The notes beneath the pieces were generated by a model, which searched no databases, was not told the origin of the DNA, and was given only the letters and a program-made list of their open reading frames with translations. Below, piece by piece: positions 1 through 50,335 of a stretch of DNA of 50,335 bases (position 1 is the stretch's first letter; each line of letters starts with the position of its first letter). The position numbers were made by a program, and so were the translations under genes. This DNA comes from a virus: positions 1 through 50,335 of IMG/VR virus record IMGVR_UViG_3300009537_000021; one strand, written 5' to 3'.

Positions 1-99
1 CTCACTGATTCGTCCGGAGATAACCATGTGGTCTGGTCAAACAACCCTTACACCAACGGCACCGGGGACTTCAACAGCTATTGGGACAACGACATCGAC
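1..99. repeat. Terminal direct overlap, identical to 50237..50335 (assembly-style circular closure)
   Basis: Read directly: ctcactgattcgtccggagataacc...gggacaacgacatcgac is present at both ends, 99/99 identical. Confidence 0.95.
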
Positions 100-486
100 A
101 GCACCAACGTCGGCTGGGCCATCACTACGACCGAGGCTTCTAGCGAGGCTCTCAAGACGGCCATTCGACCCTACGACGAAGATGGGGTAGGAGCCGCTTT
201 CCTCCGTATCCCGATGCGCTCTTGGGAGTATGACCCCCAGGCGCTGCTCCACCTTTATGCCAATCCGAAGCTGGATGGCAGGGTACCCAAGTCCTTGACG
301 GGCGAGGATGGCAACACTCGTCATTGGTACGTGGCCGAGGAGGTCGAGGCCGAGCTTCCCTGGCTAGTGGGTCAACCTCAGGGGGACGCCAAGAGAATTA
401 AAGATGGCAGACCTTTGATGGTAGCCATGATTTCAGCCTTGAGATACCTAGACCGTAGAGTAAAGGAACTGGAGGCTGCTGCATGA
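1..486 (+). CDS. Tail fibre, C-terminal part (continuation of 49085..50335 across the junction) with an S74-type intramolecular chaperone domain
   Basis: Position 1 is in frame with the ORF opened at 49085 (50237-49085 = 1152 = 3x384). The pattern SSEALKTAIRPY...HWYVAEEVEAELPWLV...MVAMISALRYLDRRVKELE matches the peptidase S74 chaperone pattern. Stop at 484-486. Confidence 0.75.
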   Translation, partial: LTDSSGDNHVVWSNNPYTNGTGDFNSYWDNDIDSTNVGWAITTTEASSEALKTAIRPYDEDGVGAAFLRIPMRSWEYDPQALLHLYANPKLDGRVPKSLTGEDGNTRHWYVAEEVEAELPWLVGQPQGDAKRIKDGRPLMVAMISALRYLDRRVKELEAAA

Positions 487-689
487 GCCATGAGTTGCAG
501 AAAGGCAGCATGCCAGTGATAGTGGGTAAAGCCCGCATTAAGGCCAAGGCCCAAGAAATGCACGATGAGGTCTGTGGGTGTGGGGAGCCGGTCAACTACA
601 ACTGGCTGGAGAGAGCCGAGAAACAACTCGTCAAGCAGGAGAGGGAGAAGAAGGTTGCTAAAAGGCTGGTTGACCCGGGATCAGTGTAA
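483..689 (+). CDS. Hypothetical protein, 68 aa
   Basis: ATGA start/stop overlap with the fibre gene; lysine-rich with a CGCG motif; no recognisable family. Confidence 0.5.
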   Translation: MSHELQKGSMPVIVGKARIKAKAQEMHDEVCGCGEPVNYNWLERAEKQLVKQEREKKVAKRLVDPGSV

Positions 690-724
690 GCTCCCCCGCG
701 GTACGCTATACTCTCCCTGTAACC

Positions 725-1069
725 TTGCAAAGGAACGTAATGTCTGATGCCAGCATAGCGGGTAGATACCCTCTTAAGCAGGCCGTGATTGACTTCGCAA
801 CTGCCGCTACTCATGAAGTTGTAGCTGCGGTGCCTGGTAAATCCATTCGGGTAGTCTCTATGTTCTTCACTGTGGGTGGTCCTTGCAATCTCACCTGGCA
901 ATCAGGATCCACCCCTCTTACGGGGGCTATGGAATTCGCTGACTCTGGTGGTATGACTCACGAGAGCCAAGATGGGATAATGTGGACTACCAAAGGTGAA
1001 GCCTTGAATCTTGATTCAGATGCGGTTGTTCAGCTATCAGGTACCATCACCTACTTTGAGAGGCCCTGA
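725..1069 (+). CDS. Hypothetical virion-module protein (more likely starts at ATG 740, 109 aa)
   Basis: ORF track; AAGGA lies 6 nt upstream of ATG 740; beta-rich sequence; no family recognised. Confidence 0.55.
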   Translation: MQRNVMSDASIAGRYPLKQAVIDFATAATHEVVAAVPGKSIRVVSMFFTVGGPCNLTWQSGSTPLTGAMEFADSGGMTHESQDGIMWTTKGEALNLDSDAVVQLSGTITYFERP

Positions 1070-1434
1070 TGGCTAGAGACCCTGTGACTGGAGGCTTTGT
1101 TGTAGTTCATCCTACAAAACGTAATGCCTTTGAGGTGGTTACTGACTTCAATAGGCCATTCCAGGGGCCCGCCACACTTCGTACCAATGTGTGCCCCACC
1201 TGTAGTACCATTCATCATCACAAAACCTACCACATTCTCTTGAACGGAGAAGGTAGGGCTGTAGTTTCCCCCGGAGTATTTCAAGGCCTGAAAGCAGCCA
1301 AGGCTTTTAATGATCCTAAGGGGTTGGGTATCGAGGCCCATACCAAGAAGCCGCCTAAGCAAACCTTGGGCACTAAGGGTGGAATGATGGGTTTGGTACC
1401 TAGTCGTGATGAAGTTACAATATACCACTCATAG
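1069..1434 (+). CDS. Hypothetical protein, 121 aa
   Basis: TGATG coupling to the upstream ORF; no recognisable motif. Confidence 0.5.
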   Translation: MARDPVTGGFVVVHPTKRNAFEVVTDFNRPFQGPATLRTNVCPTCSTIHHHKTYHILLNGEGRAVVSPGVFQGLKAAKAFNDPKGLGIEAHTKKPPKQTLGTKGGMMGLVPSRDEVTIYHS

Positions 1435-1447
1435 GAGATAGAAAGCC

Positions 1448-1864
1448 ATGTCATTTTTCTTCGATGCCTACGCCGAGTCAATGCTTGGCACAGACGTCCA
1501 TAGCCGTGTAGTTATCGCCTCAGATAACATCAAGTTCGTTTGTACGGACCACGCAGATAAGACTCCCGCCCAAGCCACGGATGAGGACCACTTTGACTTA
1601 GACAACCCTGCGGGTGCCACGATTGCCACCAGTGCGAACCTGACTGGCAAGACCATTACCAACGGTACGTTCGACCACACGGACGAGACTCTGACCTCAG
1701 TGTCAGGTGACCAGTTTGAGTCGGTGAACTACTACAAGGACTCGGGAGCCACTGCGACTAGTCCGTTAATTTGCTCGATCGACTCAGGCACGGGTCTTCC
1801 ATTTACACCATCAGGAGGCGACATTGACGTCCGTCCCAACGCCTCTGGAGTCTTTAGCCTGTAA
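1448..1864 (+). CDS. Hypothetical virion-module protein, 138 aa
   Basis: AGGAGA SD upstream of ATG 1448; Thr/Asp-rich beta-type sequence. Confidence 0.6.
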   Translation: MSFFFDAYAESMLGTDVHSRVVIASDNIKFVCTDHADKTPAQATDEDHFDLDNPAGATIATSANLTGKTITNGTFDHTDETLTSVSGDQFESVNYYKDSGATATSPLICSIDSGTGLPFTPSGGDIDVRPNASGVFSL

Positions 1865-2138
1865 TCGTAAAGGGGCCAATGGAGACCACTGCTGTTATAT
1901 AAACGGTGAGGTCTGTGAGTTCTATAGCCTTCGTATTCAAGGCTGCTCCCTGTTTGAGCTATGGGGCAAGCTGAACGAGGTCCCTGAGTGGGTAGAAGCC
2001 CCTGTGGGTAAGAAGTTCGCCGAATTCAACCCTGGCTATGACTGTGGGGATTGGCCTCAGAAGATCCCCGGTCTATTGGATGAACGAGATAAAACTGGCC
2101 CATTCGCCCTGTGTTGTTGGGGAAGGGGTAATGACTAA
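1824..2138 (+). CDS. Cysteine-rich small protein, 104 aa (8 Cys including two CC pairs)
   Basis: TTG start at 1824 preceded by AGGAGG (1813-1818) at 5-nt spacing, inside the 3' end of the upstream gene. TAATG coupling to the next gene. Confidence 0.55.
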   Translation: MTSVPTPLESLACNRKGANGDHCCYINGEVCEFYSLRIQGCSLFELWGKLNEVPEWVEAPVGKKFAEFNPGYDCGDWPQKIPGLLDERDKTGPFALCCWGRGND

Positions 2139-2833
2139 TGGCTGACTGGGTTAGGTCATTTTCTGCGAACCTGATCGGGTCTGCTGATTCTGACTTAGAT
2201 GGACCTGCCGACCTTGACACTGATACCGCCCCCGGCGACTTCGATCCGGCTAGCGTCACAGCGGTCCGCTTCCAGTTCACGCTATCCCATACGGGTACGT
2301 TCGATTCGGGTTCAGGGTCGGACGAATACTCGCTGACACCGAACTCTGTTGTATTAGAGGATACGACTGACAGCACCCAGTTGGCGGTGGTCAACCCAAC
2401 CGGACTAATCAACGTCAGCACGGCCACGGTTGCTATTGACCTGACCGACAACTCGCCAGTTACCGGCGCATCCACCGCCGACTGGGAGGGCGCACAGTTC
2501 AACGGTGCGGTTGTTCCGGCGATCGCCACGTTCAGCCAAAACAAGGGTAAAGACGGAGTTGTTCCGCAAATCCTGGCGGCCTCAGTCACGATCACGATCA
2601 CCTATACCCCGTCAGCCAACATTGATCTGAACACCCTGAGCTCCACCACATTCTACTCGCCTCAGTTAGATGGCACTATTGATCTGACTCTATTCAATGG
2701 GGCTGCCACCTTCTTCTCTCCCACCGTGGCTGATAGCTCTATAGACCTAACCGCGTTTACCAGTACAACCTTCTATGCCATAACTCTTGATGGGGTTATT
2801 GTGCTGGACGAAGGTCATATATCGGCGTCCTAA
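2138..2833 (+). CDS. Virion protein, 231 aa, with 3 C-terminal copies of the IDLxxLSSTxFYSPQLDG repeat
   Basis: ORF track; the C-terminal repeat units are the same family as in 3742..5856. Confidence 0.7.
   Translation: MADWVRSFSANLIGSADSDLDGPADLDTDTAPGDFDPASVTAVRFQFTLSHTGTFDSGSGSDEYSLTPNSVVLEDTTDSTQLAVVNPTGLINVSTATVAIDLTDNSPVTGASTADWEGAQFNGAVVPAIATFSQNKGKDGVVPQILAASVTITITYTPSANIDLNTLSSTTFYSPQLDGTIDLTLFNGAATFFSPTVADSSIDLTAFTSTTFYAITLDGVIVLDEGHISAS
2621..2804 (+). repeat. In-frame coding tandem repeats (3 units of about 19-20 aa)
   Basis: IDLNTLSSTTFYSPQLDGT / IDLTLFNGAATFFSPTVADSS / IDLTAFTSTTFYAITLDGV. Confidence 0.8.
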
Positions 2834-2865
2834 CATGTTACTCTGTAAGAAGGAGCTTTACTAAG

Positions 2866-2976
2866 GTGAAACAACTCAAGGAAATGGTCCGAGTGTTGAA
2901 ACTGATCGCCCGAATTCTGGCTTCGCCTGACCAAGAACAAAAGGCGAACTTAGCTGAGGAGGCGAACAATGGCTGA
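2866..2976 (+). CDS. Possible micro-ORF, 36 aa (VKQLKEMVRVLKLIARILASPDQEQKANLAEEANNG)
   Basis: GTG start with AAGGAG about 10 nt upstream. It fills an otherwise empty 135-nt gap and overlaps the next start by 8 nt. It is below the ORF-track size cut-off. Confidence 0.3.
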   Translation: MKQLKEMVRVLKLIARILASPDQEQKANLAEEANNG

Positions 2977-3349
2977 TTATGCAGTTCTCGAAGGATCAAG
3001 TAAGAACAACCGGAGCCGAGTTGTGGTTCATACGGCGGTCCCTAACGCCAACAACGACGCCGGAGAAAACTGGCGTGACGTTGTGGTGTCTCATGTGACA
3101 GTCGCCAAGGGGTCAACGACTTCGGTCATCCCTGCCACGTTTCTCGCTTTGATCAGCGGAACACGCCAAGCTGACCTTGATGCAGGCTTGTTCTACGAGT
3201 GGGAGATAAACGTGGACTACGACGCCAACGCCGCTCCCGCTGCGAAACAGGCTGCTATCGAAGCTGCCATCGCAGCACAGGAAGCTGATATGTTGGCCGA
3301 CCTCCAAAACGAGCTTCGCTGGTACGGGCAGACAGGAACAGGGGTCTAA
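2969..3349 (+). CDS. Hypothetical protein, 126 aa
   Basis: ORF track; Ala-rich helical C-terminus; no family recognised. Confidence 0.55.
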   Translation: MADYAVLEGSSKNNRSRVVVHTAVPNANNDAGENWRDVVVSHVTVAKGSTTSVIPATFLALISGTRQADLDAGLFYEWEINVDYDANAAPAAKQAAIEAAIAAQEADMLADLQNELRWYGQTGTGV

Positions 3350-3730
3350 ATGGCTTGGGGAGCAGACACATCATTAGGAACCCAAACTGCTGTCGATGAT
3401 ACGACCGAGGAGTTCCTGCCGTCCGCTGGTGGTGGGATCAGTCTCAACCCTGGCGAGTCGGCACACTGTCAAATCCAATATGACAACACCAGCGGCTCAC
3501 TTACCGACGATATAATCATCTCTTTCTATTCGACCCTCGATGACACTTCTGAGGATTGGGACGAAAAACCGTTTATGACCATCGTGGTAGCACCCGACTC
3601 GACCAACGCAGAGGACATATCGGTGCTGGTGTCCGGTGTTTACAGTTTCCGTATCGGGTTCCTCAGTTCAGGCGCTACCGATACTTACGACGTAGGTGGA
3701 AACTACCGCAAAGACGGAATCAGCCTGTAA
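3350..3730 (+). CDS. Hypothetical protein, 126 aa
   Basis: Starts immediately after the upstream stop; acidic beta-type sequence. Confidence 0.55.
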   Translation: MAWGADTSLGTQTAVDDTTEEFLPSAGGGISLNPGESAHCQIQYDNTSGSLTDDIIISFYSTLDDTSEDWDEKPFMTIVVAPDSTNAEDISVLVSGVYSFRIGFLSSGATDTYDVGGNYRKDGISL

Positions 3731-3741
3731 GGGGGTAACCG

Positions 3742-5856
3742 ATGCCTCCGACGAAACCTGGGATTTGGACTCCCTCCAAGGCGCAGGTGCTTCGACCGTA
3801 TCAGCATTTTTGGGATGGGCTTGTTGCGCTGTGGCCCCTGTGGGAACACTCAGCACGACACGCCTTCAACCTGAAAAGCCGTCACCTCGGGGTCCGTGAC
3901 AGTGGCACCCTGCCAACGCTGGTCGAAACCCCATTCGGTCCAGGTCGAGACTTCGACACGTTCTGTGTCGGCATTGTCATCGAACCGATAGAACATTGGC
4001 GGGCACACCTTGACGGCACACAGAACGCCACGTTTTGGGTGCTAACTGACTTTGGAAGCGACGGGAATGGCCGTCGAATAATCTCCTCTGCCACCGACGC
4101 TACTTCCAACACTAACTTTTTCATTGGTTCGGGAAACGACAACCAAGCCCGCTTTCAGATACGCCGTGGGACGGCCAACTGCGTAGACAACATTGCTCCC
4201 ACCGGTACCATCCCAGCGGATCGGACTGGTGGGTTCATGCATCTGTTCGGTGTAGTGACATCAAACGACATCCAGATATGGCGGGCTGGTGCAGAGGCGT
4301 TCAACATGGACACCTACCCCCTCCAAGGCTGGTCCAACACGGGCCAAGCCGGTCAGGACCTCAACCTGAACCAGACTCGGGGTGTTGCCATCGGCGGTCG
4401 TGACGGGTCCACCGTTGACGGCACTAGGAATCATCATGGCACCGTTGTAATCGGCGGGATTTGGGATCGGGCTTTCGGGGAAGCCGAAATGCTCCAACTG
4501 ATCGCAGACCCGTTCGGAATGATTCGTCCAAGCTGGAACTACGGAGTAGCAGCAAGCGGCTCGATAGACCTAAATCTTCTGAGCTCCACAACCTTCTATA
4601 GCATCACCTTAGAAGATATCCTCATTAACCAGACCAAATTCTGGGACTTGACGGTTGTAGAGTCAGTTGGTAATCCTGCAATTGATCTGACCAACCTATC
4701 TAGTACGGTTTTCTATTCACCCACTGTAGCCACTTCAGATTTCCAGTTGGACCTTCTGTCCTCAACGGCGTTTGCCTCGATATTTATTGATGGCAACATT
4801 GACCTTAATGTGCTGTTCACCACTACCTTCTATAGCCCTCAACTAGATGGCAACATCGACTTGGCTCTGTTGTCTAGTACGGTTTTCCATGCCCCTCAAC
4901 TTGACGGTACCATTGACCTCGATCTGTTGTCCAGTACCGTTTTCCCCGCCATCAGTCTTGTGGCTCTGATTGATCTAGACCTGTTGTCCAGCACGGTCTT
5001 TTACTCACCACAATTAGATGGCACTATAGACCTTGATCTACTCAATAGTACCGTGTTCTACTCGAATACAGTGGCCTTCTCAGACCTGAGCATGGATCTT
5101 CTTTCATCCACAGTGTTCTATGCACCTCAGTTAGATGGTGAGATACTTCTTACCTTGTTCGATGGATCAGCAACATTCCATGCAATAGAACTGGCAGGCA
5201 ATATAGACCTCGATCTATTCGACGGCTCTGCAACATTCCATAGCCCACAGCTTGACGGTGAAATCTTGTTGGCTCTCTTTGATGGATCAGCGACATTCCA
5301 CGCAATCTCGGTCAGTTCTGGATTCACCATGGATCTTCTTACCAGTACGGTGTTTTACTCACCTCAATTGGACGGGGAGGTTTTGCTCACCAACTTGAGC
5401 TCCTCCGTGTTCTACGAGATAACCGTGGCAGTATCTGCTCCCGATCCTCTTGACATGGATTTGCTTGATGGCTCAGCGACTTTCCACTCAATCAGTGTGG
5501 TAGGGTTTATAGACCTGATTCACTTCGATGGATCAGCTACATTCCATAGCCCGCAGTTAGATGGCAACATAGACCTTGACCTGCTCGACAACTCAACCTT
5601 CCACAACATCACTGTGGGAGAAGCTTCTGTGGATCTAGACTCCCTTACAACCTCCACGTTCTATACTCCTGAATTGATGGGCGCTATAGACCTTGCACTA
5701 TTGAACGGAGGAGCTACGTTCTACAACCTCACTATAGGTCAAGCCGCTATTGACCTTGACTGGTTCTTTAATACCACGTTCTGGCAAATCACTGTGAAGG
5801 ATCCTACCGCTGTTGATGTAGGAGTCCAGTTACCCATGAGAGGGGTTGACAGATAG
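3742..5856 (+). CDS. LamG/concanavalin-like N-domain protein with about 20 tandem repeats (putative fibre or adhesin), 704 aa
   Basis: The N-terminal 260 aa resemble Laminin_G_3-type jelly rolls (FWVLTDFGSDG..., VVIGGIWDRAFGEAEMLQLIADPF). From aa 275 on there are repeats of the IDLDLLSSTVFYSPQLDGT type. Confidence 0.8.
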   Translation: MPPTKPGIWTPSKAQVLRPYQHFWDGLVALWPLWEHSARHAFNLKSRHLGVRDSGTLPTLVETPFGPGRDFDTFCVGIVIEPIEHWRAHLDGTQNATFWVLTDFGSDGNGRRIISSATDATSNTNFFIGSGNDNQARFQIRRGTANCVDNIAPTGTIPADRTGGFMHLFGVVTSNDIQIWRAGAEAFNMDTYPLQGWSNTGQAGQDLNLNQTRGVAIGGRDGSTVDGTRNHHGTVVIGGIWDRAFGEAEMLQLIADPFGMIRPSWNYGVAASGSIDLNLLSSTTFYSITLEDILINQTKFWDLTVVESVGNPAIDLTNLSSTVFYSPTVATSDFQLDLLSSTAFASIFIDGNIDLNVLFTTTFYSPQLDGNIDLALLSSTVFHAPQLDGTIDLDLLSSTVFPAISLVALIDLDLLSSTVFYSPQLDGTIDLDLLNSTVFYSNTVAFSDLSMDLLSSTVFYAPQLDGEILLTLFDGSATFHAIELAGNIDLDLFDGSATFHSPQLDGEILLALFDGSATFHAISVSSGFTMDLLTSTVFYSPQLDGEVLLTNLSSSVFYEITVAVSAPDPLDMDLLDGSATFHSISVVGFIDLIHFDGSATFHSPQLDGNIDLDLLDNSTFHNITVGEASVDLDSLTTSTFYTPELMGAIDLALLNGGATFYNLTIGQAAIDLDWFFNTTFWQITVKDPTAVDVGVQLPMRGVDR
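4564..5810 (+). repeat. In-frame coding tandem repeat array, about 20 units of 17-25 aa (two sub-types: SSTVFY and DGSATFH)
   Basis: Read from the translation. At DNA level, ttcgatggatcagcNacattcca recurs at about 5158, 5278 and 5523, giving a roughly 120-nt super-period. Confidence 0.85.
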
Positions 5857-5874
5857 GATGCTACACTCTTAGCC

Positions 5875-7614
5875 ATGGCCGATTTGATAAGACCCGACGA
5901 GGAATATATCCTTGACCTGAGAGTCAAGGCTAATTCATATTGGTCCGAAGCAACTAACCGTTTTGACGAGCTGATAGATGCCTACCACGGCAACTACCAG
6001 AAGCTGTGGCCGGGTGAGTTTCGTAGAGGCGAATCACCTAAGGTAGCTAACTGGATTCGTCTGGGTTGGAAACGATACGCCCAGATGGTGGGCAAGGTAC
6101 CTTCCAGTCATGTGAGACCATCTAAAGTGAGCCGAGTGTCTCAGTCCAAAGCGGACAAGATTGAGAAGGTCCTTGCTCACTACGACGAGTCCTCAGGTAT
6201 GTCTACCATCATGAAACAGTACGCCTGGTACCTAGTTGGTTTGGGCTCTGGTGTCGTTGGGGTCATGCCTGACTCAGTGTTGAAAGGTCCTAAGTATTTC
6301 TACAAAGATCCCCGCACCGTGTTTCCCGCTCCGGGCTCAGGGTCCGTGAGCTCCACCTCATCTCACTACTCCATGCTCATGAAGCCTACCATGTCTATAG
6401 CCTCTATGCCGTGGGTGATCTTCGATGAGGTACAACCCGCTGCCACTATTCTTGACACTTGGCCTGACAAGACCGATTTGATTCACCAGTTAATCGACAC
6501 CGATGACCCGTTCACCCCTGTGGAGGTAATCACCCTCATGGACAAGTCGTGGTGGACTGTGATGATTAACCAGAAGATCCTTATGCAGGTCGAACACAAT
6601 CTAGGCTTTGTGCCTGTTAGATACACCAGCATGGATGTGCCCGATCAGTTGGGTGGGGAGTCCATGTTTGAGCAGAACATCGGTCTCGTTCTTGCTTACA
6701 TGAGGATGCTCAACCAGAAATTGACCTACAACGAGAACATCGTGTGGCCTTGGTTGACTATCCGGGGTGTTCATAATATGGATCCCAAGACCCGAGTCAT
6801 TGAAATTATGGACTCGGATGGGGATGCTCAGTTCCTGGCCCCGCCCGGCGAGATTCAGGTCGAGCGTGACCTAGACGTTCTAGACCGCCTTATTCGTATT
6901 CTTAATCAGGATACGGAGTCGCTAAGAGGAGAGGCGCCCGGGTCTACGGTCACTGGGTTGGGGCTGGGAGAATTGAACCGCACAGTCACCGCAGCAGTTC
7001 AGGACTTCTGGGATCACATGAAGCCTGACATCGAGTTCATAAGGTCCGCTGCACTCATCATGGACGAGGATCTATACGGGGGCAGGAAGAAGCCGATGAC
7101 TGGTCGGGTCTCGGGCGAGAGTTTCGAGGAATCGTATGTACCCAGAAAGACAATCAAAGGTCACCATACGGTGGCAGTTGACTTCGGGATCGGGGTCGGA
7201 GGATTTGAGGGCTTTGTGGAACTCATGCAGTTTGCCGCACAAGGCTTCATTGATGAGCAAGAGGTCATGGAGAATGCGCCATGGATTAAGTCCGTATCGG
7301 GTACAAAGAAGCGAGTGTTCCTTGACCGCATAGAGAAGGTAATCTTCGAGATGACCGCAGGCGGCGCACCTTCGCCAATCATTAACCACATGACTCAATG
7401 GCATTCAGCCGTTGATGGCGGAGCCGACCCATGGAAGTGGATCACAGAAAACCCCCTACCCAGTCCTGAGCCTCCGGCTCCAGAATTGGGGCAGGGGCCT
7501 GAGGGTCTTCCGGGCGAGCCTAGTCTTGCTCCAGGTGGTGGTGCTGCTGCACCTCAGGTCCCAGTCCCTTCTCCACAGCAAATCCTCGCACTCGCACAAG
7601 GTAGACAACAGTAA
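5875..7614 (+). CDS. Putative portal protein, 579 aa
   Basis: Size and position upstream of the internal-protein/scaffold/capsid genes; Pro/Gly-rich C-terminal tail. No motif-level proof. Confidence 0.5.
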   Translation: MADLIRPDEEYILDLRVKANSYWSEATNRFDELIDAYHGNYQKLWPGEFRRGESPKVANWIRLGWKRYAQMVGKVPSSHVRPSKVSRVSQSKADKIEKVLAHYDESSGMSTIMKQYAWYLVGLGSGVVGVMPDSVLKGPKYFYKDPRTVFPAPGSGSVSSTSSHYSMLMKPTMSIASMPWVIFDEVQPAATILDTWPDKTDLIHQLIDTDDPFTPVEVITLMDKSWWTVMINQKILMQVEHNLGFVPVRYTSMDVPDQLGGESMFEQNIGLVLAYMRMLNQKLTYNENIVWPWLTIRGVHNMDPKTRVIEIMDSDGDAQFLAPPGEIQVERDLDVLDRLIRILNQDTESLRGEAPGSTVTGLGLGELNRTVTAAVQDFWDHMKPDIEFIRSAALIMDEDLYGGRKKPMTGRVSGESFEESYVPRKTIKGHHTVAVDFGIGVGGFEGFVELMQFAAQGFIDEQEVMENAPWIKSVSGTKKRVFLDRIEKVIFEMTAGGAPSPIINHMTQWHSAVDGGADPWKWITENPLPSPEPPAPELGQGPEGLPGEPSLAPGGGAAAPQVPVPSPQQILALAQGRQQ

Positions 7615-7624
7615 GGAAGGAAGA

Positions 7625-7795
7625 ATGCCACTAGCCAAGAAATCAAAAAAGGCCAAAGGTAATCAAGGTGCCCAGTGGGGTAACACTGGTTCTGAGGGCA
7701 ATATCCACAATGTTGGATCAGACAAAGCCCCGGTTTCTCCGAGCCCAGCCAAGAACAACAAGCACGGCAGAAACGTCTCAATCGGTCGTAAGTGA
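7625..7795 (+). CDS. Small basic protein, 56 aa (MPLAKKSKKAKGNQG...)
   Basis: ATG 7625 preceded by AAGGAAGGAAG. The longer track ORF (7412..) overlaps the portal gene and is unlikely. Confidence 0.4.
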   Translation: MPLAKKSKKAKGNQGAQWGNTGSEGNIHNVGSDKAPVSPSPAKNNKHGRNVSIGRK

Positions 7796-8313
7796 CCTCA
7801 AGGGATAATCGAGGTGGGGCTAGGGTCCCAGACGGGCAGCAGAGGCCAGCCTCTCTGCCGTTTGCTCGTGGGTCCAATCGTTCTGATTTGGCCGAACTCC
7901 CTGGGACACCCGGTACCCCTCTTCCCCCTAGCCCAGCAGAACCCTCACTAAGCCATGGTGATGCTGGGAGACTTCGGCAGATGCTTGGGGGTATTCCCCT
8001 AGATCAAGTGTCCCCTGGAGCTACTCTGGGCGAAGGTACACAAAGGCCTGATGAGCCCATCACTGCCGGGGTTGATGTAGGTGCAGGTCCGGGAGCTAAT
8101 GGGCTTCTACCTTCACCTAACCAGCTAACAGAGGAGCTCACGGCCCAAGAACTCAAGACCATCTACCCTCTCCTCATGAGGCTTGCTACTCTTCCTAATG
8201 CCACTACAGAGAGCAAGATTCTGGCACAAAGGATCAGGTCTCGCCTACCCGTGGCACCAGAACAAATGCCAGACTTAGGACAAACTAATGGGCCTCAAAG
8301 AACAACTGGATAA
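7792..8313 (+). CDS. Hypothetical Pro/Gly-rich protein, 173 aa
   Basis: GTGA coupling to the upstream ORF; low-complexity N-half, helical C-end. Confidence 0.5.
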   Translation: MTSRDNRGGARVPDGQQRPASLPFARGSNRSDLAELPGTPGTPLPPSPAEPSLSHGDAGRLRQMLGGIPLDQVSPGATLGEGTQRPDEPITAGVDVGAGPGANGLLPSPNQLTEELTAQELKTIYPLLMRLATLPNATTESKILAQRIRSRLPVAPEQMPDLGQTNGPQRTTG

Positions 8314-11300
8314 GGTTGTTAATGGTGCAATTGACATCTTCTCGGCCCCTGTAGGGCTAGTAGTAGACACGGCGAGGGCCATAGGTTCAGAGGAATACAA
8401 CCCAGGATTCGGTGGTGTATTCGGTACATTTGGAGAACGAGCCGTTGGGGGTCTCTCTCAGATAGGTGAGGGCTTCGGTGCTGATGTTATCGGCGAGAAG
8501 GTTTCTGACTCATTTGTAGGCGATGCTCTAAGGTCCTACTTCAATACGGCTGAGAGGATCTACAGCACCGAGTTCCAGAGGGAGACCGGGCAAGGTCTAT
8601 TCGGACAAGACCCCGGTGAATTATCCTTGCAAAGAGTCGGTGCTTATGCAACAGGTTTGTCTGGCTCTCTTGTGGGGGCAGCGGGTTCGGCATTAGGGCT
8701 AAATGAGGGTGGTGGTCTAGACCAAGTAAATCCTGTCCGTCAGTGGCAAAAAGCAGCTAACCGTACACCAGGTCAAGCCTGGGTGGAAGAAGCCTTAGTA
8801 CCTGATTTTTATAACCGTAGTGTGTCCGAGCAGGATGAGATAAGACAGACGGCATGGTACAACATGTTCTCCGGCTCGATGGATGCTGTGGGCAGATGGT
8901 TCACTGATCCTGAAGTTCTAGCTGGTAAGGCTTTTAGATACACTCGCAATCGTCTGTGGACCTTCACGCCAGACCTAGATAATCCTCGCTTGGTACAGAG
9001 ACCTAAGTTTCATCGTAAGGCTCTCAAAGACCTGGGCTATGGTATGGGAGAGACTGTAGAAGGCCCTAACGGTCTTAGAATGGTCACTCTAGAAAGCGGC
9101 TCAAAGACCGAGGTCTACACGGTAGTTCGATCAAGTGGTCTCAGCCAACTGGTTGATGACGGGGTCAAGTTTGCCGATGATGCAGTAGACACAAGGCCTC
9201 TTGCTATACCTGATGATGAGATAGAGCATATTAGGCAGGTTGCTATAGACAACGGTGTTCCAGAAGAAGGTTTGGATGAGTTCATGGACTCACTCACTAG
9301 GAGTGGTAAGGTCGATGACCTGAACGAATCTTTGGCTACTACAGGAATGCTGGGTGGGAAGGCTAAGCCTAGAGGTCGCACGCCTAGGTATGTGGGGACT
9401 ACGTTCAGACCACTACACCTGATAGCTGACGAAGATGAGGCTATGAGATATGCCTCCTCTCTGTACGGCTCTGATCCCACAGATATGCCTGTCATTGTCA
9501 AGCTGGATCCAGATGGGCTGCCCACGATATATGAGGAGTTCGATATGATTCCTCTTACCGGGCCCAAAGACTTCGATGCTAGAGATGCACGGTTCATGAC
9601 CCTTGCCGACCAAGCCAGTGACAATATCTCTGATGTCCGTCACTTGAGTCCAGACGACCTAGACCCAGCACTCAAGCTGGATGGAGCTCCCAGCTATATG
9701 CAGGAGACAGGCAGACTGGACTCCATGCTCTACAACCCAGACGGTACACCTGTTGAGCCTGATCTTGTGGGGAACATCGAGAACCTTACAGAGGTTATGG
9801 GCAGGGCTAGTCAGCTATATGCGGAAGACCCTGTAATGGCTCAGAAGTACCTTCTCTCTAACCGCAACGCTAGGGCATCACAGGCTCTGGTGGGTGACAG
9901 TCTCGCAGCTAGAGCCTCGAATCATAAGGTCTTTCAATCACACCTGAACTGGCTAGATAACAATGGCAAGGGCAGGTCGATGAGTGACATTCGCAGGGTC
10001 CTGTTCCCACACACACCATTCGGTGATGTCGTAGCCCTGTGGTTATCTGACGCCACGACCTACTCCCAGAGACGAACCGTGCTTCTCTCAGCCATGGGCT
10101 ATCGAACCTCGGAGGTCGCCAACCTGCCCCCTTTGCTTAGGGCCAAACTCGAGAACCTACTTTTAGACTCTGAGAGAGTGGCCGCAGGTCTACCGCCTAA
10201 TGAGATAACTAATGCCATCCTAGGTATTGATCCTAAGTTGGCAGATACCGCTGCGCCTTACATGGATGACTTCATCAAAGAGGCCACTACTCAATTACAG
10301 GATCAAGAGGCAGCCGCCAGATTCCTAGACCAGATAGCTGACATGGCCCCCATCCAAAGGCTTCGCATGCCACAGGTTCGTAGGGGCTTGAACGTAATTA
10401 GGAAGACCTCGTTCTATCAACAGTCCGATCTGGCTAGACCTATCAGAGCGGTCACCGAGATGAGACCACACCAGTGGATCAACTTCGATGACCCTATGAG
10501 TTCACTACAAATCCAGCGACAGCTAGAGGAGGCACAGACCCTAGGTATATCTCGGGCAGAAGTTGATGACTTCGTAAAACGGTATACAGAGTCAGGTGCT
10601 AGTCAACCGCAGAGACGAGCAGTGGTTGAGGAGATGAACGATTTTATCCTCAACAAGGCTGCGGCTGAAGCCAAGCTAACGCCTAAAGAGTTCGAGGACC
10701 TAATACATAAATCATCCGCTGGTATGGGTACCACTAGAAAATACCTAGAGAGCCGCAGGTATGCTTCCGGCGGCAGAGATATGGCTTCATTCTTCGATGA
10801 TGAGACAGGGGAAATAGTCCAGCGTGCTATGCCATTCCTCTCTACTCAAGCCACTAACTGGGTCCCCTTGCCCAATGCCAGAAATATAGTTAAAGAGGCC
10901 AGAAAGATTGGGACTCTGAGAGCTAGGTTCGGGGCTAACGCCACTATCCCAGTTGAATTGCTGGATAGCTTCTACCGAATCTGGAAGCCTACAGTCTTGC
11001 TCAGAGGTGGCTGGATGATAAGAGTTGTATCGGATGAGCAACTCCGTGTTCTAGCAAAGACGGGGTCGGTTCTCAATCACCTAGCCGCTATATCTCTGGG
11101 CGAACAGCCTAAGTTCACCAAGGTGTTTGAGGGTAATTTGCCCCCTGGTGGAAGAACTGCTGCCGCCTTGGCTACTGCTACGGGTACCCAGCCCATTACC
11201 TCTCTATCTGTAAGAGGGGCCAGAGTTACTACTAAGGTAGCCAGGAAACTTGGGCTTGTGGATGAGAATGTATACCGCCACATGCAAGCTGCCGGGCTCG

Positions 11301-13630
11301 AGGATTTGGTTTCGGCTCGTACCAGTTTTGGTGGGCCAAAGGAACAAACCCTCAGAGACTTACAAAGCCTGATAGGTAGAGATGAGGGAATCATCCTCAA
11401 TCACTTGCGAGGTAGTGGTGGTAAGGGTACAGGTCAGTGGCGATCTATCACTCAGGGAGACCCGCAGTTTTCAGCCGCATGGAGCAGGGTTCTCAGTGAG
11501 CAATACGGTAGAGACCCGTTGGCTAGAAGGCTAATTCAAGAGGTCCTAGCAGAGGGGCTAACTGACCTAGATGCCTTGGACTTCGCTGACATGGATCACC
11601 TTGTAAGAACCGGTACACGGTTCTTGAAAGAAACCGCAGAGGGTAGAGCCGTCGCAGAGAAGGTTCCGTGGTTTGCTAAAGATCCTCGTAAGTGGGTCGA
11701 GGACATAGTGGAAGAAATCAACGGCTATAGCGGTGGGTTTAATGAGGAGCTCCTAAGAGGCAGCTTGAACCAGAAAGTTACTACCGAATTGTTGGAGAGC
11801 ATAGATGAAGCCTTCCGACCTGACATCATCCATTCCGAAATTGTGGATCAGACCCTAGGTAATAGTGCCGTCAGTCAGTACCTAAGAGGATTCACTAACG
11901 AGGCATTCGATCTGATAGGTAGATTGCCAACTGACACTCTCAGCCGTCAGCCATTCTTCAAGGCTCTGTATGGCCAAGAGATGACTCGACTGGAAAGACT
12001 TCGAGCCTCACAAGGTTTGCCTCTTACAGGAGATGCCATGTCTAGGATGCAGACTCAGGCTAGACAATTTGCCATTCAAGAGGTGCAAGAATACCTATAC
12101 AACCTGGCCGAGACTTCAAGGTTCGGGTACATGGTCAGACACATCATGCCATTCTACCCAGCTTGGCAAGAGGTGATTCAGGTGTGGGGCAAGATCGCCC
12201 TTGAAGATCCATCAGTTATAGGCCGGGCACGTTTGCTCTGGGAAGCACCTAACAGAGCCAACATGGTTTACAAAGATGATGAGGGTGAGGAGTTCATCAG
12301 ATTCCAGCTAGGTGAGAAAGCCGTAGAGAATCTGGGGCTCACAGGCTGGGAAGCATATCTGGCTCAAGCCCCCCTGGACTTTGCTAAGACCTCATTCAAC
12401 TTGATCCTCAATAATCCCCTGCCAGGCACTGGTCCTATCATTCAGTACCCGGTCAATGAGGTAGTCAAGCGTAAGCCAGAGTTGGAAGAGGGTCTTAGAT
12501 GGCTTCTTCCTTACGGTGTCACTTCTGACCCCTCAGCCATCTTCTTGTCCCCTCTGGTCCGACAACTTAAGGGCGAGCTCCAAGGCCCTACTAGTGACCT
12601 CTCATATAGAAGGGCATGGCAAGATGCTGTCACCTATATGGACGTAGAGTTCAGGGCAGGCAGGCGCACTACTCCGCCCACAGAAGAAGAGGCTCATGAG
12701 ATAGCCCAGAAACTTAGGTTGGTTAGAGCGTTCACCAGAATGGTTATGCCAGCGCAGCCTATTATCAGATCGCCGCTCAGTGAGTACATCGAAGCCTATC
12801 GTGGTCTACAAGATACGTTAGGTCCTGACCAAGCGGATGAGGTATTTCTCAATGAGTATGGTAATGAGTTCTTTGCCGTAACTCTATCTCGTACGGTTAG
12901 CAAGACGGGAATTCCGCCTACGGTTGAGGGTGAGATGGCTCGTAGGAACTTCCAGAATTTGATTGATGAGTACCCAGAGTATGGGCGCCTTATCATTGGT
13001 GATGAGGCTATAGGGGAGTTCTCTACCGCAGCCTTTGCTTCTCAGCTCGAAAGACCTGTGGATCCGAACAACCCATTCTCCGAGATGGAGAGGACTTATA
13101 GACCTACTGAGATTGATCCACGAACGGGCGGCATTATTGAAGTTGATAGGCGGCTCGGGTGGCAAGAGTACATACAGGCCCTTGACTGGCTGGACCTAGA
13201 ACGTAGGAAGAGGGGCCTTCCCAATCTCAAGGTGAAGGAAGCCCAGGACCTTGCCGATACCAAAGAATTCATCAAAGAAACCTTGAAATTTAAGTACCCA
13301 TCGTGGTGGGAAGACTTCAACACCCGTGACGCCCTCAAGTGGAGTACTCGGATAGATGCTTTCCGTACTATCGCTAAGGACACCAGCCTAGAGAATAGAC
13401 CTGACATTCAAGGTCTGGCTACATACCTAGAGGTACGGGGTCTCATCCTTCAAGAACTCAACCGTAGAAAGATGGACGGAGGAGCTTCCACACTAGATGC
13501 CACTAGCAATCTGGACCTACAAAATATATGGGCCACTCTGGTGACTCAAATGCTGGACGACAACATAGCCTTCGGTCCGTTATACTACAGGTATTTAGAA
13601 GGTGATCCATTGGAGCTAAGAAGTGGCTGA
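8288..13630 (+). CDS. Giant virion-module protein, 1780 aa, function unknown (candidate internal/ejection protein)
   Basis: Uninterrupted 5.3-kb ORF between portal and scaffold. I saw no P-loop, polymerase or other catalytic motif. Confidence 0.85.
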   Translation: MGLKEQLDKVVNGAIDIFSAPVGLVVDTARAIGSEEYNPGFGGVFGTFGERAVGGLSQIGEGFGADVIGEKVSDSFVGDALRSYFNTAERIYSTEFQRETGQGLFGQDPGELSLQRVGAYATGLSGSLVGAAGSALGLNEGGGLDQVNPVRQWQKAANRTPGQAWVEEALVPDFYNRSVSEQDEIRQTAWYNMFSGSMDAVGRWFTDPEVLAGKAFRYTRNRLWTFTPDLDNPRLVQRPKFHRKALKDLGYGMGETVEGPNGLRMVTLESGSKTEVYTVVRSSGLSQLVDDGVKFADDAVDTRPLAIPDDEIEHIRQVAIDNGVPEEGLDEFMDSLTRSGKVDDLNESLATTGMLGGKAKPRGRTPRYVGTTFRPLHLIADEDEAMRYASSLYGSDPTDMPVIVKLDPDGLPTIYEEFDMIPLTGPKDFDARDARFMTLADQASDNISDVRHLSPDDLDPALKLDGAPSYMQETGRLDSMLYNPDGTPVEPDLVGNIENLTEVMGRASQLYAEDPVMAQKYLLSNRNARASQALVGDSLAARASNHKVFQSHLNWLDNNGKGRSMSDIRRVLFPHTPFGDVVALWLSDATTYSQRRTVLLSAMGYRTSEVANLPPLLRAKLENLLLDSERVAAGLPPNEITNAILGIDPKLADTAAPYMDDFIKEATTQLQDQEAAARFLDQIADMAPIQRLRMPQVRRGLNVIRKTSFYQQSDLARPIRAVTEMRPHQWINFDDPMSSLQIQRQLEEAQTLGISRAEVDDFVKRYTESGASQPQRRAVVEEMNDFILNKAAAEAKLTPKEFEDLIHKSSAGMGTTRKYLESRRYASGGRDMASFFDDETGEIVQRAMPFLSTQATNWVPLPNARNIVKEARKIGTLRARFGANATIPVELLDSFYRIWKPTVLLRGGWMIRVVSDEQLRVLAKTGSVLNHLAAISLGEQPKFTKVFEGNLPPGGRTAAALATATGTQPITSLSVRGARVTTKVARKLGLVDENVYRHMQAAGLEDLVSARTSFGGPKEQTLRDLQSLIGRDEGIILNHLRGSGGKGTGQWRSITQGDPQFSAAWSRVLSEQYGRDPLARRLIQEVLAEGLTDLDALDFADMDHLVRTGTRFLKETAEGRAVAEKVPWFAKDPRKWVEDIVEEINGYSGGFNEELLRGSLNQKVTTELLESIDEAFRPDIIHSEIVDQTLGNSAVSQYLRGFTNEAFDLIGRLPTDTLSRQPFFKALYGQEMTRLERLRASQGLPLTGDAMSRMQTQARQFAIQEVQEYLYNLAETSRFGYMVRHIMPFYPAWQEVIQVWGKIALEDPSVIGRARLLWEAPNRANMVYKDDEGEEFIRFQLGEKAVENLGLTGWEAYLAQAPLDFAKTSFNLILNNPLPGTGPIIQYPVNEVVKRKPELEEGLRWLLPYGVTSDPSAIFLSPLVRQLKGELQGPTSDLSYRRAWQDAVTYMDVEFRAGRRTTPPTEEEAHEIAQKLRLVRAFTRMVMPAQPIIRSPLSEYIEAYRGLQDTLGPDQADEVFLNEYGNEFFAVTLSRTVSKTGIPPTVEGEMARRNFQNLIDEYPEYGRLIIGDEAIGEFSTAAFASQLERPVDPNNPFSEMERTYRPTEIDPRTGGIIEVDRRLGWQEYIQALDWLDLERRKRGLPNLKVKEAQDLADTKEFIKETLKFKYPSWWEDFNTRDALKWSTRIDAFRTIAKDTSLENRPDIQGLATYLEVRGLILQELNRRKMDGGASTLDATSNLDLQNIWATLVTQMLDDNIAFGPLYYRYLEGDPLELRSG

Positions 13631-15482
13631 ACTCACACCACAACAGATTCTTCGGAAAGCCATCTCTGACAATGCCTCGCCCGAGGAAATTGGTCGGCTT
13701 GTTGAGGAAAACAAACAAGCCATAAATGAGATGCCTCGGGAAGAGGCTTTCCTTCTCCTTCAAGAGTTGACTAATCTTGGTCCCGAGTATGAGTCTGCCA
13801 TTCAACAGGCTGGTGACTTGAACATAGGCTTCCCCCCTATCCTAGGTGGTTTAGGAGGTGCAGGGCGAGTAGCTAAGGGTACAGCCCAAGTAACAGTAGG
13901 CGGTGAAACTAAAACCGTTGTATTATCTCCTCAGGGACAAAACCTCTTGTCAAAAGTGGTTAGGGCTGTATCTGGCGGGTCTGCTAGTAGCTTTGCCAAA
14001 CGAGTTATAGGTGCAGGGATAGGTGTAAGTGTCATCTCCAAGGTTTTCGAGGATGGGGAACAAAGCCAGCAACAACAGCAACAACAGCCCCAACAGCCTC
14101 CACCGCCTTCTGGTGTTCGTAACCCGTTTGCCACTAACCCAGAACTTAAGACCCTGATGTCGAGCCCGACCACTGAACCTGGTCAAACTCAGACCCGATC
14201 AGGCAGTAACCTGGGTGATACTTCTGGTGTAGTAGACCCTGGGTTCAATGTTATGGTGGTAGACCATGATGGGAGCCTTACTGGCACTCCAGGAGCTTTG
14301 GCTGTGGTCTCATCCAAAGATATGGATGTTGGTAATGAGGACTTAGCAAGAGCGGCTGAAATTGTAGCTCCCGGTGGCTCAAACCTCATAGCTCTTGCCA
14401 CAGATTTCTTGAGGCAAACAGGCCAGAACACTACTGGCGACCGAAACATCTTTCAAGCCATATTCCCGGAGTCTCTAGGTCAAGTAAGTTTCGGTACACC
14501 TGTACAACTACCACCGCAAGCAGGTGAGGGCGCCCCCTTGCCAGTTGTTGCTCCTACTCGACCTGTCCCACCAGACTTCATGCCAGGCTTCCCTCAGAAG
14601 GTACGGGAAGATGAGTGGATAGCCTCACAGAACAACCAGACTGGCGGAGTTCAGACCAACACCAATGTACCAGCCGGGGCTAAGATAGCGCCGCGAATTT
14701 TCAACCAATACAACGGTAGAACTCTGATGGAGTGGGCCTCACTTTCTGCTCAGAGGCATGGTATACCTCTCAGTGTGCTTTACGGAATAGTTGACCATGA
14801 GTCGGGGTGGTTGCAAACTGCCGTAGGTGACAACGGCAATAGCTTCGGGCTTGCTCAAATCTTCCTGCCCGCCTGGCCCAGCATTACACAAGGTCAGGCT
14901 CTTAATCCCGTGTTTGCTCTAGAGTGGACCGCACAAAAACTCAAGGAGAGGTTCGCTCAGTTCGGCAGATGGGATGCAGCAGTAGCCGCACACAACTCAC
15001 CGCAAGCAGCCCAGCACCTTGCACAGACAGGGTCCTTCTTCAATGATAAGTCCGCTAATTATGTGAAGTCCGTTTTAGGTCGTGCTAACGATTCAGGCCT
15101 TGATTCTTACCTCTTTGATCCCACAGGCGGGGGAGCTCCTATCACAGGATCGGGCCCCTCATTCACACCGTTCCAGACGCCTGACCCAGCGCAGAGCCGA
15201 GAGTACATTAGGCAGATATATGAGGAAATGTTGGGTAGGGAACCCACAGACCTGGAGTTATCTACTGGTGTGGATAAACTCAACGGGCTAGCTCGACAAG
15301 CCTATGACGCCAATCTGAGACAAGCCAAGGGCAGTGAGTCTGATGCTGTGGACGTTGGGGCAAGGTTCGAGGAGACCATTCGTGAGTCAGGGGAGTTCGC
15401 CTTCCATGAGGACGTCACGGAACAGAGGAATTTCACTGACTATGCCGCAGGGGTCGCAAGGCTTCTGCAAACGGGGGCCTGA
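13623..15482 (+). CDS. Virion-associated lytic transglycosylase (SLT domain), 619 aa
   Basis: SLT motif GIVDHESGWLQTAVGDNGNSFGLAQIF; poly-Q/Pro linker; DUF4214-like C-end (YIRQIYEEMLGREPTDLEL); GGAG upstream of GTG 13623. Confidence 0.8.
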   Translation: MAELTPQQILRKAISDNASPEEIGRLVEENKQAINEMPREEAFLLLQELTNLGPEYESAIQQAGDLNIGFPPILGGLGGAGRVAKGTAQVTVGGETKTVVLSPQGQNLLSKVVRAVSGGSASSFAKRVIGAGIGVSVISKVFEDGEQSQQQQQQQPQQPPPPSGVRNPFATNPELKTLMSSPTTEPGQTQTRSGSNLGDTSGVVDPGFNVMVVDHDGSLTGTPGALAVVSSKDMDVGNEDLARAAEIVAPGGSNLIALATDFLRQTGQNTTGDRNIFQAIFPESLGQVSFGTPVQLPPQAGEGAPLPVVAPTRPVPPDFMPGFPQKVREDEWIASQNNQTGGVQTNTNVPAGAKIAPRIFNQYNGRTLMEWASLSAQRHGIPLSVLYGIVDHESGWLQTAVGDNGNSFGLAQIFLPAWPSITQGQALNPVFALEWTAQKLKERFAQFGRWDAAVAAHNSPQAAQHLAQTGSFFNDKSANYVKSVLGRANDSGLDSYLFDPTGGGAPITGSGPSFTPFQTPDPAQSREYIRQIYEEMLGREPTDLELSTGVDKLNGLARQAYDANLRQAKGSESDAVDVGARFEETIRESGEFAFHEDVTEQRNFTDYAAGVARLLQTGA

Positions 15483-16804
15483 TGGCTGAAACTTATGTGG
15501 TCAAGAAGGGTGACACCTTAGGTAAGATAGGTACCGCTCTTGGAATACCTTGGCGGGATATCTATAACCTCAACAAAGATTTGATTGGCTCTGACCCTAA
15601 CCTGATTCAAATAGGCATGGAGTTCAAGTTACCCGGTAGTGAAGATGGTGGCGATGGGGGTGGAGACGGCGAATCGACAGCCCCCGGCGCCACCACACAG
15701 GCTCTACCCCGTAATTCCAAACTAGTAAAGATAGGTAGTAGTTATCGGGTAATCTGGGACCTTGGTGACAATCTGGGGTGGGCATGGTACGACATCACAG
15801 CCCAACAATTGGACGAGATTTACGACACCAAAACCCCTGCACCTCATTTCACACTGTCCAATGCGGGTCAGTTTGAGGCTCAGTATGGCAACAACTATTG
15901 GGGTAATGTTGGGGAGATAAGCCTGAAGGCTGACACGCCTTGGGAGGATCTAAGCGACCGTATCTTCAATCAGTTTGGGTATGTACCCGGCTTCGATGAG
16001 CCCGAGATTCGTAGGCTTCTACAGCAGGCCTACTTTGAGAACTGGGATCAGAACCAGTGGACAGTTCAATATCGTGGCACCGAGTATTACAACAAGACCA
16101 CAGATGACCAACGCAAATGGGCAGGAATGTCCCTTGCCGAGAGAGACGCCTTAATAGAACAGTGGGGTGCCGAACTCAAGACCCGATACCAAGATATATG
16201 GGGTCACGGCTTTGCTATAGATGAGGCATCCATCGGGGATGCAGCCTTCAAGCTGGCCTCTGGTCAGATGTCCTTGAATGAGTGGATCTATACGACCACA
16301 GAAGAGGCCTCTAGAGATGAAGGCACTCTGGAGTTTGACCGCAGACGACAAGAGGCTGAGGATCTACTGGCTGAGGGTAACGAGATTGAAAACCTTACAG
16401 CCTTTGCTGAGGCACAGTGGAGAGCGTGGGTTGGTCCTGTGGATATGCCCGCCAGCTTTGCCAACCGTTGGGGTTCTGATCTAGCTTCAGGCAATGCTAG
16501 TGAGGCCGATCTCGAGTCCTACCTTAAAGAAATCTCCACAGGTCGATGGGGTAATAAACCCCCTAACCTCACTTGGGAAGACTGGGCTGCCTCATACAAA
16601 TCCCAGATTAAGAGGACTCTGGAGCTCGGGTCTCTGGATGACACTGATGGTTTGCTCAACTCCATTCTAGGTCAAGACCTGACAGGTATAGACCTCGATC
16701 AGTTGATTAGGCAAGACGAGAGGTTCCAGTCCACACGGACCATGTATAACGAGCTGTCTAACATGGCTTCTGAAATGGGTAGAAGGTTCGGGTTTATAAC
16801 ATAA
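15482..16804 (+). CDS. LysM-domain protein, 440 aa
   Basis: N-terminal LysM (YVVKKGDTLGKIGTALGIPWRDIYNLNKDLIGSDPNLIQIGMEFKLP); TGATG coupling. Confidence 0.75.
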   Translation: MAETYVVKKGDTLGKIGTALGIPWRDIYNLNKDLIGSDPNLIQIGMEFKLPGSEDGGDGGGDGESTAPGATTQALPRNSKLVKIGSSYRVIWDLGDNLGWAWYDITAQQLDEIYDTKTPAPHFTLSNAGQFEAQYGNNYWGNVGEISLKADTPWEDLSDRIFNQFGYVPGFDEPEIRRLLQQAYFENWDQNQWTVQYRGTEYYNKTTDDQRKWAGMSLAERDALIEQWGAELKTRYQDIWGHGFAIDEASIGDAAFKLASGQMSLNEWIYTTTEEASRDEGTLEFDRRRQEAEDLLAEGNEIENLTAFAEAQWRAWVGPVDMPASFANRWGSDLASGNASEADLESYLKEISTGRWGNKPPNLTWEDWAASYKSQIKRTLELGSLDDTDGLLNSILGQDLTGIDLDQLIRQDERFQSTRTMYNELSNMASEMGRRFGFIT

Positions 16805-17664
16805 TGGCTTTCAACGCAATAGAGGAAGTATACGCCGCATTCCCTTGGCTAGCTGATCTAGGCTCAGAGGTCTATCAGGCACTAGTCAATGGGGTACTCA
16901 ATGCTGACCCAGCCTCAGTCATTATTCAGGCAGTCAGAGATACCAACACCTATAAGCTGAGGTTTGCAGGTCTAGAGCAACGGCGAGCTAGTGGCTTCCC
17001 TGCTATGAGTGAGGCTGAGTACCTACAGGTAGAAGCAGGGTACTTTAACCAGCTACGGAACTACAACATTCTTGGCACACTTGGGTTGGATGACTCTGAG
17101 GCCTTTAGATCTTTCGCCGCTGAGATGATAGGTCAAGATGTCTCGGTTCAGGAATTCAATGCCAGACTTGATCGAGGTACAGCCCTGATGAGGGACTCCA
17201 GTGAGTTCGTACAACAGGCCTTTACAGAGTTTTATGGTGCCCCTGTGAGTGATGACGCCTTACTGGTGTACTTTCTCGACCCAGACCGGGGCACCAGTAT
17301 TATTGAAAGCCAGCTAGCATCAGCCACTGTTGGAGCCGAAGCATTTAGATATGGGCTCAACATCAGTAGAACCAGAGCAGAAATCCTACGCAAAGAGGGG
17401 GTAACCGCTGACCTGGCTCGCCAAGGGTTCGCTGACATTGCCAGAGAGCAGCCGGTTCTTGATCGCCTAGCACAGATTCACAACACATCGCCACTATCTC
17501 AGTTGGAGCTAGAGGAGTTCTTCTTCCATGATGATCCTGGCGTAGCACAGAGAAGGGCCAGTACCTTCCAGACAGCCCTTGCCGCTTTCCAAGAGGGTGG
17601 GGCTCGTAACCTCACTCGTGAAGGTGGCCTCGGTGAGTTGGTTGATCGTAACCGAGCCGTGTGA
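16804..17664 (+). CDS. Hypothetical virion-module protein, 286 aa
   Basis: TAATG coupling; helical; no family recognised. Confidence 0.6.
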   Translation: MAFNAIEEVYAAFPWLADLGSEVYQALVNGVLNADPASVIIQAVRDTNTYKLRFAGLEQRRASGFPAMSEAEYLQVEAGYFNQLRNYNILGTLGLDDSEAFRSFAAEMIGQDVSVQEFNARLDRGTALMRDSSEFVQQAFTEFYGAPVSDDALLVYFLDPDRGTSIIESQLASATVGAEAFRYGLNISRTRAEILRKEGVTADLARQGFADIAREQPVLDRLAQIHNTSPLSQLELEEFFFHDDPGVAQRRASTFQTALAAFQEGGARNLTREGGLGELVDRNRAV

Positions 17665-17712
17665 TAGTATCCACTCTTGCCAACCCCCAGGCATAAATGG
17701 GGCGAAACATAC

Positions 17713-17736
17713 CTCTTAGGGGTCCCGTCCTAAGAG
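17713..17736 (+). other. Perfect stem-loop (CTCTTAGG-8 nt-CCTAAGAG) in the gap upstream of the scaffold gene
   Basis: Read directly; 8-bp stem, no U-tract. Confidence 0.35.
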
Positions 17737-17754
17737 CGTAGAAGGGAGAAGGAA

Positions 17755-18357
17755 ATGGGCAGATTCGAGGATCTAATCGAGCAAGCCAGAACTGGCGATA
17801 CCGATGCTCTTGAGGCATTGGAGAGCGAATTTTCTGGTAGCACTTTGCGGGAGAAAGCCGAAGAGGCTGACGTCCTGCGTAAGAGGCTACAAGAAGCCGT
17901 TCCCCTTGTCCGCAAGGCTAGGTTCGAGGAGTTAGCTGGCAAGCTGGACGAGAGTATCCGTGACGGTCTTTCTGTAGAGGACGTTAATGACATGGATCCG
18001 GATTCGCTAACCCTGGAGATGCTACAGGACTTGGGTACAACCAAGAACCAACAGCGCCAGGCACAGAGACTTGCAACCGCACAGGACGCAGGTTTCGATT
18101 CAGTTGAGGACTATGAGACCGCACTTGAGGCTGTGAAGCAGCAAAGAACCACACGTACTACAGGCATGGAGTCTGTAGCCCAAGGTGTTGCTTCTGGCAG
18201 CGGTGATCCATCCGGAGGACTGGAACCCACCCGATACGAGAAGGGCAAAAACGCCTTTGAGGAGGCTCAGAAAGCAGGTCGTACAACCGACGTTGCTATG
18301 GCCGCATCAGTTGATGCCATTCTCGCCGATCAGTTCACAGGAGGCGAAGAAGCCTAA
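17755..18357 (+). CDS. Putative scaffolding protein, 200 aa
   Basis: Acidic, helical coiled-coil-like sequence close to the capsid gene; AAGGGAGAAGGA SD. Confidence 0.5.
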   Translation: MGRFEDLIEQARTGDTDALEALESEFSGSTLREKAEEADVLRKRLQEAVPLVRKARFEELAGKLDESIRDGLSVEDVNDMDPDSLTLEMLQDLGTTKNQQRQAQRLATAQDAGFDSVEDYETALEAVKQQRTTRTTGMESVAQGVASGSGDPSGGLEPTRYEKGKNAFEEAQKAGRTTDVAMAASVDAILADQFTGGEEA

Positions 18358-18662
18358 TGAGAACGTGCCAGCATTGTGGACACCAACGGCGTAAGCCGAC
18401 TAATACGTGTACACGGTGCGGGCGGTTTGATCGGGAAGTTCTAGAGTCGATCCAGATATCCCCTAGTGCCACTCCGACCTCACGAAATTCCATCCCACCT
18501 AGAACGCCGAATAACTCCTTTGAGAAAGGCACCCGTCATGATGAGAGAGGCCTAGCCTATCTCGACCATAACGGTCAGCCCCTCAAGATGAAGGAGCCAT
18601 TCGATAAGCGTAAGTATGGCGGGAGGGAATCAATTCAGGTAAATTCAGGAGGAAATAGCTGA
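18357..18662 (+). CDS. Zinc-ribbon protein, 101 aa
   Basis: CQHCGH...CTRCG (CxxC-x12-CxxC) at the N-terminus; TAATG coupling on the upstream side. Confidence 0.5.
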   Translation: MRTCQHCGHQRRKPTNTCTRCGRFDREVLESIQISPSATPTSRNSIPPRTPNNSFEKGTRHDERGLAYLDHNGQPLKMKEPFDKRKYGGRESIQVNSGGNS

Positions 18663-19780
18663 TGGCTACCCAAACGGGTCGTAGGGGAACCTACGAATCG
18701 ACAGTTGGCGTTAAGCTCGATGTCGAAGATGCCATTTATATGATCTCACCCTTCGAGGTTCCCTTTCTAGGGACCTATGGGGCAGATCGTGGCTCTGTTC
18801 TTGGTAAGGACTCCACCACCTCGGTCAAGGTCGAGTGGTTGGAGGACGAACTGGTTCCTGGCTCGGATACTCTCAGTGGTGCAGCCGTTACAGCGGCTAC
18901 ATTCATCACTGTGGATAACCGCGATTTCTTCAAGGCTAACGACCTCATCAGGGTTAACGATGAGTACATGAGGGTGATAAACCCCGTAGGTACCACCGCT
19001 GACACGATGACGGTTGAGAGGTCTTGGGGAACGCCAGTAGCCGTCCAACATGCGGATGCTTCCACTGTTCTGATCCTGGGCACCCTGCCACAAGAAGGTG
19101 ACGACCCGGTCTCGGGTATCAACTTCAACCGTGTGCAGCCGTACAACGTGACCCAGATTTATCAGGACGAAGTGGAAATCACCCGTACTGAGGAGAAAGA
19201 GGCCAAGTACGGAGTTAGGAGTGAGGCAAGCTATCAGATTGGTAAGAGGCTCAAAGAAGCCGCTATCAAGCTGGAGCGGAACCTCATTCTTGGCACCAGA
19301 AACCAGGACACCGGCAACCGCAGGCGTTCACATGGTGGTTTGGACTACTACATTTCCACAGGTACCGATGCTGCTACTACCGATCTAACAGAGGCGGCGC
19401 TGCTAGACCAGCTCCAAAACTCGTTTGATCGAGGTGGCATGATCGACCTGCTGGCAGTGGGTGGAACTCAGAAACGACATATCTCGGCGTGGAATAGCAC
19501 CGACATTCGTTTCAGCCGCGATGAGAACATTCGTGGTGCAGTGGTTGACTGGTTCGACTCGGACTTCGGCAGAATCTATATGGTCCTGAATCGCTGGGTA
19601 CCCACCCGGTTCGCCTTCGGTCTGGAGAAGCAATACATCGACCTAGTTTGGTTTGACCCATTCTTCGTGGAGATGCTCGCCAAGACTGGTGATAGGCAAC
19701 AGTGGGAACTCATCGGTGAAATGACCATGAGGGTTCGCAACGAGAAGGCCCATTTCAAGTTCACGGCTCTACAGGCCTAG
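18662..19780 (+). CDS. Major capsid protein (HK97-fold, SU10-like family by pattern), 372 aa
   Basis: Size, position after the scaffold gene, and a following terminator hairpin. The VKVEWLEDEL and ...RSHGGLDYYI patterns are typical of this capsid family. Confidence 0.8.
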   Translation: MATQTGRRGTYESTVGVKLDVEDAIYMISPFEVPFLGTYGADRGSVLGKDSTTSVKVEWLEDELVPGSDTLSGAAVTAATFITVDNRDFFKANDLIRVNDEYMRVINPVGTTADTMTVERSWGTPVAVQHADASTVLILGTLPQEGDDPVSGINFNRVQPYNVTQIYQDEVEITRTEEKEAKYGVRSEASYQIGKRLKEAAIKLERNLILGTRNQDTGNRRRSHGGLDYYISTGTDAATTDLTEAALLDQLQNSFDRGGMIDLLAVGGTQKRHISAWNSTDIRFSRDENIRGAVVDWFDSDFGRIYMVLNRWVPTRFAFGLEKQYIDLVWFDPFFVEMLAKTGDRQQWELIGEMTMRVRNEKAHFKFTALQA

Positions 19781-19799
19781 AACCTAGAGATGTAGACTG

Positions 19800-19825
19800 A
19801 GGGGGCGGGTATATGCTCGCCCCCT
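19800..19825 (+). terminator. GC-rich hairpin after the capsid gene (AGGGGGCG-10 nt-CGCCCCCT)
   Basis: Read directly, 20 nt after the capsid stop. There is no long U-tract, as is common in actinobacteria. Confidence 0.5.
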
Positions 19826-19841
19826 TAGTAATGGAGGAACA

Positions 19842-20120
19842 GTGACAAAGGCAGAATTCAAGGCTCTTAACAAGCCCAAGATGTTGGAGCTCCTTCAAGG
19901 GTTATTCGATGATCCTGACGATGAGTTTTCTGATATGAGCAAGGCCCAACTGACTCAGTTCGGGCTAAACAACTTCGAGGTGATTGCACCACCCGCCGAC
20001 CCTGAACCAGAACCCGCACCAGAGGAGGAAGCAGCCCCTTCTGTGGTCAGTATGTCTACGGATCTGTATTCAGGCAAACCAAGAAGGCCTGTAGGAGCAC
20101 GCAGCACAGACCTTGCCTAA
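19842..20120 (+). CDS. Hypothetical acidic/Pro-rich protein, 92 aa
   Basis: GTG start after GGAGGAACA; contains a PPADPEPEPAPEEE tract. Confidence 0.5.
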   Translation: MTKAEFKALNKPKMLELLQGLFDDPDDEFSDMSKAQLTQFGLNNFEVIAPPADPEPEPAPEEEAAPSVVSMSTDLYSGKPRRPVGARSTDLA

Positions 20121-20901
20121 AAGCACCATAGCTATAGGGTACGTTCACCCGGAGAAGGTGAGCGCCTTCTTTATGTCCTCGTTGGTCAGGCTTCTACGGC
20201 TAGAGGGCCATAGAATTGAGGGGGTGATAGCCATACACTCAGGGCCTAAGGTGGATGACGCCCGCAATCAGTTGTTCAAGGAATGGCTACGAAAAACTAA
20301 TGCCAATAGGTTGCTCATGGTAGACACGGATATGATTCTGCCAGAGAACACCATTAAGAGGCTTATAGGTCATAACAAGGACATTGTGGGTGGTCTGTGT
20401 TTCTCAGGTGGATGGAGCGGTACAGTTAAGCCCGTGATCCACAGGGTAGAACCAGACGAGAACGGTCAGGCTAGACTAACCGTAGTCTACGACTACCCGC
20501 CAGACACTTTGATGGAAGTTGATGGTACCGGTGGAGCTTGCATGATGATAAGCCGTCGCTGTGCTGAGGACGTCTGGAGAGCTAGGGGTGAAGATCACCA
20601 GATGCCTTGGTTTGCCTACAGTATGCACAACGGGCTAAGGATTGGTGAAGACATTGCCTTCTGTCTCACAGCACAAAAGGTAGGTTACAAGACCTATGTA
20701 GACACAGGCCTCGAGATACCTCATGTAAAACCAACAACCTTAGGGGAAGTGGATTATGTCCGTTCTTTGCTGAACGAGAATCATCCCCACTACAATCAGA
20801 GGGATACGGTCCCAATTTACCGGGAGCTACTAGATGGTGACGCTAGCCTCGACAGTGATAGACAGAGCCCTGAAGGGGATCAGACTCTACGATCAGCCTG
20901 A
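20113..20901 (+). CDS. GT-A fold (GT2-like) glycosyltransferase, 262 aa
   Basis: DxD motif (LLMVDTDMILP), GGACMMISR and IGEDIAFC blocks typical of GT2; TTG start. Confidence 0.7.
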   Translation: MPKSTIAIGYVHPEKVSAFFMSSLVRLLRLEGHRIEGVIAIHSGPKVDDARNQLFKEWLRKTNANRLLMVDTDMILPENTIKRLIGHNKDIVGGLCFSGGWSGTVKPVIHRVEPDENGQARLTVVYDYPPDTLMEVDGTGGACMMISRRCAEDVWRARGEDHQMPWFAYSMHNGLRIGEDIAFCLTAQKVGYKTYVDTGLEIPHVKPTTLGEVDYVRSLLNENHPHYNQRDTVPIYRELLDGDASLDSDRQSPEGDQTLRSA

Positions 20902-21730
20902 CGTCCTTGATGCCAACATAACCACCGCGGGTCAAACCACCATCACCTACTTAGGTGTTCTCTCTGGGTGGGGTGTAACTACCGTTGCCGAAATAAACAA
21001 CGAACTCATGTTGGTCACCTCTGTGGACTACGGTAACAAGATCGCCACTGTAGTTAGAGGGTGGCTGGGCACTACAGCGCAGGCTTCAGTGACCGCAGGT
21101 GCACCGATCTATCTGAACCCACGACTCATGAGGTCAGACTTCTTGGCCCTTATCAATGAGTGCCTAGACGATCTGATGGGCCATGATCTCTACGCCACAG
21201 ATGTCGCCAGCTTTGTTTACGATCCCATATCCATAGGGTACAACCTAGATTCCTCATTGTCTAAGGTACTTCGAGTGGATGCACAGACCGATGCACAAGC
21301 TGGTCTGTGGGAGCCTATCTATGATTGGCACGTTCAGGACAATGCTGATACCACAGAGTTTGCATCGAGTAAGGCCTTGATGTTGAGAGCCAGTTTACCC
21401 TTCGGCGCAAAGGTACGGGTGGTATATTCCAAGCCGTTCACCTCCTTAGCTGATGATACTGAGGATCTAGAAGCAAATGCAGGCATGCAGGATTACATGA
21501 CCGACCTGGTTTACTACTACATCATGCGGAACTTGATGGTGGATGAGGAACGTAGACGTAGCCAGATGGAATCCGCCCAGAACCACCAGAGGTCTCAAGA
21601 CTCACCTCCTTTCCTTTCATTAAGAACAGGCGAATGGTATGGGGCCCGTTATCTAGATAAGATTCGTACGGCTAGGGCTAGACTTCGTAAGGAGACGGCT
21701 GTACCGATGGGTGCAGGCTATGGTAGCTAG
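20834..21730 (+). CDS. Putative head-tail adaptor or other structural protein, 298 aa
   Basis: Position in the virion module; carries the EL-x-LV...VVRGWLGT motif. Overlaps the 3' end of the GT gene by 68 nt. Confidence 0.5.
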   Translation: MVTLASTVIDRALKGIRLYDQPDVLDANITTAGQTTITYLGVLSGWGVTTVAEINNELMLVTSVDYGNKIATVVRGWLGTTAQASVTAGAPIYLNPRLMRSDFLALINECLDDLMGHDLYATDVASFVYDPISIGYNLDSSLSKVLRVDAQTDAQAGLWEPIYDWHVQDNADTTEFASSKALMLRASLPFGAKVRVVYSKPFTSLADDTEDLEANAGMQDYMTDLVYYYIMRNLMVDEERRRSQMESAQNHQRSQDSPPFLSLRTGEWYGARYLDKIRTARARLRKETAVPMGAGYGS

Positions 21731-23201
21731 GAAATACTCCAACATTGCCGTAGCTACTACCTTAGCATCAGGAATAACAGGCGGGGCCTCCAGCCTTACA
21801 GTTGTAGATGCCTCCGGCTATCCTTCAGTTCCATTCGCCATACTAATAGATGAGGATACGGTCAACGAGGAACTCTGTATCGTCAATGCCAAATCCGGGG
21901 CGGTGTTCTCTAGCCTTACTAGAGGCTTTGGTGGTACTTCTGCGGTGGCTCACAATGGCGGTGTCTCAGTAAAGCTGGTCTCTGTTGCAGAGGATCATGC
22001 TCTGATCTGGAACCATGTTCATACAGGGGCAGGTGGAGACGACACAACACCCTTATCTCACCTAGATTTAACCAACGTGGGTACAGACGATCACCATGCC
22101 GAGGCTCATACAGTGGCTAGTCACTCGGACACCGCTGCTACTGGTGCCCAACTAACCGAGTTGACTGACGGATCACAGACTACCTTGCACTCTCATGCTG
22201 GTGTAGGTCATACGCATGTAGAGGCAGATGTCACTGACTTGGCTCATAGTGACCCTGATGCCATTCACGACAATGTAGCCGGTGAAATTAACGCCATTAC
22301 TTCTAAAGGTGCCTTAGTAGATGGTGACATTTTCCTGATAGAAGATTCGGCGGCTAGTAATGCCAAGAAGAAAGTAGCGGCCAGTGTCATAGATGATTAC
22401 ATCACGGCCTCTGCTGAGAGTACACCCACAGGTGTTATCTCCGGATATGGTGGGTCATCAGCACCCTCAGGTTGGTTGCTTTGTGATGGTGCAGAGATAA
22501 GCCGTGCCACCTTTGCAGCCCTCTTCGCCGTTATAGGTACTACCTTCGGAGTCGGGGATGGTAGCACGACGTTTGATCTACCAGACCTTAAACAGAGATT
22601 CCCCATAGGTAAGGCAGATGCTGGAGTAGCCTCAGTATTAGGTGAAACAGGGGGTGCCGTAAGTCATACTCACACCGGACCAAATCATCAGCATACAGGA
22701 CCTAGCCATACTCACACTGGGCCGAGTCATACTCACACCATGGGGACTCACACTCATACAGGGCCCTCTCACACTCACACCGTAGACCCGCCTAGCACCG
22801 CTTCTGATTCGCAAGGTTCTCACACCCATACGATGGGAACCCATACCCACTTTGTATCTGACACCACCAGTGGGCCGTCTAGCACCACTAGTGTTGATTC
22901 AGGTATATTCACCGCTGCGGCCCCCGCACATACTCACTCCACATCAGACACCTCCTCTGCTGTAGACCCCGGTGACACCAACTCAGGTGGAGCCCATACA
23001 CACACTACCAACATCGGTGCTTTCTTCTCGGCTTCAGATGGCACTGGTAATACGGGTGCTACTGACCCAGGTGATACCAATGCTAGTGGCACAGGGGCTA
23101 CAGGGGCAGATGGCACCGGCCTCACAGGACTAGCAGGAACAGGGGCCACTGGTTCTAACAATCCCCCTTACCTGACCATCAACTTCATCATCAAGACTTA
23201 G
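21711..23201 (+). CDS. Tail fibre with tail-collar domain and His-box (HxH) repeats, 496 aa
   Basis: Collar motif GWLLCDGAEISRATFAALFAVIGTTFGVGDGSTTFDLPDLKQRFPIG; SHTHTGP heptads; C-terminal PPYLTINFIIKT. Confidence 0.75.
   Translation: MQAMVARKYSNIAVATTLASGITGGASSLTVVDASGYPSVPFAILIDEDTVNEELCIVNAKSGAVFSSLTRGFGGTSAVAHNGGVSVKLVSVAEDHALIWNHVHTGAGGDDTTPLSHLDLTNVGTDDHHAEAHTVASHSDTAATGAQLTELTDGSQTTLHSHAGVGHTHVEADVTDLAHSDPDAIHDNVAGEINAITSKGALVDGDIFLIEDSAASNAKKKVAASVIDDYITASAESTPTGVISGYGGSSAPSGWLLCDGAEISRATFAALFAVIGTTFGVGDGSTTFDLPDLKQRFPIGKADAGVASVLGETGGAVSHTHTGPNHQHTGPSHTHTGPSHTHTMGTHTHTGPSHTHTVDPPSTASDSQGSHTHTMGTHTHFVSDTTSGPSSTTSVDSGIFTAAAPAHTHSTSDTSSAVDPGDTNSGGAHTHTTNIGAFFSASDGTGNTGATDPGDTNASGTGATGADGTGLTGLAGTGATGSNNPPYLTINFIIKT
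22662..22781 (+). repeat. Six in-frame heptad repeats (S/N/T)H(T/Q)HT(G/M)(P/G)
   Basis: SHTHTGP NHQHTGP SHTHTGP SHTHTMG THTHTGP SHTHT, read from the translation; 21-nt DNA period. Confidence 0.85.
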
Positions 23202-23209
23202 GAGCAGCC

Positions 23210-23497
23210 ATGAGTGAGATGACCGTAACCCAACACAACGAACAACTAATCCTACAAAAGCAACACCTTCTTAGGCAGATGGAACAAGAGCGAAATAGTA
23301 TGGGCATTATTCTGGCCGCTATGATGAGGCAGATGAAGCGCAAGAGGGCTGTGGTTCTTCCGCCCGAGCTCCTTACGGTTCCTGGTGTTCAGGTTGATTA
23401 CCTAGAGGACGGTAGTGTTCGTGTAGACTTCATAAAGCCGAACCCTAACGGACATAAGGATCTAGTAGATGACCAATCTACCGAGCCCATTACCTGA
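23210..23497 (+). CDS. Hypothetical protein, 95 aa
   Basis: ORF track; helical N-half. Confidence 0.5.
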   Translation: MSEMTVTQHNEQLILQKQHLLRQMEQERNSMGIILAAMMRQMKRKRAVVLPPELLTVPGVQVDYLEDGSVRVDFIKPNPNGHKDLVDDQSTEPIT

Positions 23498-25370
23498 GGA
23501 TTTAACCAAAGCGGTTGGCTTAGCTTCTGCCGATGAGGTGGGGGCTGTTTGGGATTTAGGTATAGATGATCTTGGGTACATGCTTTCCACTCTGGATCAA
23601 GAGTCACCCTTTGAGTACCGTAGCTATGAAGTCCAATCGATCCCGCCCCTGAAGAACCAGATTGATGACCAACGAGAGCCGGGAGAGCAGACCCTATCAG
23701 CATGGTGGGCCCGAGCCCAGCACACCTGGCATGAGGGTGCGGGGCAAGATGTTTTCGATGGGGCCACTTCAACTCGATACAGATTCCAAGCCTCGAAGGG
23801 GATGGACCCCTGGACAGAAGGTCAACTGACCTTACTGAAAGAAACGGCTGAGCTCCGCAACGATGCTGTGGATGACCATCACCTGCTTTCCACCGATGTG
23901 GCTCTGATCTATACCTATGGCGGCAACATCAAGAAAGATCCAGACCCTGATGCAGGTGCAGAAGGTGGCGAGGCTACGGTCACTACCCACAATGGTACTC
24001 CCATCAACTCTATAACCTCCGATGGCACCGTTGTGTATGCAGCTTTCTCAGGCGGGTCTCTAGGTATCAAGTCAATGGACATAACAGCCTTTAGCTCTTG
24101 GTCCAATGTTAATGACCACGATGATGTGGACGTGATTGCCTTTGTTAAAGGTAGACTCATGGGGGCTAAGGCTAATCAGGTTTTTGAGTATGACCTAGCC
24201 GCAGGTACAGCTATCCCTGAACCGTTCTATACAGACATATCCACAGGGTTCACGTTCTCTGCCATAACAGAATCAGGGCCAGCTATCTACTTCTCTGGGA
24301 ATGCCGGAGACAGAGCGGAGATATTCGCTGCGAGACTAACTGCACAGGACATACCGTATGCGTCAGTGGCAACTGTAGGCGCCATGCGAAGCGTTTGGCA
24401 AGCCCCTGAAGGGGAGACGATATACGCAATCAAGGGGTACATCGGCCAACAAATCCTGATAGGTACCTCAAGGGGAGTTCGTATTGGGGCAATAGTCACG
24501 GATGAAGGAGACTTAAGTGTGTCGGCTCTCATCGTAGAGACCGACTACCCCGTCCGTAACTTTGAACCACAGCAAGAGTTTGCTTGGTTTACCTGGTCCA
24601 ACTACGACGCCTCAAGTTCAGGGCTCGGCAGAATTCACCTAGGAGATTTGGTATATGCCAGTGATCTTATGTGGGATACACCTTCCACCATCATGGAGTG
24701 TGTCCAGTATCTAGGACGTATGTATTTCGTGGCTGATGAGGGTGCTACTAGCCGCATCATTAAGGAGCACGCTGATAACCTCGTAGCCACTGCCACCCTA
24801 GATATTGGTGACATTCGATACGGTACCACTGAACGAAAGACCATTAGGTACTTCGACATTCTCACCGCAGACTATGGGAAGTGGTCCTTGCATATGTCGG
24901 TGAACGGGGCCGCCGTTGCTCCCTTCACTACGGATAACCCTGTGGGTGGGTATCAAGAGGAAGTCATTGATCTTGAAGGCACGAGGTTCTCCACTCGCAT
25001 CACCTTGAAACGTGATGATATAGATGCCACGTTAGGACCTCGTTTGTTTGAGTGGCGATTGCGAGCGGAGGCTCGTACCACAGGAAGATTTAGATATCTG
25101 GTACCCGTGATGGTGTACGACTTCATGACTAACCAGACAGGTAGAGAGGTAGGGTATGTAGGTCTAGCACTGGACTTGCTTAACCATCTCAAAGCCATAT
25201 ACAATACAGATACCGACATAAACTTCGCCGCACTGGAATCAGGAGTCCCTGGTGCTGGGCTGGTCTTCACTGTTAAGATGGAAGATATGAGGTTTAAGTC
25301 ATTTGCCCCACCCAAAGGCGGTAGGGGGTTTGGCGGTATTGCTCTGGTAGTTTTGAGAGAGGTACGGTAG
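23469..25370 (+). CDS. Tail structural protein (nozzle/hub-like), 633 aa
   Basis: Large beta-rich ORF at the end of the virion module. The assignment rests on position only. Confidence 0.5.
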   Translation: MTNLPSPLPEDLTKAVGLASADEVGAVWDLGIDDLGYMLSTLDQESPFEYRSYEVQSIPPLKNQIDDQREPGEQTLSAWWARAQHTWHEGAGQDVFDGATSTRYRFQASKGMDPWTEGQLTLLKETAELRNDAVDDHHLLSTDVALIYTYGGNIKKDPDPDAGAEGGEATVTTHNGTPINSITSDGTVVYAAFSGGSLGIKSMDITAFSSWSNVNDHDDVDVIAFVKGRLMGAKANQVFEYDLAAGTAIPEPFYTDISTGFTFSAITESGPAIYFSGNAGDRAEIFAARLTAQDIPYASVATVGAMRSVWQAPEGETIYAIKGYIGQQILIGTSRGVRIGAIVTDEGDLSVSALIVETDYPVRNFEPQQEFAWFTWSNYDASSSGLGRIHLGDLVYASDLMWDTPSTIMECVQYLGRMYFVADEGATSRIIKEHADNLVATATLDIGDIRYGTTERKTIRYFDILTADYGKWSLHMSVNGAAVAPFTTDNPVGGYQEEVIDLEGTRFSTRITLKRDDIDATLGPRLFEWRLRAEARTTGRFRYLVPVMVYDFMTNQTGREVGYVGLALDLLNHLKAIYNTDTDINFAALESGVPGAGLVFTVKMEDMRFKSFAPPKGGRGFGGIALVVLREVR

Positions 25371-25606
25371 TGAGTGAAGATGGTTTCTCTTTCCGAGAGA
25401 TATTGGTCGAAGTTAGGGACAAGGTGGATGCACTAGACAGTAGGTTTGACCACCTTGAGAATAATGTGGTTCTAAAGACCGAGTTAGAAATGTGGAAGAA
25501 AACTCAGGTCAATACCAGGCGATGGGCCATTACCACTATTCTCTCCTTATTGGTAATAGGTGTAATGATCTTAGGCATCGTCTACAACAACCCGATAGGA
25601 GGATAA
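25370..25606 (+). CDS. Lysis-cassette membrane protein, 78 aa (one C-terminal TM)
   Basis: WAITTILSLLVIGVMILGIVY hydrophobic segment; GTG start overlapping the upstream stop. Confidence 0.5.
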   Translation: MSEDGFSFREILVEVRDKVDALDSRFDHLENNVVLKTELEMWKKTQVNTRRWAITTILSLLVIGVMILGIVYNNPIGG

Positions 25607-25607
25607 C

Positions 25608-25823
25608 ATGAGACAATTTCAGGCCGTTATGGCGTACATCGGAAAGGCGGCAAAGGCATTCGCCTCAGGGATTGCGGCTGGGCTTGCTTATCTGATAGGT
25701 GTATGGGGAGAGCAAGCCACTGTTTCTGATGCCTTCTCCAGTCTTACTGCCCAACAGTGGGGTCTACTGGCACTCACAGTTCTCGGTGGTTGGGGTGTTA
25801 CCTATAGGACTAAGAACGGATGA
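25608..25823 (+). CDS. Holin-like protein, 71 aa (two TM segments)
   Basis: Two hydrophobic stretches (FASGIAAGLAYLIGVW and WGLLALTVLGGWGV) and a basic C-end. Confidence 0.55.
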   Translation: MRQFQAVMAYIGKAAKAFASGIAAGLAYLIGVWGEQATVSDAFSSLTAQQWGLLALTVLGGWGVTYRTKNG

Positions 25824-26032
25824 GTGGATTTACCTTTGCTTGGGTAATGTGGTTGGTCATGTTCGCTGTGATCGAAGGTGTAGCTATCTTCCGCAAAGAA
25901 CGTGGCGACACGTTGTCCGAGCATATCTGGAAGTGGTTCCAAATCAGAGAGTCTAAGGACTGGAACTTTCGTAGGGCTGCTCTTGCCATCTTTCTAGTAT
26001 GGCTACTAGTTCACATGGTGTCAGGGATTTAA
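25820..26032 (+). CDS. Small membrane protein, 70 aa (two TM, GDTLSE motif)
   Basis: FAWVMWLVMFAVIEGVAIF...GDTLSEHIW...AALAIFLVWLLVHMV; ATGA coupling. Confidence 0.55.
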   Translation: MSGFTFAWVMWLVMFAVIEGVAIFRKERGDTLSEHIWKWFQIRESKDWNFRRAALAIFLVWLLVHMVSGI

Positions 26033-26772
26033 GACTTCCGCATTGTGTGAGGCGTCCCTAGCATTACATACCTAGCATCGGCCTGCGACTGAGTAATAGC
26101 AGAGCGGTGTTCCTTAGCTGCCTTATCTCTGGACAGCATCGCTGACTTGGTGCGAGGTCCAGGCACCCCGTCTACCACTAGGGACTTACCCTCAAAGTCA
26201 CGGAACCCCGCTTCATTCAGGTTATCCTGCTCGTCCATAATGAATTGCTCGAACATTTCCTCATCTCCAGGTTGTATTACGGTTGTATCGCCAATATCCC
26301 ATAGCCCAGTGTTCTCACCTATTGCGGTTGATACCACAGAAACGTGCATGTGGCTAGTGTGCGGGTTAGACCCAGTGTAGGGTCGCCAAGTGTATGGTTT
26401 GTAGCTACCTTTGGGATAACTGGAAAACATCTTTGGTTTGTTGGAGCTCGCCTCGTCCCACAGATGAATGACGTACTTAATGCGAGGATCCTTTGACTTG
26501 CGTAGAGCCTCTGCTACGGGGCCCATATCACCGTGAAGATCATCGTCGGTGATGTCGATGGCTCTGACTATACCAGCCCCTGTGGTTGGTTTGACCGTGT
26601 GATCGCTGGTTGGGTTGTTCTCATCATGACCCCTACTAGCTACCGTACCATCTGATCTTGTCGATCGACGGGGGAAAGCTGCGGTGATCTGTTGACCTAG
26701 GGTTTTGATAGAGCCGGCTACCCTGAAAGGTTGACCGTCCCATGCTGTGCCTGAATATCTAAAGCTAGCCAT
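26029..26772 (-). CDS. Endolysin: LAS-type zinc peptidase domain plus C-terminal PG_binding_1-like domain, 247 aa
   Basis: SDH...AIDIT and HMHVSV (H-x-D / HxH zinc pattern); LVVDGVPGPRTKSAM peptidoglycan-binding motif. Confidence 0.6.
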   Translation of the reverse strand: MASFRYSGTAWDGQPFRVAGSIKTLGQQITAAFPRRSTRSDGTVASRGHDENNPTSDHTVKPTTGAGIVRAIDITDDDLHGDMGPVAEALRKSKDPRIKYVIHLWDEASSNKPKMFSSYPKGSYKPYTWRPYTGSNPHTSHMHVSVVSTAIGENTGLWDIGDTTVIQPGDEEMFEQFIMDEQDNLNEAGFRDFEGKSLVVDGVPGPRTKSAMLSRDKAAKEHRSAITQSQADARYVMLGTPHTMRKS

Positions 26773-27070
26773 CGTTTGTTCCTATCTCGTAGATTACTCG
26801 CACGGCATCCAGATCAGAGGAGATTACAGCTACTACCCCACCTGCATCTTGAATCTTGGACATTATATAAGCCTGTCTAGATGATACGGTCTGCTCGAGG
26901 CCTGGCAATTTGACTTCCAACCCTACAAAGTGCCCGGCGAATACACCAACGATGTCTGGTACTCCGGCGACTTGATAAGCAGACCCATGAACCTTCATCC
27001 ACCAACCTCCTTGCTTCCGTAGGGATTGAAGGATTTTGTTTACTAGGCGAGTCTCTGGTTTCTGTCCCAT
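26765..27070 (-). CDS. VRR-NUC nuclease, 101 aa
   Basis: WWMKVHGS...GVPDIVGV...GLEVKLPG (PD-ExK core typical of VRR-NUC). Confidence 0.75.
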   Translation of the reverse strand: MGQKPETRLVNKILQSLRKQGGWWMKVHGSAYQVAGVPDIVGVFAGHFVGLEVKLPGLEQTVSSRQAYIMSKIQDAGGVVAVISSDLDAVRVIYEIGTNDG

Positions 27071-27156
27071 GGATCAAAAAGAGGGAGGGAGCCCGATGGA
27101 CTCCCCCGCTCCTAGCAGCATGCCAATACCGCAATCAGCAGCAACGCACGGCAATA

Positions 27157-27687
27157 CTATAGCTCATCCTCATCGAGGTCGATTTCATCATCGTCCTCTT
27201 CCTCATCTTCAAGGTCGTCATCTTCTTCCTCGACCTCATCTTCATCATCCATCTGGGATGGGTTGAAGACGTCCACAATCTCGGAGCGAATTTTACCTTC
27301 GTTGTCCTCGCCATCTGCTACTTCGATGGCAACAGAACGACCAACCAACTTGTCAAGAGGTATCTTGACCATGCGGTCAGGAATCTTGACAATGGGGTCA
27401 ATTGCTTGCAAGAAGCCTCGGAAGGACCACAGAGAGTTCTCGGCTGTTTCACCATCTTTGGTGATTAGGACATTGTTGTACCAGAACCTGGCACCCTTGC
27501 CCTTGCCTGCGTCGGTCACTTCCACGACCCACTCAACTCCTCGAGAACCAGTCCCGAACTTCTTGCCTGAAGCACTTACAATTTTGGCATTGTATGAGCC
27601 CTCAGGGATAACGGTCTTGCGCCGACGCTCGCTGGCAGATACACCAGTCAGGTCAACTTCGACCGCACTCTTTGTTACTTTTGCCAC
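27157..27687 (-). CDS. DUF669-like ssDNA-binding protein with acidic C-tail, 176 aa
   Basis: Position next to the Sak4-like ATPase; VIPEGSYNAKIV pattern; 35-aa D/E tail ending DLDEDEL. Confidence 0.55.
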   Translation of the reverse strand: MAKVTKSAVEVDLTGVSASERRRKTVIPEGSYNAKIVSASGKKFGTGSRGVEWVVEVTDAGKGKGARFWYNNVLITKDGETAENSLWSFRGFLQAIDPIVKIPDRMVKIPLDKLVGRSVAIEVADGEDNEGKIRSEIVDVFNPSQMDDEDEVEEEDDDLEDEEEDDDEIDLDEDEL

Positions 27688-28526
27688 TACTTTACCTCCT
27701 TGGTGGCGTTGATTCTCCGTACTAATTTAGGTACGGTGACATTGTATGACCGAGAGGGGAAGGTCTTGGAACTATGAATGTCCTCTCTTACCCCTACAGG
27801 CCACTCGGCATGCTTGAATACCATGCCGTACTTCAATACTGTTTGGTCGATGTCTCCCGAGTCGTCCTCCTCTATGATGGTGCGGGCAATAATGCTCGGC
27901 TGTGCCAGAATTGTTGATCGAACGGATGGAGTTAGATCGGGCACGAAATCCGACCCCGCTTTTATTGCCTGCTCCTCGCCCAGTGATCGCTCCTGAGCGG
28001 TGTAGATGAGATGGAGACCTCGCTCTGAGCAGACGGATGCTAGATCCTCCATGTATTCATTCATCATGGAACCTACTCGACCCCATGTTCTTTGGTCTGT
28101 AGTCCCCTTCGGTCTGAACTCGTCACGGATTTCTTCATCCTTGTTAATGTGACGGACAGCCATACGCAGCAAGGCTGTGGTTGTATCTACGCCCACTGTC
28201 TTCCTGTCATGGTCTGCATACCTGAGGTAGTACAGAAAGTCGGCAGCGTGCTTCCATCTAGCGGTGACGTAGTGACCACGCTCATCCACAGGGAAGACTT
28301 GAACATCGGGGTAGTGCCTGATTGTCTCGGTGCCATCTTCGCAGGCGAACACAATAGGTTTGGGACCCGAACCGATGAGGGCTGTCTTGCCTGATTTCTG
28401 ACGACCCCATACCAGCATGTTCAGGTACCTCTGGATATCTGAAGCGGGTTTGATGAATGCCTCAATGCTGGCTAACTTCTGGATGCGTTTGGTGTTGGCT
28501 TTCATGGGCTTGTTAATTGTCGCCAC
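27687..28526 (-). CDS. AAA_24/Sak4-like RecA-fold ATPase, 279 aa
   Basis: Walker A VWGRQKSGKTALIG; a typical partner of DUF669 and Cas4-like nuclease genes. Confidence 0.7.
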   Translation of the reverse strand: MATINKPMKANTKRIQKLASIEAFIKPASDIQRYLNMLVWGRQKSGKTALIGSGPKPIVFACEDGTETIRHYPDVQVFPVDERGHYVTARWKHAADFLYYLRYADHDRKTVGVDTTTALLRMAVRHINKDEEIRDEFRPKGTTDQRTWGRVGSMMNEYMEDLASVCSERGLHLIYTAQERSLGEEQAIKAGSDFVPDLTPSVRSTILAQPSIIARTIIEEDDSGDIDQTVLKYGMVFKHAEWPVGVREDIHSSKTFPSRSYNVTVPKLVRRINATKEVK

Positions 28527-29535
28527 GTCCTAGCCCCCTTCCTCTTACATAGTCACTAGGCTGGTACTTACTTCTCCTCATGAACTTGCTGTCCTGACCC
28601 ATGAGTTCTAGTAGGCACAAGTCGTGGTAGTCACAGTCCCATCCACAAGAGGGGATCATGGTTCTGACCCAAGGGTCTACGTCCCCCTCCTCGTGGAGCT
28701 CGTGCCAGTTTTCTATCTCCTGAGCTGTGATGCCGAACTCAATAACCTGTCGGTCGATGAGTGCCTGGTCCTTGATGATCTTGGACCGCTTGAAGTAATT
28801 GTTTTGTAGGCGTAGGTTCTTGAGTCTCTCCCGCCAATCATCAGGCAGATTTCTCACGGCTGACACATCGTAATACTCCAAGAGGAACTTAGCCATCGTT
28901 GGGTAGTCGGTGTCGATTCGCCTCTTACTTATCGAACCATCCTTGTTAATGCTGGGCAAGGTGGGTGACTTGCGCCGTATGTAGTTGAAGATAAAGCCTT
29001 TGATGTCTAAGTCCATACCCTCACGGAGAGCCCAAGGATATAGCGTGGACTGTAGGTCCTCTAATCGCCACTCCCCAGAGGGTATGGACTTAACGGTCTT
29101 GTGATCTACCACCCATATGTCTCGGGCGGGGGTCGAGTTGTCCCTGACAATCAGGTCAGGTATGAAGGTGAACTGATCCCCCTCCTCGAACTCCACATTG
29201 AACTGCTCCTCAACGTACAGAACCTCCCAGTCTGCTTCCTCTTTGCGATAGTGCCAGAGGTATGCTTCCATCATGCGCTCAGCCATGCCCGCTAAGTCAC
29301 CGTAAAACTCTCGCTCTTCCAGGAACAGGTTGTTGAATTTCTTTACCTGTCTAGCCTGTGCCTTTCGCCAGTCTTCCCCGTTATAGTGGGCGGCCATCAA
29401 CTCATGGAACCAAGAGCCCAGCTTTAACTTCTCGTCTGGTAGTCGGGGCTCCAGTTTCTCTACGATGGAGTAGAAATACTGGCGTTTGCACCTGCGGAAT
29501 TTCTTGACCGCAGAGTGGGAAATCTTTAGTGGCAC
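28513..29535 (-). CDS. PD-(D/E)XK exonuclease, Cas4/AddB-like with Fe-S cysteines, 340 aa
   Basis: IPDLIV ... VVDHKTVK nuclease core; one N-terminal Cys (RRCKRQY) plus C-terminal CGWDCDYHDLC. Confidence 0.75.
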   Translation of the reverse strand: MPLKISHSAVKKFRRCKRQYFYSIVEKLEPRLPDEKLKLGSWFHELMAAHYNGEDWRKAQARQVKKFNNLFLEEREFYGDLAGMAERMMEAYLWHYRKEEADWEVLYVEEQFNVEFEEGDQFTFIPDLIVRDNSTPARDIWVVDHKTVKSIPSGEWRLEDLQSTLYPWALREGMDLDIKGFIFNYIRRKSPTLPSINKDGSISKRRIDTDYPTMAKFLLEYYDVSAVRNLPDDWRERLKNLRLQNNYFKRSKIIKDQALIDRQVIEFGITAQEIENWHELHEEGDVDPWVRTMIPSCGWDCDYHDLCLLELMGQDSKFMRRSKYQPSDYVRGRGLGRGDN

Positions 29536-29588
29536 GTTGCTCCTTGGTGATGCGCTGCAAACTCATTGTAATATACCGGGACAGTTTC

Positions 29589-32072
29589 TCAAACCTCGAC
29601 AGAATCTTCGGACCAGTGGTCACCTACCTTTACATCGGCTACGATAGGCACGGTCAATATGCAATCAAAGAGCCGTTCCAGTGGTACGTTCTCCATGGTG
29701 TCTCTTATAACCGGCACCCATTTATCAACCTTGTCCTCCCGTATCTCAAACAAGATGGAGTCATGAACGGTGGAGATTAACTTTGCCTCAGTTTCAGGGA
29801 GCCGCTTCTCCAGTTGTATCATGGCGAGGAGCATCATATCTGATGCCAGACTCTGGACAGGACTGTTGATGGCCTGCCTCTCTGCTTCGGCCCTGATCCC
29901 CTCATTAGTGCTGTGGATATCATGAAGCCTGCGCTTCCGCCCGATGGATGACATCACATAGCCATTCTTCTTGGCCTTGTTTCTCTGACGGTTATGCCAG
30001 CCCTGTAACGAGCGGAATGTCTGGAAAAACTCTTTGCGGTATTTCTGTGCCTCTGCATCGGTGACGTCCAGTTCGTAGTTCTCCTTGGCGTACTCGGTGA
30101 AGTGTTTCCAGCCCATACCATAGAGGAAGCCGAAGTTCACAGCCTTAGCTTGCTTGCGTTCCTCTGCGGTTATCTCTTCCTCAGGCTTACCCAGCACAGA
30201 CATGGCGGTCTCCATGTGGACATCACGACCTGTGTTGAAGATCCTAAGCAGGGTACTGTCCTGTGAGTAGTGAGCGGCCAGTCTCATCTCTGCCTGTGAG
30301 TAGTCAGCCTCGACTATCTTCCAGCCCGGTACCCCACCGATGATGCCACGGATAAAGACGTTACGGGGCACCTGTTGGAGGTTTGGGTTCTCGGAAGACA
30401 GACGCCCCGTAACAGTATGGTATGGTTTAAAGTGGGTATGCAGCCGTCCACCTGAGTCAGCGAGACTAGGCCAAGGTGTTAGATAACGGCTGCTATACCC
30501 ACGCCATTGACGATAGGCTAGAATGTCATCTAATATGCCTGTATCGTCTAAGGTTTTAAGACGGATGAGAACACCCTCTCTGGTGCTAGGTTTCCCGGTG
30601 GCGGTTCTCTCTACCACAGGAAGACCAAGTCTGTCAAACAGAATATTGGCAAGTTGCTGAGTGGATCCGATGTTGAATTCCCAGCCTGCTTTTTCCCAGA
30701 CCTGTTCCTGAAACTTTGTGGCTCTCTGCTCACACTCAACTACTCGTTCCTCAAGCCTAGGCATATCTAATGGCACGCCTCGGAGCTCCATCTCAGTTAA
30801 GGTAACGTCTGCGGGGTGAAGCAATCGCTTGTAGAGCCGATGACTAAGCGGGTCAGCCTTTAAGATTCGTTCGGTGAGGGCTTTGAGTCTGAAGGTGTAG
30901 TCAGAATCCATGCCCCCGTACTCAGCCAGAGTTTGTAGATCGGCATTGTATATGTCGGTCTTGTCTACCATCTCTTTGTACTCAGGTGCACCCAGGTGTA
31001 CCATCGCTAGGTACCCTAGACTCTTGAGGTTGTTCTCGTCCTGAGCATATGTGGCACCCATAGTGTCATAGCTGTGGCGAACATGAATCCCGATCATTTC
31101 AAGGCACTTGGAGTCATACTTACCGTTGTGCATGATCCATCGAGGAACTTCTTCCATGTATGGCTTGATGATATCCCTGACCTGAGTCCAGTCTTTCCAC
31201 CTTGCTTGGCTGTGGTCAAGAGCTAGGACATACGAGTAGCCCGGACGGAATGAGAGGTTGATCGTGCTGACCTTGAAGTCATCTGCCCACCAGGCAAGAC
31301 CACCACCCTTGAATCTACCAACCTTAGGATGACTCGACCATGTCTCGACGTCCACAGAGACTAACTGTGGTTCCTTCCGGAACTCGTCTAGTAGCTGGCT
31401 TAGAGACTCCTTATCATTGACTAAGGTGGTGCTGGTCTCTGGAATTCCTTCTTCATTCCTCAGCAACCTGCTGAAGATTAGCAGGGCTTGATGGAAGGGT
31501 TGCTTGTATCGGGGGTTCCTTAGTACCGCAGCGGGATGGAAGGCGAACACCCACTTGGTGCCGTACTTCTCCTCAATCGTACCATTAAGGGCGGTTATTC
31601 CTTTTCGCCCGAGGATCGCTTGACAGCCTCCATTGCCCAAGACAAGACCGAATTGGGGTCGGATAGCTTCGATTTCTCTGGATAGGTATGTACCTGAGCA
31701 GGTTCTGATTTCGGCAGCAGTTGGGGTTCGGTTATCGTCGGGTCGGCACTTGACACCGTTGGTGACAAAAAACCAATCCCGCTTGAGGCCCACTTCTTCA
31801 AGAGTTTGGTCGAGTAACTTTCCTGCACGCCCTGAGAATAGTCTGCCTGTGGTTTCCTCATTATAACCTGGGGCCTCACCTATGATGAACGGACGTATCT
31901 GGGATCCCGATACTCTCAGACCTTTGGTCGGGCTGTTGACTGGGATGCAGACTCGTTCCGTCTCCTGATGCAGCTTGCACTTCTGGCATGAAGGGTCCGT
32001 AAGGGCCTGTAATTCTGATGCCAGCTTGTGCAAGTTCACCGATGCCTCTGGCGTCTCGGTAGTCATGCTCAT
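29589..32072 (-). CDS. polA: Family A DNA polymerase with 3'-5' exonuclease, fused to an N-terminal family-4 uracil-DNA glycosylase domain, 827 aa
   Basis: UDG: CQKC, GEAPG, CRP-x13-C, HPAAVLR. Exo: VDVETWS, HNGKYD, YGGMDSD. Pol: EADYSQAEMRLAAH, RKQAKAVNFGFLYGMG, VHDS. SD GAGGAGGTG upstream of ATG 32072. Confidence 0.9.
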   Translation of the reverse strand: MSMTTETPEASVNLHKLASELQALTDPSCQKCKLHQETERVCIPVNSPTKGLRVSGSQIRPFIIGEAPGYNEETTGRLFSGRAGKLLDQTLEEVGLKRDWFFVTNGVKCRPDDNRTPTAAEIRTCSGTYLSREIEAIRPQFGLVLGNGGCQAILGRKGITALNGTIEEKYGTKWVFAFHPAAVLRNPRYKQPFHQALLIFSRLLRNEEGIPETSTTLVNDKESLSQLLDEFRKEPQLVSVDVETWSSHPKVGRFKGGGLAWWADDFKVSTINLSFRPGYSYVLALDHSQARWKDWTQVRDIIKPYMEEVPRWIMHNGKYDSKCLEMIGIHVRHSYDTMGATYAQDENNLKSLGYLAMVHLGAPEYKEMVDKTDIYNADLQTLAEYGGMDSDYTFRLKALTERILKADPLSHRLYKRLLHPADVTLTEMELRGVPLDMPRLEERVVECEQRATKFQEQVWEKAGWEFNIGSTQQLANILFDRLGLPVVERTATGKPSTREGVLIRLKTLDDTGILDDILAYRQWRGYSSRYLTPWPSLADSGGRLHTHFKPYHTVTGRLSSENPNLQQVPRNVFIRGIIGGVPGWKIVEADYSQAEMRLAAHYSQDSTLLRIFNTGRDVHMETAMSVLGKPEEEITAEERKQAKAVNFGFLYGMGWKHFTEYAKENYELDVTDAEAQKYRKEFFQTFRSLQGWHNRQRNKAKKNGYVMSSIGRKRRLHDIHSTNEGIRAEAERQAINSPVQSLASDMMLLAMIQLEKRLPETEAKLISTVHDSILFEIREDKVDKWVPVIRDTMENVPLERLFDCILTVPIVADVKVGDHWSEDSVEV

Positions 32073-32400
32073 AAATCACCTCCTCAATCCCGGCATTAAT
32101 AACGAGCCGGGCGCAGGTCAAGCATGGGGAGTGAGTCAGGTAGAGCGAAGCCCCGTCTGTGGACACTCCGTGCTTGGCTGCAAAAGCTATGGTGTTTGCC
32201 TCGGCGTGAACTGCCCGCTCGCAAGGGCGATCATCGTCAGGCTGATGGAAACAGTGAGGCATGCCACTGGCAGCCCCGTTGTAACCTACCGAGATAATTC
32301 TCCTGGCATATACCAACACGGCCCCAACTTGTAGCCTCTCACAGGTGCTTGACTCGGCAACTACTTGAGCTATACGGATAAACTGTTGGTCAGAAAGCAC
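31876..32400 (-). CDS. dCMP deaminase (cytidine/deoxycytidylate deaminase fold), 174 aa
   Basis: HAEANTI and PCLTCARLV zinc motifs; GTG start. The C-terminal 65 codons overlap the polymerase gene. Confidence 0.85.
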   Translation of the reverse strand: MLSDQQFIRIAQVVAESSTCERLQVGAVLVYARRIISVGYNGAASGMPHCFHQPDDDRPCERAVHAEANTIAFAAKHGVSTDGASLYLTHSPCLTCARLVINAGIEEVIYEHDYRDARGIGELAQAGIRITGPYGPFMPEVQAASGDGTSLHPSQQPDQRSESIGIPDTSVHHR

Positions 32401-33199
32401 TAGACAACCTCCTATTCATTTCGGTCTTGTATTCCCTCTCCAATCGGCCTTGCTCATCGGCAAACACATGAAGGTTGGCAATGTGCATGTGAAGGGTGCT
32501 AGGTATATAAGGCTCTGCATCTAGGTATTGGTCATTCATCTTATCCACTACCCACTGAAGCAAACGACCCGCCATGAACACATCGTCGGCTAGGTACCTA
32601 AAGAAGTCACAGGATCGCATGAAGTAGGTCATTGATACCCGGTTGCCTGTAATCACCTGAAAGTGGTAACCAAGAGTGCATGGCACTCGCTGACCTCTCT
32701 CTGCGGCAGCTAAATCCTCTGGAAACCAGATCGGCAAATAAGCCTGACGAGTCATAGGTCTATCTCTTAGGAGTTGAACCAGATCATTCAAGTCACCGTA
32801 TTCAAACCTAATACCCCATCTAGGTATATCGGAATCGTCTACAGCGGGCCAGAATCTCTCCATGTAGGTATGACTGAAAGTACCGACCTCTTTGTGCTCC
32901 TCGACACCTTGCTCGTACCACGGCCAGTTCTTGTACTGTTCGCCGGGGTTCAGAGGCTTGCCACCCACCCTCTCTTGGAAATGATCCTCAGCCCACGGGA
33001 GATTGGGGTCGATCATCTCGGCCCAACCTTCTCTACTCTCAGGTACAGGCACAGAGAAGTTGGAGTTGTGGATTTCCGTGACCCTGACTTGTGGTCTGTT
33101 GTTCAAGGATTGCCATTCACCCCTGTCTAGTGTGGTGCTCTCATTCAAGAGGGCAAACCTCATTTGTTGCAGAACACCTGAAAAAGGCTCAAGGGGCAT
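32390..33199 (-). CDS. Thymidylate-synthase-superfamily pyrimidine C5-transferase, dCMP-hydroxymethylase-like, 269 aa
   Basis: TRQAYLPIWFPEDL...VPCTLGYHFQV...FMRSCDFFRYLADDVF...HMHIANLHVF aligns with the ThyA / T4 gp42 core blocks; AGGAGAAGCGT-ATG start. Confidence 0.75.
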   Translation of the reverse strand: MPLEPFSGVLQQMRFALLNESTTLDRGEWQSLNNRPQVRVTEIHNSNFSVPVPESREGWAEMIDPNLPWAEDHFQERVGGKPLNPGEQYKNWPWYEQGVEEHKEVGTFSHTYMERFWPAVDDSDIPRWGIRFEYGDLNDLVQLLRDRPMTRQAYLPIWFPEDLAAAERGQRVPCTLGYHFQVITGNRVSMTYFMRSCDFFRYLADDVFMAGRLLQWVVDKMNDQYLDAEPYIPSTLHMHIANLHVFADEQGRLEREYKTEMNRRLSSAF

Positions 33200-34037
33200 A
33201 CGCTTCTCCTAGTTTCTCGAAGGTCAATTCACTGGTGTGTACAGAGGGGACGAGAATGCCATTCTGATACTCCTCATACCTCTTACGGATACGACGGAAG
33301 GGGCCATAGATTTCTTCGGCTACTGTCTTGCCTGACTCCTCGAATTCCAGCACCTTCCACCACCAACGTGAGATGGACTTCCATGTGGGGTAGGTCTCTG
33401 CATATTCCTCTAACTTATCTCGGTCAGAGAGTACCTTCATTAGATCAGGCTGGGTATACAGGTAGGGCAAACACTTGAAGGAATGGAGCTGGGTAACGTC
33501 AAGATGCCACTGCACTCGTATGAGGCTCGGATCAGGGGAGATTTCTCTTGCCAGTACATGTACAAGCCCCATATCCATGCCAAGCATATATCCGTTGTAA
33601 GAGACCCTACTATGGATAGTAAGAGTGGGTCGGACACTAGAACTTGGTGAACCTCGAAACGTTGCTGCCATAAGACAGTTTCCCCATTTGTGGCGGCGGA
33701 GGTCACCTCTACGCTCAACCGGACGGAAAGGCATGTTCGTGATGACACCTTTACCTCCTTTGTTTTTATCCGTGAATATCTCACGGGCGTTCTGGACAAA
33801 TAGAGTCAAGTCCACAGGGTCTATGTACTCTCGGATTAGTCTAGTCCAACGAGCTTTATTAAGCCATAACTCCCGGAAATTGAAGTCATAGTCCGCTGAC
33901 TCCACTTCGAGGATGACGTTGTATAGATTGGTACCTATACCTAGGTAAAGGTCAACTTCCTCTTTGTAAAGGTGCCAACGGACTACGTCGTGCCAGAGTT
34001 GAGTGAGGTCGGGAGCTCTTAGTACCTTGAAAGTCAC
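33189..34037 (-). CDS. Hypothetical protein, 282 aa (faint TS-fold-like pattern)
   Basis: GTGA coupling to mazG. GNCLMAATF...IHSRVSYNGYMLGMDMGLVHVL weakly parallels the TS Cys and RS.D blocks, but the key residues are not conserved. Confidence 0.6.
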   Translation of the reverse strand: MTFKVLRAPDLTQLWHDVVRWHLYKEEVDLYLGIGTNLYNVILEVESADYDFNFRELWLNKARWTRLIREYIDPVDLTLFVQNAREIFTDKNKGGKGVITNMPFRPVERRGDLRRHKWGNCLMAATFRGSPSSSVRPTLTIHSRVSYNGYMLGMDMGLVHVLAREISPDPSLIRVQWHLDVTQLHSFKCLPYLYTQPDLMKVLSDRDKLEEYAETYPTWKSISRWWWKVLEFEESGKTVAEEIYGPFRRIRKRYEEYQNGILVPSVHTSELTFEKLGEAYAP

Positions 34038-34351
34038 CCGGTCTCCGGTTCTTTGTTCCAGTCACGTTTGCTTACCTCTTCCCATGCTCGGCTTACTTCC
34101 CAAGCTAGGTTGAAATCATTGGTATTGCAGTAACTGGCAAGGTAGATCACGATATCCCCAATTGCATCACCAGCCTTATCTTGGTACTCGTCATCAGTCA
34201 TACCACGAATACCTTGCTGGTGCTTTAGGTGGGCGTGCGCTAACTCACCCACTTCCTCCGCAAGCCCCAGCAAGGCATCGTGGGGCTGCTGATCTGGAAA
34301 ATTGTATGAGAGCCATCTTTTGTGGGCCCTCTGTAGTTCGGACAAAAGCAT
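34034..34351 (-). CDS. mazG: MazG-like all-alpha nucleoside triphosphate pyrophosphohydrolase, 105 aa
   Basis: GLAEEVGELAHAH and GDAIGDIVIYLASY metal-binding helices. Confidence 0.75.
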   Translation of the reverse strand: MLLSELQRAHKRWLSYNFPDQQPHDALLGLAEEVGELAHAHLKHQQGIRGMTDDEYQDKAGDAIGDIVIYLASYCNTNDFNLAWEVSRAWEEVSKRDWNKEPETG

Positions 34352-34647
34352 TAGTAATCCATGATCCTTTCATATACCACAAGATAACCGTGCATATCTA
34401 TAAGGTTGTCTTCCTTGTGACGAGTCAGTTCCCGACCCATCTTGAATAACACCATCATAAGAGCTACGTCCTCAGCGCCGATAGGTAAATCAAGGTAAGC
34501 AGACCAAAGCTGGGCTGTTTTCTCGGTAGAAGGACCATAGGCGTTATTTCTAGCCTCTGTGACCTTGATAGCCTGCTCTACGGCAGTGGGTTTTCGCTGA
34601 CTCATAAAGTGATTGTAATATACCCCAGCTTTCGAGCGCAACCTCAT
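34351..34647 (-). CDS. DUF6378-like phage protein, 98 aa
   Basis: The pattern YGPSTEKTAQLWSAYL...DVALMMVLFKMGRE...NLIDMHGY resembles this family as I remember it. Confidence 0.45.
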   Translation of the reverse strand: MRLRSKAGVYYNHFMSQRKPTAVEQAIKVTEARNNAYGPSTEKTAQLWSAYLDLPIGAEDVALMMVLFKMGRELTRHKEDNLIDMHGYLVVYERIMDY

Positions 34648-36125
34648 TTACCGAACAGGACGGCAGGGTTGTCCATCACCATTCGCTCGATGTCCTTCTT
34701 CTGTCTGAGGGCGTCCAGGATAAGAGAATCGACCGAGTTTCTGACCTGAAGGTGGTAGAAGGTGACGGGTCTGGATTGCCCGACTCGATCAAGTCTACCT
34801 CTAGCTTGGTTCCAGTGGATGAGGGAGTAATCCGTACTGTAAAAGATTCCGTATGAACAGGCGTGTTGTATGCCATCTAATGCCTCCGCTGCTGCAACTT
34901 GTATTACCAGGGCTTGTGAAGGTCGTTGAAACGCCTTAATTGCCGTTGCTCTTTGGCTGCTTGATACGCCTCCTCGTATTTGATGAGGTATATAGAACTT
35001 GGAAGCGGCGACGGATATCGCATCCATTTCCGCAAGAAACCGTGCAAATATAACCACGTTTTGACCCGCTGAGGCCAGATCCTCAAGTAGATCGGTAAGT
35101 ATTCGTATTTTCTCGGTCTGGAGCTCAACGACATCTCCTTGGTCGTCATGTACCCATCCTCCTGTCATTTGTTGTAGGCGTAGTAGTTTGGTAAGTGGTA
35201 TAGGGGCTTCAATCATGTGGCGCTTATGAACCACCACCCCATCTTTGGCAAATATGTCATAGACCCGGCGAGCGGTGCGATTCAATTCCACAGGAACAAC
35301 AGTATCGGTGACTTTAGGCATATCGTGTATGTCCTCTTTGCGAGCCGACCTGATCTGTGGTGTATATCTCGCCTCAAGATCATCGAGGTTCAAGTAACCT
35401 TTCAACTCGTACCCTGTGCGTCCTCCCCATATGGCATAATTGCCCTTGAACTCAGTCCACGACATATTTCCCGTCCTAGTCCAGTTAGCTTTCCATACTC
35501 GAGGATCTAAGGCTTTCAACTGGGAGTATATGTCTAGGTGATTCTTCCCGATAGGGGTGCCAGTGAGTAGTAGGACGTAAGAGGAGCGCCCACAGATGTA
35601 GTGGGATGCCTTACTTTGCTTGGCTGTAGCGTTCTTAACGTGGTGGGACTCGTCTAGGATCACAATCTCTGGATTGAACTCCTCGATAGCCTTCATGATG
35701 TCCCACTTTTTGTCCCGCTTTATGACGGCCGAGTAGTTGAGAATCAGGATGGTTAGCTCGGAATCCCCAGGGGTCCATGATCGTATCTGTTCTGCCTTAT
35801 TTGCAATCGTTCCACTAGGGATGAGAACTGTGTAGGTGATGTCGGGGTGTACATGAATATCGGCCTGAGCATCCCACACCTGGATTGCGTTAATTGGGCA
35901 GAGTACGAGAACACGCCTTTGTTGGCGGTGCAGAAAGAGAGTGGATATGAAGTCATAGCCAGCTTTAGTCTTCCCTGTGCCGGGGTCCCAGAATAGTGCA
36001 CCACCTTTATCTCCTATATCTAAGCCGTCGTTGTCGGTCTTCCTCCACAGCCATACTAACCCCTTGCGTTGGTGTGCAAATGGCTTTACTGCTGGCTTGT
36101 ACTTCACCCTTCTCGGCTCTTCCAA
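34644..36125 (-). CDS. SNF2-family DEAD/H helicase, 493 aa
   Basis: GTGKT, ILDESHHVKN (DExH), and C-terminal helicase block RGRLDRVGQ. Starts at TTG, or at a GTG 18 nt downstream. Confidence 0.85.
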   Translation of the reverse strand: MEEPRRVKYKPAVKPFAHQRKGLVWLWRKTDNDGLDIGDKGGALFWDPGTGKTKAGYDFISTLFLHRQQRRVLVLCPINAIQVWDAQADIHVHPDITYTVLIPSGTIANKAEQIRSWTPGDSELTILILNYSAVIKRDKKWDIMKAIEEFNPEIVILDESHHVKNATAKQSKASHYICGRSSYVLLLTGTPIGKNHLDIYSQLKALDPRVWKANWTRTGNMSWTEFKGNYAIWGGRTGYELKGYLNLDDLEARYTPQIRSARKEDIHDMPKVTDTVVPVELNRTARRVYDIFAKDGVVVHKRHMIEAPIPLTKLLRLQQMTGGWVHDDQGDVVELQTEKIRILTDLLEDLASAGQNVVIFARFLAEMDAISVAASKFYIPHQIRGGVSSSQRATAIKAFQRPSQALVIQVAAAEALDGIQHACSYGIFYSTDYSLIHWNQARGRLDRVGQSRPVTFYHLQVRNSVDSLILDALRQKKDIERMVMDNPAVLFGK

Positions 36126-36508
36126 GCATTGAGTACCTCATTAGACACTACCACTCGGATTGTGCCATCTTCACCCTCATAGAGTTGCCAAGGGTCAGGG
36201 TATCTCTTAGCTATGGCAACGATGTCCTGAGTACGCTGGTCTAGCTCATTGACATTGAGGGCCTGGGTATCACCGTTGATGTCACGGTACATTACCGTAG
36301 TGCGAGGAGAGGGGGGTGTCTCCGCACTAGAATCACCCTCCTCTACCACGCTATCCCATTCTAATGCTGCCTCATTTGTCTCGGACCTGACCCCTCTAAT
36401 TAGATCCTCATTATCTATCTGAGGTGTAGTCACGATGGCAAGTATCTGCTGGACCATTTTTCTAGTCCGTACTAGCTCTTCCATTATGGTTTCATATTGC
36501 GTTGGCAT
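36104..36508 (-). CDS. Hypothetical protein, 134 aa
   Basis: AGGAGA SD 7 nt upstream of the ATG; no family recognised. Confidence 0.55.
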   Translation of the reverse strand: MPTQYETIMEELVRTRKMVQQILAIVTTPQIDNEDLIRGVRSETNEAALEWDSVVEEGDSSAETPPSPRTTVMYRDINGDTQALNVNELDQRTQDIVAIAKRYPDPWQLYEGEDGTIRVVVSNEVLNAWKSREG

Positions 36509-36962
36509 TGCCGAATCTCCTTTTCAGGTGGTCTGGACTCCAGAGGATAGGGTTACACCTAGCCACATGAAAGTCCTTTTCTCTTGTGTGGCAGAACTCA
36601 CACCATCTCTGGTCTAGGTAAGGTACGAAGTGGAAGTCTCTGAAGGCTCGACAATAAGGGCACCACCAGTACCCGTTCTCGTTGGCCTGCAATAACTTCT
36701 CGTCCGATACCTTTGAGTAAGGTGGACCGTAACCCACTTGTCGGCTTACTACACCGACCTTGTGAGTATCACGGTATTTCTCCGAGAGGTCTGCTGCTGC
36801 TTGTTTTGCCTCAACATAGGAGAAGAACTTTTTGGACCTTCTCTGGTTGGTTTCGAGGTCTACTACTAAGACCTTCCAAGGCTCATGTGTAAGTGCGGTA
36901 AATGGGAGATTCGTTGGTTCCCCTGTCTCACCGTCGATTATTAGTGGGTCACTCCGTGGCAT
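36492..36962 (-). CDS. Zinc-finger protein, 156 aa
   Basis: WWCPYC...WCEFC (CxxC-x19-CxxC). Confidence 0.55.
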   Translation of the reverse strand: MPRSDPLIIDGETGEPTNLPFTALTHEPWKVLVVDLETNQRRSKKFFSYVEAKQAAADLSEKYRDTHKVGVVSRQVGYGPPYSKVSDEKLLQANENGYWWCPYCRAFRDFHFVPYLDQRWCEFCHTREKDFHVARCNPILWSPDHLKRRFGNANAI

Positions 36963-38895
36963 CCGGGATTGCTGCTCCTGTCAGGTATATGCGTTTGCTT
37001 CTGCCGTCTACTCTCTCCTCTGCTAGACCTTGCTCTATCAGCTCGTCAAGCTCGGCTCTGGTTTTCTTCTGTCCCCAATCCATCTCTGTGCGAATCCAAG
37101 CTAGGGTCGCTCCCCCAGGCCCGGCATCCTGAATGACGGTGATGAGACGGTTGGTGGTTCCAACTGCTCCTGTTCGTTTCCACTCATATTCTGTGGCTCC
37201 GATGTCTCCGATTGTGAGGTCGAACGCAATCGGAGGGGGAGATGGTCGCTCTCGAAACTCCCGCTCCACGACAACCTGGACCCCATGCTCGCTACGGTTA
37301 GCTTCAAGATATAACGCCGCTTCCAGCCAGCCGTAGATCGTAGTGGAACCGAGTAAACGGGTTCCTCCCACCCCCCTTCCACCTCTGCCCGGAGTGCCTT
37401 TCCCCCAATGGTGTATGACCACAACTGCACAATTGTAGAGGTTGCGGATGCGAAGGAGCCACTGGAGTATCGGACGCATTTCTTTAGCCGAGTTTTCATC
37501 GGCACCTCCTATCATTAGGTATAGAGGGTCGAAGATCACCGTCTTAACCCCCTCCTGTCTAATCACCACCTCGATAGCCTCTTGGTCATCAGGCATGGTC
37601 ATATCAAAGCCGAAGTCATTATAAAAGAGGAGCGGTATAGCAGGCGGGGATTGAAAAACTATGGTATCTTGATTCTCTATGGCCGTCTCACCAACCTGCA
37701 GTCCTCTTGAATGGCTAATCTTAAGGAGGCGATCACGGACAATCGGTAGGGAGTTCTCTTGCTGAACCAAAAGCACCGGACCCATCGCTCTCGGGTTGAC
37801 TTGATACTCACCAAGGAATGGGGTCTCGCTCGCAAGAGAAACGGCCATATCAAACATGACCAACGATTTGTATGACTTCGGAAGTCCAGCCACAACACCA
37901 TGCGAGCCAAGTGTCCACCAATCCTCGATAGCCCACTCTGGCTCCCGAATGTTAGAACCGAGGAGTTCGGCGTAAGACAGCAATCTAGGCCTGGCACGTG
38001 TAATGCCATTTGCAACCCGTGTCTGTATGGCAGAGCCAACGTGAAGGTGAGCCTTCTGCACTTCTCGCCATAACTGGATATCGGCATCTCGGCGAGAATC
38101 GTATTTATTCCATACCGTACTTTTAACGACAACGAAGACCTCCTCAGGTGCAAGCCCGGCTTCTAAGAGTCGGCATTCGAGCTCCCAGAGCGAGGCACTA
38201 CGATCCCCTGTTGCCTCTGTGGATTTAAGTAGAACTCGCCCTCTCTGGTCAAGCGACCTGAAAACTCGCTCACGAATGGTCTTGGCTGATTCCGCAGGTA
38301 GAAGTAGATCAGCCGTCTCAGGTAGTTGAATGTCACTGAGGTTGACTTCAACACCATCAAGATAGCCTTTAACCTTGGTAAGGGTGAACTTGTCTCCGTC
38401 ACCCCATCGAAGTCGAACCTTAACCTTACCCGGATATTTGTGGTTTCTGCTCCCGGGTATGCGTAGAACCTGCGTAAGGTCCCAACCGCCTTTATCTGCT
38501 CTTGTGGCATAAGTCAGCCTTCTGTTGTAGGTTTCGTGCTTTAGTGGGTCAAGGGGGCGAGCTAGTCTCCACAGGGCTTGATGACGACCAGGACTCGATT
38601 GAATGGCAATCGTGGGTCGTAGCTCGATCTTGCGGGGGTCCACTGAGTCAAGGTCAGCGTACAACCACTTAGGGTTCTTAACGTGTTCCTTGTGTCTCTG
38701 TGGCTTAGAAAAGAGGTTCGGACAATAGTAGAGGTCGTTCTTGTCCTGGTGCCGAGCTATATGTGCTTCGACCTTATCCCTGTCACCCGGCCAGTGAAAG
38801 GCTTTTGATTCAACCCAACGGGAGCTCTTGTATGGGAGGAACACATAACCATCTTCTTCACCCCATACTGTATCCAAGAACTCCAGAGGTTTCAA
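36949..38895 (-). CDS. Bifunctional primase-polymerase (prim-pol) / RepA-like AAA_25 helicase, 648 aa
   Basis: N-terminal YADLDSVD and SSPGRHQALW prim-pol motifs. C-terminal GLPKSYKSLV (Walker A-like) and VVVIHHWGKG blocks. Confidence 0.8.
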   Translation of the reverse strand: MKPLEFLDTVWGEEDGYVFLPYKSSRWVESKAFHWPGDRDKVEAHIARHQDKNDLYYCPNLFSKPQRHKEHVKNPKWLYADLDSVDPRKIELRPTIAIQSSPGRHQALWRLARPLDPLKHETYNRRLTYATRADKGGWDLTQVLRIPGSRNHKYPGKVKVRLRWGDGDKFTLTKVKGYLDGVEVNLSDIQLPETADLLLPAESAKTIRERVFRSLDQRGRVLLKSTEATGDRSASLWELECRLLEAGLAPEEVFVVVKSTVWNKYDSRRDADIQLWREVQKAHLHVGSAIQTRVANGITRARPRLLSYAELLGSNIREPEWAIEDWWTLGSHGVVAGLPKSYKSLVMFDMAVSLASETPFLGEYQVNPRAMGPVLLVQQENSLPIVRDRLLKISHSRGLQVGETAIENQDTIVFQSPPAIPLLFYNDFGFDMTMPDDQEAIEVVIRQEGVKTVIFDPLYLMIGGADENSAKEMRPILQWLLRIRNLYNCAVVVIHHWGKGTPGRGGRGVGGTRLLGSTTIYGWLEAALYLEANRSEHGVQVVVEREFRERPSPPPIAFDLTIGDIGATEYEWKRTGAVGTTNRLITVIQDAGPGGATLAWIRTEMDWGQKKTRAELDELIEQGLAEERVDGRSKRIYLTGAAIPDATE

Positions 38896-38916
38896 CGGAC
38901 GCTACTCGGTACGTTG

Positions 38917-39111
38917 CTATGAGGAGTCTGAGGAGGGGAATGTCGCTGATAGTCCAGGCGCCCATATGAGGTAGAAGTACCCCACCTTTTGTGCCTGAAT
39001 CAGCCCCTTGTGGATAGCTCTCTGGACCTCATGCTGAGTAACGCCGTACTTCTCGGCTACTTCTCCTGTGGTCATGAAGTCAGACAGGTCAGGTTCCGTT
39101 CTGGTAGTCAC
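38917..39111 (-). CDS. Excisionase/MerR-type HTH DNA-binding protein, 64 aa
   Basis: MTTGEVAEKYGVTQHEVQRAIHKGLIQAQKVG. Confidence 0.6.
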   Translation of the reverse strand: MTTRTEPDLSDFMTTGEVAEKYGVTQHEVQRAIHKGLIQAQKVGYFYLIWAPGLSATFPSSDSS

Positions 39112-39280
39112 TGTCGTCCTTTCTTGCCGGTATATTATTAAGTGTAGCGTCTCCGGTAAACAAGGGTTGAATCAGGAACCAGAGAAAGTAGGCGAAGAAA
39201 ACAACCCATAGACCGATGGCAAACCAAAGCCAGAATTTTAGCAGTAGTAGGACTATCTCAAACACTAGGTTCCAGGTCAC
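39089..39280 (-). CDS. Small membrane protein, 63 aa
   Basis: Two Trp/Phe-rich hydrophobic segments (VFEIVLLLLKFWLWFAIGLWVVFFAYFLWFLI). Confidence 0.55.
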   Translation of the reverse strand: MTWNLVFEIVLLLLKFWLWFAIGLWVVFFAYFLWFLIQPLFTGDATLNNIPARKDDSDYQNGT

Positions 39281-39303
39281 GGATTCTCCTCTCCATTAGG
39301 GAA

Positions 39304-39339
39304 CCCCAGATGGAGGACTTGGGGGGACTCCATCCGGGG
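39304..39339 (-). terminator. 12-bp stem hairpin (one mismatch) after the 112-aa HTH gene
   Basis: CCCCAGATGGAG-12 nt-CTCCATCCGGGG, read directly, 27 nt downstream of the stop at 39366. Confidence 0.45.
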
Positions 39340-39365
39340 CTCTAGCCTACCCAGCGGTAGCGGGG

Positions 39366-39704
39366 CTATTCGTCCTCGTCGTCACCATCACCACTCGACT
39401 TGCGGCCTCTCTCGTGGGAACTCTCGTTCCACAGCTTGATGACCCTCTTGGCGGCGGGCGAGTTGAGGGACTTGCCGAAGTTGTATCGACCCTTGTGTTC
39501 GTGGTCTATCTCCAACTCACCGTTGGCGAGCATCCGACGCAACCACGCTCTGAAGGTCTTGGGATCGGCTCCGACTTGCTCGGCGATCTGACGGGCACCG
39601 ACGCCTGCAGGGGCTTTCGCCTTTGCTTTGGCTGCGGGTTCCGCTTCGGCCTCAACGTCGAAGTCGTCCTCCAACTCCAGTTCGTCTACTTGCTTTCGAG
39701 GCAT
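39366..39704 (-). CDS. DNA-binding protein with acidic N-tail, 112 aa; paralogue of 45899..46183
   Basis: ATG 39704 with AAGGAG 7 nt upstream (the track start at 39734 is a GTG). GARQIAEQVGADPKTFRAWLRR...HKGRYNF. Confidence 0.6.
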   Translation of the reverse strand: MPRKQVDELELEDDFDVEAEAEPAAKAKAKAPAGVGARQIAEQVGADPKTFRAWLRRMLANGELEIDHEHKGRYNFGKSLNSPAAKRVIKLWNESSHERGRKSSGDGDDEDE

Positions 39705-39743
39705 AGCACGCTCCTTTCGTGTCTGGTGCTGCACTCAAGTAAT

Positions 39744-39772
39744 AATATAGCAGACCTAGCCTGAGGACTCAA
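39744..39772 (-). promoter_or_regulatory. Sigma70/SigA-like promoter: -35 TTGAGT, 17-nt spacer, -10 TATATT
   Basis: Read on the minus strand (-35 at 39772..39767, -10 at 39749..39744), about 35 nt upstream of ATG 39704. Confidence 0.45.
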
Positions 39773-39825
39773 ATCAGGGAACCGTTCTGCCGCATCAGGA
39801 GGACGGGTAATCATTTTAACAGACC

Positions 39826-40563
39826 TCATACCATCTTGGGGTGCTTGGCGATAGCTCTCTCCAGTCTATCTACATCAGACGGAAAGTCTACGTCGTCGGT
39901 AAGGTCGTTAATCTCGACCCAGTGGTTCCCTGTCTTGACTCTCTTAGGATTGGTGATAACCCAGGGCAGATCGTCCATGCAGAAGTACCACTCCCAGGGG
40001 GTACAGCGGTTCCACTTACCTGTGAGGTAGTTCTGTGCCACACGGTTCATACAGCGTGACGCCTTAGCGAATGACGGTTGATGGATAGTTATGGCGAAAT
40101 ACTCAGCCCAAGGAGCTAGGCCAAAGGCGCTGTCCGTACTACGACCGAACACTGCCCAGCCCTTAGTCCTGTGGTCTCGTATCTTGTCTATTGCGGCACT
40201 CGAGAACCATACATCACCGAACACGACGGTAGTGGATGGGGGCTCAAAGAAGTCCGTACACTTAGCCAGCATATCTATGCCGCCATAAGCATTCTCACGC
40301 CTGGTGGGTGTTACTACCTCACAGTTCTCATCAGCCAGAGCGGCCACATAAGCTGCATCGCTCGAAAGGACCTTCACTGTCGAAAAGGATTGGAACTGCT
40401 GTATGGCCCTTCGGATCAGAGGTTCGCCCTGGATTTGTATGAAGTGGCGTCCCTTGTCCAGGTGCTGTTTCTTGCTGGCCCCGTCCGCTACGATCAGCGT
40501 GGTTCGTGACTCGGTCGATGATTGAGGTCGTGCTAATACCTCTGGTGTATGGAATGTAGACAA
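39826..40563 (-). CDS. MobA/LicC-like (GT-A fold) nucleotidyltransferase, 245 aa
   Basis: TLIVADGASKK...IQIQGEPLIRRAI, VVFGDVWF and C-terminal DDVDFPSDVDRLE patterns. TTG start with AGGAG 7 nt upstream. Confidence 0.65.
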   Translation of the reverse strand: MSTFHTPEVLARPQSSTESRTTLIVADGASKKQHLDKGRHFIQIQGEPLIRRAIQQFQSFSTVKVLSSDAAYVAALADENCEVVTPTRRENAYGGIDMLAKCTDFFEPPSTTVVFGDVWFSSAAIDKIRDHRTKGWAVFGRSTDSAFGLAPWAEYFAITIHQPSFAKASRCMNRVAQNYLTGKWNRCTPWEWYFCMDDLPWVITNPKRVKTGNHWVEINDLTDDVDFPSDVDRLERAIAKHPKMV

Positions 40564-40912
40564 GTGCGGTCTCCTGCTCTGCTAACTCGGTGTGTGTCAT
40601 TCCCAGCCGTGTTGTGACGTATGGCTTATCAGCCCAGTCAGATCCCACTGCCAGAATGTCTGGTCTCATGCTGCGTACAAGGTCTGGATGCAAGTAGTTG
40701 TCCGATCTGACCGCTACGGCAAAGTAGCCCATTAGTTCTACATGCCACATACGATCATCAACACCGAACACAGGCTTGCCTTTCACCCTCTCCACAAACT
40801 CATCATGGAGAACCCCGACAGTGATATCCTCAGTGATTCTGGCACATTTAGCCAGGAATGAGGCGTGACCTGCGTGCGGTACATCGAATGTGCCTATTGT
40901 TAATAGCCTCAT
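40331..40912 (-). CDS. TagD-type cytidylyltransferase (HxGH nucleotidyltransferase), 193 aa including a 58-aa out-of-frame tail
   Basis: GTFDVPHAGH, VGSDWADK and YTRGISTTSII align block-for-block with glycerol-3-phosphate cytidylyltransferase. ATGA coupling at 40912. Confidence 0.8.
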   Translation of the reverse strand: MRLLTIGTFDVPHAGHASFLAKCARITEDITVGVLHDEFVERVKGKPVFGVDDRMWHVELMGYFAVAVRSDNYLHPDLVRSMRPDILAVGSDWADKPYVTTRLGMTHTELAEQETALVYIPYTRGISTTSIIDRVTNHADRSGRGQQETAPGQGTPLHTNPGRTSDPKGHTAVPILFDSEGPFERCSLCGRSG

Positions 40913-41136
40913 CCGAGTTTCCTGTCTGAGACCATTCTCCCTATCTCTCGACCAACCCAATTCACGGCTCGGTCATACCGGGTGAACATCTTAGCCTCAT
41001 CCCAGTCTTCACCGATGATAGATGCCTCTATGCGTGTGTCAGGATGGCGGGTAAGTGTAGCTATCACTCCCCCTGTGGGGCCATCTAGCTTGTAGCTGGT
41101 GATTGTTTTGTACGGATCCAATGTGCGTTCTGGCAT
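40909..41136 (-). CDS. Hypothetical protein, 75 aa
   Basis: ORF track; coupled at both ends. Confidence 0.5.
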   Translation of the reverse strand: MPERTLDPYKTITSYKLDGPTGGVIATLTRHPDTRIEASIIGEDWDEAKMFTRYDRAVNWVGREIGRMVSDRKLG

Positions 41137-41396
41137 TATAGCCTCTTTCTCTTGCGGTTCTTTATCTGCCTGACTTCATCAGCGTAGGCTTGGCCTGCTG
41201 AATAGGTCTTGATCTTCGTTCCATTAGGCAGGCGACCGGGCGGATATACTATCCACAGAAGTGGTCGATCTTCATGGTGCCTGCGCTCAACGTGGCTGAC
41301 GTAGCCTACTGCCTTTGTTGTCTTGTGCCTTACCCATACTCCTTCCAACGGTGTTGCTGAACTGCCTAGATATACTGGATGATGGAACCTACTCAT
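41136..41396 (-). CDS. Hypothetical basic-tailed protein, 86 aa (MSRFHHP...)
   Basis: ATG 41396 overlaps the upstream stop. The longer track ORF (to 41498) overlaps the upstream gene. Confidence 0.5.
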   Translation of the reverse strand: MSRFHHPVYLGSSATPLEGVWVRHKTTKAVGYVSHVERRHHEDRPLLWIVYPPGRLPNGTKIKTYSAGQAYADEVRQIKNRKRKRL

Positions 41397-41577
41397 CGGT
41401 TGTCTCCCGCAACACCGCCAACAGGGTTCGAGCGCCGTACATCTCGCCAGGTTGTAGGTGGGCGGGGGCGTGTTCGGTGAGGGTGTCCAACACCGCATCC
41501 AAGACCAGCTTGGCCTGCACTTGGTCGTCGCCTACCCACGGCAGCATTGCTTCGATGCACTTATCACGAAGTCTCAT
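41389..41577 (-). CDS. Hypothetical protein, 62 aa
   Basis: ORF track; in the operon chain. Confidence 0.45.
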   Translation of the reverse strand: MRLRDKCIEAMLPWVGDDQVQAKLVLDAVLDTLTEHAPAHLQPGEMYGARTLLAVLRETTDE

Positions 41578-42004
41578 CGGTAGCCTCCCTGCTTCTGCCT
41601 TTCAATTTGCGTATGTACCTGCGAATGGCTTTAGGCAAATGCCCTGCCCATATCCCATCAATAGGCTCGATACCAATGGCATATGTTAAGCACTCCAGAC
41701 GCACGGTACATTCTCCGCAAATTCTTTTAACGTCCTCTGGCACACGGGTAGGCTGTCTAGAGCCAGGTGGGTTCACTGGGAACCAGGTCTCTACGGTGTA
41801 GACAGCCGGGTATGCCTTCATTAACGCCACACAGGATGCGTCGTCTCTCCACTCGCCTCGGCGGTATGCAGGATCATCGCATATCCTATGGTACTCCTGG
41901 AATGTAAGACGGCGTTCTGGAATTACTGCTGGTGACACGGGTTTTTTGCTCCTTTCCTTTGTGTCTATGCGGGAGAGCGGTACCGGACGTGCACCCAGGG
42001 TCAC
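41564..42004 (-). CDS. whiB: WhiB-like Fe-S transcription factor, 146 aa
   Basis: Four Cys in the WhiB arrangement (ASC...ICGECTVRLEC = C-Xn-C-X2-C-X5-C), followed by the GIWAG turn and a basic tail. Confidence 0.8.
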   Translation of the reverse strand: MTLGARPVPLSRIDTKERSKKPVSPAVIPERRLTFQEYHRICDDPAYRRGEWRDDASCVALMKAYPAVYTVETWFPVNPPGSRQPTRVPEDVKRICGECTVRLECLTYAIGIEPIDGIWAGHLPKAIRRYIRKLKGRSREATDETS

Positions 42005-42294
42005 CGGAGGTCTCCTAGCAGGCTGTTAGCAGGCTCAAACACCGGGACATAGACAAGGTAAGCTGGCACATATTCGTGCACCGGGTCCAGCTCTCCGTAG
42101 TCCTCGAGCACCGCATGCCCAGTCTCTGGTCTATAACAGATCAGGCATACTGGCGTGGATGAGAAGATCAGATCCCTTAGATCCCGGTTGAGCCTGATAG
42201 TACGTCCAAGCCAGACAACCAAGGCTAACTGGATGACGGACATTATTATGACGGTTACTGTGAACCAAGTAGGTGACAGGGCGGGTAGGGTCAT
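42001..42294 (-). CDS. Membrane protein, 97 aa (N-terminal TM)
   Basis: WFTVTVIIMSVIQLALVVWL segment; coupled at both ends. Confidence 0.55.
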   Translation of the reverse strand: MTLPALSPTWFTVTVIIMSVIQLALVVWLGRTIRLNRDLRDLIFSSTPVCLICYRPETGHAVLEDYGELDPVHEYVPAYLVYVPVFEPANSLLGDLR

Positions 42295-42512
42295 GGGATC
42301 CTTCTAGGGTTGTGAGTGGAGTATTTCTTGTTGATTGGTGACCGGACGTTAGGTATTTGTAATATTTTTCCAGCGACACTAGACTCCGGGCGTGCGCAAG
42401 CTAGTCGCAGCGCCGCCCGCAGTCTAGGTCTGATTCGCAGGAAGTTGAAAAGGACCCTGGGAGTCGGGCTTTTCTTTTGGTGTTTTTGGTTTGGTGATGG
42501 GTTTGGATTCAT
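42291..42512 (-). CDS. Very basic low-complexity protein, 73 aa (uncertain)
   Basis: ATGA overlaps at both ends argue for translation. The composition (P/R/K/N-rich) argues against a folded protein. Confidence 0.4.
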   Translation of the reverse strand: MNPNPSPNQKHQKKSPTPRVLFNFLRIRPRLRAALRLACARPESSVAGKILQIPNVRSPINKKYSTHNPRRIP

Positions 42513-42922
42513 GATATGGCACTAGCCTCGTCTATGTCCGCTTGGGTCAACTTCCATGCTGCGTGGACCAGTAGTTCAATGGCCGGCGGTACGGGAGTCG
42601 TTTCTCCTCTACTATCGGCTGGACCGGTGATGAGAACTGGGCCATATATCCCAAGAAGCATCAGGTCCGGTCTGCCTGATACAGAGGCCACAGTCACCGC
42701 TGTGTAGTTCCAATGGTCCCGGGCATTGAATTTGTAGAGGTATTCTTCGTTAACCCACATGGTGAACTCGATGTTGGCCATCTTGGCGGGATCGAAGTAG
42801 ACCATGTCTACCGCTTCCATGAGCCCTTCCAGATGTTGCTGGTAATCTTTGTAGGTCTTTAGCTTCTCCTTTGTTCTGGTGTTGTCGTGCTGGATCTTGA
42901 TTGCGGTTATTGGCCGGGTCAT
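42509..42922 (-). CDS. DUF3846-like protein, 137 aa
   Basis: MWVNEEYLYKFN...GIYGPVLITGPADSRGETTPVP pattern. The start at 42922 is supported by an ATGA overlap. Confidence 0.55.
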   Translation of the reverse strand: MTRPITAIKIQHDNTRTKEKLKTYKDYQQHLEGLMEAVDMVYFDPAKMANIEFTMWVNEEYLYKFNARDHWNYTAVTVASVSGRPDLMLLGIYGPVLITGPADSRGETTPVPPAIELLVHAAWKLTQADIDEASAIS

Positions 42923-43182
42923 CGTTCGTGTCTTCCTCTCTTTAAGCCAGTACGGGGGTGTCTCCACCATCTATCGGTGACGTGGCCTCTATCTACTATT
43001 AGTAGGTTGCGACCTCCCATCCCTGTTGAGACGGTGAGAGACACATGGTGTTTAGTTACACCTAGCACTCGGCTGGAAATCTGGCCCTTGATATCTACGG
43101 CGTCCTGCGGGGTTTTAGCTTCCACAACGGTCGCTACTACCTTGTCCTGAGCTCCGTAGTTGATTACCACATACTGAGGCAT
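42919..43182 (-). CDS. Hypothetical protein, 87 aa
   Basis: ATG 43182 in a TAATG overlap with the upstream stop. Confidence 0.5.
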   Translation of the reverse strand: MPQYVVINYGAQDKVVATVVEAKTPQDAVDIKGQISSRVLGVTKHHVSLTVSTGMGGRNLLIVDRGHVTDRWWRHPRTGLKRGRHER

Positions 43183-43448
43183 TACTTCACTACCCACCTA
43201 TCTTTGTCACCGTCCCAGTGGAGACTGGCGTACCATTTGCGTGATGTGTATGGATTTGGGCCGACTATGTAGTAGGCTTTGTCGGTTTTCGGTGCGTTGG
43301 CCAGGCTACCGTCATACTCGTTCCCGAACATGGACGTGGCCTCGAGTACCACTGAATAGGCGTCTCCGCCGTCATTAATGGCTTCTACTGCTTCTCGGAA
43401 GGCTTTCTTGGTCTTGGGACGGGATCCCGTGATGAATGCTCCTTGCAT
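43182..43448 (-). CDS. Hypothetical protein, 88 aa
   Basis: TAATG coupling to the RHH gene. Confidence 0.5.
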   Translation of the reverse strand: MQGAFITGSRPKTKKAFREAVEAINDGGDAYSVVLEATSMFGNEYDGSLANAPKTDKAYYIVGPNPYTSRKWYASLHWDGDKDRWVVK

Positions 43449-43741
43449 TACTGCTCCTTTGGCTTGATCTTGGACTGCTGCTTGGGCGTTGGTGGTGGAA
43501 GGGTATCGTCCTCTCGTAGATGGGTGCGGCCTCTGTGCGTTGGATGGGCCAAGAGCCAGTCATCCAGGGCTTCACGAACGATTGCGGCAAGGGAACTTGG
43601 CCAATCTAGTGTGTCGTGAGGCCTCTGAACCGACTGGTTGCTCATGTAGTCCATGTACCTGTCCAATCTGGCTCTTGTGCGTAGTGGTATACGCACGTTG
43701 AGTTGGACCGCTTTGTCGAAGATCGGATCGGTAAGTTTCAT
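43448..43741 (-). CDS. Ribbon-helix-helix (CopG/Arc-like) DNA-binding protein, 97 aa
   Basis: LNVRIPLRTRARLDRY...IVREALDDWL pattern. Confidence 0.6.
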   Translation of the reverse strand: MKLTDPIFDKAVQLNVRIPLRTRARLDRYMDYMSNQSVQRPHDTLDWPSSLAAIVREALDDWLLAHPTHRGRTHLREDDTLPPPTPKQQSKIKPKEQ

Positions 43742-43765
43742 CGGGCATCTTCTCCAGTTGTTAGG

Positions 43766-44068
43766 TCAGCCTCTCCACTCATGAAGCGCATGGATTGTCT
43801 CAAGCATGGCATGGATCTTCGCTTGATAGTGGGCTTCGGCGTTCTCGTCTACTGGACTCTTGCTCCTTGCGTGCTCGACCATCACCTCGTACATACCGAC
43901 GATATGCTCAAGGTGCGGAACGATGACATTCGTAAGGAACTCATCTCTCCAGTGTGCGGTTACTTGCTCATGACGGAGCGGAACGTCTGTCACGACGGAC
44001 ACGATATGTTCTGCGGCTGCTAGTCCTACAGTTTGTGCCTTGCTGTTTACTTGCTCCTGTGTAGGCAT
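43766..44068 (-). CDS. Hypothetical His-rich helical protein, 100 aa
   Basis: ORF track; in the operon chain. Confidence 0.5.
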   Translation of the reverse strand: MPTQEQVNSKAQTVGLAAAEHIVSVVTDVPLRHEQVTAHWRDEFLTNVIVPHLEHIVGMYEVMVEHARSKSPVDENAEAHYQAKIHAMLETIHALHEWRG

Positions 44069-44304
44069 TACTCCTCTTTCTCTGTGGCTTGAACGTAGAG
44101 TTCTCCGTCCACGATCTGTGTGCGGACACTCATGTTGTTCCTTGCAGCGGCTGAGTACACTCCTGAACGGACAGTCTGTGCTCCGTTACTGAGCTCCTCC
44201 AACTCTTCCTCTGTCCAGACATATATCTGGCCATCCAGATACTTGTCATACTGCGGACGTCGTGAGAGTCTTCCGAACTTGTGTGCCTCTACTGTGTGTG
44301 GCAT
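44068..44304 (-). CDS. Hypothetical protein, 78 aa
   Basis: ORF track; abuts its neighbours. Confidence 0.5.
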   Translation of the reverse strand: MPHTVEAHKFGRLSRRPQYDKYLDGQIYVWTEEELEELSNGAQTVRSGVYSAAARNNMSVRTQIVDGELYVQATEKEE

Positions 44305-44514
44305 CTATTTCACCTCCTTATCTGCATTAAAAGCGGAGTTCTCTGCAACTAGCAGGAGCTCCGTTATAGGGATCTGAATTAGTCCGTGATCGTTGCTGAT
44401 TGGGGGCTCTCCGTCTGTGATGTAGAGGTCAGCCATGTAGTAATCACGGGCTGATGGATCTCTCAATTCACGGAGGCGTCTTGTCTCAACAACGAGGTAT
44501 ATTGTCTCGCTCAC
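44305..44514 (-). CDS. Hypothetical protein, 69 aa
   Basis: ORF track. Confidence 0.5.
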   Translation of the reverse strand: MSETIYLVVETRRLRELRDPSARDYYMADLYITDGEPPISNDHGLIQIPITELLLVAENSAFNADKEVK

Positions 44515-44525
44515 GGTCTGCCTTT

Positions 44526-44795
44526 CTATGTGTCATGTGTGGGGTGTACCTGACGGATTGCCTCACACTCTGGGGTCTGGTCATCGAAGCAGATGGCATA
44601 GTCGATCAAGTGGAGGGGACACAGTGACAAGGACAACGCTGTCTCTGTCAGGGCCTCTCTCGCAACTGGCTCGTACTGATGTGAAGTCCAGAACTTGAAC
44701 TCCGTTAGTGCTTCGTCGTCCGTTGCATTCACAAGGAACTCTCGTAGGAGGTTCGATGCGATGCTGTCGGCGGCTTCTCGTTCTGCGGTAGTCAT
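44526..44795 (-). CDS. Hypothetical acidic protein, 89 aa
   Basis: ORF track; ATGA coupling upstream. Confidence 0.5.
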   Translation of the reverse strand: MTTAEREAADSIASNLLREFLVNATDDEALTEFKFWTSHQYEPVAREALTETALSLSLCPLHLIDYAICFDDQTPECEAIRQVHPTHDT

Positions 44796-44890
44796 GACAT
44801 CAGTCCTATCAGGAATGCTGCTACTAGCGGCAGTCCGATGAAGGCGAATGTACTCATGATTCCGTATACGATGCTGTCTTTGCGGCTCAT
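44792..44890 (-). CDS. Micro-ORF, 32 aa, single TM (MSRKDSIVYGIMSTFAFIGLPLVAAFLIGLMS)
   Basis: Exactly fills the gap between two genes, with ATGA overlaps at both ends. It is below the ORF-track cut-off. Confidence 0.45.
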   Translation of the reverse strand: MSRKDSIVYGIMSTFAFIGLPLVAAFLIGLMS

Positions 44891-45105
44891 GCTGTCACTT
44901 CCTCAAATACGTAGTGGTCTACGAATGAGAGTGCGGCTAACACACTCGCTGCCTCGTAAGCACTCTCGGAGTTTGTGTTGTGGACTGCATCTCTGTAGTC
45001 CCTTTCTGCGTACTTGCGGATCTTGTCGATGTGAGCCTCGAACGAATCAAGCCACATCTCATCGACTTGATTGAGTTCCTTATCGTGATATTTTCCATGC
45101 TGCAT
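44887..45105 (-). CDS. Hypothetical protein, 72 aa
   Basis: AGGAG upstream of ATG 45105. Confidence 0.5.
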   Translation of the reverse strand: MQHGKYHDKELNQVDEMWLDSFEAHIDKIRKYAERDYRDAVHNTNSESAYEAASVLAALSFVDHYVFEEVTA

Positions 45106-45114
45106 GCGGTACTC

Positions 45115-45537
45115 CTAGAAGTTGTGTGCGGTACTGATCTGTGCAATCAGGTCAGCCACGTTGTTGATTGGGTCATCCTCGACAGCGAATGACATCAAGG
45201 CATTCATGTAGTCAAGGAGTTGTGCGTCATCATCATCGTAGGCAAAGGCCATCGTTGCACTTAGCACTTCTGCGGCGGCATTGATGGGGTCTACGTTTGA
45301 GTCACTCCAGTAGTTATCGAGGTCTCTCGATGTCTTTGCGGACTCACTCAAGCATGAACCTACGCTCTCCCACGTTGTGATGAGGAGCTCTGTTCTATTG
45401 GGGTCGGCCCTCAACTCGTCAAGGTCTGACGATGTGAACTCCCTGCGAGCATTGTTATGCTCATCAAGGTATTCTCTCATGTGCGGTTCTCCTGTCTCGC
45501 TTCTAGCTTTGCGGTATTGCTTGCTAGCTAGCATCAT
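45115..45537 (-). CDS. Strongly acidic early protein (140 aa; more likely 121 aa from ATG 45480)
   Basis: ATG 45480 has AGGAG 9 nt upstream, while ATG 45537 has no SD. About 25 D/E against about 7 K/R in the 121-aa form. Confidence 0.55.
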   Translation of the reverse strand: MMLASKQYRKARSETGEPHMREYLDEHNNARREFTSSDLDELRADPNRTELLITTWESVGSCLSESAKTSRDLDNYWSDSNVDPINAAAEVLSATMAFAYDDDDAQLLDYMNALMSFAVEDDPINNVADLIAQISTAHNF

Positions 45538-45622
45538 TGTACAGTCTGGAGGTACCTCCGCACAAGTACCAAGGCTTGCGGATGAGAGAGGTTGGACCTG
45601 GCAGGCCGTCCGGGGCTTGGCC

Positions 45623-45659
45623 TAAGCCGTGAAAGGCCGCTAAAGGCCGTCTAAGGCCG
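45623..45659. repeat. 10-bp phased tandem repeat (T)AAGGCCG x3 perfect, with degenerate copies upstream
   Basis: AAGGCCG at 45633, 45643 and 45653; AAGCCG at 45624; AGGCCG at 45603. Read directly. Confidence 0.7.
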
Positions 45660-45898
45660 GGTACAGCTTCCAAACCTTCCCATTAGTCCACCAGGCGTTA
45701 GGCGGTCCTCCGTGGGGGGTGACGCAGAGCCTGTGGAAGGATATGAGCGCCCCTTCACCTGTTGGTCATGCGGCGGTCCTCCAGGGGAACGGCGGACCTC
45801 CTGTTGCCGTGCGGAGTGGGATCGGAGGAGTGTGCGGAGTGGCGGGGAGGGTGGGGTCACGCATACTGACAAGTCAGAGTGAGGAGTGTGCTGCTTAG

Positions 45899-46183
45899 TT
45901 AACTAGCTTCTTCGACTTGCTTTTCGTTTGCTCGCATGACTCGCTCAAGCTCGCTCGCAGCGATTGCTTGAGTTATGCGCCATCTTGAGCCTTTGTACTC
46001 AAGCTGATTTCTCGCAGCTTTCTTGCGTAAGCTCGCTCTGACTGTCCTTGCATCACGCTCGACTAGCTCTGCTAGTTGCGTCGCTGTGATGTGATTGTCT
46101 GAGTCTGCATTGTCTGCGAAGTATTGCTTCGCTGTCGCTTGTGCATCTTGCTTGATTGACATAATGTCTCGCTTTCTGCACAC
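45899..46183 (-). CDS. First early gene: HTH DNA-binding protein, 94 aa (or 87 aa from ATG 46162)
   Basis: ITATQLAELVERDARTVRASLRK...YKGSRWRI; similar to 39366..39704. Confidence 0.6.
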   Translation of the reverse strand: MCRKRDIMSIKQDAQATAKQYFADNADSDNHITATQLAELVERDARTVRASLRKKAARNQLEYKGSRWRITQAIAASELERVMRANEKQVEEAS

Positions 46184-46228
46184 TCACTCACTCTTAACTT
46201 GTCAATACTTACACACTCGCTGACATAT

Positions 46229-46260
46229 GTTAGAGAAGTGTTAGAGAAGTGTTAAGAGAT
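46229..46260. repeat. 11-bp tandem repeat GTTAGAGAAGT x2 plus a partial copy, in the divergent control region
   Basis: Read directly: 46229-39, 46240-50, then gttaagagat. Confidence 0.8.
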
Positions 46261-46502
46261 TGTAAACTCTATTCTCACACTTGCGCGCTCGCAATCTATA
46301 CAGATTCGCTCGCGATCTACTCTCACGCTCTCACACTCGCAGCAGGGCGGAGCGAGCGGGCGGCGGGCAGTGGGCGGCGGCAGGCGGAGCGAGGCGGAGC
46401 ACGGATTCAGTTTGACACGGGGATGCTTGCGGACGAACACGGATAAGGAGATGAGGGTCCGCCTTAAACTATCCACACTTTCAGGTCAGCTAGGATCTAC
46501 TC

Positions 46503-48788
46503 ATGGACACGCCACCGGATCCCATTCGGACTGAAGGGGGTCGGTTTACAGAGGAAGCCAAGTCTTGGTTCTTCGGACAGGTTCGTAAGGGGAGGAACCC
46601 TTACAAGGTCGGGGAACAGATTGGGATGAATCGTGGCACAGTTCGTCGGGAGATGAGAAAGGTCACTGAGAGGTGGACCGACGGGGCAGACCTGAGCCCC
46701 AGGCAAGTGGCCTCTAGACTTGTAGAGGCGAACACGGACCACAAAGAAGCTGACATAAGACCTGTGGAAGTGGGTCGCCCCATTACCGAGTATGAGGATC
46801 TCAACCCCCAGGCTCAGCAAGCCTATAATGAATTCGGGTACTGGCGAACACGCTATCTGGGCCGTAGGCACATCGTTTGGCAGATTCAGATGGCGCAGAT
46901 TTTGATGGCATGGCTCGAGGAAGCCAAGGCTAAAGGTGAGAGGGTTAGAGGGGTACTGAATACGCCACCAGGGGGTGGCAAAACTACTACGGCGACTCAC
47001 GACCTCCCTGGTTGGGCTATCTGCCGAGACAGAAATATAAGGGTTGGCTTAGGTAGTCGTACCACCCCCCAGGCGACAGCGTATGCCAGACGCCTGAGGA
47101 ACACTCTGGAGAAGAACAACCTACTCAATCTGGAGTATGGCATCTTCAAGCCTGAGAGCCCTGAGGTCTGGCGGCAGGATGCGTTTATCGTAGATGGGGT
47201 TACGGGTTCTGCTGCCAGTATTAACTATAAGCTGGCTCTGGCTGGGTTTGATTATGAAGATCCTCATGTGATTCGCCGTATGGCTGATCCGGGGGATGAG
47301 ATACACCAGATTCTGAAGTCCATCGAGCAGGCTTTCGTGGCAGGGGAGAAAGAGAACACTGTCACCGCCTTGTCTCACCAGATGGGCTTCCTGGGTGGGA
47401 GATTCGACCTGATACTCTGGGACGACCTGGTGGACAATAAGAATAGCAAGACGCCAGAGCAGCGGAATGACTTGTTTGAGTGGTGGGAGGAGTACGCAGT
47501 AAGCCGTCTTGAGCCTGGTGGGGTAATCGGGCTTGTTGGTACAAGATTCGGTAAGTACGACCTCTATAGGCATACGAGAGATATGACCTATACCTCTGAT
47601 GACGACTTCGAGGATCAGTTGATGGGGCGTATCACGCAGGGGATGAGTGACGAGCAGATTGCCGAGATTCGTGAGGACCTGGAGAAAGAGCTCCTCGATA
47701 AGTACGGCGAAGAGCCGATGACTATTGAATCGCCTGTGCCTGATGAAGATGGCATGATTCAGCCCACACGGATGCAGAAGAAGGTCTATAGGTATGTGAA
47801 GTTCCCGGCCCATGACGACGATAAATGCGGCAACCCAGCGAGTCTCAAGCAGATAGACCATGTGGACTGTTTGCTTGATCCCGTGAGGTTCCGCTGGCAT
47901 GACTTGCTACGGGCCAAAGAATCGAATCCGAGGAAGTACGCCCTGACGTACCAGCAAGAGGATGAATCGACCGAGGACAACTTGATTCAAGAGGTGTGGT
48001 TGACCGGGGGTATTGATACTGACGGGCTGGTTGTGCCGGGTTGCTACAACTACGACAGGCGCCTGCTAGAGATACCAGAGGACCTAAAGAAGTCGTCTTG
48101 CTTCTCTATCGCCACCGTAGACCCTAGTGCCCTGAATTACTGGTCGATTCAGTGGTGGCTATGGGATGCTGACGAGGATAAAGACTACCTCATGGACATC
48201 ATGAGAGCCCGCCTCTCAAGCGATTCGTTCCTTACCTACTCAACTAAGAAGAGGGCCTATAGCGGGGTGGTGCATGATTGGCAACAGCGCAGTATCAGCA
48301 TGGGTTGGCCTATTGGGTTGTGGATTATTGAGCAATCTGCCGCACAAAGATACTTGTTCCAGCACACCTGGGTGAATGAGTGGATGCAAAAGACCCGTAC
48401 ACATATAAAGGGGCACGAGACTACCAGCAAGAAGGCCGACCCTGAGTACGGTGTACAGACCCTGAGACCGAGATACAGGCTAGGGCTGACTGACTTGCCG
48501 TACGATCAGGACGACATCAAAACCCGGTATAAGGTAAACGAGTTCAAGCAGGAGCTTGTGGAGTGGCCTGATTCGCCCACTGATGATATGGTGATGGGTC
48601 ACTGGTTCTTGCACTTTAACCGTTACAAGATACCACAGGGGTTGAGGGTGACTGAGGCACACAGCGGGCTAGCCCATCCGTTCCAGGAGAGTATGCCTGA
48701 TCGACTGTCCGAGCAAACCCTCACTGATAGGGTACCTAACCGGGATGACACAGTCCGCCCAGGTCATAGGGCTTCAAGACGACGCTAG
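46503..48788 (+). CDS. terL: Terminase large subunit with an N-terminal HTH extension, 761 aa
   Basis: Walker A TPPGGGKTT, Walker B LILWDDLV, and nuclease acidic residues (IATVDPS, WIIEQSAAQ, TDDMVMGH). N-terminal YKVGEQIGMNRGTVRREM. Confidence 0.85.
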   Translation: MDTPPDPIRTEGGRFTEEAKSWFFGQVRKGRNPYKVGEQIGMNRGTVRREMRKVTERWTDGADLSPRQVASRLVEANTDHKEADIRPVEVGRPITEYEDLNPQAQQAYNEFGYWRTRYLGRRHIVWQIQMAQILMAWLEEAKAKGERVRGVLNTPPGGGKTTTATHDLPGWAICRDRNIRVGLGSRTTPQATAYARRLRNTLEKNNLLNLEYGIFKPESPEVWRQDAFIVDGVTGSAASINYKLALAGFDYEDPHVIRRMADPGDEIHQILKSIEQAFVAGEKENTVTALSHQMGFLGGRFDLILWDDLVDNKNSKTPEQRNDLFEWWEEYAVSRLEPGGVIGLVGTRFGKYDLYRHTRDMTYTSDDDFEDQLMGRITQGMSDEQIAEIREDLEKELLDKYGEEPMTIESPVPDEDGMIQPTRMQKKVYRYVKFPAHDDDKCGNPASLKQIDHVDCLLDPVRFRWHDLLRAKESNPRKYALTYQQEDESTEDNLIQEVWLTGGIDTDGLVVPGCYNYDRRLLEIPEDLKKSSCFSIATVDPSALNYWSIQWWLWDADEDKDYLMDIMRARLSSDSFLTYSTKKRAYSGVVHDWQQRSISMGWPIGLWIIEQSAAQRYLFQHTWVNEWMQKTRTHIKGHETTSKKADPEYGVQTLRPRYRLGLTDLPYDQDDIKTRYKVNEFKQELVEWPDSPTDDMVMGHWFLHFNRYKIPQGLRVTEAHSGLAHPFQESMPDRLSEQTLTDRVPNRDDTVRPGHRASRRR

Positions 48789-48797
48789 ACTGTCCAC

Positions 48798-49088
48798 ATG
48801 GCCATTGCTAGGCAGAACGCTATATCTGTGGGCACAACCGCCACTATTCTTGAGGGCACCCAGCACTACGGTTGGATCCTGAAGAACAACGGCAGCAACA
48901 CTATATTTATAGGCGATAGCAACGTGACCACGGCTAATGGCTTCCCTGTGGAGGCTGGGGACGTATTCTCGCCTGCTGAATTAGCCCACCGCTCCTTGAT
49001 TGGCAGTAACTCTGACAGGCTGTACGGTATAGTAGCCGCTGCTACTGAAGATGCCAGAGTCCTTCTTATGGGTAGGGTGCAGGTGTGA
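48798..49088 (+). CDS. Hypothetical small beta-rich protein, 96 aa
   Basis: ORF track; sits between terL and the tail fibre gene. Confidence 0.5.
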   Translation: MAIARQNAISVGTTATILEGTQHYGWILKNNGSNTIFIGDSNVTTANGFPVEAGDVFSPAELAHRSLIGSNSDRLYGIVAAATEDARVLLMGRVQV

Positions 49089-50335
49089 GTAACCTACTGA
49101 TTTCAGGAGCTCCATTCCTCTCGGAGCCTGACTTCATACATGATGACGCCTCGCACTCGGCTATAAACCATGACGCTCTCACAGGTCTGGCTGACGACGA
49201 TCACACCCAGTACCATACTGACGCCCGGGCCTTGACCTGGCATGGCACTTTGTCAGGGGCCCATGTAACGAATGGCGATACTCATGACCATGCAGGGGGC
49301 GATGGTGCTCAGATAGACCACGGGGGTCTTGCTGGACTAGCTGACGATGACCATACCCAGTACCTGTTGGTTACTGGTGCCAGAAATGTTACTGGTAATC
49401 TGGCCTGGGAAAACTCGTTTGCTAACATCGGAGGTTCTATACAGGCCTATGACGTAACGGGCCGAGAAATCCTGATTATTGAGGGTGGCAACGGTGTTAC
49501 AACCGATGCACGAATCCAACTGTACGGGGCGGGGGACTCTGGCTTCCCCAACGAAATGCACGTCTATCTAGACGAATTGAATCTCATAGGCCCGCTGTCT
49601 GCCCCTACCACCTGGCTTACGGCTGATGAGGCGGCACTAATCCACTCAGCAAAAATCTTTGCCAGGGGCACAGAAGATGTCACCCTCACTAATGACACGG
49701 GCGTGATTGTTGCTGGTTCGTCTGGTGGGCAGCAGGTAGCCATCGACATCAATGAGATTATGTCACGGAACAGCGGTGCCACCGCCACCTTCTACATTCA
49801 GAATGATGGCGGACTGACAGTCTTGGGTGGAGCCTCTGCAAACGGTGGCTTGCGTGTCCACAACTTCATCGAGCTAGACGACTCCAGCACCGTCTTGGCA
49901 GAGGGCAATGGCAATGCCTTTAGAGTCACCACCAATAGCGGCTACATCGAGGTTGGGCCTCAAAACACCTCCTACGCCCACATCTACACTGACCGTGCCA
50001 ATTTCGCCTTCAACAAGGGTCTGTTCCCGTCAAGCAATAGCTCCTTCGATATGGGTAGCTCCGCCTTGCATTGGCAAGGGATTTGGGTGGCCGATGGTGA
50101 TGCTGGTGGCCTCCAGTGGGGCAACGGTGGCGACCGTCTCACCTACGAGGACACGACGAATAAGTGGTACTTCACGTCGGACAACACCGATCATGTCATC
50201 ATCACCTTCGACGCCGCCAACTATGAGTCTCTCAGGCTCACTGATTCGTCCGGAGATAACCATGTGGTCTGGTCAAACAACCCTTACACCAACGGCACCG
50301 GGGACTTCAACAGCTATTGGGACAACGACATCGAC
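49085..50335 (+). CDS. Tail fibre, N-terminal part (open at the window end; continues at 100..486; 545 aa in total)
   Basis: GTG 49085 in a GTGTGA overlap. Two L-x-GLADDDHTQY motifs and the FDMGSSALHWQGIWV fibre motif. No stop before 50335. Confidence 0.75.
   Translation, partial: MSNLLISGAPFLSEPDFIHDDASHSAINHDALTGLADDDHTQYHTDARALTWHGTLSGAHVTNGDTHDHAGGDGAQIDHGGLAGLADDDHTQYLLVTGARNVTGNLAWENSFANIGGSIQAYDVTGREILIIEGGNGVTTDARIQLYGAGDSGFPNEMHVYLDELNLIGPLSAPTTWLTADEAALIHSAKIFARGTEDVTLTNDTGVIVAGSSGGQQVAIDINEIMSRNSGATATFYIQNDGGLTVLGGASANGGLRVHNFIELDDSSTVLAEGNGNAFRVTTNSGYIEVGPQNTSYAHIYTDRANFAFNKGLFPSSNSSFDMGSSALHWQGIWVADGDAGGLQWGNGGDRLTYEDTTNKWYFTSDNTDHVIITFDAANYESLRLTDSSGDNHVVWSNNPYTNGTGDFNSYWDNDID
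50237..50335. repeat. Terminal direct overlap, identical to 1..99
   Basis: See feature 1..99. Confidence 0.95.

Follow-up and report, generated by a model that had tools for sequence, protein, structure and literature searches.

Phage neighbourhoods that combine an Asp177-type thymidylate synthase (TS) homologue with a dCMP deaminase, a PRA-PH/MazG-like protein and PolA have been tied to cytosine-modified DNA in metaviromes (PMC8670742; bioRxiv 10.1101/2024.12.05.627091). On C-modified contigs, 70% of the deaminases are located at most 3 kb from a TS gene, compared with 6% on unmodified contigs, and PRA-PH and PolA rank high in the list of co-localised domains (bioRxiv 10.1101/2024.12.05.627091). 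Mutagenesis at positions 177 and 147 switches specificity in both directions (PMC13326640; PMC8670742; PMC6400193), and efficient incorporation of the modified base in assays required the cognate kinase (PMC13326640). Work at NEB revealed that phage deaminases beside an Asp177-type TS can prefer 5mC/5hmC substrates, and led to the proposal that Xp12 derives dTTP from 5mdCTP (bioRxiv 10.1101/2024.12.05.627091). As the published metavirome work already links such neighbourhoods to cytosine-modified DNA, the pathway logic discussed here is known rather than new: both metaviromes and Xp12 provide the precedent.

We analysed a stretch of 50,335 nucleotides (the window) of the virus record IMGVR_UViG_3300009537_000021, a putative actinophage. 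The replication module and the cassette directly upstream of it consist of the following genes:

27687-28526, minus strand: AAA_24 ATPase, flanks the replication module downstream (conserved)
28513-29535, minus strand: PD-(D/E)XK nuclease, flanks the replication module downstream (conserved)
29589..32072, minus strand: family A DNA polymerase (PolA) with 3'-5' exonuclease and N-terminal UDG domain (PF00476, PF03167)
31876..32400, minus strand: zinc-dependent dCMP deaminase (HAE at residue 65, PCLTC at residue 92)
32390..33199, minus strand: TS-like enzyme, 269 aa, a distinct clade of the thymidylate-synthase superfamily (PF00303, phrog_160, fold, residues)
33189..34037, minus strand: partner protein, 282 aa, putative cryptic and highly divergent TS fold (AF2 model, Foldseek, conservation)
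34034..34351, minus strand: all-alpha MazG/DCTPP1-like NTP pyrophosphohydrolase, 105 aa (phrog_715, PDB matches, motifs)
34351..34647, minus strand: DUF6378 protein (DUF6378 profile)
34644..36125, minus strand: SNF2-family helicase, upstream flank of the cassette, kept in the clade

All five minus-strand genes that had been predicted between deaminase and DUF6378 protein are present, overlapping by 1-11 nt. From the deaminase through to the SNF2 helicase the overlaps are 11, 11, 4, 1 and 4 nt, and the ORFs of PolA and the deaminase share 197 nt. AGGAG/AGGAGG is found 7-8 nt ahead of the starts of the TS-like, deaminase and PolA genes. This arrangement is compatible with translational coupling.

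The TS-like protein scores barely over the PF00303 cutoff (27.5 versus 24.3 bits, E=2.2e-6) and matches phrog_160 with E=3e-30. Alignment with the actual sequences of E. coli ThyA, T4 gp42 and Xp12 bore out the active-site alignment that had been drawn by eye. The nucleophile and the R-S-x-D block, described as kept, are in place: Cys174 (codon 32678-32680) corresponds to ThyA C146, and R195, S196 and D198 correspond to R166, S167 and D169. Both substitutions said to be shared with T4 gp42 were found as well. Thr175 replaces ThyA H147, and the residue at the N177 position, which had been singled out for checking, is not Asn but Asp206 (codon 32582-32584), with Asp also in T4 and Xp12. H244 and F246 are the counterparts of H207 and Y209, the latter thus being changed to Phe; R127 is replaced by Gln, R171 occupies the position of L143, and an equivalent of Y94 is present. 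C174, D205 and D206 are invariant across 43 homologues. The pattern of Asp177, Thr/Ser147, Cys146, R166/S167/D169, H207 and Y94 is common to these and to eight enzymes encoded in cassettes of phages with hosts in two phyla.

Outside the active-site half, similarity to T4 gp42 is undetectable, and identity to the Xp12 enzyme is only about 28% over 130 aa. Position 143 is an invariant Arg in the TS-like clade, whereas known T4-type hydroxymethylases have Asp or Glu (Asp143 in gp42, which also differs by its Tyr209 and Arg127). A counterpart of Glu58 could not be aligned confidently because the amino terminal half aligns to no TS profile. The C-terminus is short as in T4: 25 residues follow H207, compared with 30 in T4 dCH, 57 in ThyA and 63 in the Xp12 methylase, and the C-terminal tail of ThyA is lacking. 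The Xp12 system, which combines its TS homologue with a dCMP deaminase and a DHFR, differs both in its long ThyA-like C-terminal region and in its adjacent DHFR, neither of which occurs here.

Against the ThyA equivalog models the protein reached 20.7 bits (cutoff 327) and 31.6 bits (cutoff 174.55). Its best PDB sequence match is the CMP hydroxymethylase MilA (E=4e-4), with the L. casei N229D mutant, which methylates dCMP, in second place, and the top TM-scores were obtained for MilA (0.65/0.56) and the HY126 dCMP hydroxylase. MilA, from the Streptomyces mildiomycin pathway, shares the A/P-C-T-L motif and the Asp at the specificity position; unlike the TS-like enzyme, it acts on a ribonucleotide in antibiotic biosynthesis, away from phage replication, has Asp at 143 and is about 320 aa long. 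The cytosine-directed activity that had been proposed is supported by Asp177 and Thr147, by the low equivalog scores and by MilA as best match. We consider the enzyme to be probably dCMP-directed and not a dTMP synthase. This substrate class is read from residues, and transfer to C5 is predicted; cofactor and product are uncertain because Arg at 143, the missing match for Glu58, R127Q and Y209F are atypical.

The 282-residue protein had been taken for an ORFan, and the scheme then proposed gave a second TS-fold protein no role. It has no Pfam match, and sequence-profile searches gave no significant match; tblastn, however, identified it in 85 phage records, and the family comprises about 278 representative clusters. 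The AF2 model (pLDDT 94) retrieved only TS superfamily members among its best 50 PDB matches in Foldseek, headed by 9iqu (E=7.6e-6), and a BFVD search placed the partner protein of phage PMBT14 first (E=9e-10), ahead of TS and gp42 entries. G119, C121 (codon 33675-33677), S143, R144 and D155 (codon 33573-33575) are conserved, with C121, R144 and D155 topologically equivalent to ThyA C146, R166 and N177. Over 81 partner sequences at 20-40% identity, Cys121 and Arg144 are invariant and Asp155 is kept in at least 90%. The protein is therefore modelled as a cryptic, highly divergent TS-fold protein that retains Cys, Arg and Asp in its active-site positions, and this conservation suggests catalysis rather than scaffolding. 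In relatives the gene is always directly upstream of the TS-like gene, and in close relatives it is the better conserved of the two (75-81% versus about 60% identity).

The top PDB structural match of the partner is HY126 AfhB, which, with RB69 gp48 and DLP3 gp80, belongs to the flavin-dependent 5-hydroxy-dCMP synthases, likewise TS-fold enzymes acting on dCMP. Their diagnostic D169N is absent here: the TS-like enzyme has Asp198, the partner has Tyr (Y147), and the partners of Serbin and PMBT14 have Glu. Nor does the locus contain the arabinosyl or glycosyl transferases of those systems. T4 lacks a corresponding partner gene, and no description of one was found for the Xp12/MetaGPA neighbourhoods.

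The remaining assignments were largely as predicted. The deaminase carries both expected motifs (HAE and PCxxC) and matches PF00383 (E=1.1e-22) and phrog_174 (E=5.4e-51), and the DUF6378 assignment has a profile E-value of 5.8e-16; the JGI start for this gene is an internal Met, giving 84 aa. For the presumed MazG-type protein, PF03819 stays below its cutoff (16.8 versus 22 bits), but phrog_715 (E=1.7e-8), the all-alpha NTP-PPases 2q5z/2q73 in PDB (E=6e-4) and the metal-binding motifs EEVGE and DAIGD support the class. PolA (PF00476, E=4.9e-106) is fused to a family-4-type UDG domain (PF03167, E=2.9e-27; GEAPG at residue 65, HPAA at residue 179), as also in L010 and L018, and its place just downstream of the cassette is conserved.

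The order NTP-pyrophosphatase, partner, TS-like enzyme, dCMP deaminase and UDG-fused PolA is identical in more than 10 independent contexts, including phages of Gordonia, Mycobacterium (among them Muddy), Streptomyces, Microbacterium, Serratia and Pseudomonas. In relatives, the MazG-like slot is occupied by a dUTPase_2/PRA-PH/MazG-like enzyme, and the DUF6378 slot by a P-loop 'thymidylate kinase'-like dNMP kinase. Inside the cassettes of Microbacterium phage Triscuit and MW202777, a gene for a genuine ThyA (410 bits) or for ThyX separates the TS-like gene from that of the deaminase; the canonical ThyA agrees with E. coli ThyA at 15/15 diagnostic positions. As a canonical ThyA or ThyX shares the cassette in two lineages, the TS-like enzyme very probably does not serve as thymidylate synthase.

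The set of NTP pyrophosphatase, dCMP deaminase and TS-like enzyme resembles that of T4 (gp56 dCTPase, gp42, gp1 kinase, cd deaminase, td), and in some relatives a dNMP kinase and a genuine TS make it complete. An Asp177 TS homologue adjoining a dCMP deaminase near a MazG/PRA-PH pyrophosphatase and a family A polymerase is likewise the arrangement of the Xp12/MetaGPA neighbourhoods, published as a genomic hallmark of phage DNA with modified C. The claim that the T4 hydroxymethylcytosine logic is reproduced holds in part, for the cytosine-type TS residues, the coexistence with ThyA/ThyX and the match to published neighbourhoods. Arg at position 143 speaks against it, as do missing genes: a dNMP kinase (the role of T4 gp1) was found neither in this contig nor in its closest relative, no DHFR was found among the scanned ORFs, and the contig contains no glycosyltransferase, such as the T4 glucosyltransferase, or other DNA-decorating enzyme. 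Restriction-site avoidance, absent in T4, also counts against the claim. Palindromic 6-mers containing C/G have an observed/expected ratio of 0.62 (z=-14.6), 12 of the 46 sites that could be tested have almost disappeared, and CGCG is found 8 times instead of the expected 66. In a small calibration set of three genomes per side, the ratio was 0.46-0.54 for unmodified lambda, L5 and D29 and 0.87-0.97 for T4, RB69 and Xp12 (Xp12, 0.87); other cassette carriers are intermediate (0.65-0.80). Avoidance like that of unmodified phages argues against complete, restriction-blocking dC replacement, and the papers searched contained no account of cytosine modification in these groups of phages. The chance that the modified nucleotide ends up in virion DNA seems to us slightly below even, and complete, protective replacement as in T4 is decidedly doubtful; site avoidance and the missing kinase point to incomplete or non-protective replacement in this lineage.

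The avoidance of palindromes and the missing activating kinase would also suit a canonical virion DNA, with modified dCMP serving dTTP supply. The TS-like enzyme would make 5-methyl-dCMP (or 5-hm-dCMP) and the deaminase would turn nearly all of this into dTMP (or hm-dUMP). The pool would thereby move away from C and towards T, to the benefit of a phage of 52% G+C (0.49-0.54 in the window) whose host is probably a high-G+C actinobacterium. The deaminase preferences and the Xp12 dTTP proposal (bioRxiv 10.1101/2024.12.05.627091) fit this explanation. We nevertheless regard it as unlikely, since the ThyA or ThyX of Triscuit and MW202777 would be redundant if the pair already yielded dTMP, the lack of a C-terminal tail and of DHFR speaks against a reductive methyl product (cf. 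PMC6400193), and the conserved partner is left without a role.

An ordinary thymidylate-synthesis operon, in which a divergent but genuine TS converts dUMP from the deaminase to dTMP, the MazG/dUTPase-like enzyme sanitises dUTP and the 282-aa protein plays an unrelated, accessory part, agrees with the gene set, with restriction-site avoidance as in unmodified DNA and with GenBank and SEA-PHAGES, which label the homologues thymidylate synthase and read the cassette as a 'thymine synthesis' operon. The invariant Asp at 177 and Thr/Ser for His147, positions which switch specificity in mutagenesis, the missing tail, ThyA equivalog scores reported as 10-fold or more below the cutoffs, and a true ThyA or ThyX alongside in two lineages make it improbable. 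Hardly more credible is a modified nucleotide not meant for DNA, for example an inhibitor or decoy against host nucleotide metabolism or a nucleotide-depleting defence, or a partner that has no catalytic function and, as a subunit, regulates or scaffolds a dNTP-synthesising complex. T4 dCH itself belongs to such a complex, which lends this some support, as do the missing kinase, the lack of any sign of protective DNA modification in the contig and the higher conservation of the partner; the superfamily offers no known precedent, the conserved Cys, Arg and Asp suggest catalysis, and the close linkage with the polymerase points to a function in precursor supply.

The best explanation, to which we assign a probability of about 0.5, is synthesis of C5-modified dCMP by the cytosine-directed enzyme and its TS-fold partner, encoded beside the polymerase. 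The MazG-like pyrophosphohydrolase would act on dCTP, and probably also on dUTP, to release the monophosphate. Cys174 would attack C6 of dCMP, with Asp206 reading and protonating cytosine N3/N4, and a one-carbon unit would then be placed on C5. Since the C-terminal tail that closes ThyA for hydride transfer and a phage DHFR are missing and a polar Arg is found at 143, a product formed without reduction, such as 5-hydroxymethyl-dCMP or another 5-substituted dCMP related to it, is favoured over 5-methyl-dCMP. Strict adjacency and its higher conservation lead us to infer that the partner acts together with the TS-like enzyme, as half of a heterodimer or by catalysing a further reaction of the same nucleotide. 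The deaminase would draw some of the dC pool off as dUMP, which would be converted to dTMP by the host enzyme here and by the ThyA or ThyX of the cassette in some relatives. Following the logic of T4 and Xp12, the modified nucleotide would most likely be destined for incorporation by the adjacent polymerase. At the same even odds, the cassette may represent a pre-replicative pyrimidine-nucleotide module coupled to the phage's own DNA polymerase.

The 50,335-bp window is an entire JGI metagenome contig, with the structural arm on the plus strand and the replication arm on the minus strand. It encodes WhiB (41564–42004) and thus fits an actinophage. A search against 50,697 phage records gave no near-identity DNA match for the region, so that the contig represents a new phage with relatives detectable at the protein level only. 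The five minus-strand ORFs at 31876–34647 exist as described in the original prediction; they overlap each other by 1–11 nt, and several starts are preceded by good Shine-Dalgarno sites. The genes of this cassette and the polymerase gene directly downstream of it are as follows.

34351–34647 (−): DUF6378 protein (DUF6378 match)
34034–34351 (−): MazG-like protein, 105 aa; under the Pfam cutoff, with PHROG and PDB matches and EEVGE/DAIGD motifs
33189–34037 (−): partner protein, 282 aa; without Pfam match
32390–33199 (−): thymidylate synthase (TS)-like protein, 269 aa; PF00303, 27.5 bits, C-terminal half only
31876–32400 (−): dCMP deaminase; PF00383, E = 1.1e-22; HAE and PCLTC motifs
29589–32072 (−): family A DNA polymerase (PolA) with an N-terminal family-4-type UDG domain; PF03167, E = 2.9e-27

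The MazG-like protein scores 16.8 bits in Pfam (cutoff 22); it matches phrog_715 (1.7e-8) and, among PDB entries, 2q5z/2q73 (6e-4) and DCTPP1 (0.1), and its EEVGE and DAIGD motifs are of the EExxE...D metal-binding type. For the DUF6378 protein only 10 close homologues were found, none of them fused to other domains, and there was no PDB sequence match. Its PHROG label 'phosphofructokinase' is not credible for a protein of 84–98 aa, the two lengths corresponding to the internal Met used by JGI and to the longest ORF. The UDG domain of PolA contains GEAPG at residue 65, HPAA at residue 179 and several Cys residues; the deaminase ORF and the fusion gene overlap, the 3' end of the former covering the first ~65 codons of the latter, whose start has a strong GAGGAGG site ahead. 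The same fusion occurs in two relatives (L010 and L018). Elsewhere in the window, the ORFs at 46503–48788 (+, 761 aa) and 23469–25370 (+, 633 aa) have no Pfam match, and a structural-arm ORF at 8288–13630 (+, 1780 aa) may encode the tape measure protein.

The TS-like protein belongs to the TS/dCMP hydroxymethylase superfamily by its fold and by a PF00303 score above the gathering threshold (27.5 bits versus 24.3), the match spanning only residues 133–245. Its AF2 model (pLDDT 86) gave 396 PDB matches with E ≤ 1e-3 in Foldseek, and all 50 of those listed are TS, the CMP hydroxymethylase MilA or the phage dCMP hydroxylase 9iqu/9iqc. Among sequences with solved structures MilA was the best match, followed by the N229D mutant of Lactobacillus casei TS, ahead of wild-type TS. 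The NCBIfam ThyA equivalogs scored 20.7 (cutoff 327) and 31.6 (cutoff 174.55), and no TS profile aligns with the N-terminal half of the protein.

Active-site residues were assigned by alignment with the sequences of E. coli ThyA, T4 gp42 (dCMP hydroxymethylase) and the Xp12 dCMP methylase taken from annotated records. The earlier by-eye alignment proved to be correct. The catalytic Cys (ThyA C146) is retained as C174, R166/S167/D169 as R195/S196/D198, Y94 as Y112 and H207 as H244. The two substitutions are present and are shared with T4 gp42: ThyA H147 is replaced by T175, and the specificity position, Asn177 in ThyA, is D206, with Asp also in Xp12. C174, R195, S196, D198, Y112 and H244 are invariant among 43 TS-like homologues, as are D205 and D206. 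Position 143, which is Leu in ThyA, Asp or Glu in hydroxymethylases and Asn in Xp12, is an invariant Arg (Arg171). Phe stands for ThyA Tyr209 and Gln for Arg127, and only 25 residues follow the equivalent of His207, compared with 57 in E. coli ThyA, 30 in T4 gp42 and 63 in Xp12. In the column of Glu58/Glu60, MAFFT places Asn66, which lies in the half matching no profile; the conserved E71 and E76 are found in a helix neighbouring this region. Judged by its sequence, the enzyme departs from every characterised class in Arg143, Phe209, Gln127, the short C-terminus and the N-terminal half without a TS profile.

We weighed the known activities of the superfamily against these features. Position 177 switches the preference between dUMP and dCMP in both directions, and together with position 147 it best separates TS homologues of cytosine-modified from those of unmodified metavirome contigs (PMC13326640, PMC8670742, PMC6400193). 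A bona fide ThyA is very unlikely, as both Asn177 and His147 are replaced, the equivalog scores are far below cutoff and the C-terminal tail, which closes off the active site while hydride is transferred (PMC6400193), is missing. The Xp12-type dCMP methylase shares Asp177 but has a ThyA-like C-terminal region and a DHFR, neither of which was found here (the latter in the scanned ORFs), and this reading is disfavoured. A dCMP hydroxymethylase of the T4 type resembles the protein in Asp177 and in the absence of the tail; however, the acidic residue at 143, which activates the substrate water in hydroxymethylases (PMC13326640, PMC6400193), is replaced by the invariant Arg171. Flavin-dependent 5-hydroxy-dCMP synthases are marked by D169N (PMC13326640); since the TS-like protein keeps Asp198 at this position, this class is excluded, and the partner has Tyr147 there. 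We thus predict, with a probability of about 0.7, that the TS-like protein is a cytosine-directed C5-modifying enzyme. As the tail needed for hydride transfer is absent and no DHFR was found in the scanned ORFs, we lean towards a non-reductive product, either 5-hydroxymethyl-dCMP or something derived from it; Arg171 at position 143 and a cofactor half that does not align make this a tentative preference.

The remaining alternative, that the TS-like enzyme, by itself or together with the deaminase, is the source of dTMP, is addressed by two relatives. In Microbacterium phage Triscuit, the genes of the TS-like protein and of the deaminase flank that of a full-length canonical ThyA (gp67, 410 bits), which agrees with E. 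coli ThyA at 15 of 15 diagnostic positions, including Asn177 and His147. The uncultured siphovirus MW202777 has ThyX in the same slot. Two unrelated true thymidylate synthases beside the TS-like gene are hard to reconcile with a role in dTMP supply, and we conclude that the TS-like enzyme is very unlikely to be the thymidylate synthase. The combination of TS-like protein, ThyA or ThyX, and deaminase in these two phages reproduces the gp42, td and cd arrangement of T4. Triscuit carries three TS-fold genes within ~3 kb (5557–8634, +): the partner gp64 (342 aa), the TS-like gp66 and gp67. Both gp66, which is of the Asp177 type, and gp67 are annotated as 'thymidylate synthase'.

The partner, a hidden protein of the TS fold, stands out as the most interesting of the new elements. 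The 282-aa protein had been called an ORFan, a description that does not hold: tblastn matched 85 phage records, in which the gene directly adjoins the TS-like gene in every match listed, and a whole-library profile search gave 278 representative clusters, nearly all of 260–350 aa. No meaningful Pfam match was obtained for any of 81 diverse members, a PDB profile search gave no significant match, and the comparison with the TS-like family by hhalign was not significant (E = 0.12 and 0.18). As the sequence searches were not significant, the fold assignment rests on the AF2 model (pLDDT 94, pTM 0.91) and Foldseek. All 50 PDB matches listed are from the TS superfamily (best E = 7.6e-6, TM 0.44/0.55), and they include HY126 dCMP hydroxylase, MilA, many TS entries and T4 gp42. 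In the viral library BFVD, uncharacterised phage proteins of the partner type came first, among them the protein encoded upstream of the TS-like gene of Pseudomonas phage PMBT14, followed by annotated TS and gp42 entries.

Among 81 partner sequences (20–40% identity), there is no variation at G119, C121 or R144, and conservation at S143 and D155 is at least 90%. In the model, C121 is located just before strand 122–128, R144 at the end of strand 138–147 and D155 in helix 151–166; the spacing from R144 to D155 (+11) is that of ThyA R166 to N177. This suggests that C121, R144 and D155 occupy the predicted positions of ThyA C146, R166 and N177, and the register of the non-significant hhalign alignment (E = 0.18) is the same. 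The position of ThyA D169 is Tyr147 here and Glu in the versions from Serratia phage Serbin and PMBT14 (YYRSTE...FLAD). Judged by the model, the partner may be a catalytically competent TS-fold protein of the cytosine type with an altered cofactor site. The two TS-fold proteins could form a two-enzyme or heterodimeric system making a pyrimidine nucleotide not yet described, which we regard as unlikely. For example, the TS-like enzyme could equip dCMP with a hydroxymethyl group or an exocyclic methylene. The partner, which combines Cys121, Arg144 and Asp155 with Tyr or Glu instead of the Asp/Asn169 of folate- and flavin-dependent relatives, could activate C5/C6 once more to attach another substituent, or work with a different cofactor.

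In MW202777.1, an unannotated ORF of ~270 aa (~6118–6927, +) is located directly upstream of the gene labelled 'pyrimidine hmase'. BLASTP in a small database connects it with the Serbin and PMBT14 partners (7.6e-14 and 4.9e-12), and it has the pattern ...TPC..., YYRTTE...FPAD; hhalign with the partner profile was not significant. Its link to the partner consists of this weak BLAST chain, of synteny and of the structural match that the PMBT14 orthologue gave.

The pathway logic of the original prediction is already published. In MetaGPA experiments, no family showed a stronger association with cytosine-modified DNA of metaviromes than the TS domain, which co-occurs with PRA-PH (MazG-like) and dCMP deaminase domains (PMC8670742). 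In the follow-up study (bioRxiv 10.1101/2024.12.05.627091), 70% of the deaminases on modified contigs were found within 3 kb of a TS, versus 6% of those on unmodified contigs, and PRA-PH and PolA were among the top neighbours. For 85% of these TS the active-site residues predict 5hmdC or 5mdC as the product, and several were validated as 5-methyl-dCMP producers. Our contig thus belongs to a type of system already known. In the literature searched, we found no description of the tail-less R143/T147/D177/F209 clade, of its obligatory cryptic partner or of its occurrence in actinophages including Muddy, nor any report that cytosine is modified in mycobacteriophages, Gordonia phages, PMBT14, Serbin, GTE2 or Muddy.

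Whether virion dC is replaced was approached by the observed/expected ratio of 6-mer palindromes containing C or G, using a maximal-order Markov expectation and random non-palindromic word sets as the null. The ratio for this contig is 0.62 (z = −14.6). Phages with complete C replacement reach 0.95 (T4), 0.97 (RB69) and 0.87 (Xp12), unmodified phages 0.54 (lambda), 0.53 (L5) and 0.46 (D29), and five other cassette-carrying phages 0.65–0.80. Twelve of the 46 testable palindromic sites are nearly absent from the window, and CGCG occurs eight times instead of the expected 66 (ratio 0.12). The window has zero copies of CAGCTG, GTCGAC and TTCGAA and one copy each of TGATCA, ATCGAT and AGATCT (8–18 expected); CpG is depleted (rho 0.71). 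The pattern points to several Type II systems in the host, one of them specific for CGCG, and to a lineage under strong selection to lose C-containing Type II sites. Such a loss is not expected if every C bore a protective group. A modification of T does not account for it, as the T-containing TTCGAA, TGATCA and ATCGAT are also nearly absent. The palindromes thus lower the probability of T4-like immunity, as soft evidence given the small calibration set and the fact that avoidance can be ancestral.

Pfam searches of ~30 ORFs and a Walker-A scan, with structural-arm ORFs partly covered, revealed no DHFR, dNMP kinase, glycosyltransferase or other DNA-modifying enzyme, and no P-loop kinase is present in the window or in the closest relative. 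Most other cassette carriers encode a P-loop dNMP kinase, and in published assays efficient incorporation of modified bases needed the cognate kinase (PMC13326640). Compared with the T4-type pathway, the contig has the MazG-like enzyme as a candidate dCTPase but not the dedicated kinase. The proposed T4-like dC replacement is partly supported: the cytosine-directed residues of the TS-like enzyme stand, while palindrome avoidance and the kinase, DHFR and glycosyltransferase missing from the scanned ORFs speak against full replacement. Delivery of modified dC into virion DNA is predicted as plausible, at slightly less than even odds, and complete T4-style replacement in this contig is disfavoured. 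A pair of nucleotidyltransferase-like ORFs with ~230 nt mutual overlap is found at 39826–40960 (−): CTP_transf_like (PF01467, E = 1.7e-16) at 40331–40960 and a weak MobA/IspD-like NTP_transf_3 match at 39826–40563 (−). They are predicted as enzymes that might activate a sugar or alcohol phosphate; being absent from the closest relative (L018), the pair looks like an accessory insertion.

Across phages, the cassette recurs in the order dNMP-kinase-like protein, dUTPase_2/MazG/PRA-PH-like NTP-PPase, partner, TS-like protein, dCMP deaminase, (UDG-)PolA, PD-(D/E)XK and AAA_24, and in the clade of this contig DUF6378 takes the usual slot of the kinase. Carriers are the Mycobacterium phages NoShow and Muddy, Streptomyces phage Zuko and Triscuit among the actinophages, and also Serbin, PMBT14, MW202777 and several metagenomic contigs; by tblastn, 72 Gordonia phage records contain the TS-like gene as well. 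The cassette was previously described as a thymine-synthesis operon, and its genes are deposited as 'thymidylate synthase' or 'hypothetical protein'. In Muddy, the 'hypothetical' gp45 (34731–35273, −) is a dCMP deaminase (PF00383, E = 2.5e-18), gp46, labelled 'thymidylate synthase', carries Asp at ThyA position 177, and the hypothetical gp47 (36046–36939, −) fills the cassette position of the partner.

If the TS-like enzyme is cytosine-directed, the label 'thymidylate synthase' is functionally wrong on more than 100 deposited phage genomes, including Gordonia CT-type phages, Muddy, FF47, Zuko, Triscuit, Serbin and PMBT14. Muddy may make a modified cytosine nucleotide, which would matter for phage therapy through its consequences for host range, restriction evasion, sensitivity to Type IV systems, recognition by innate immunity and engineering of the genome. 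The avoidance of restriction sites seen here is also a warning to genome mining that an Asp177 TS beside a deaminase does not equal fully protected DNA without direct analysis. With ~278 clusters, without a Pfam model and consistently located upstream of the TS-like gene, the partner forms a branch, so far uncharacterised, of an enzyme fold that is among the best studied; it is a concrete candidate for new pyrimidine chemistry, possibly yielding tools for modified-base sequencing. If the two-enzyme reading is true, dozens of sequenced actinophages, including the therapeutic phage Muddy, and likewise Serratia and Pseudomonas phages, would carry a DNA base or a nucleotide metabolite that has gone unrecognised under the annotations 'thymidylate synthase' and 'hypothetical protein'.
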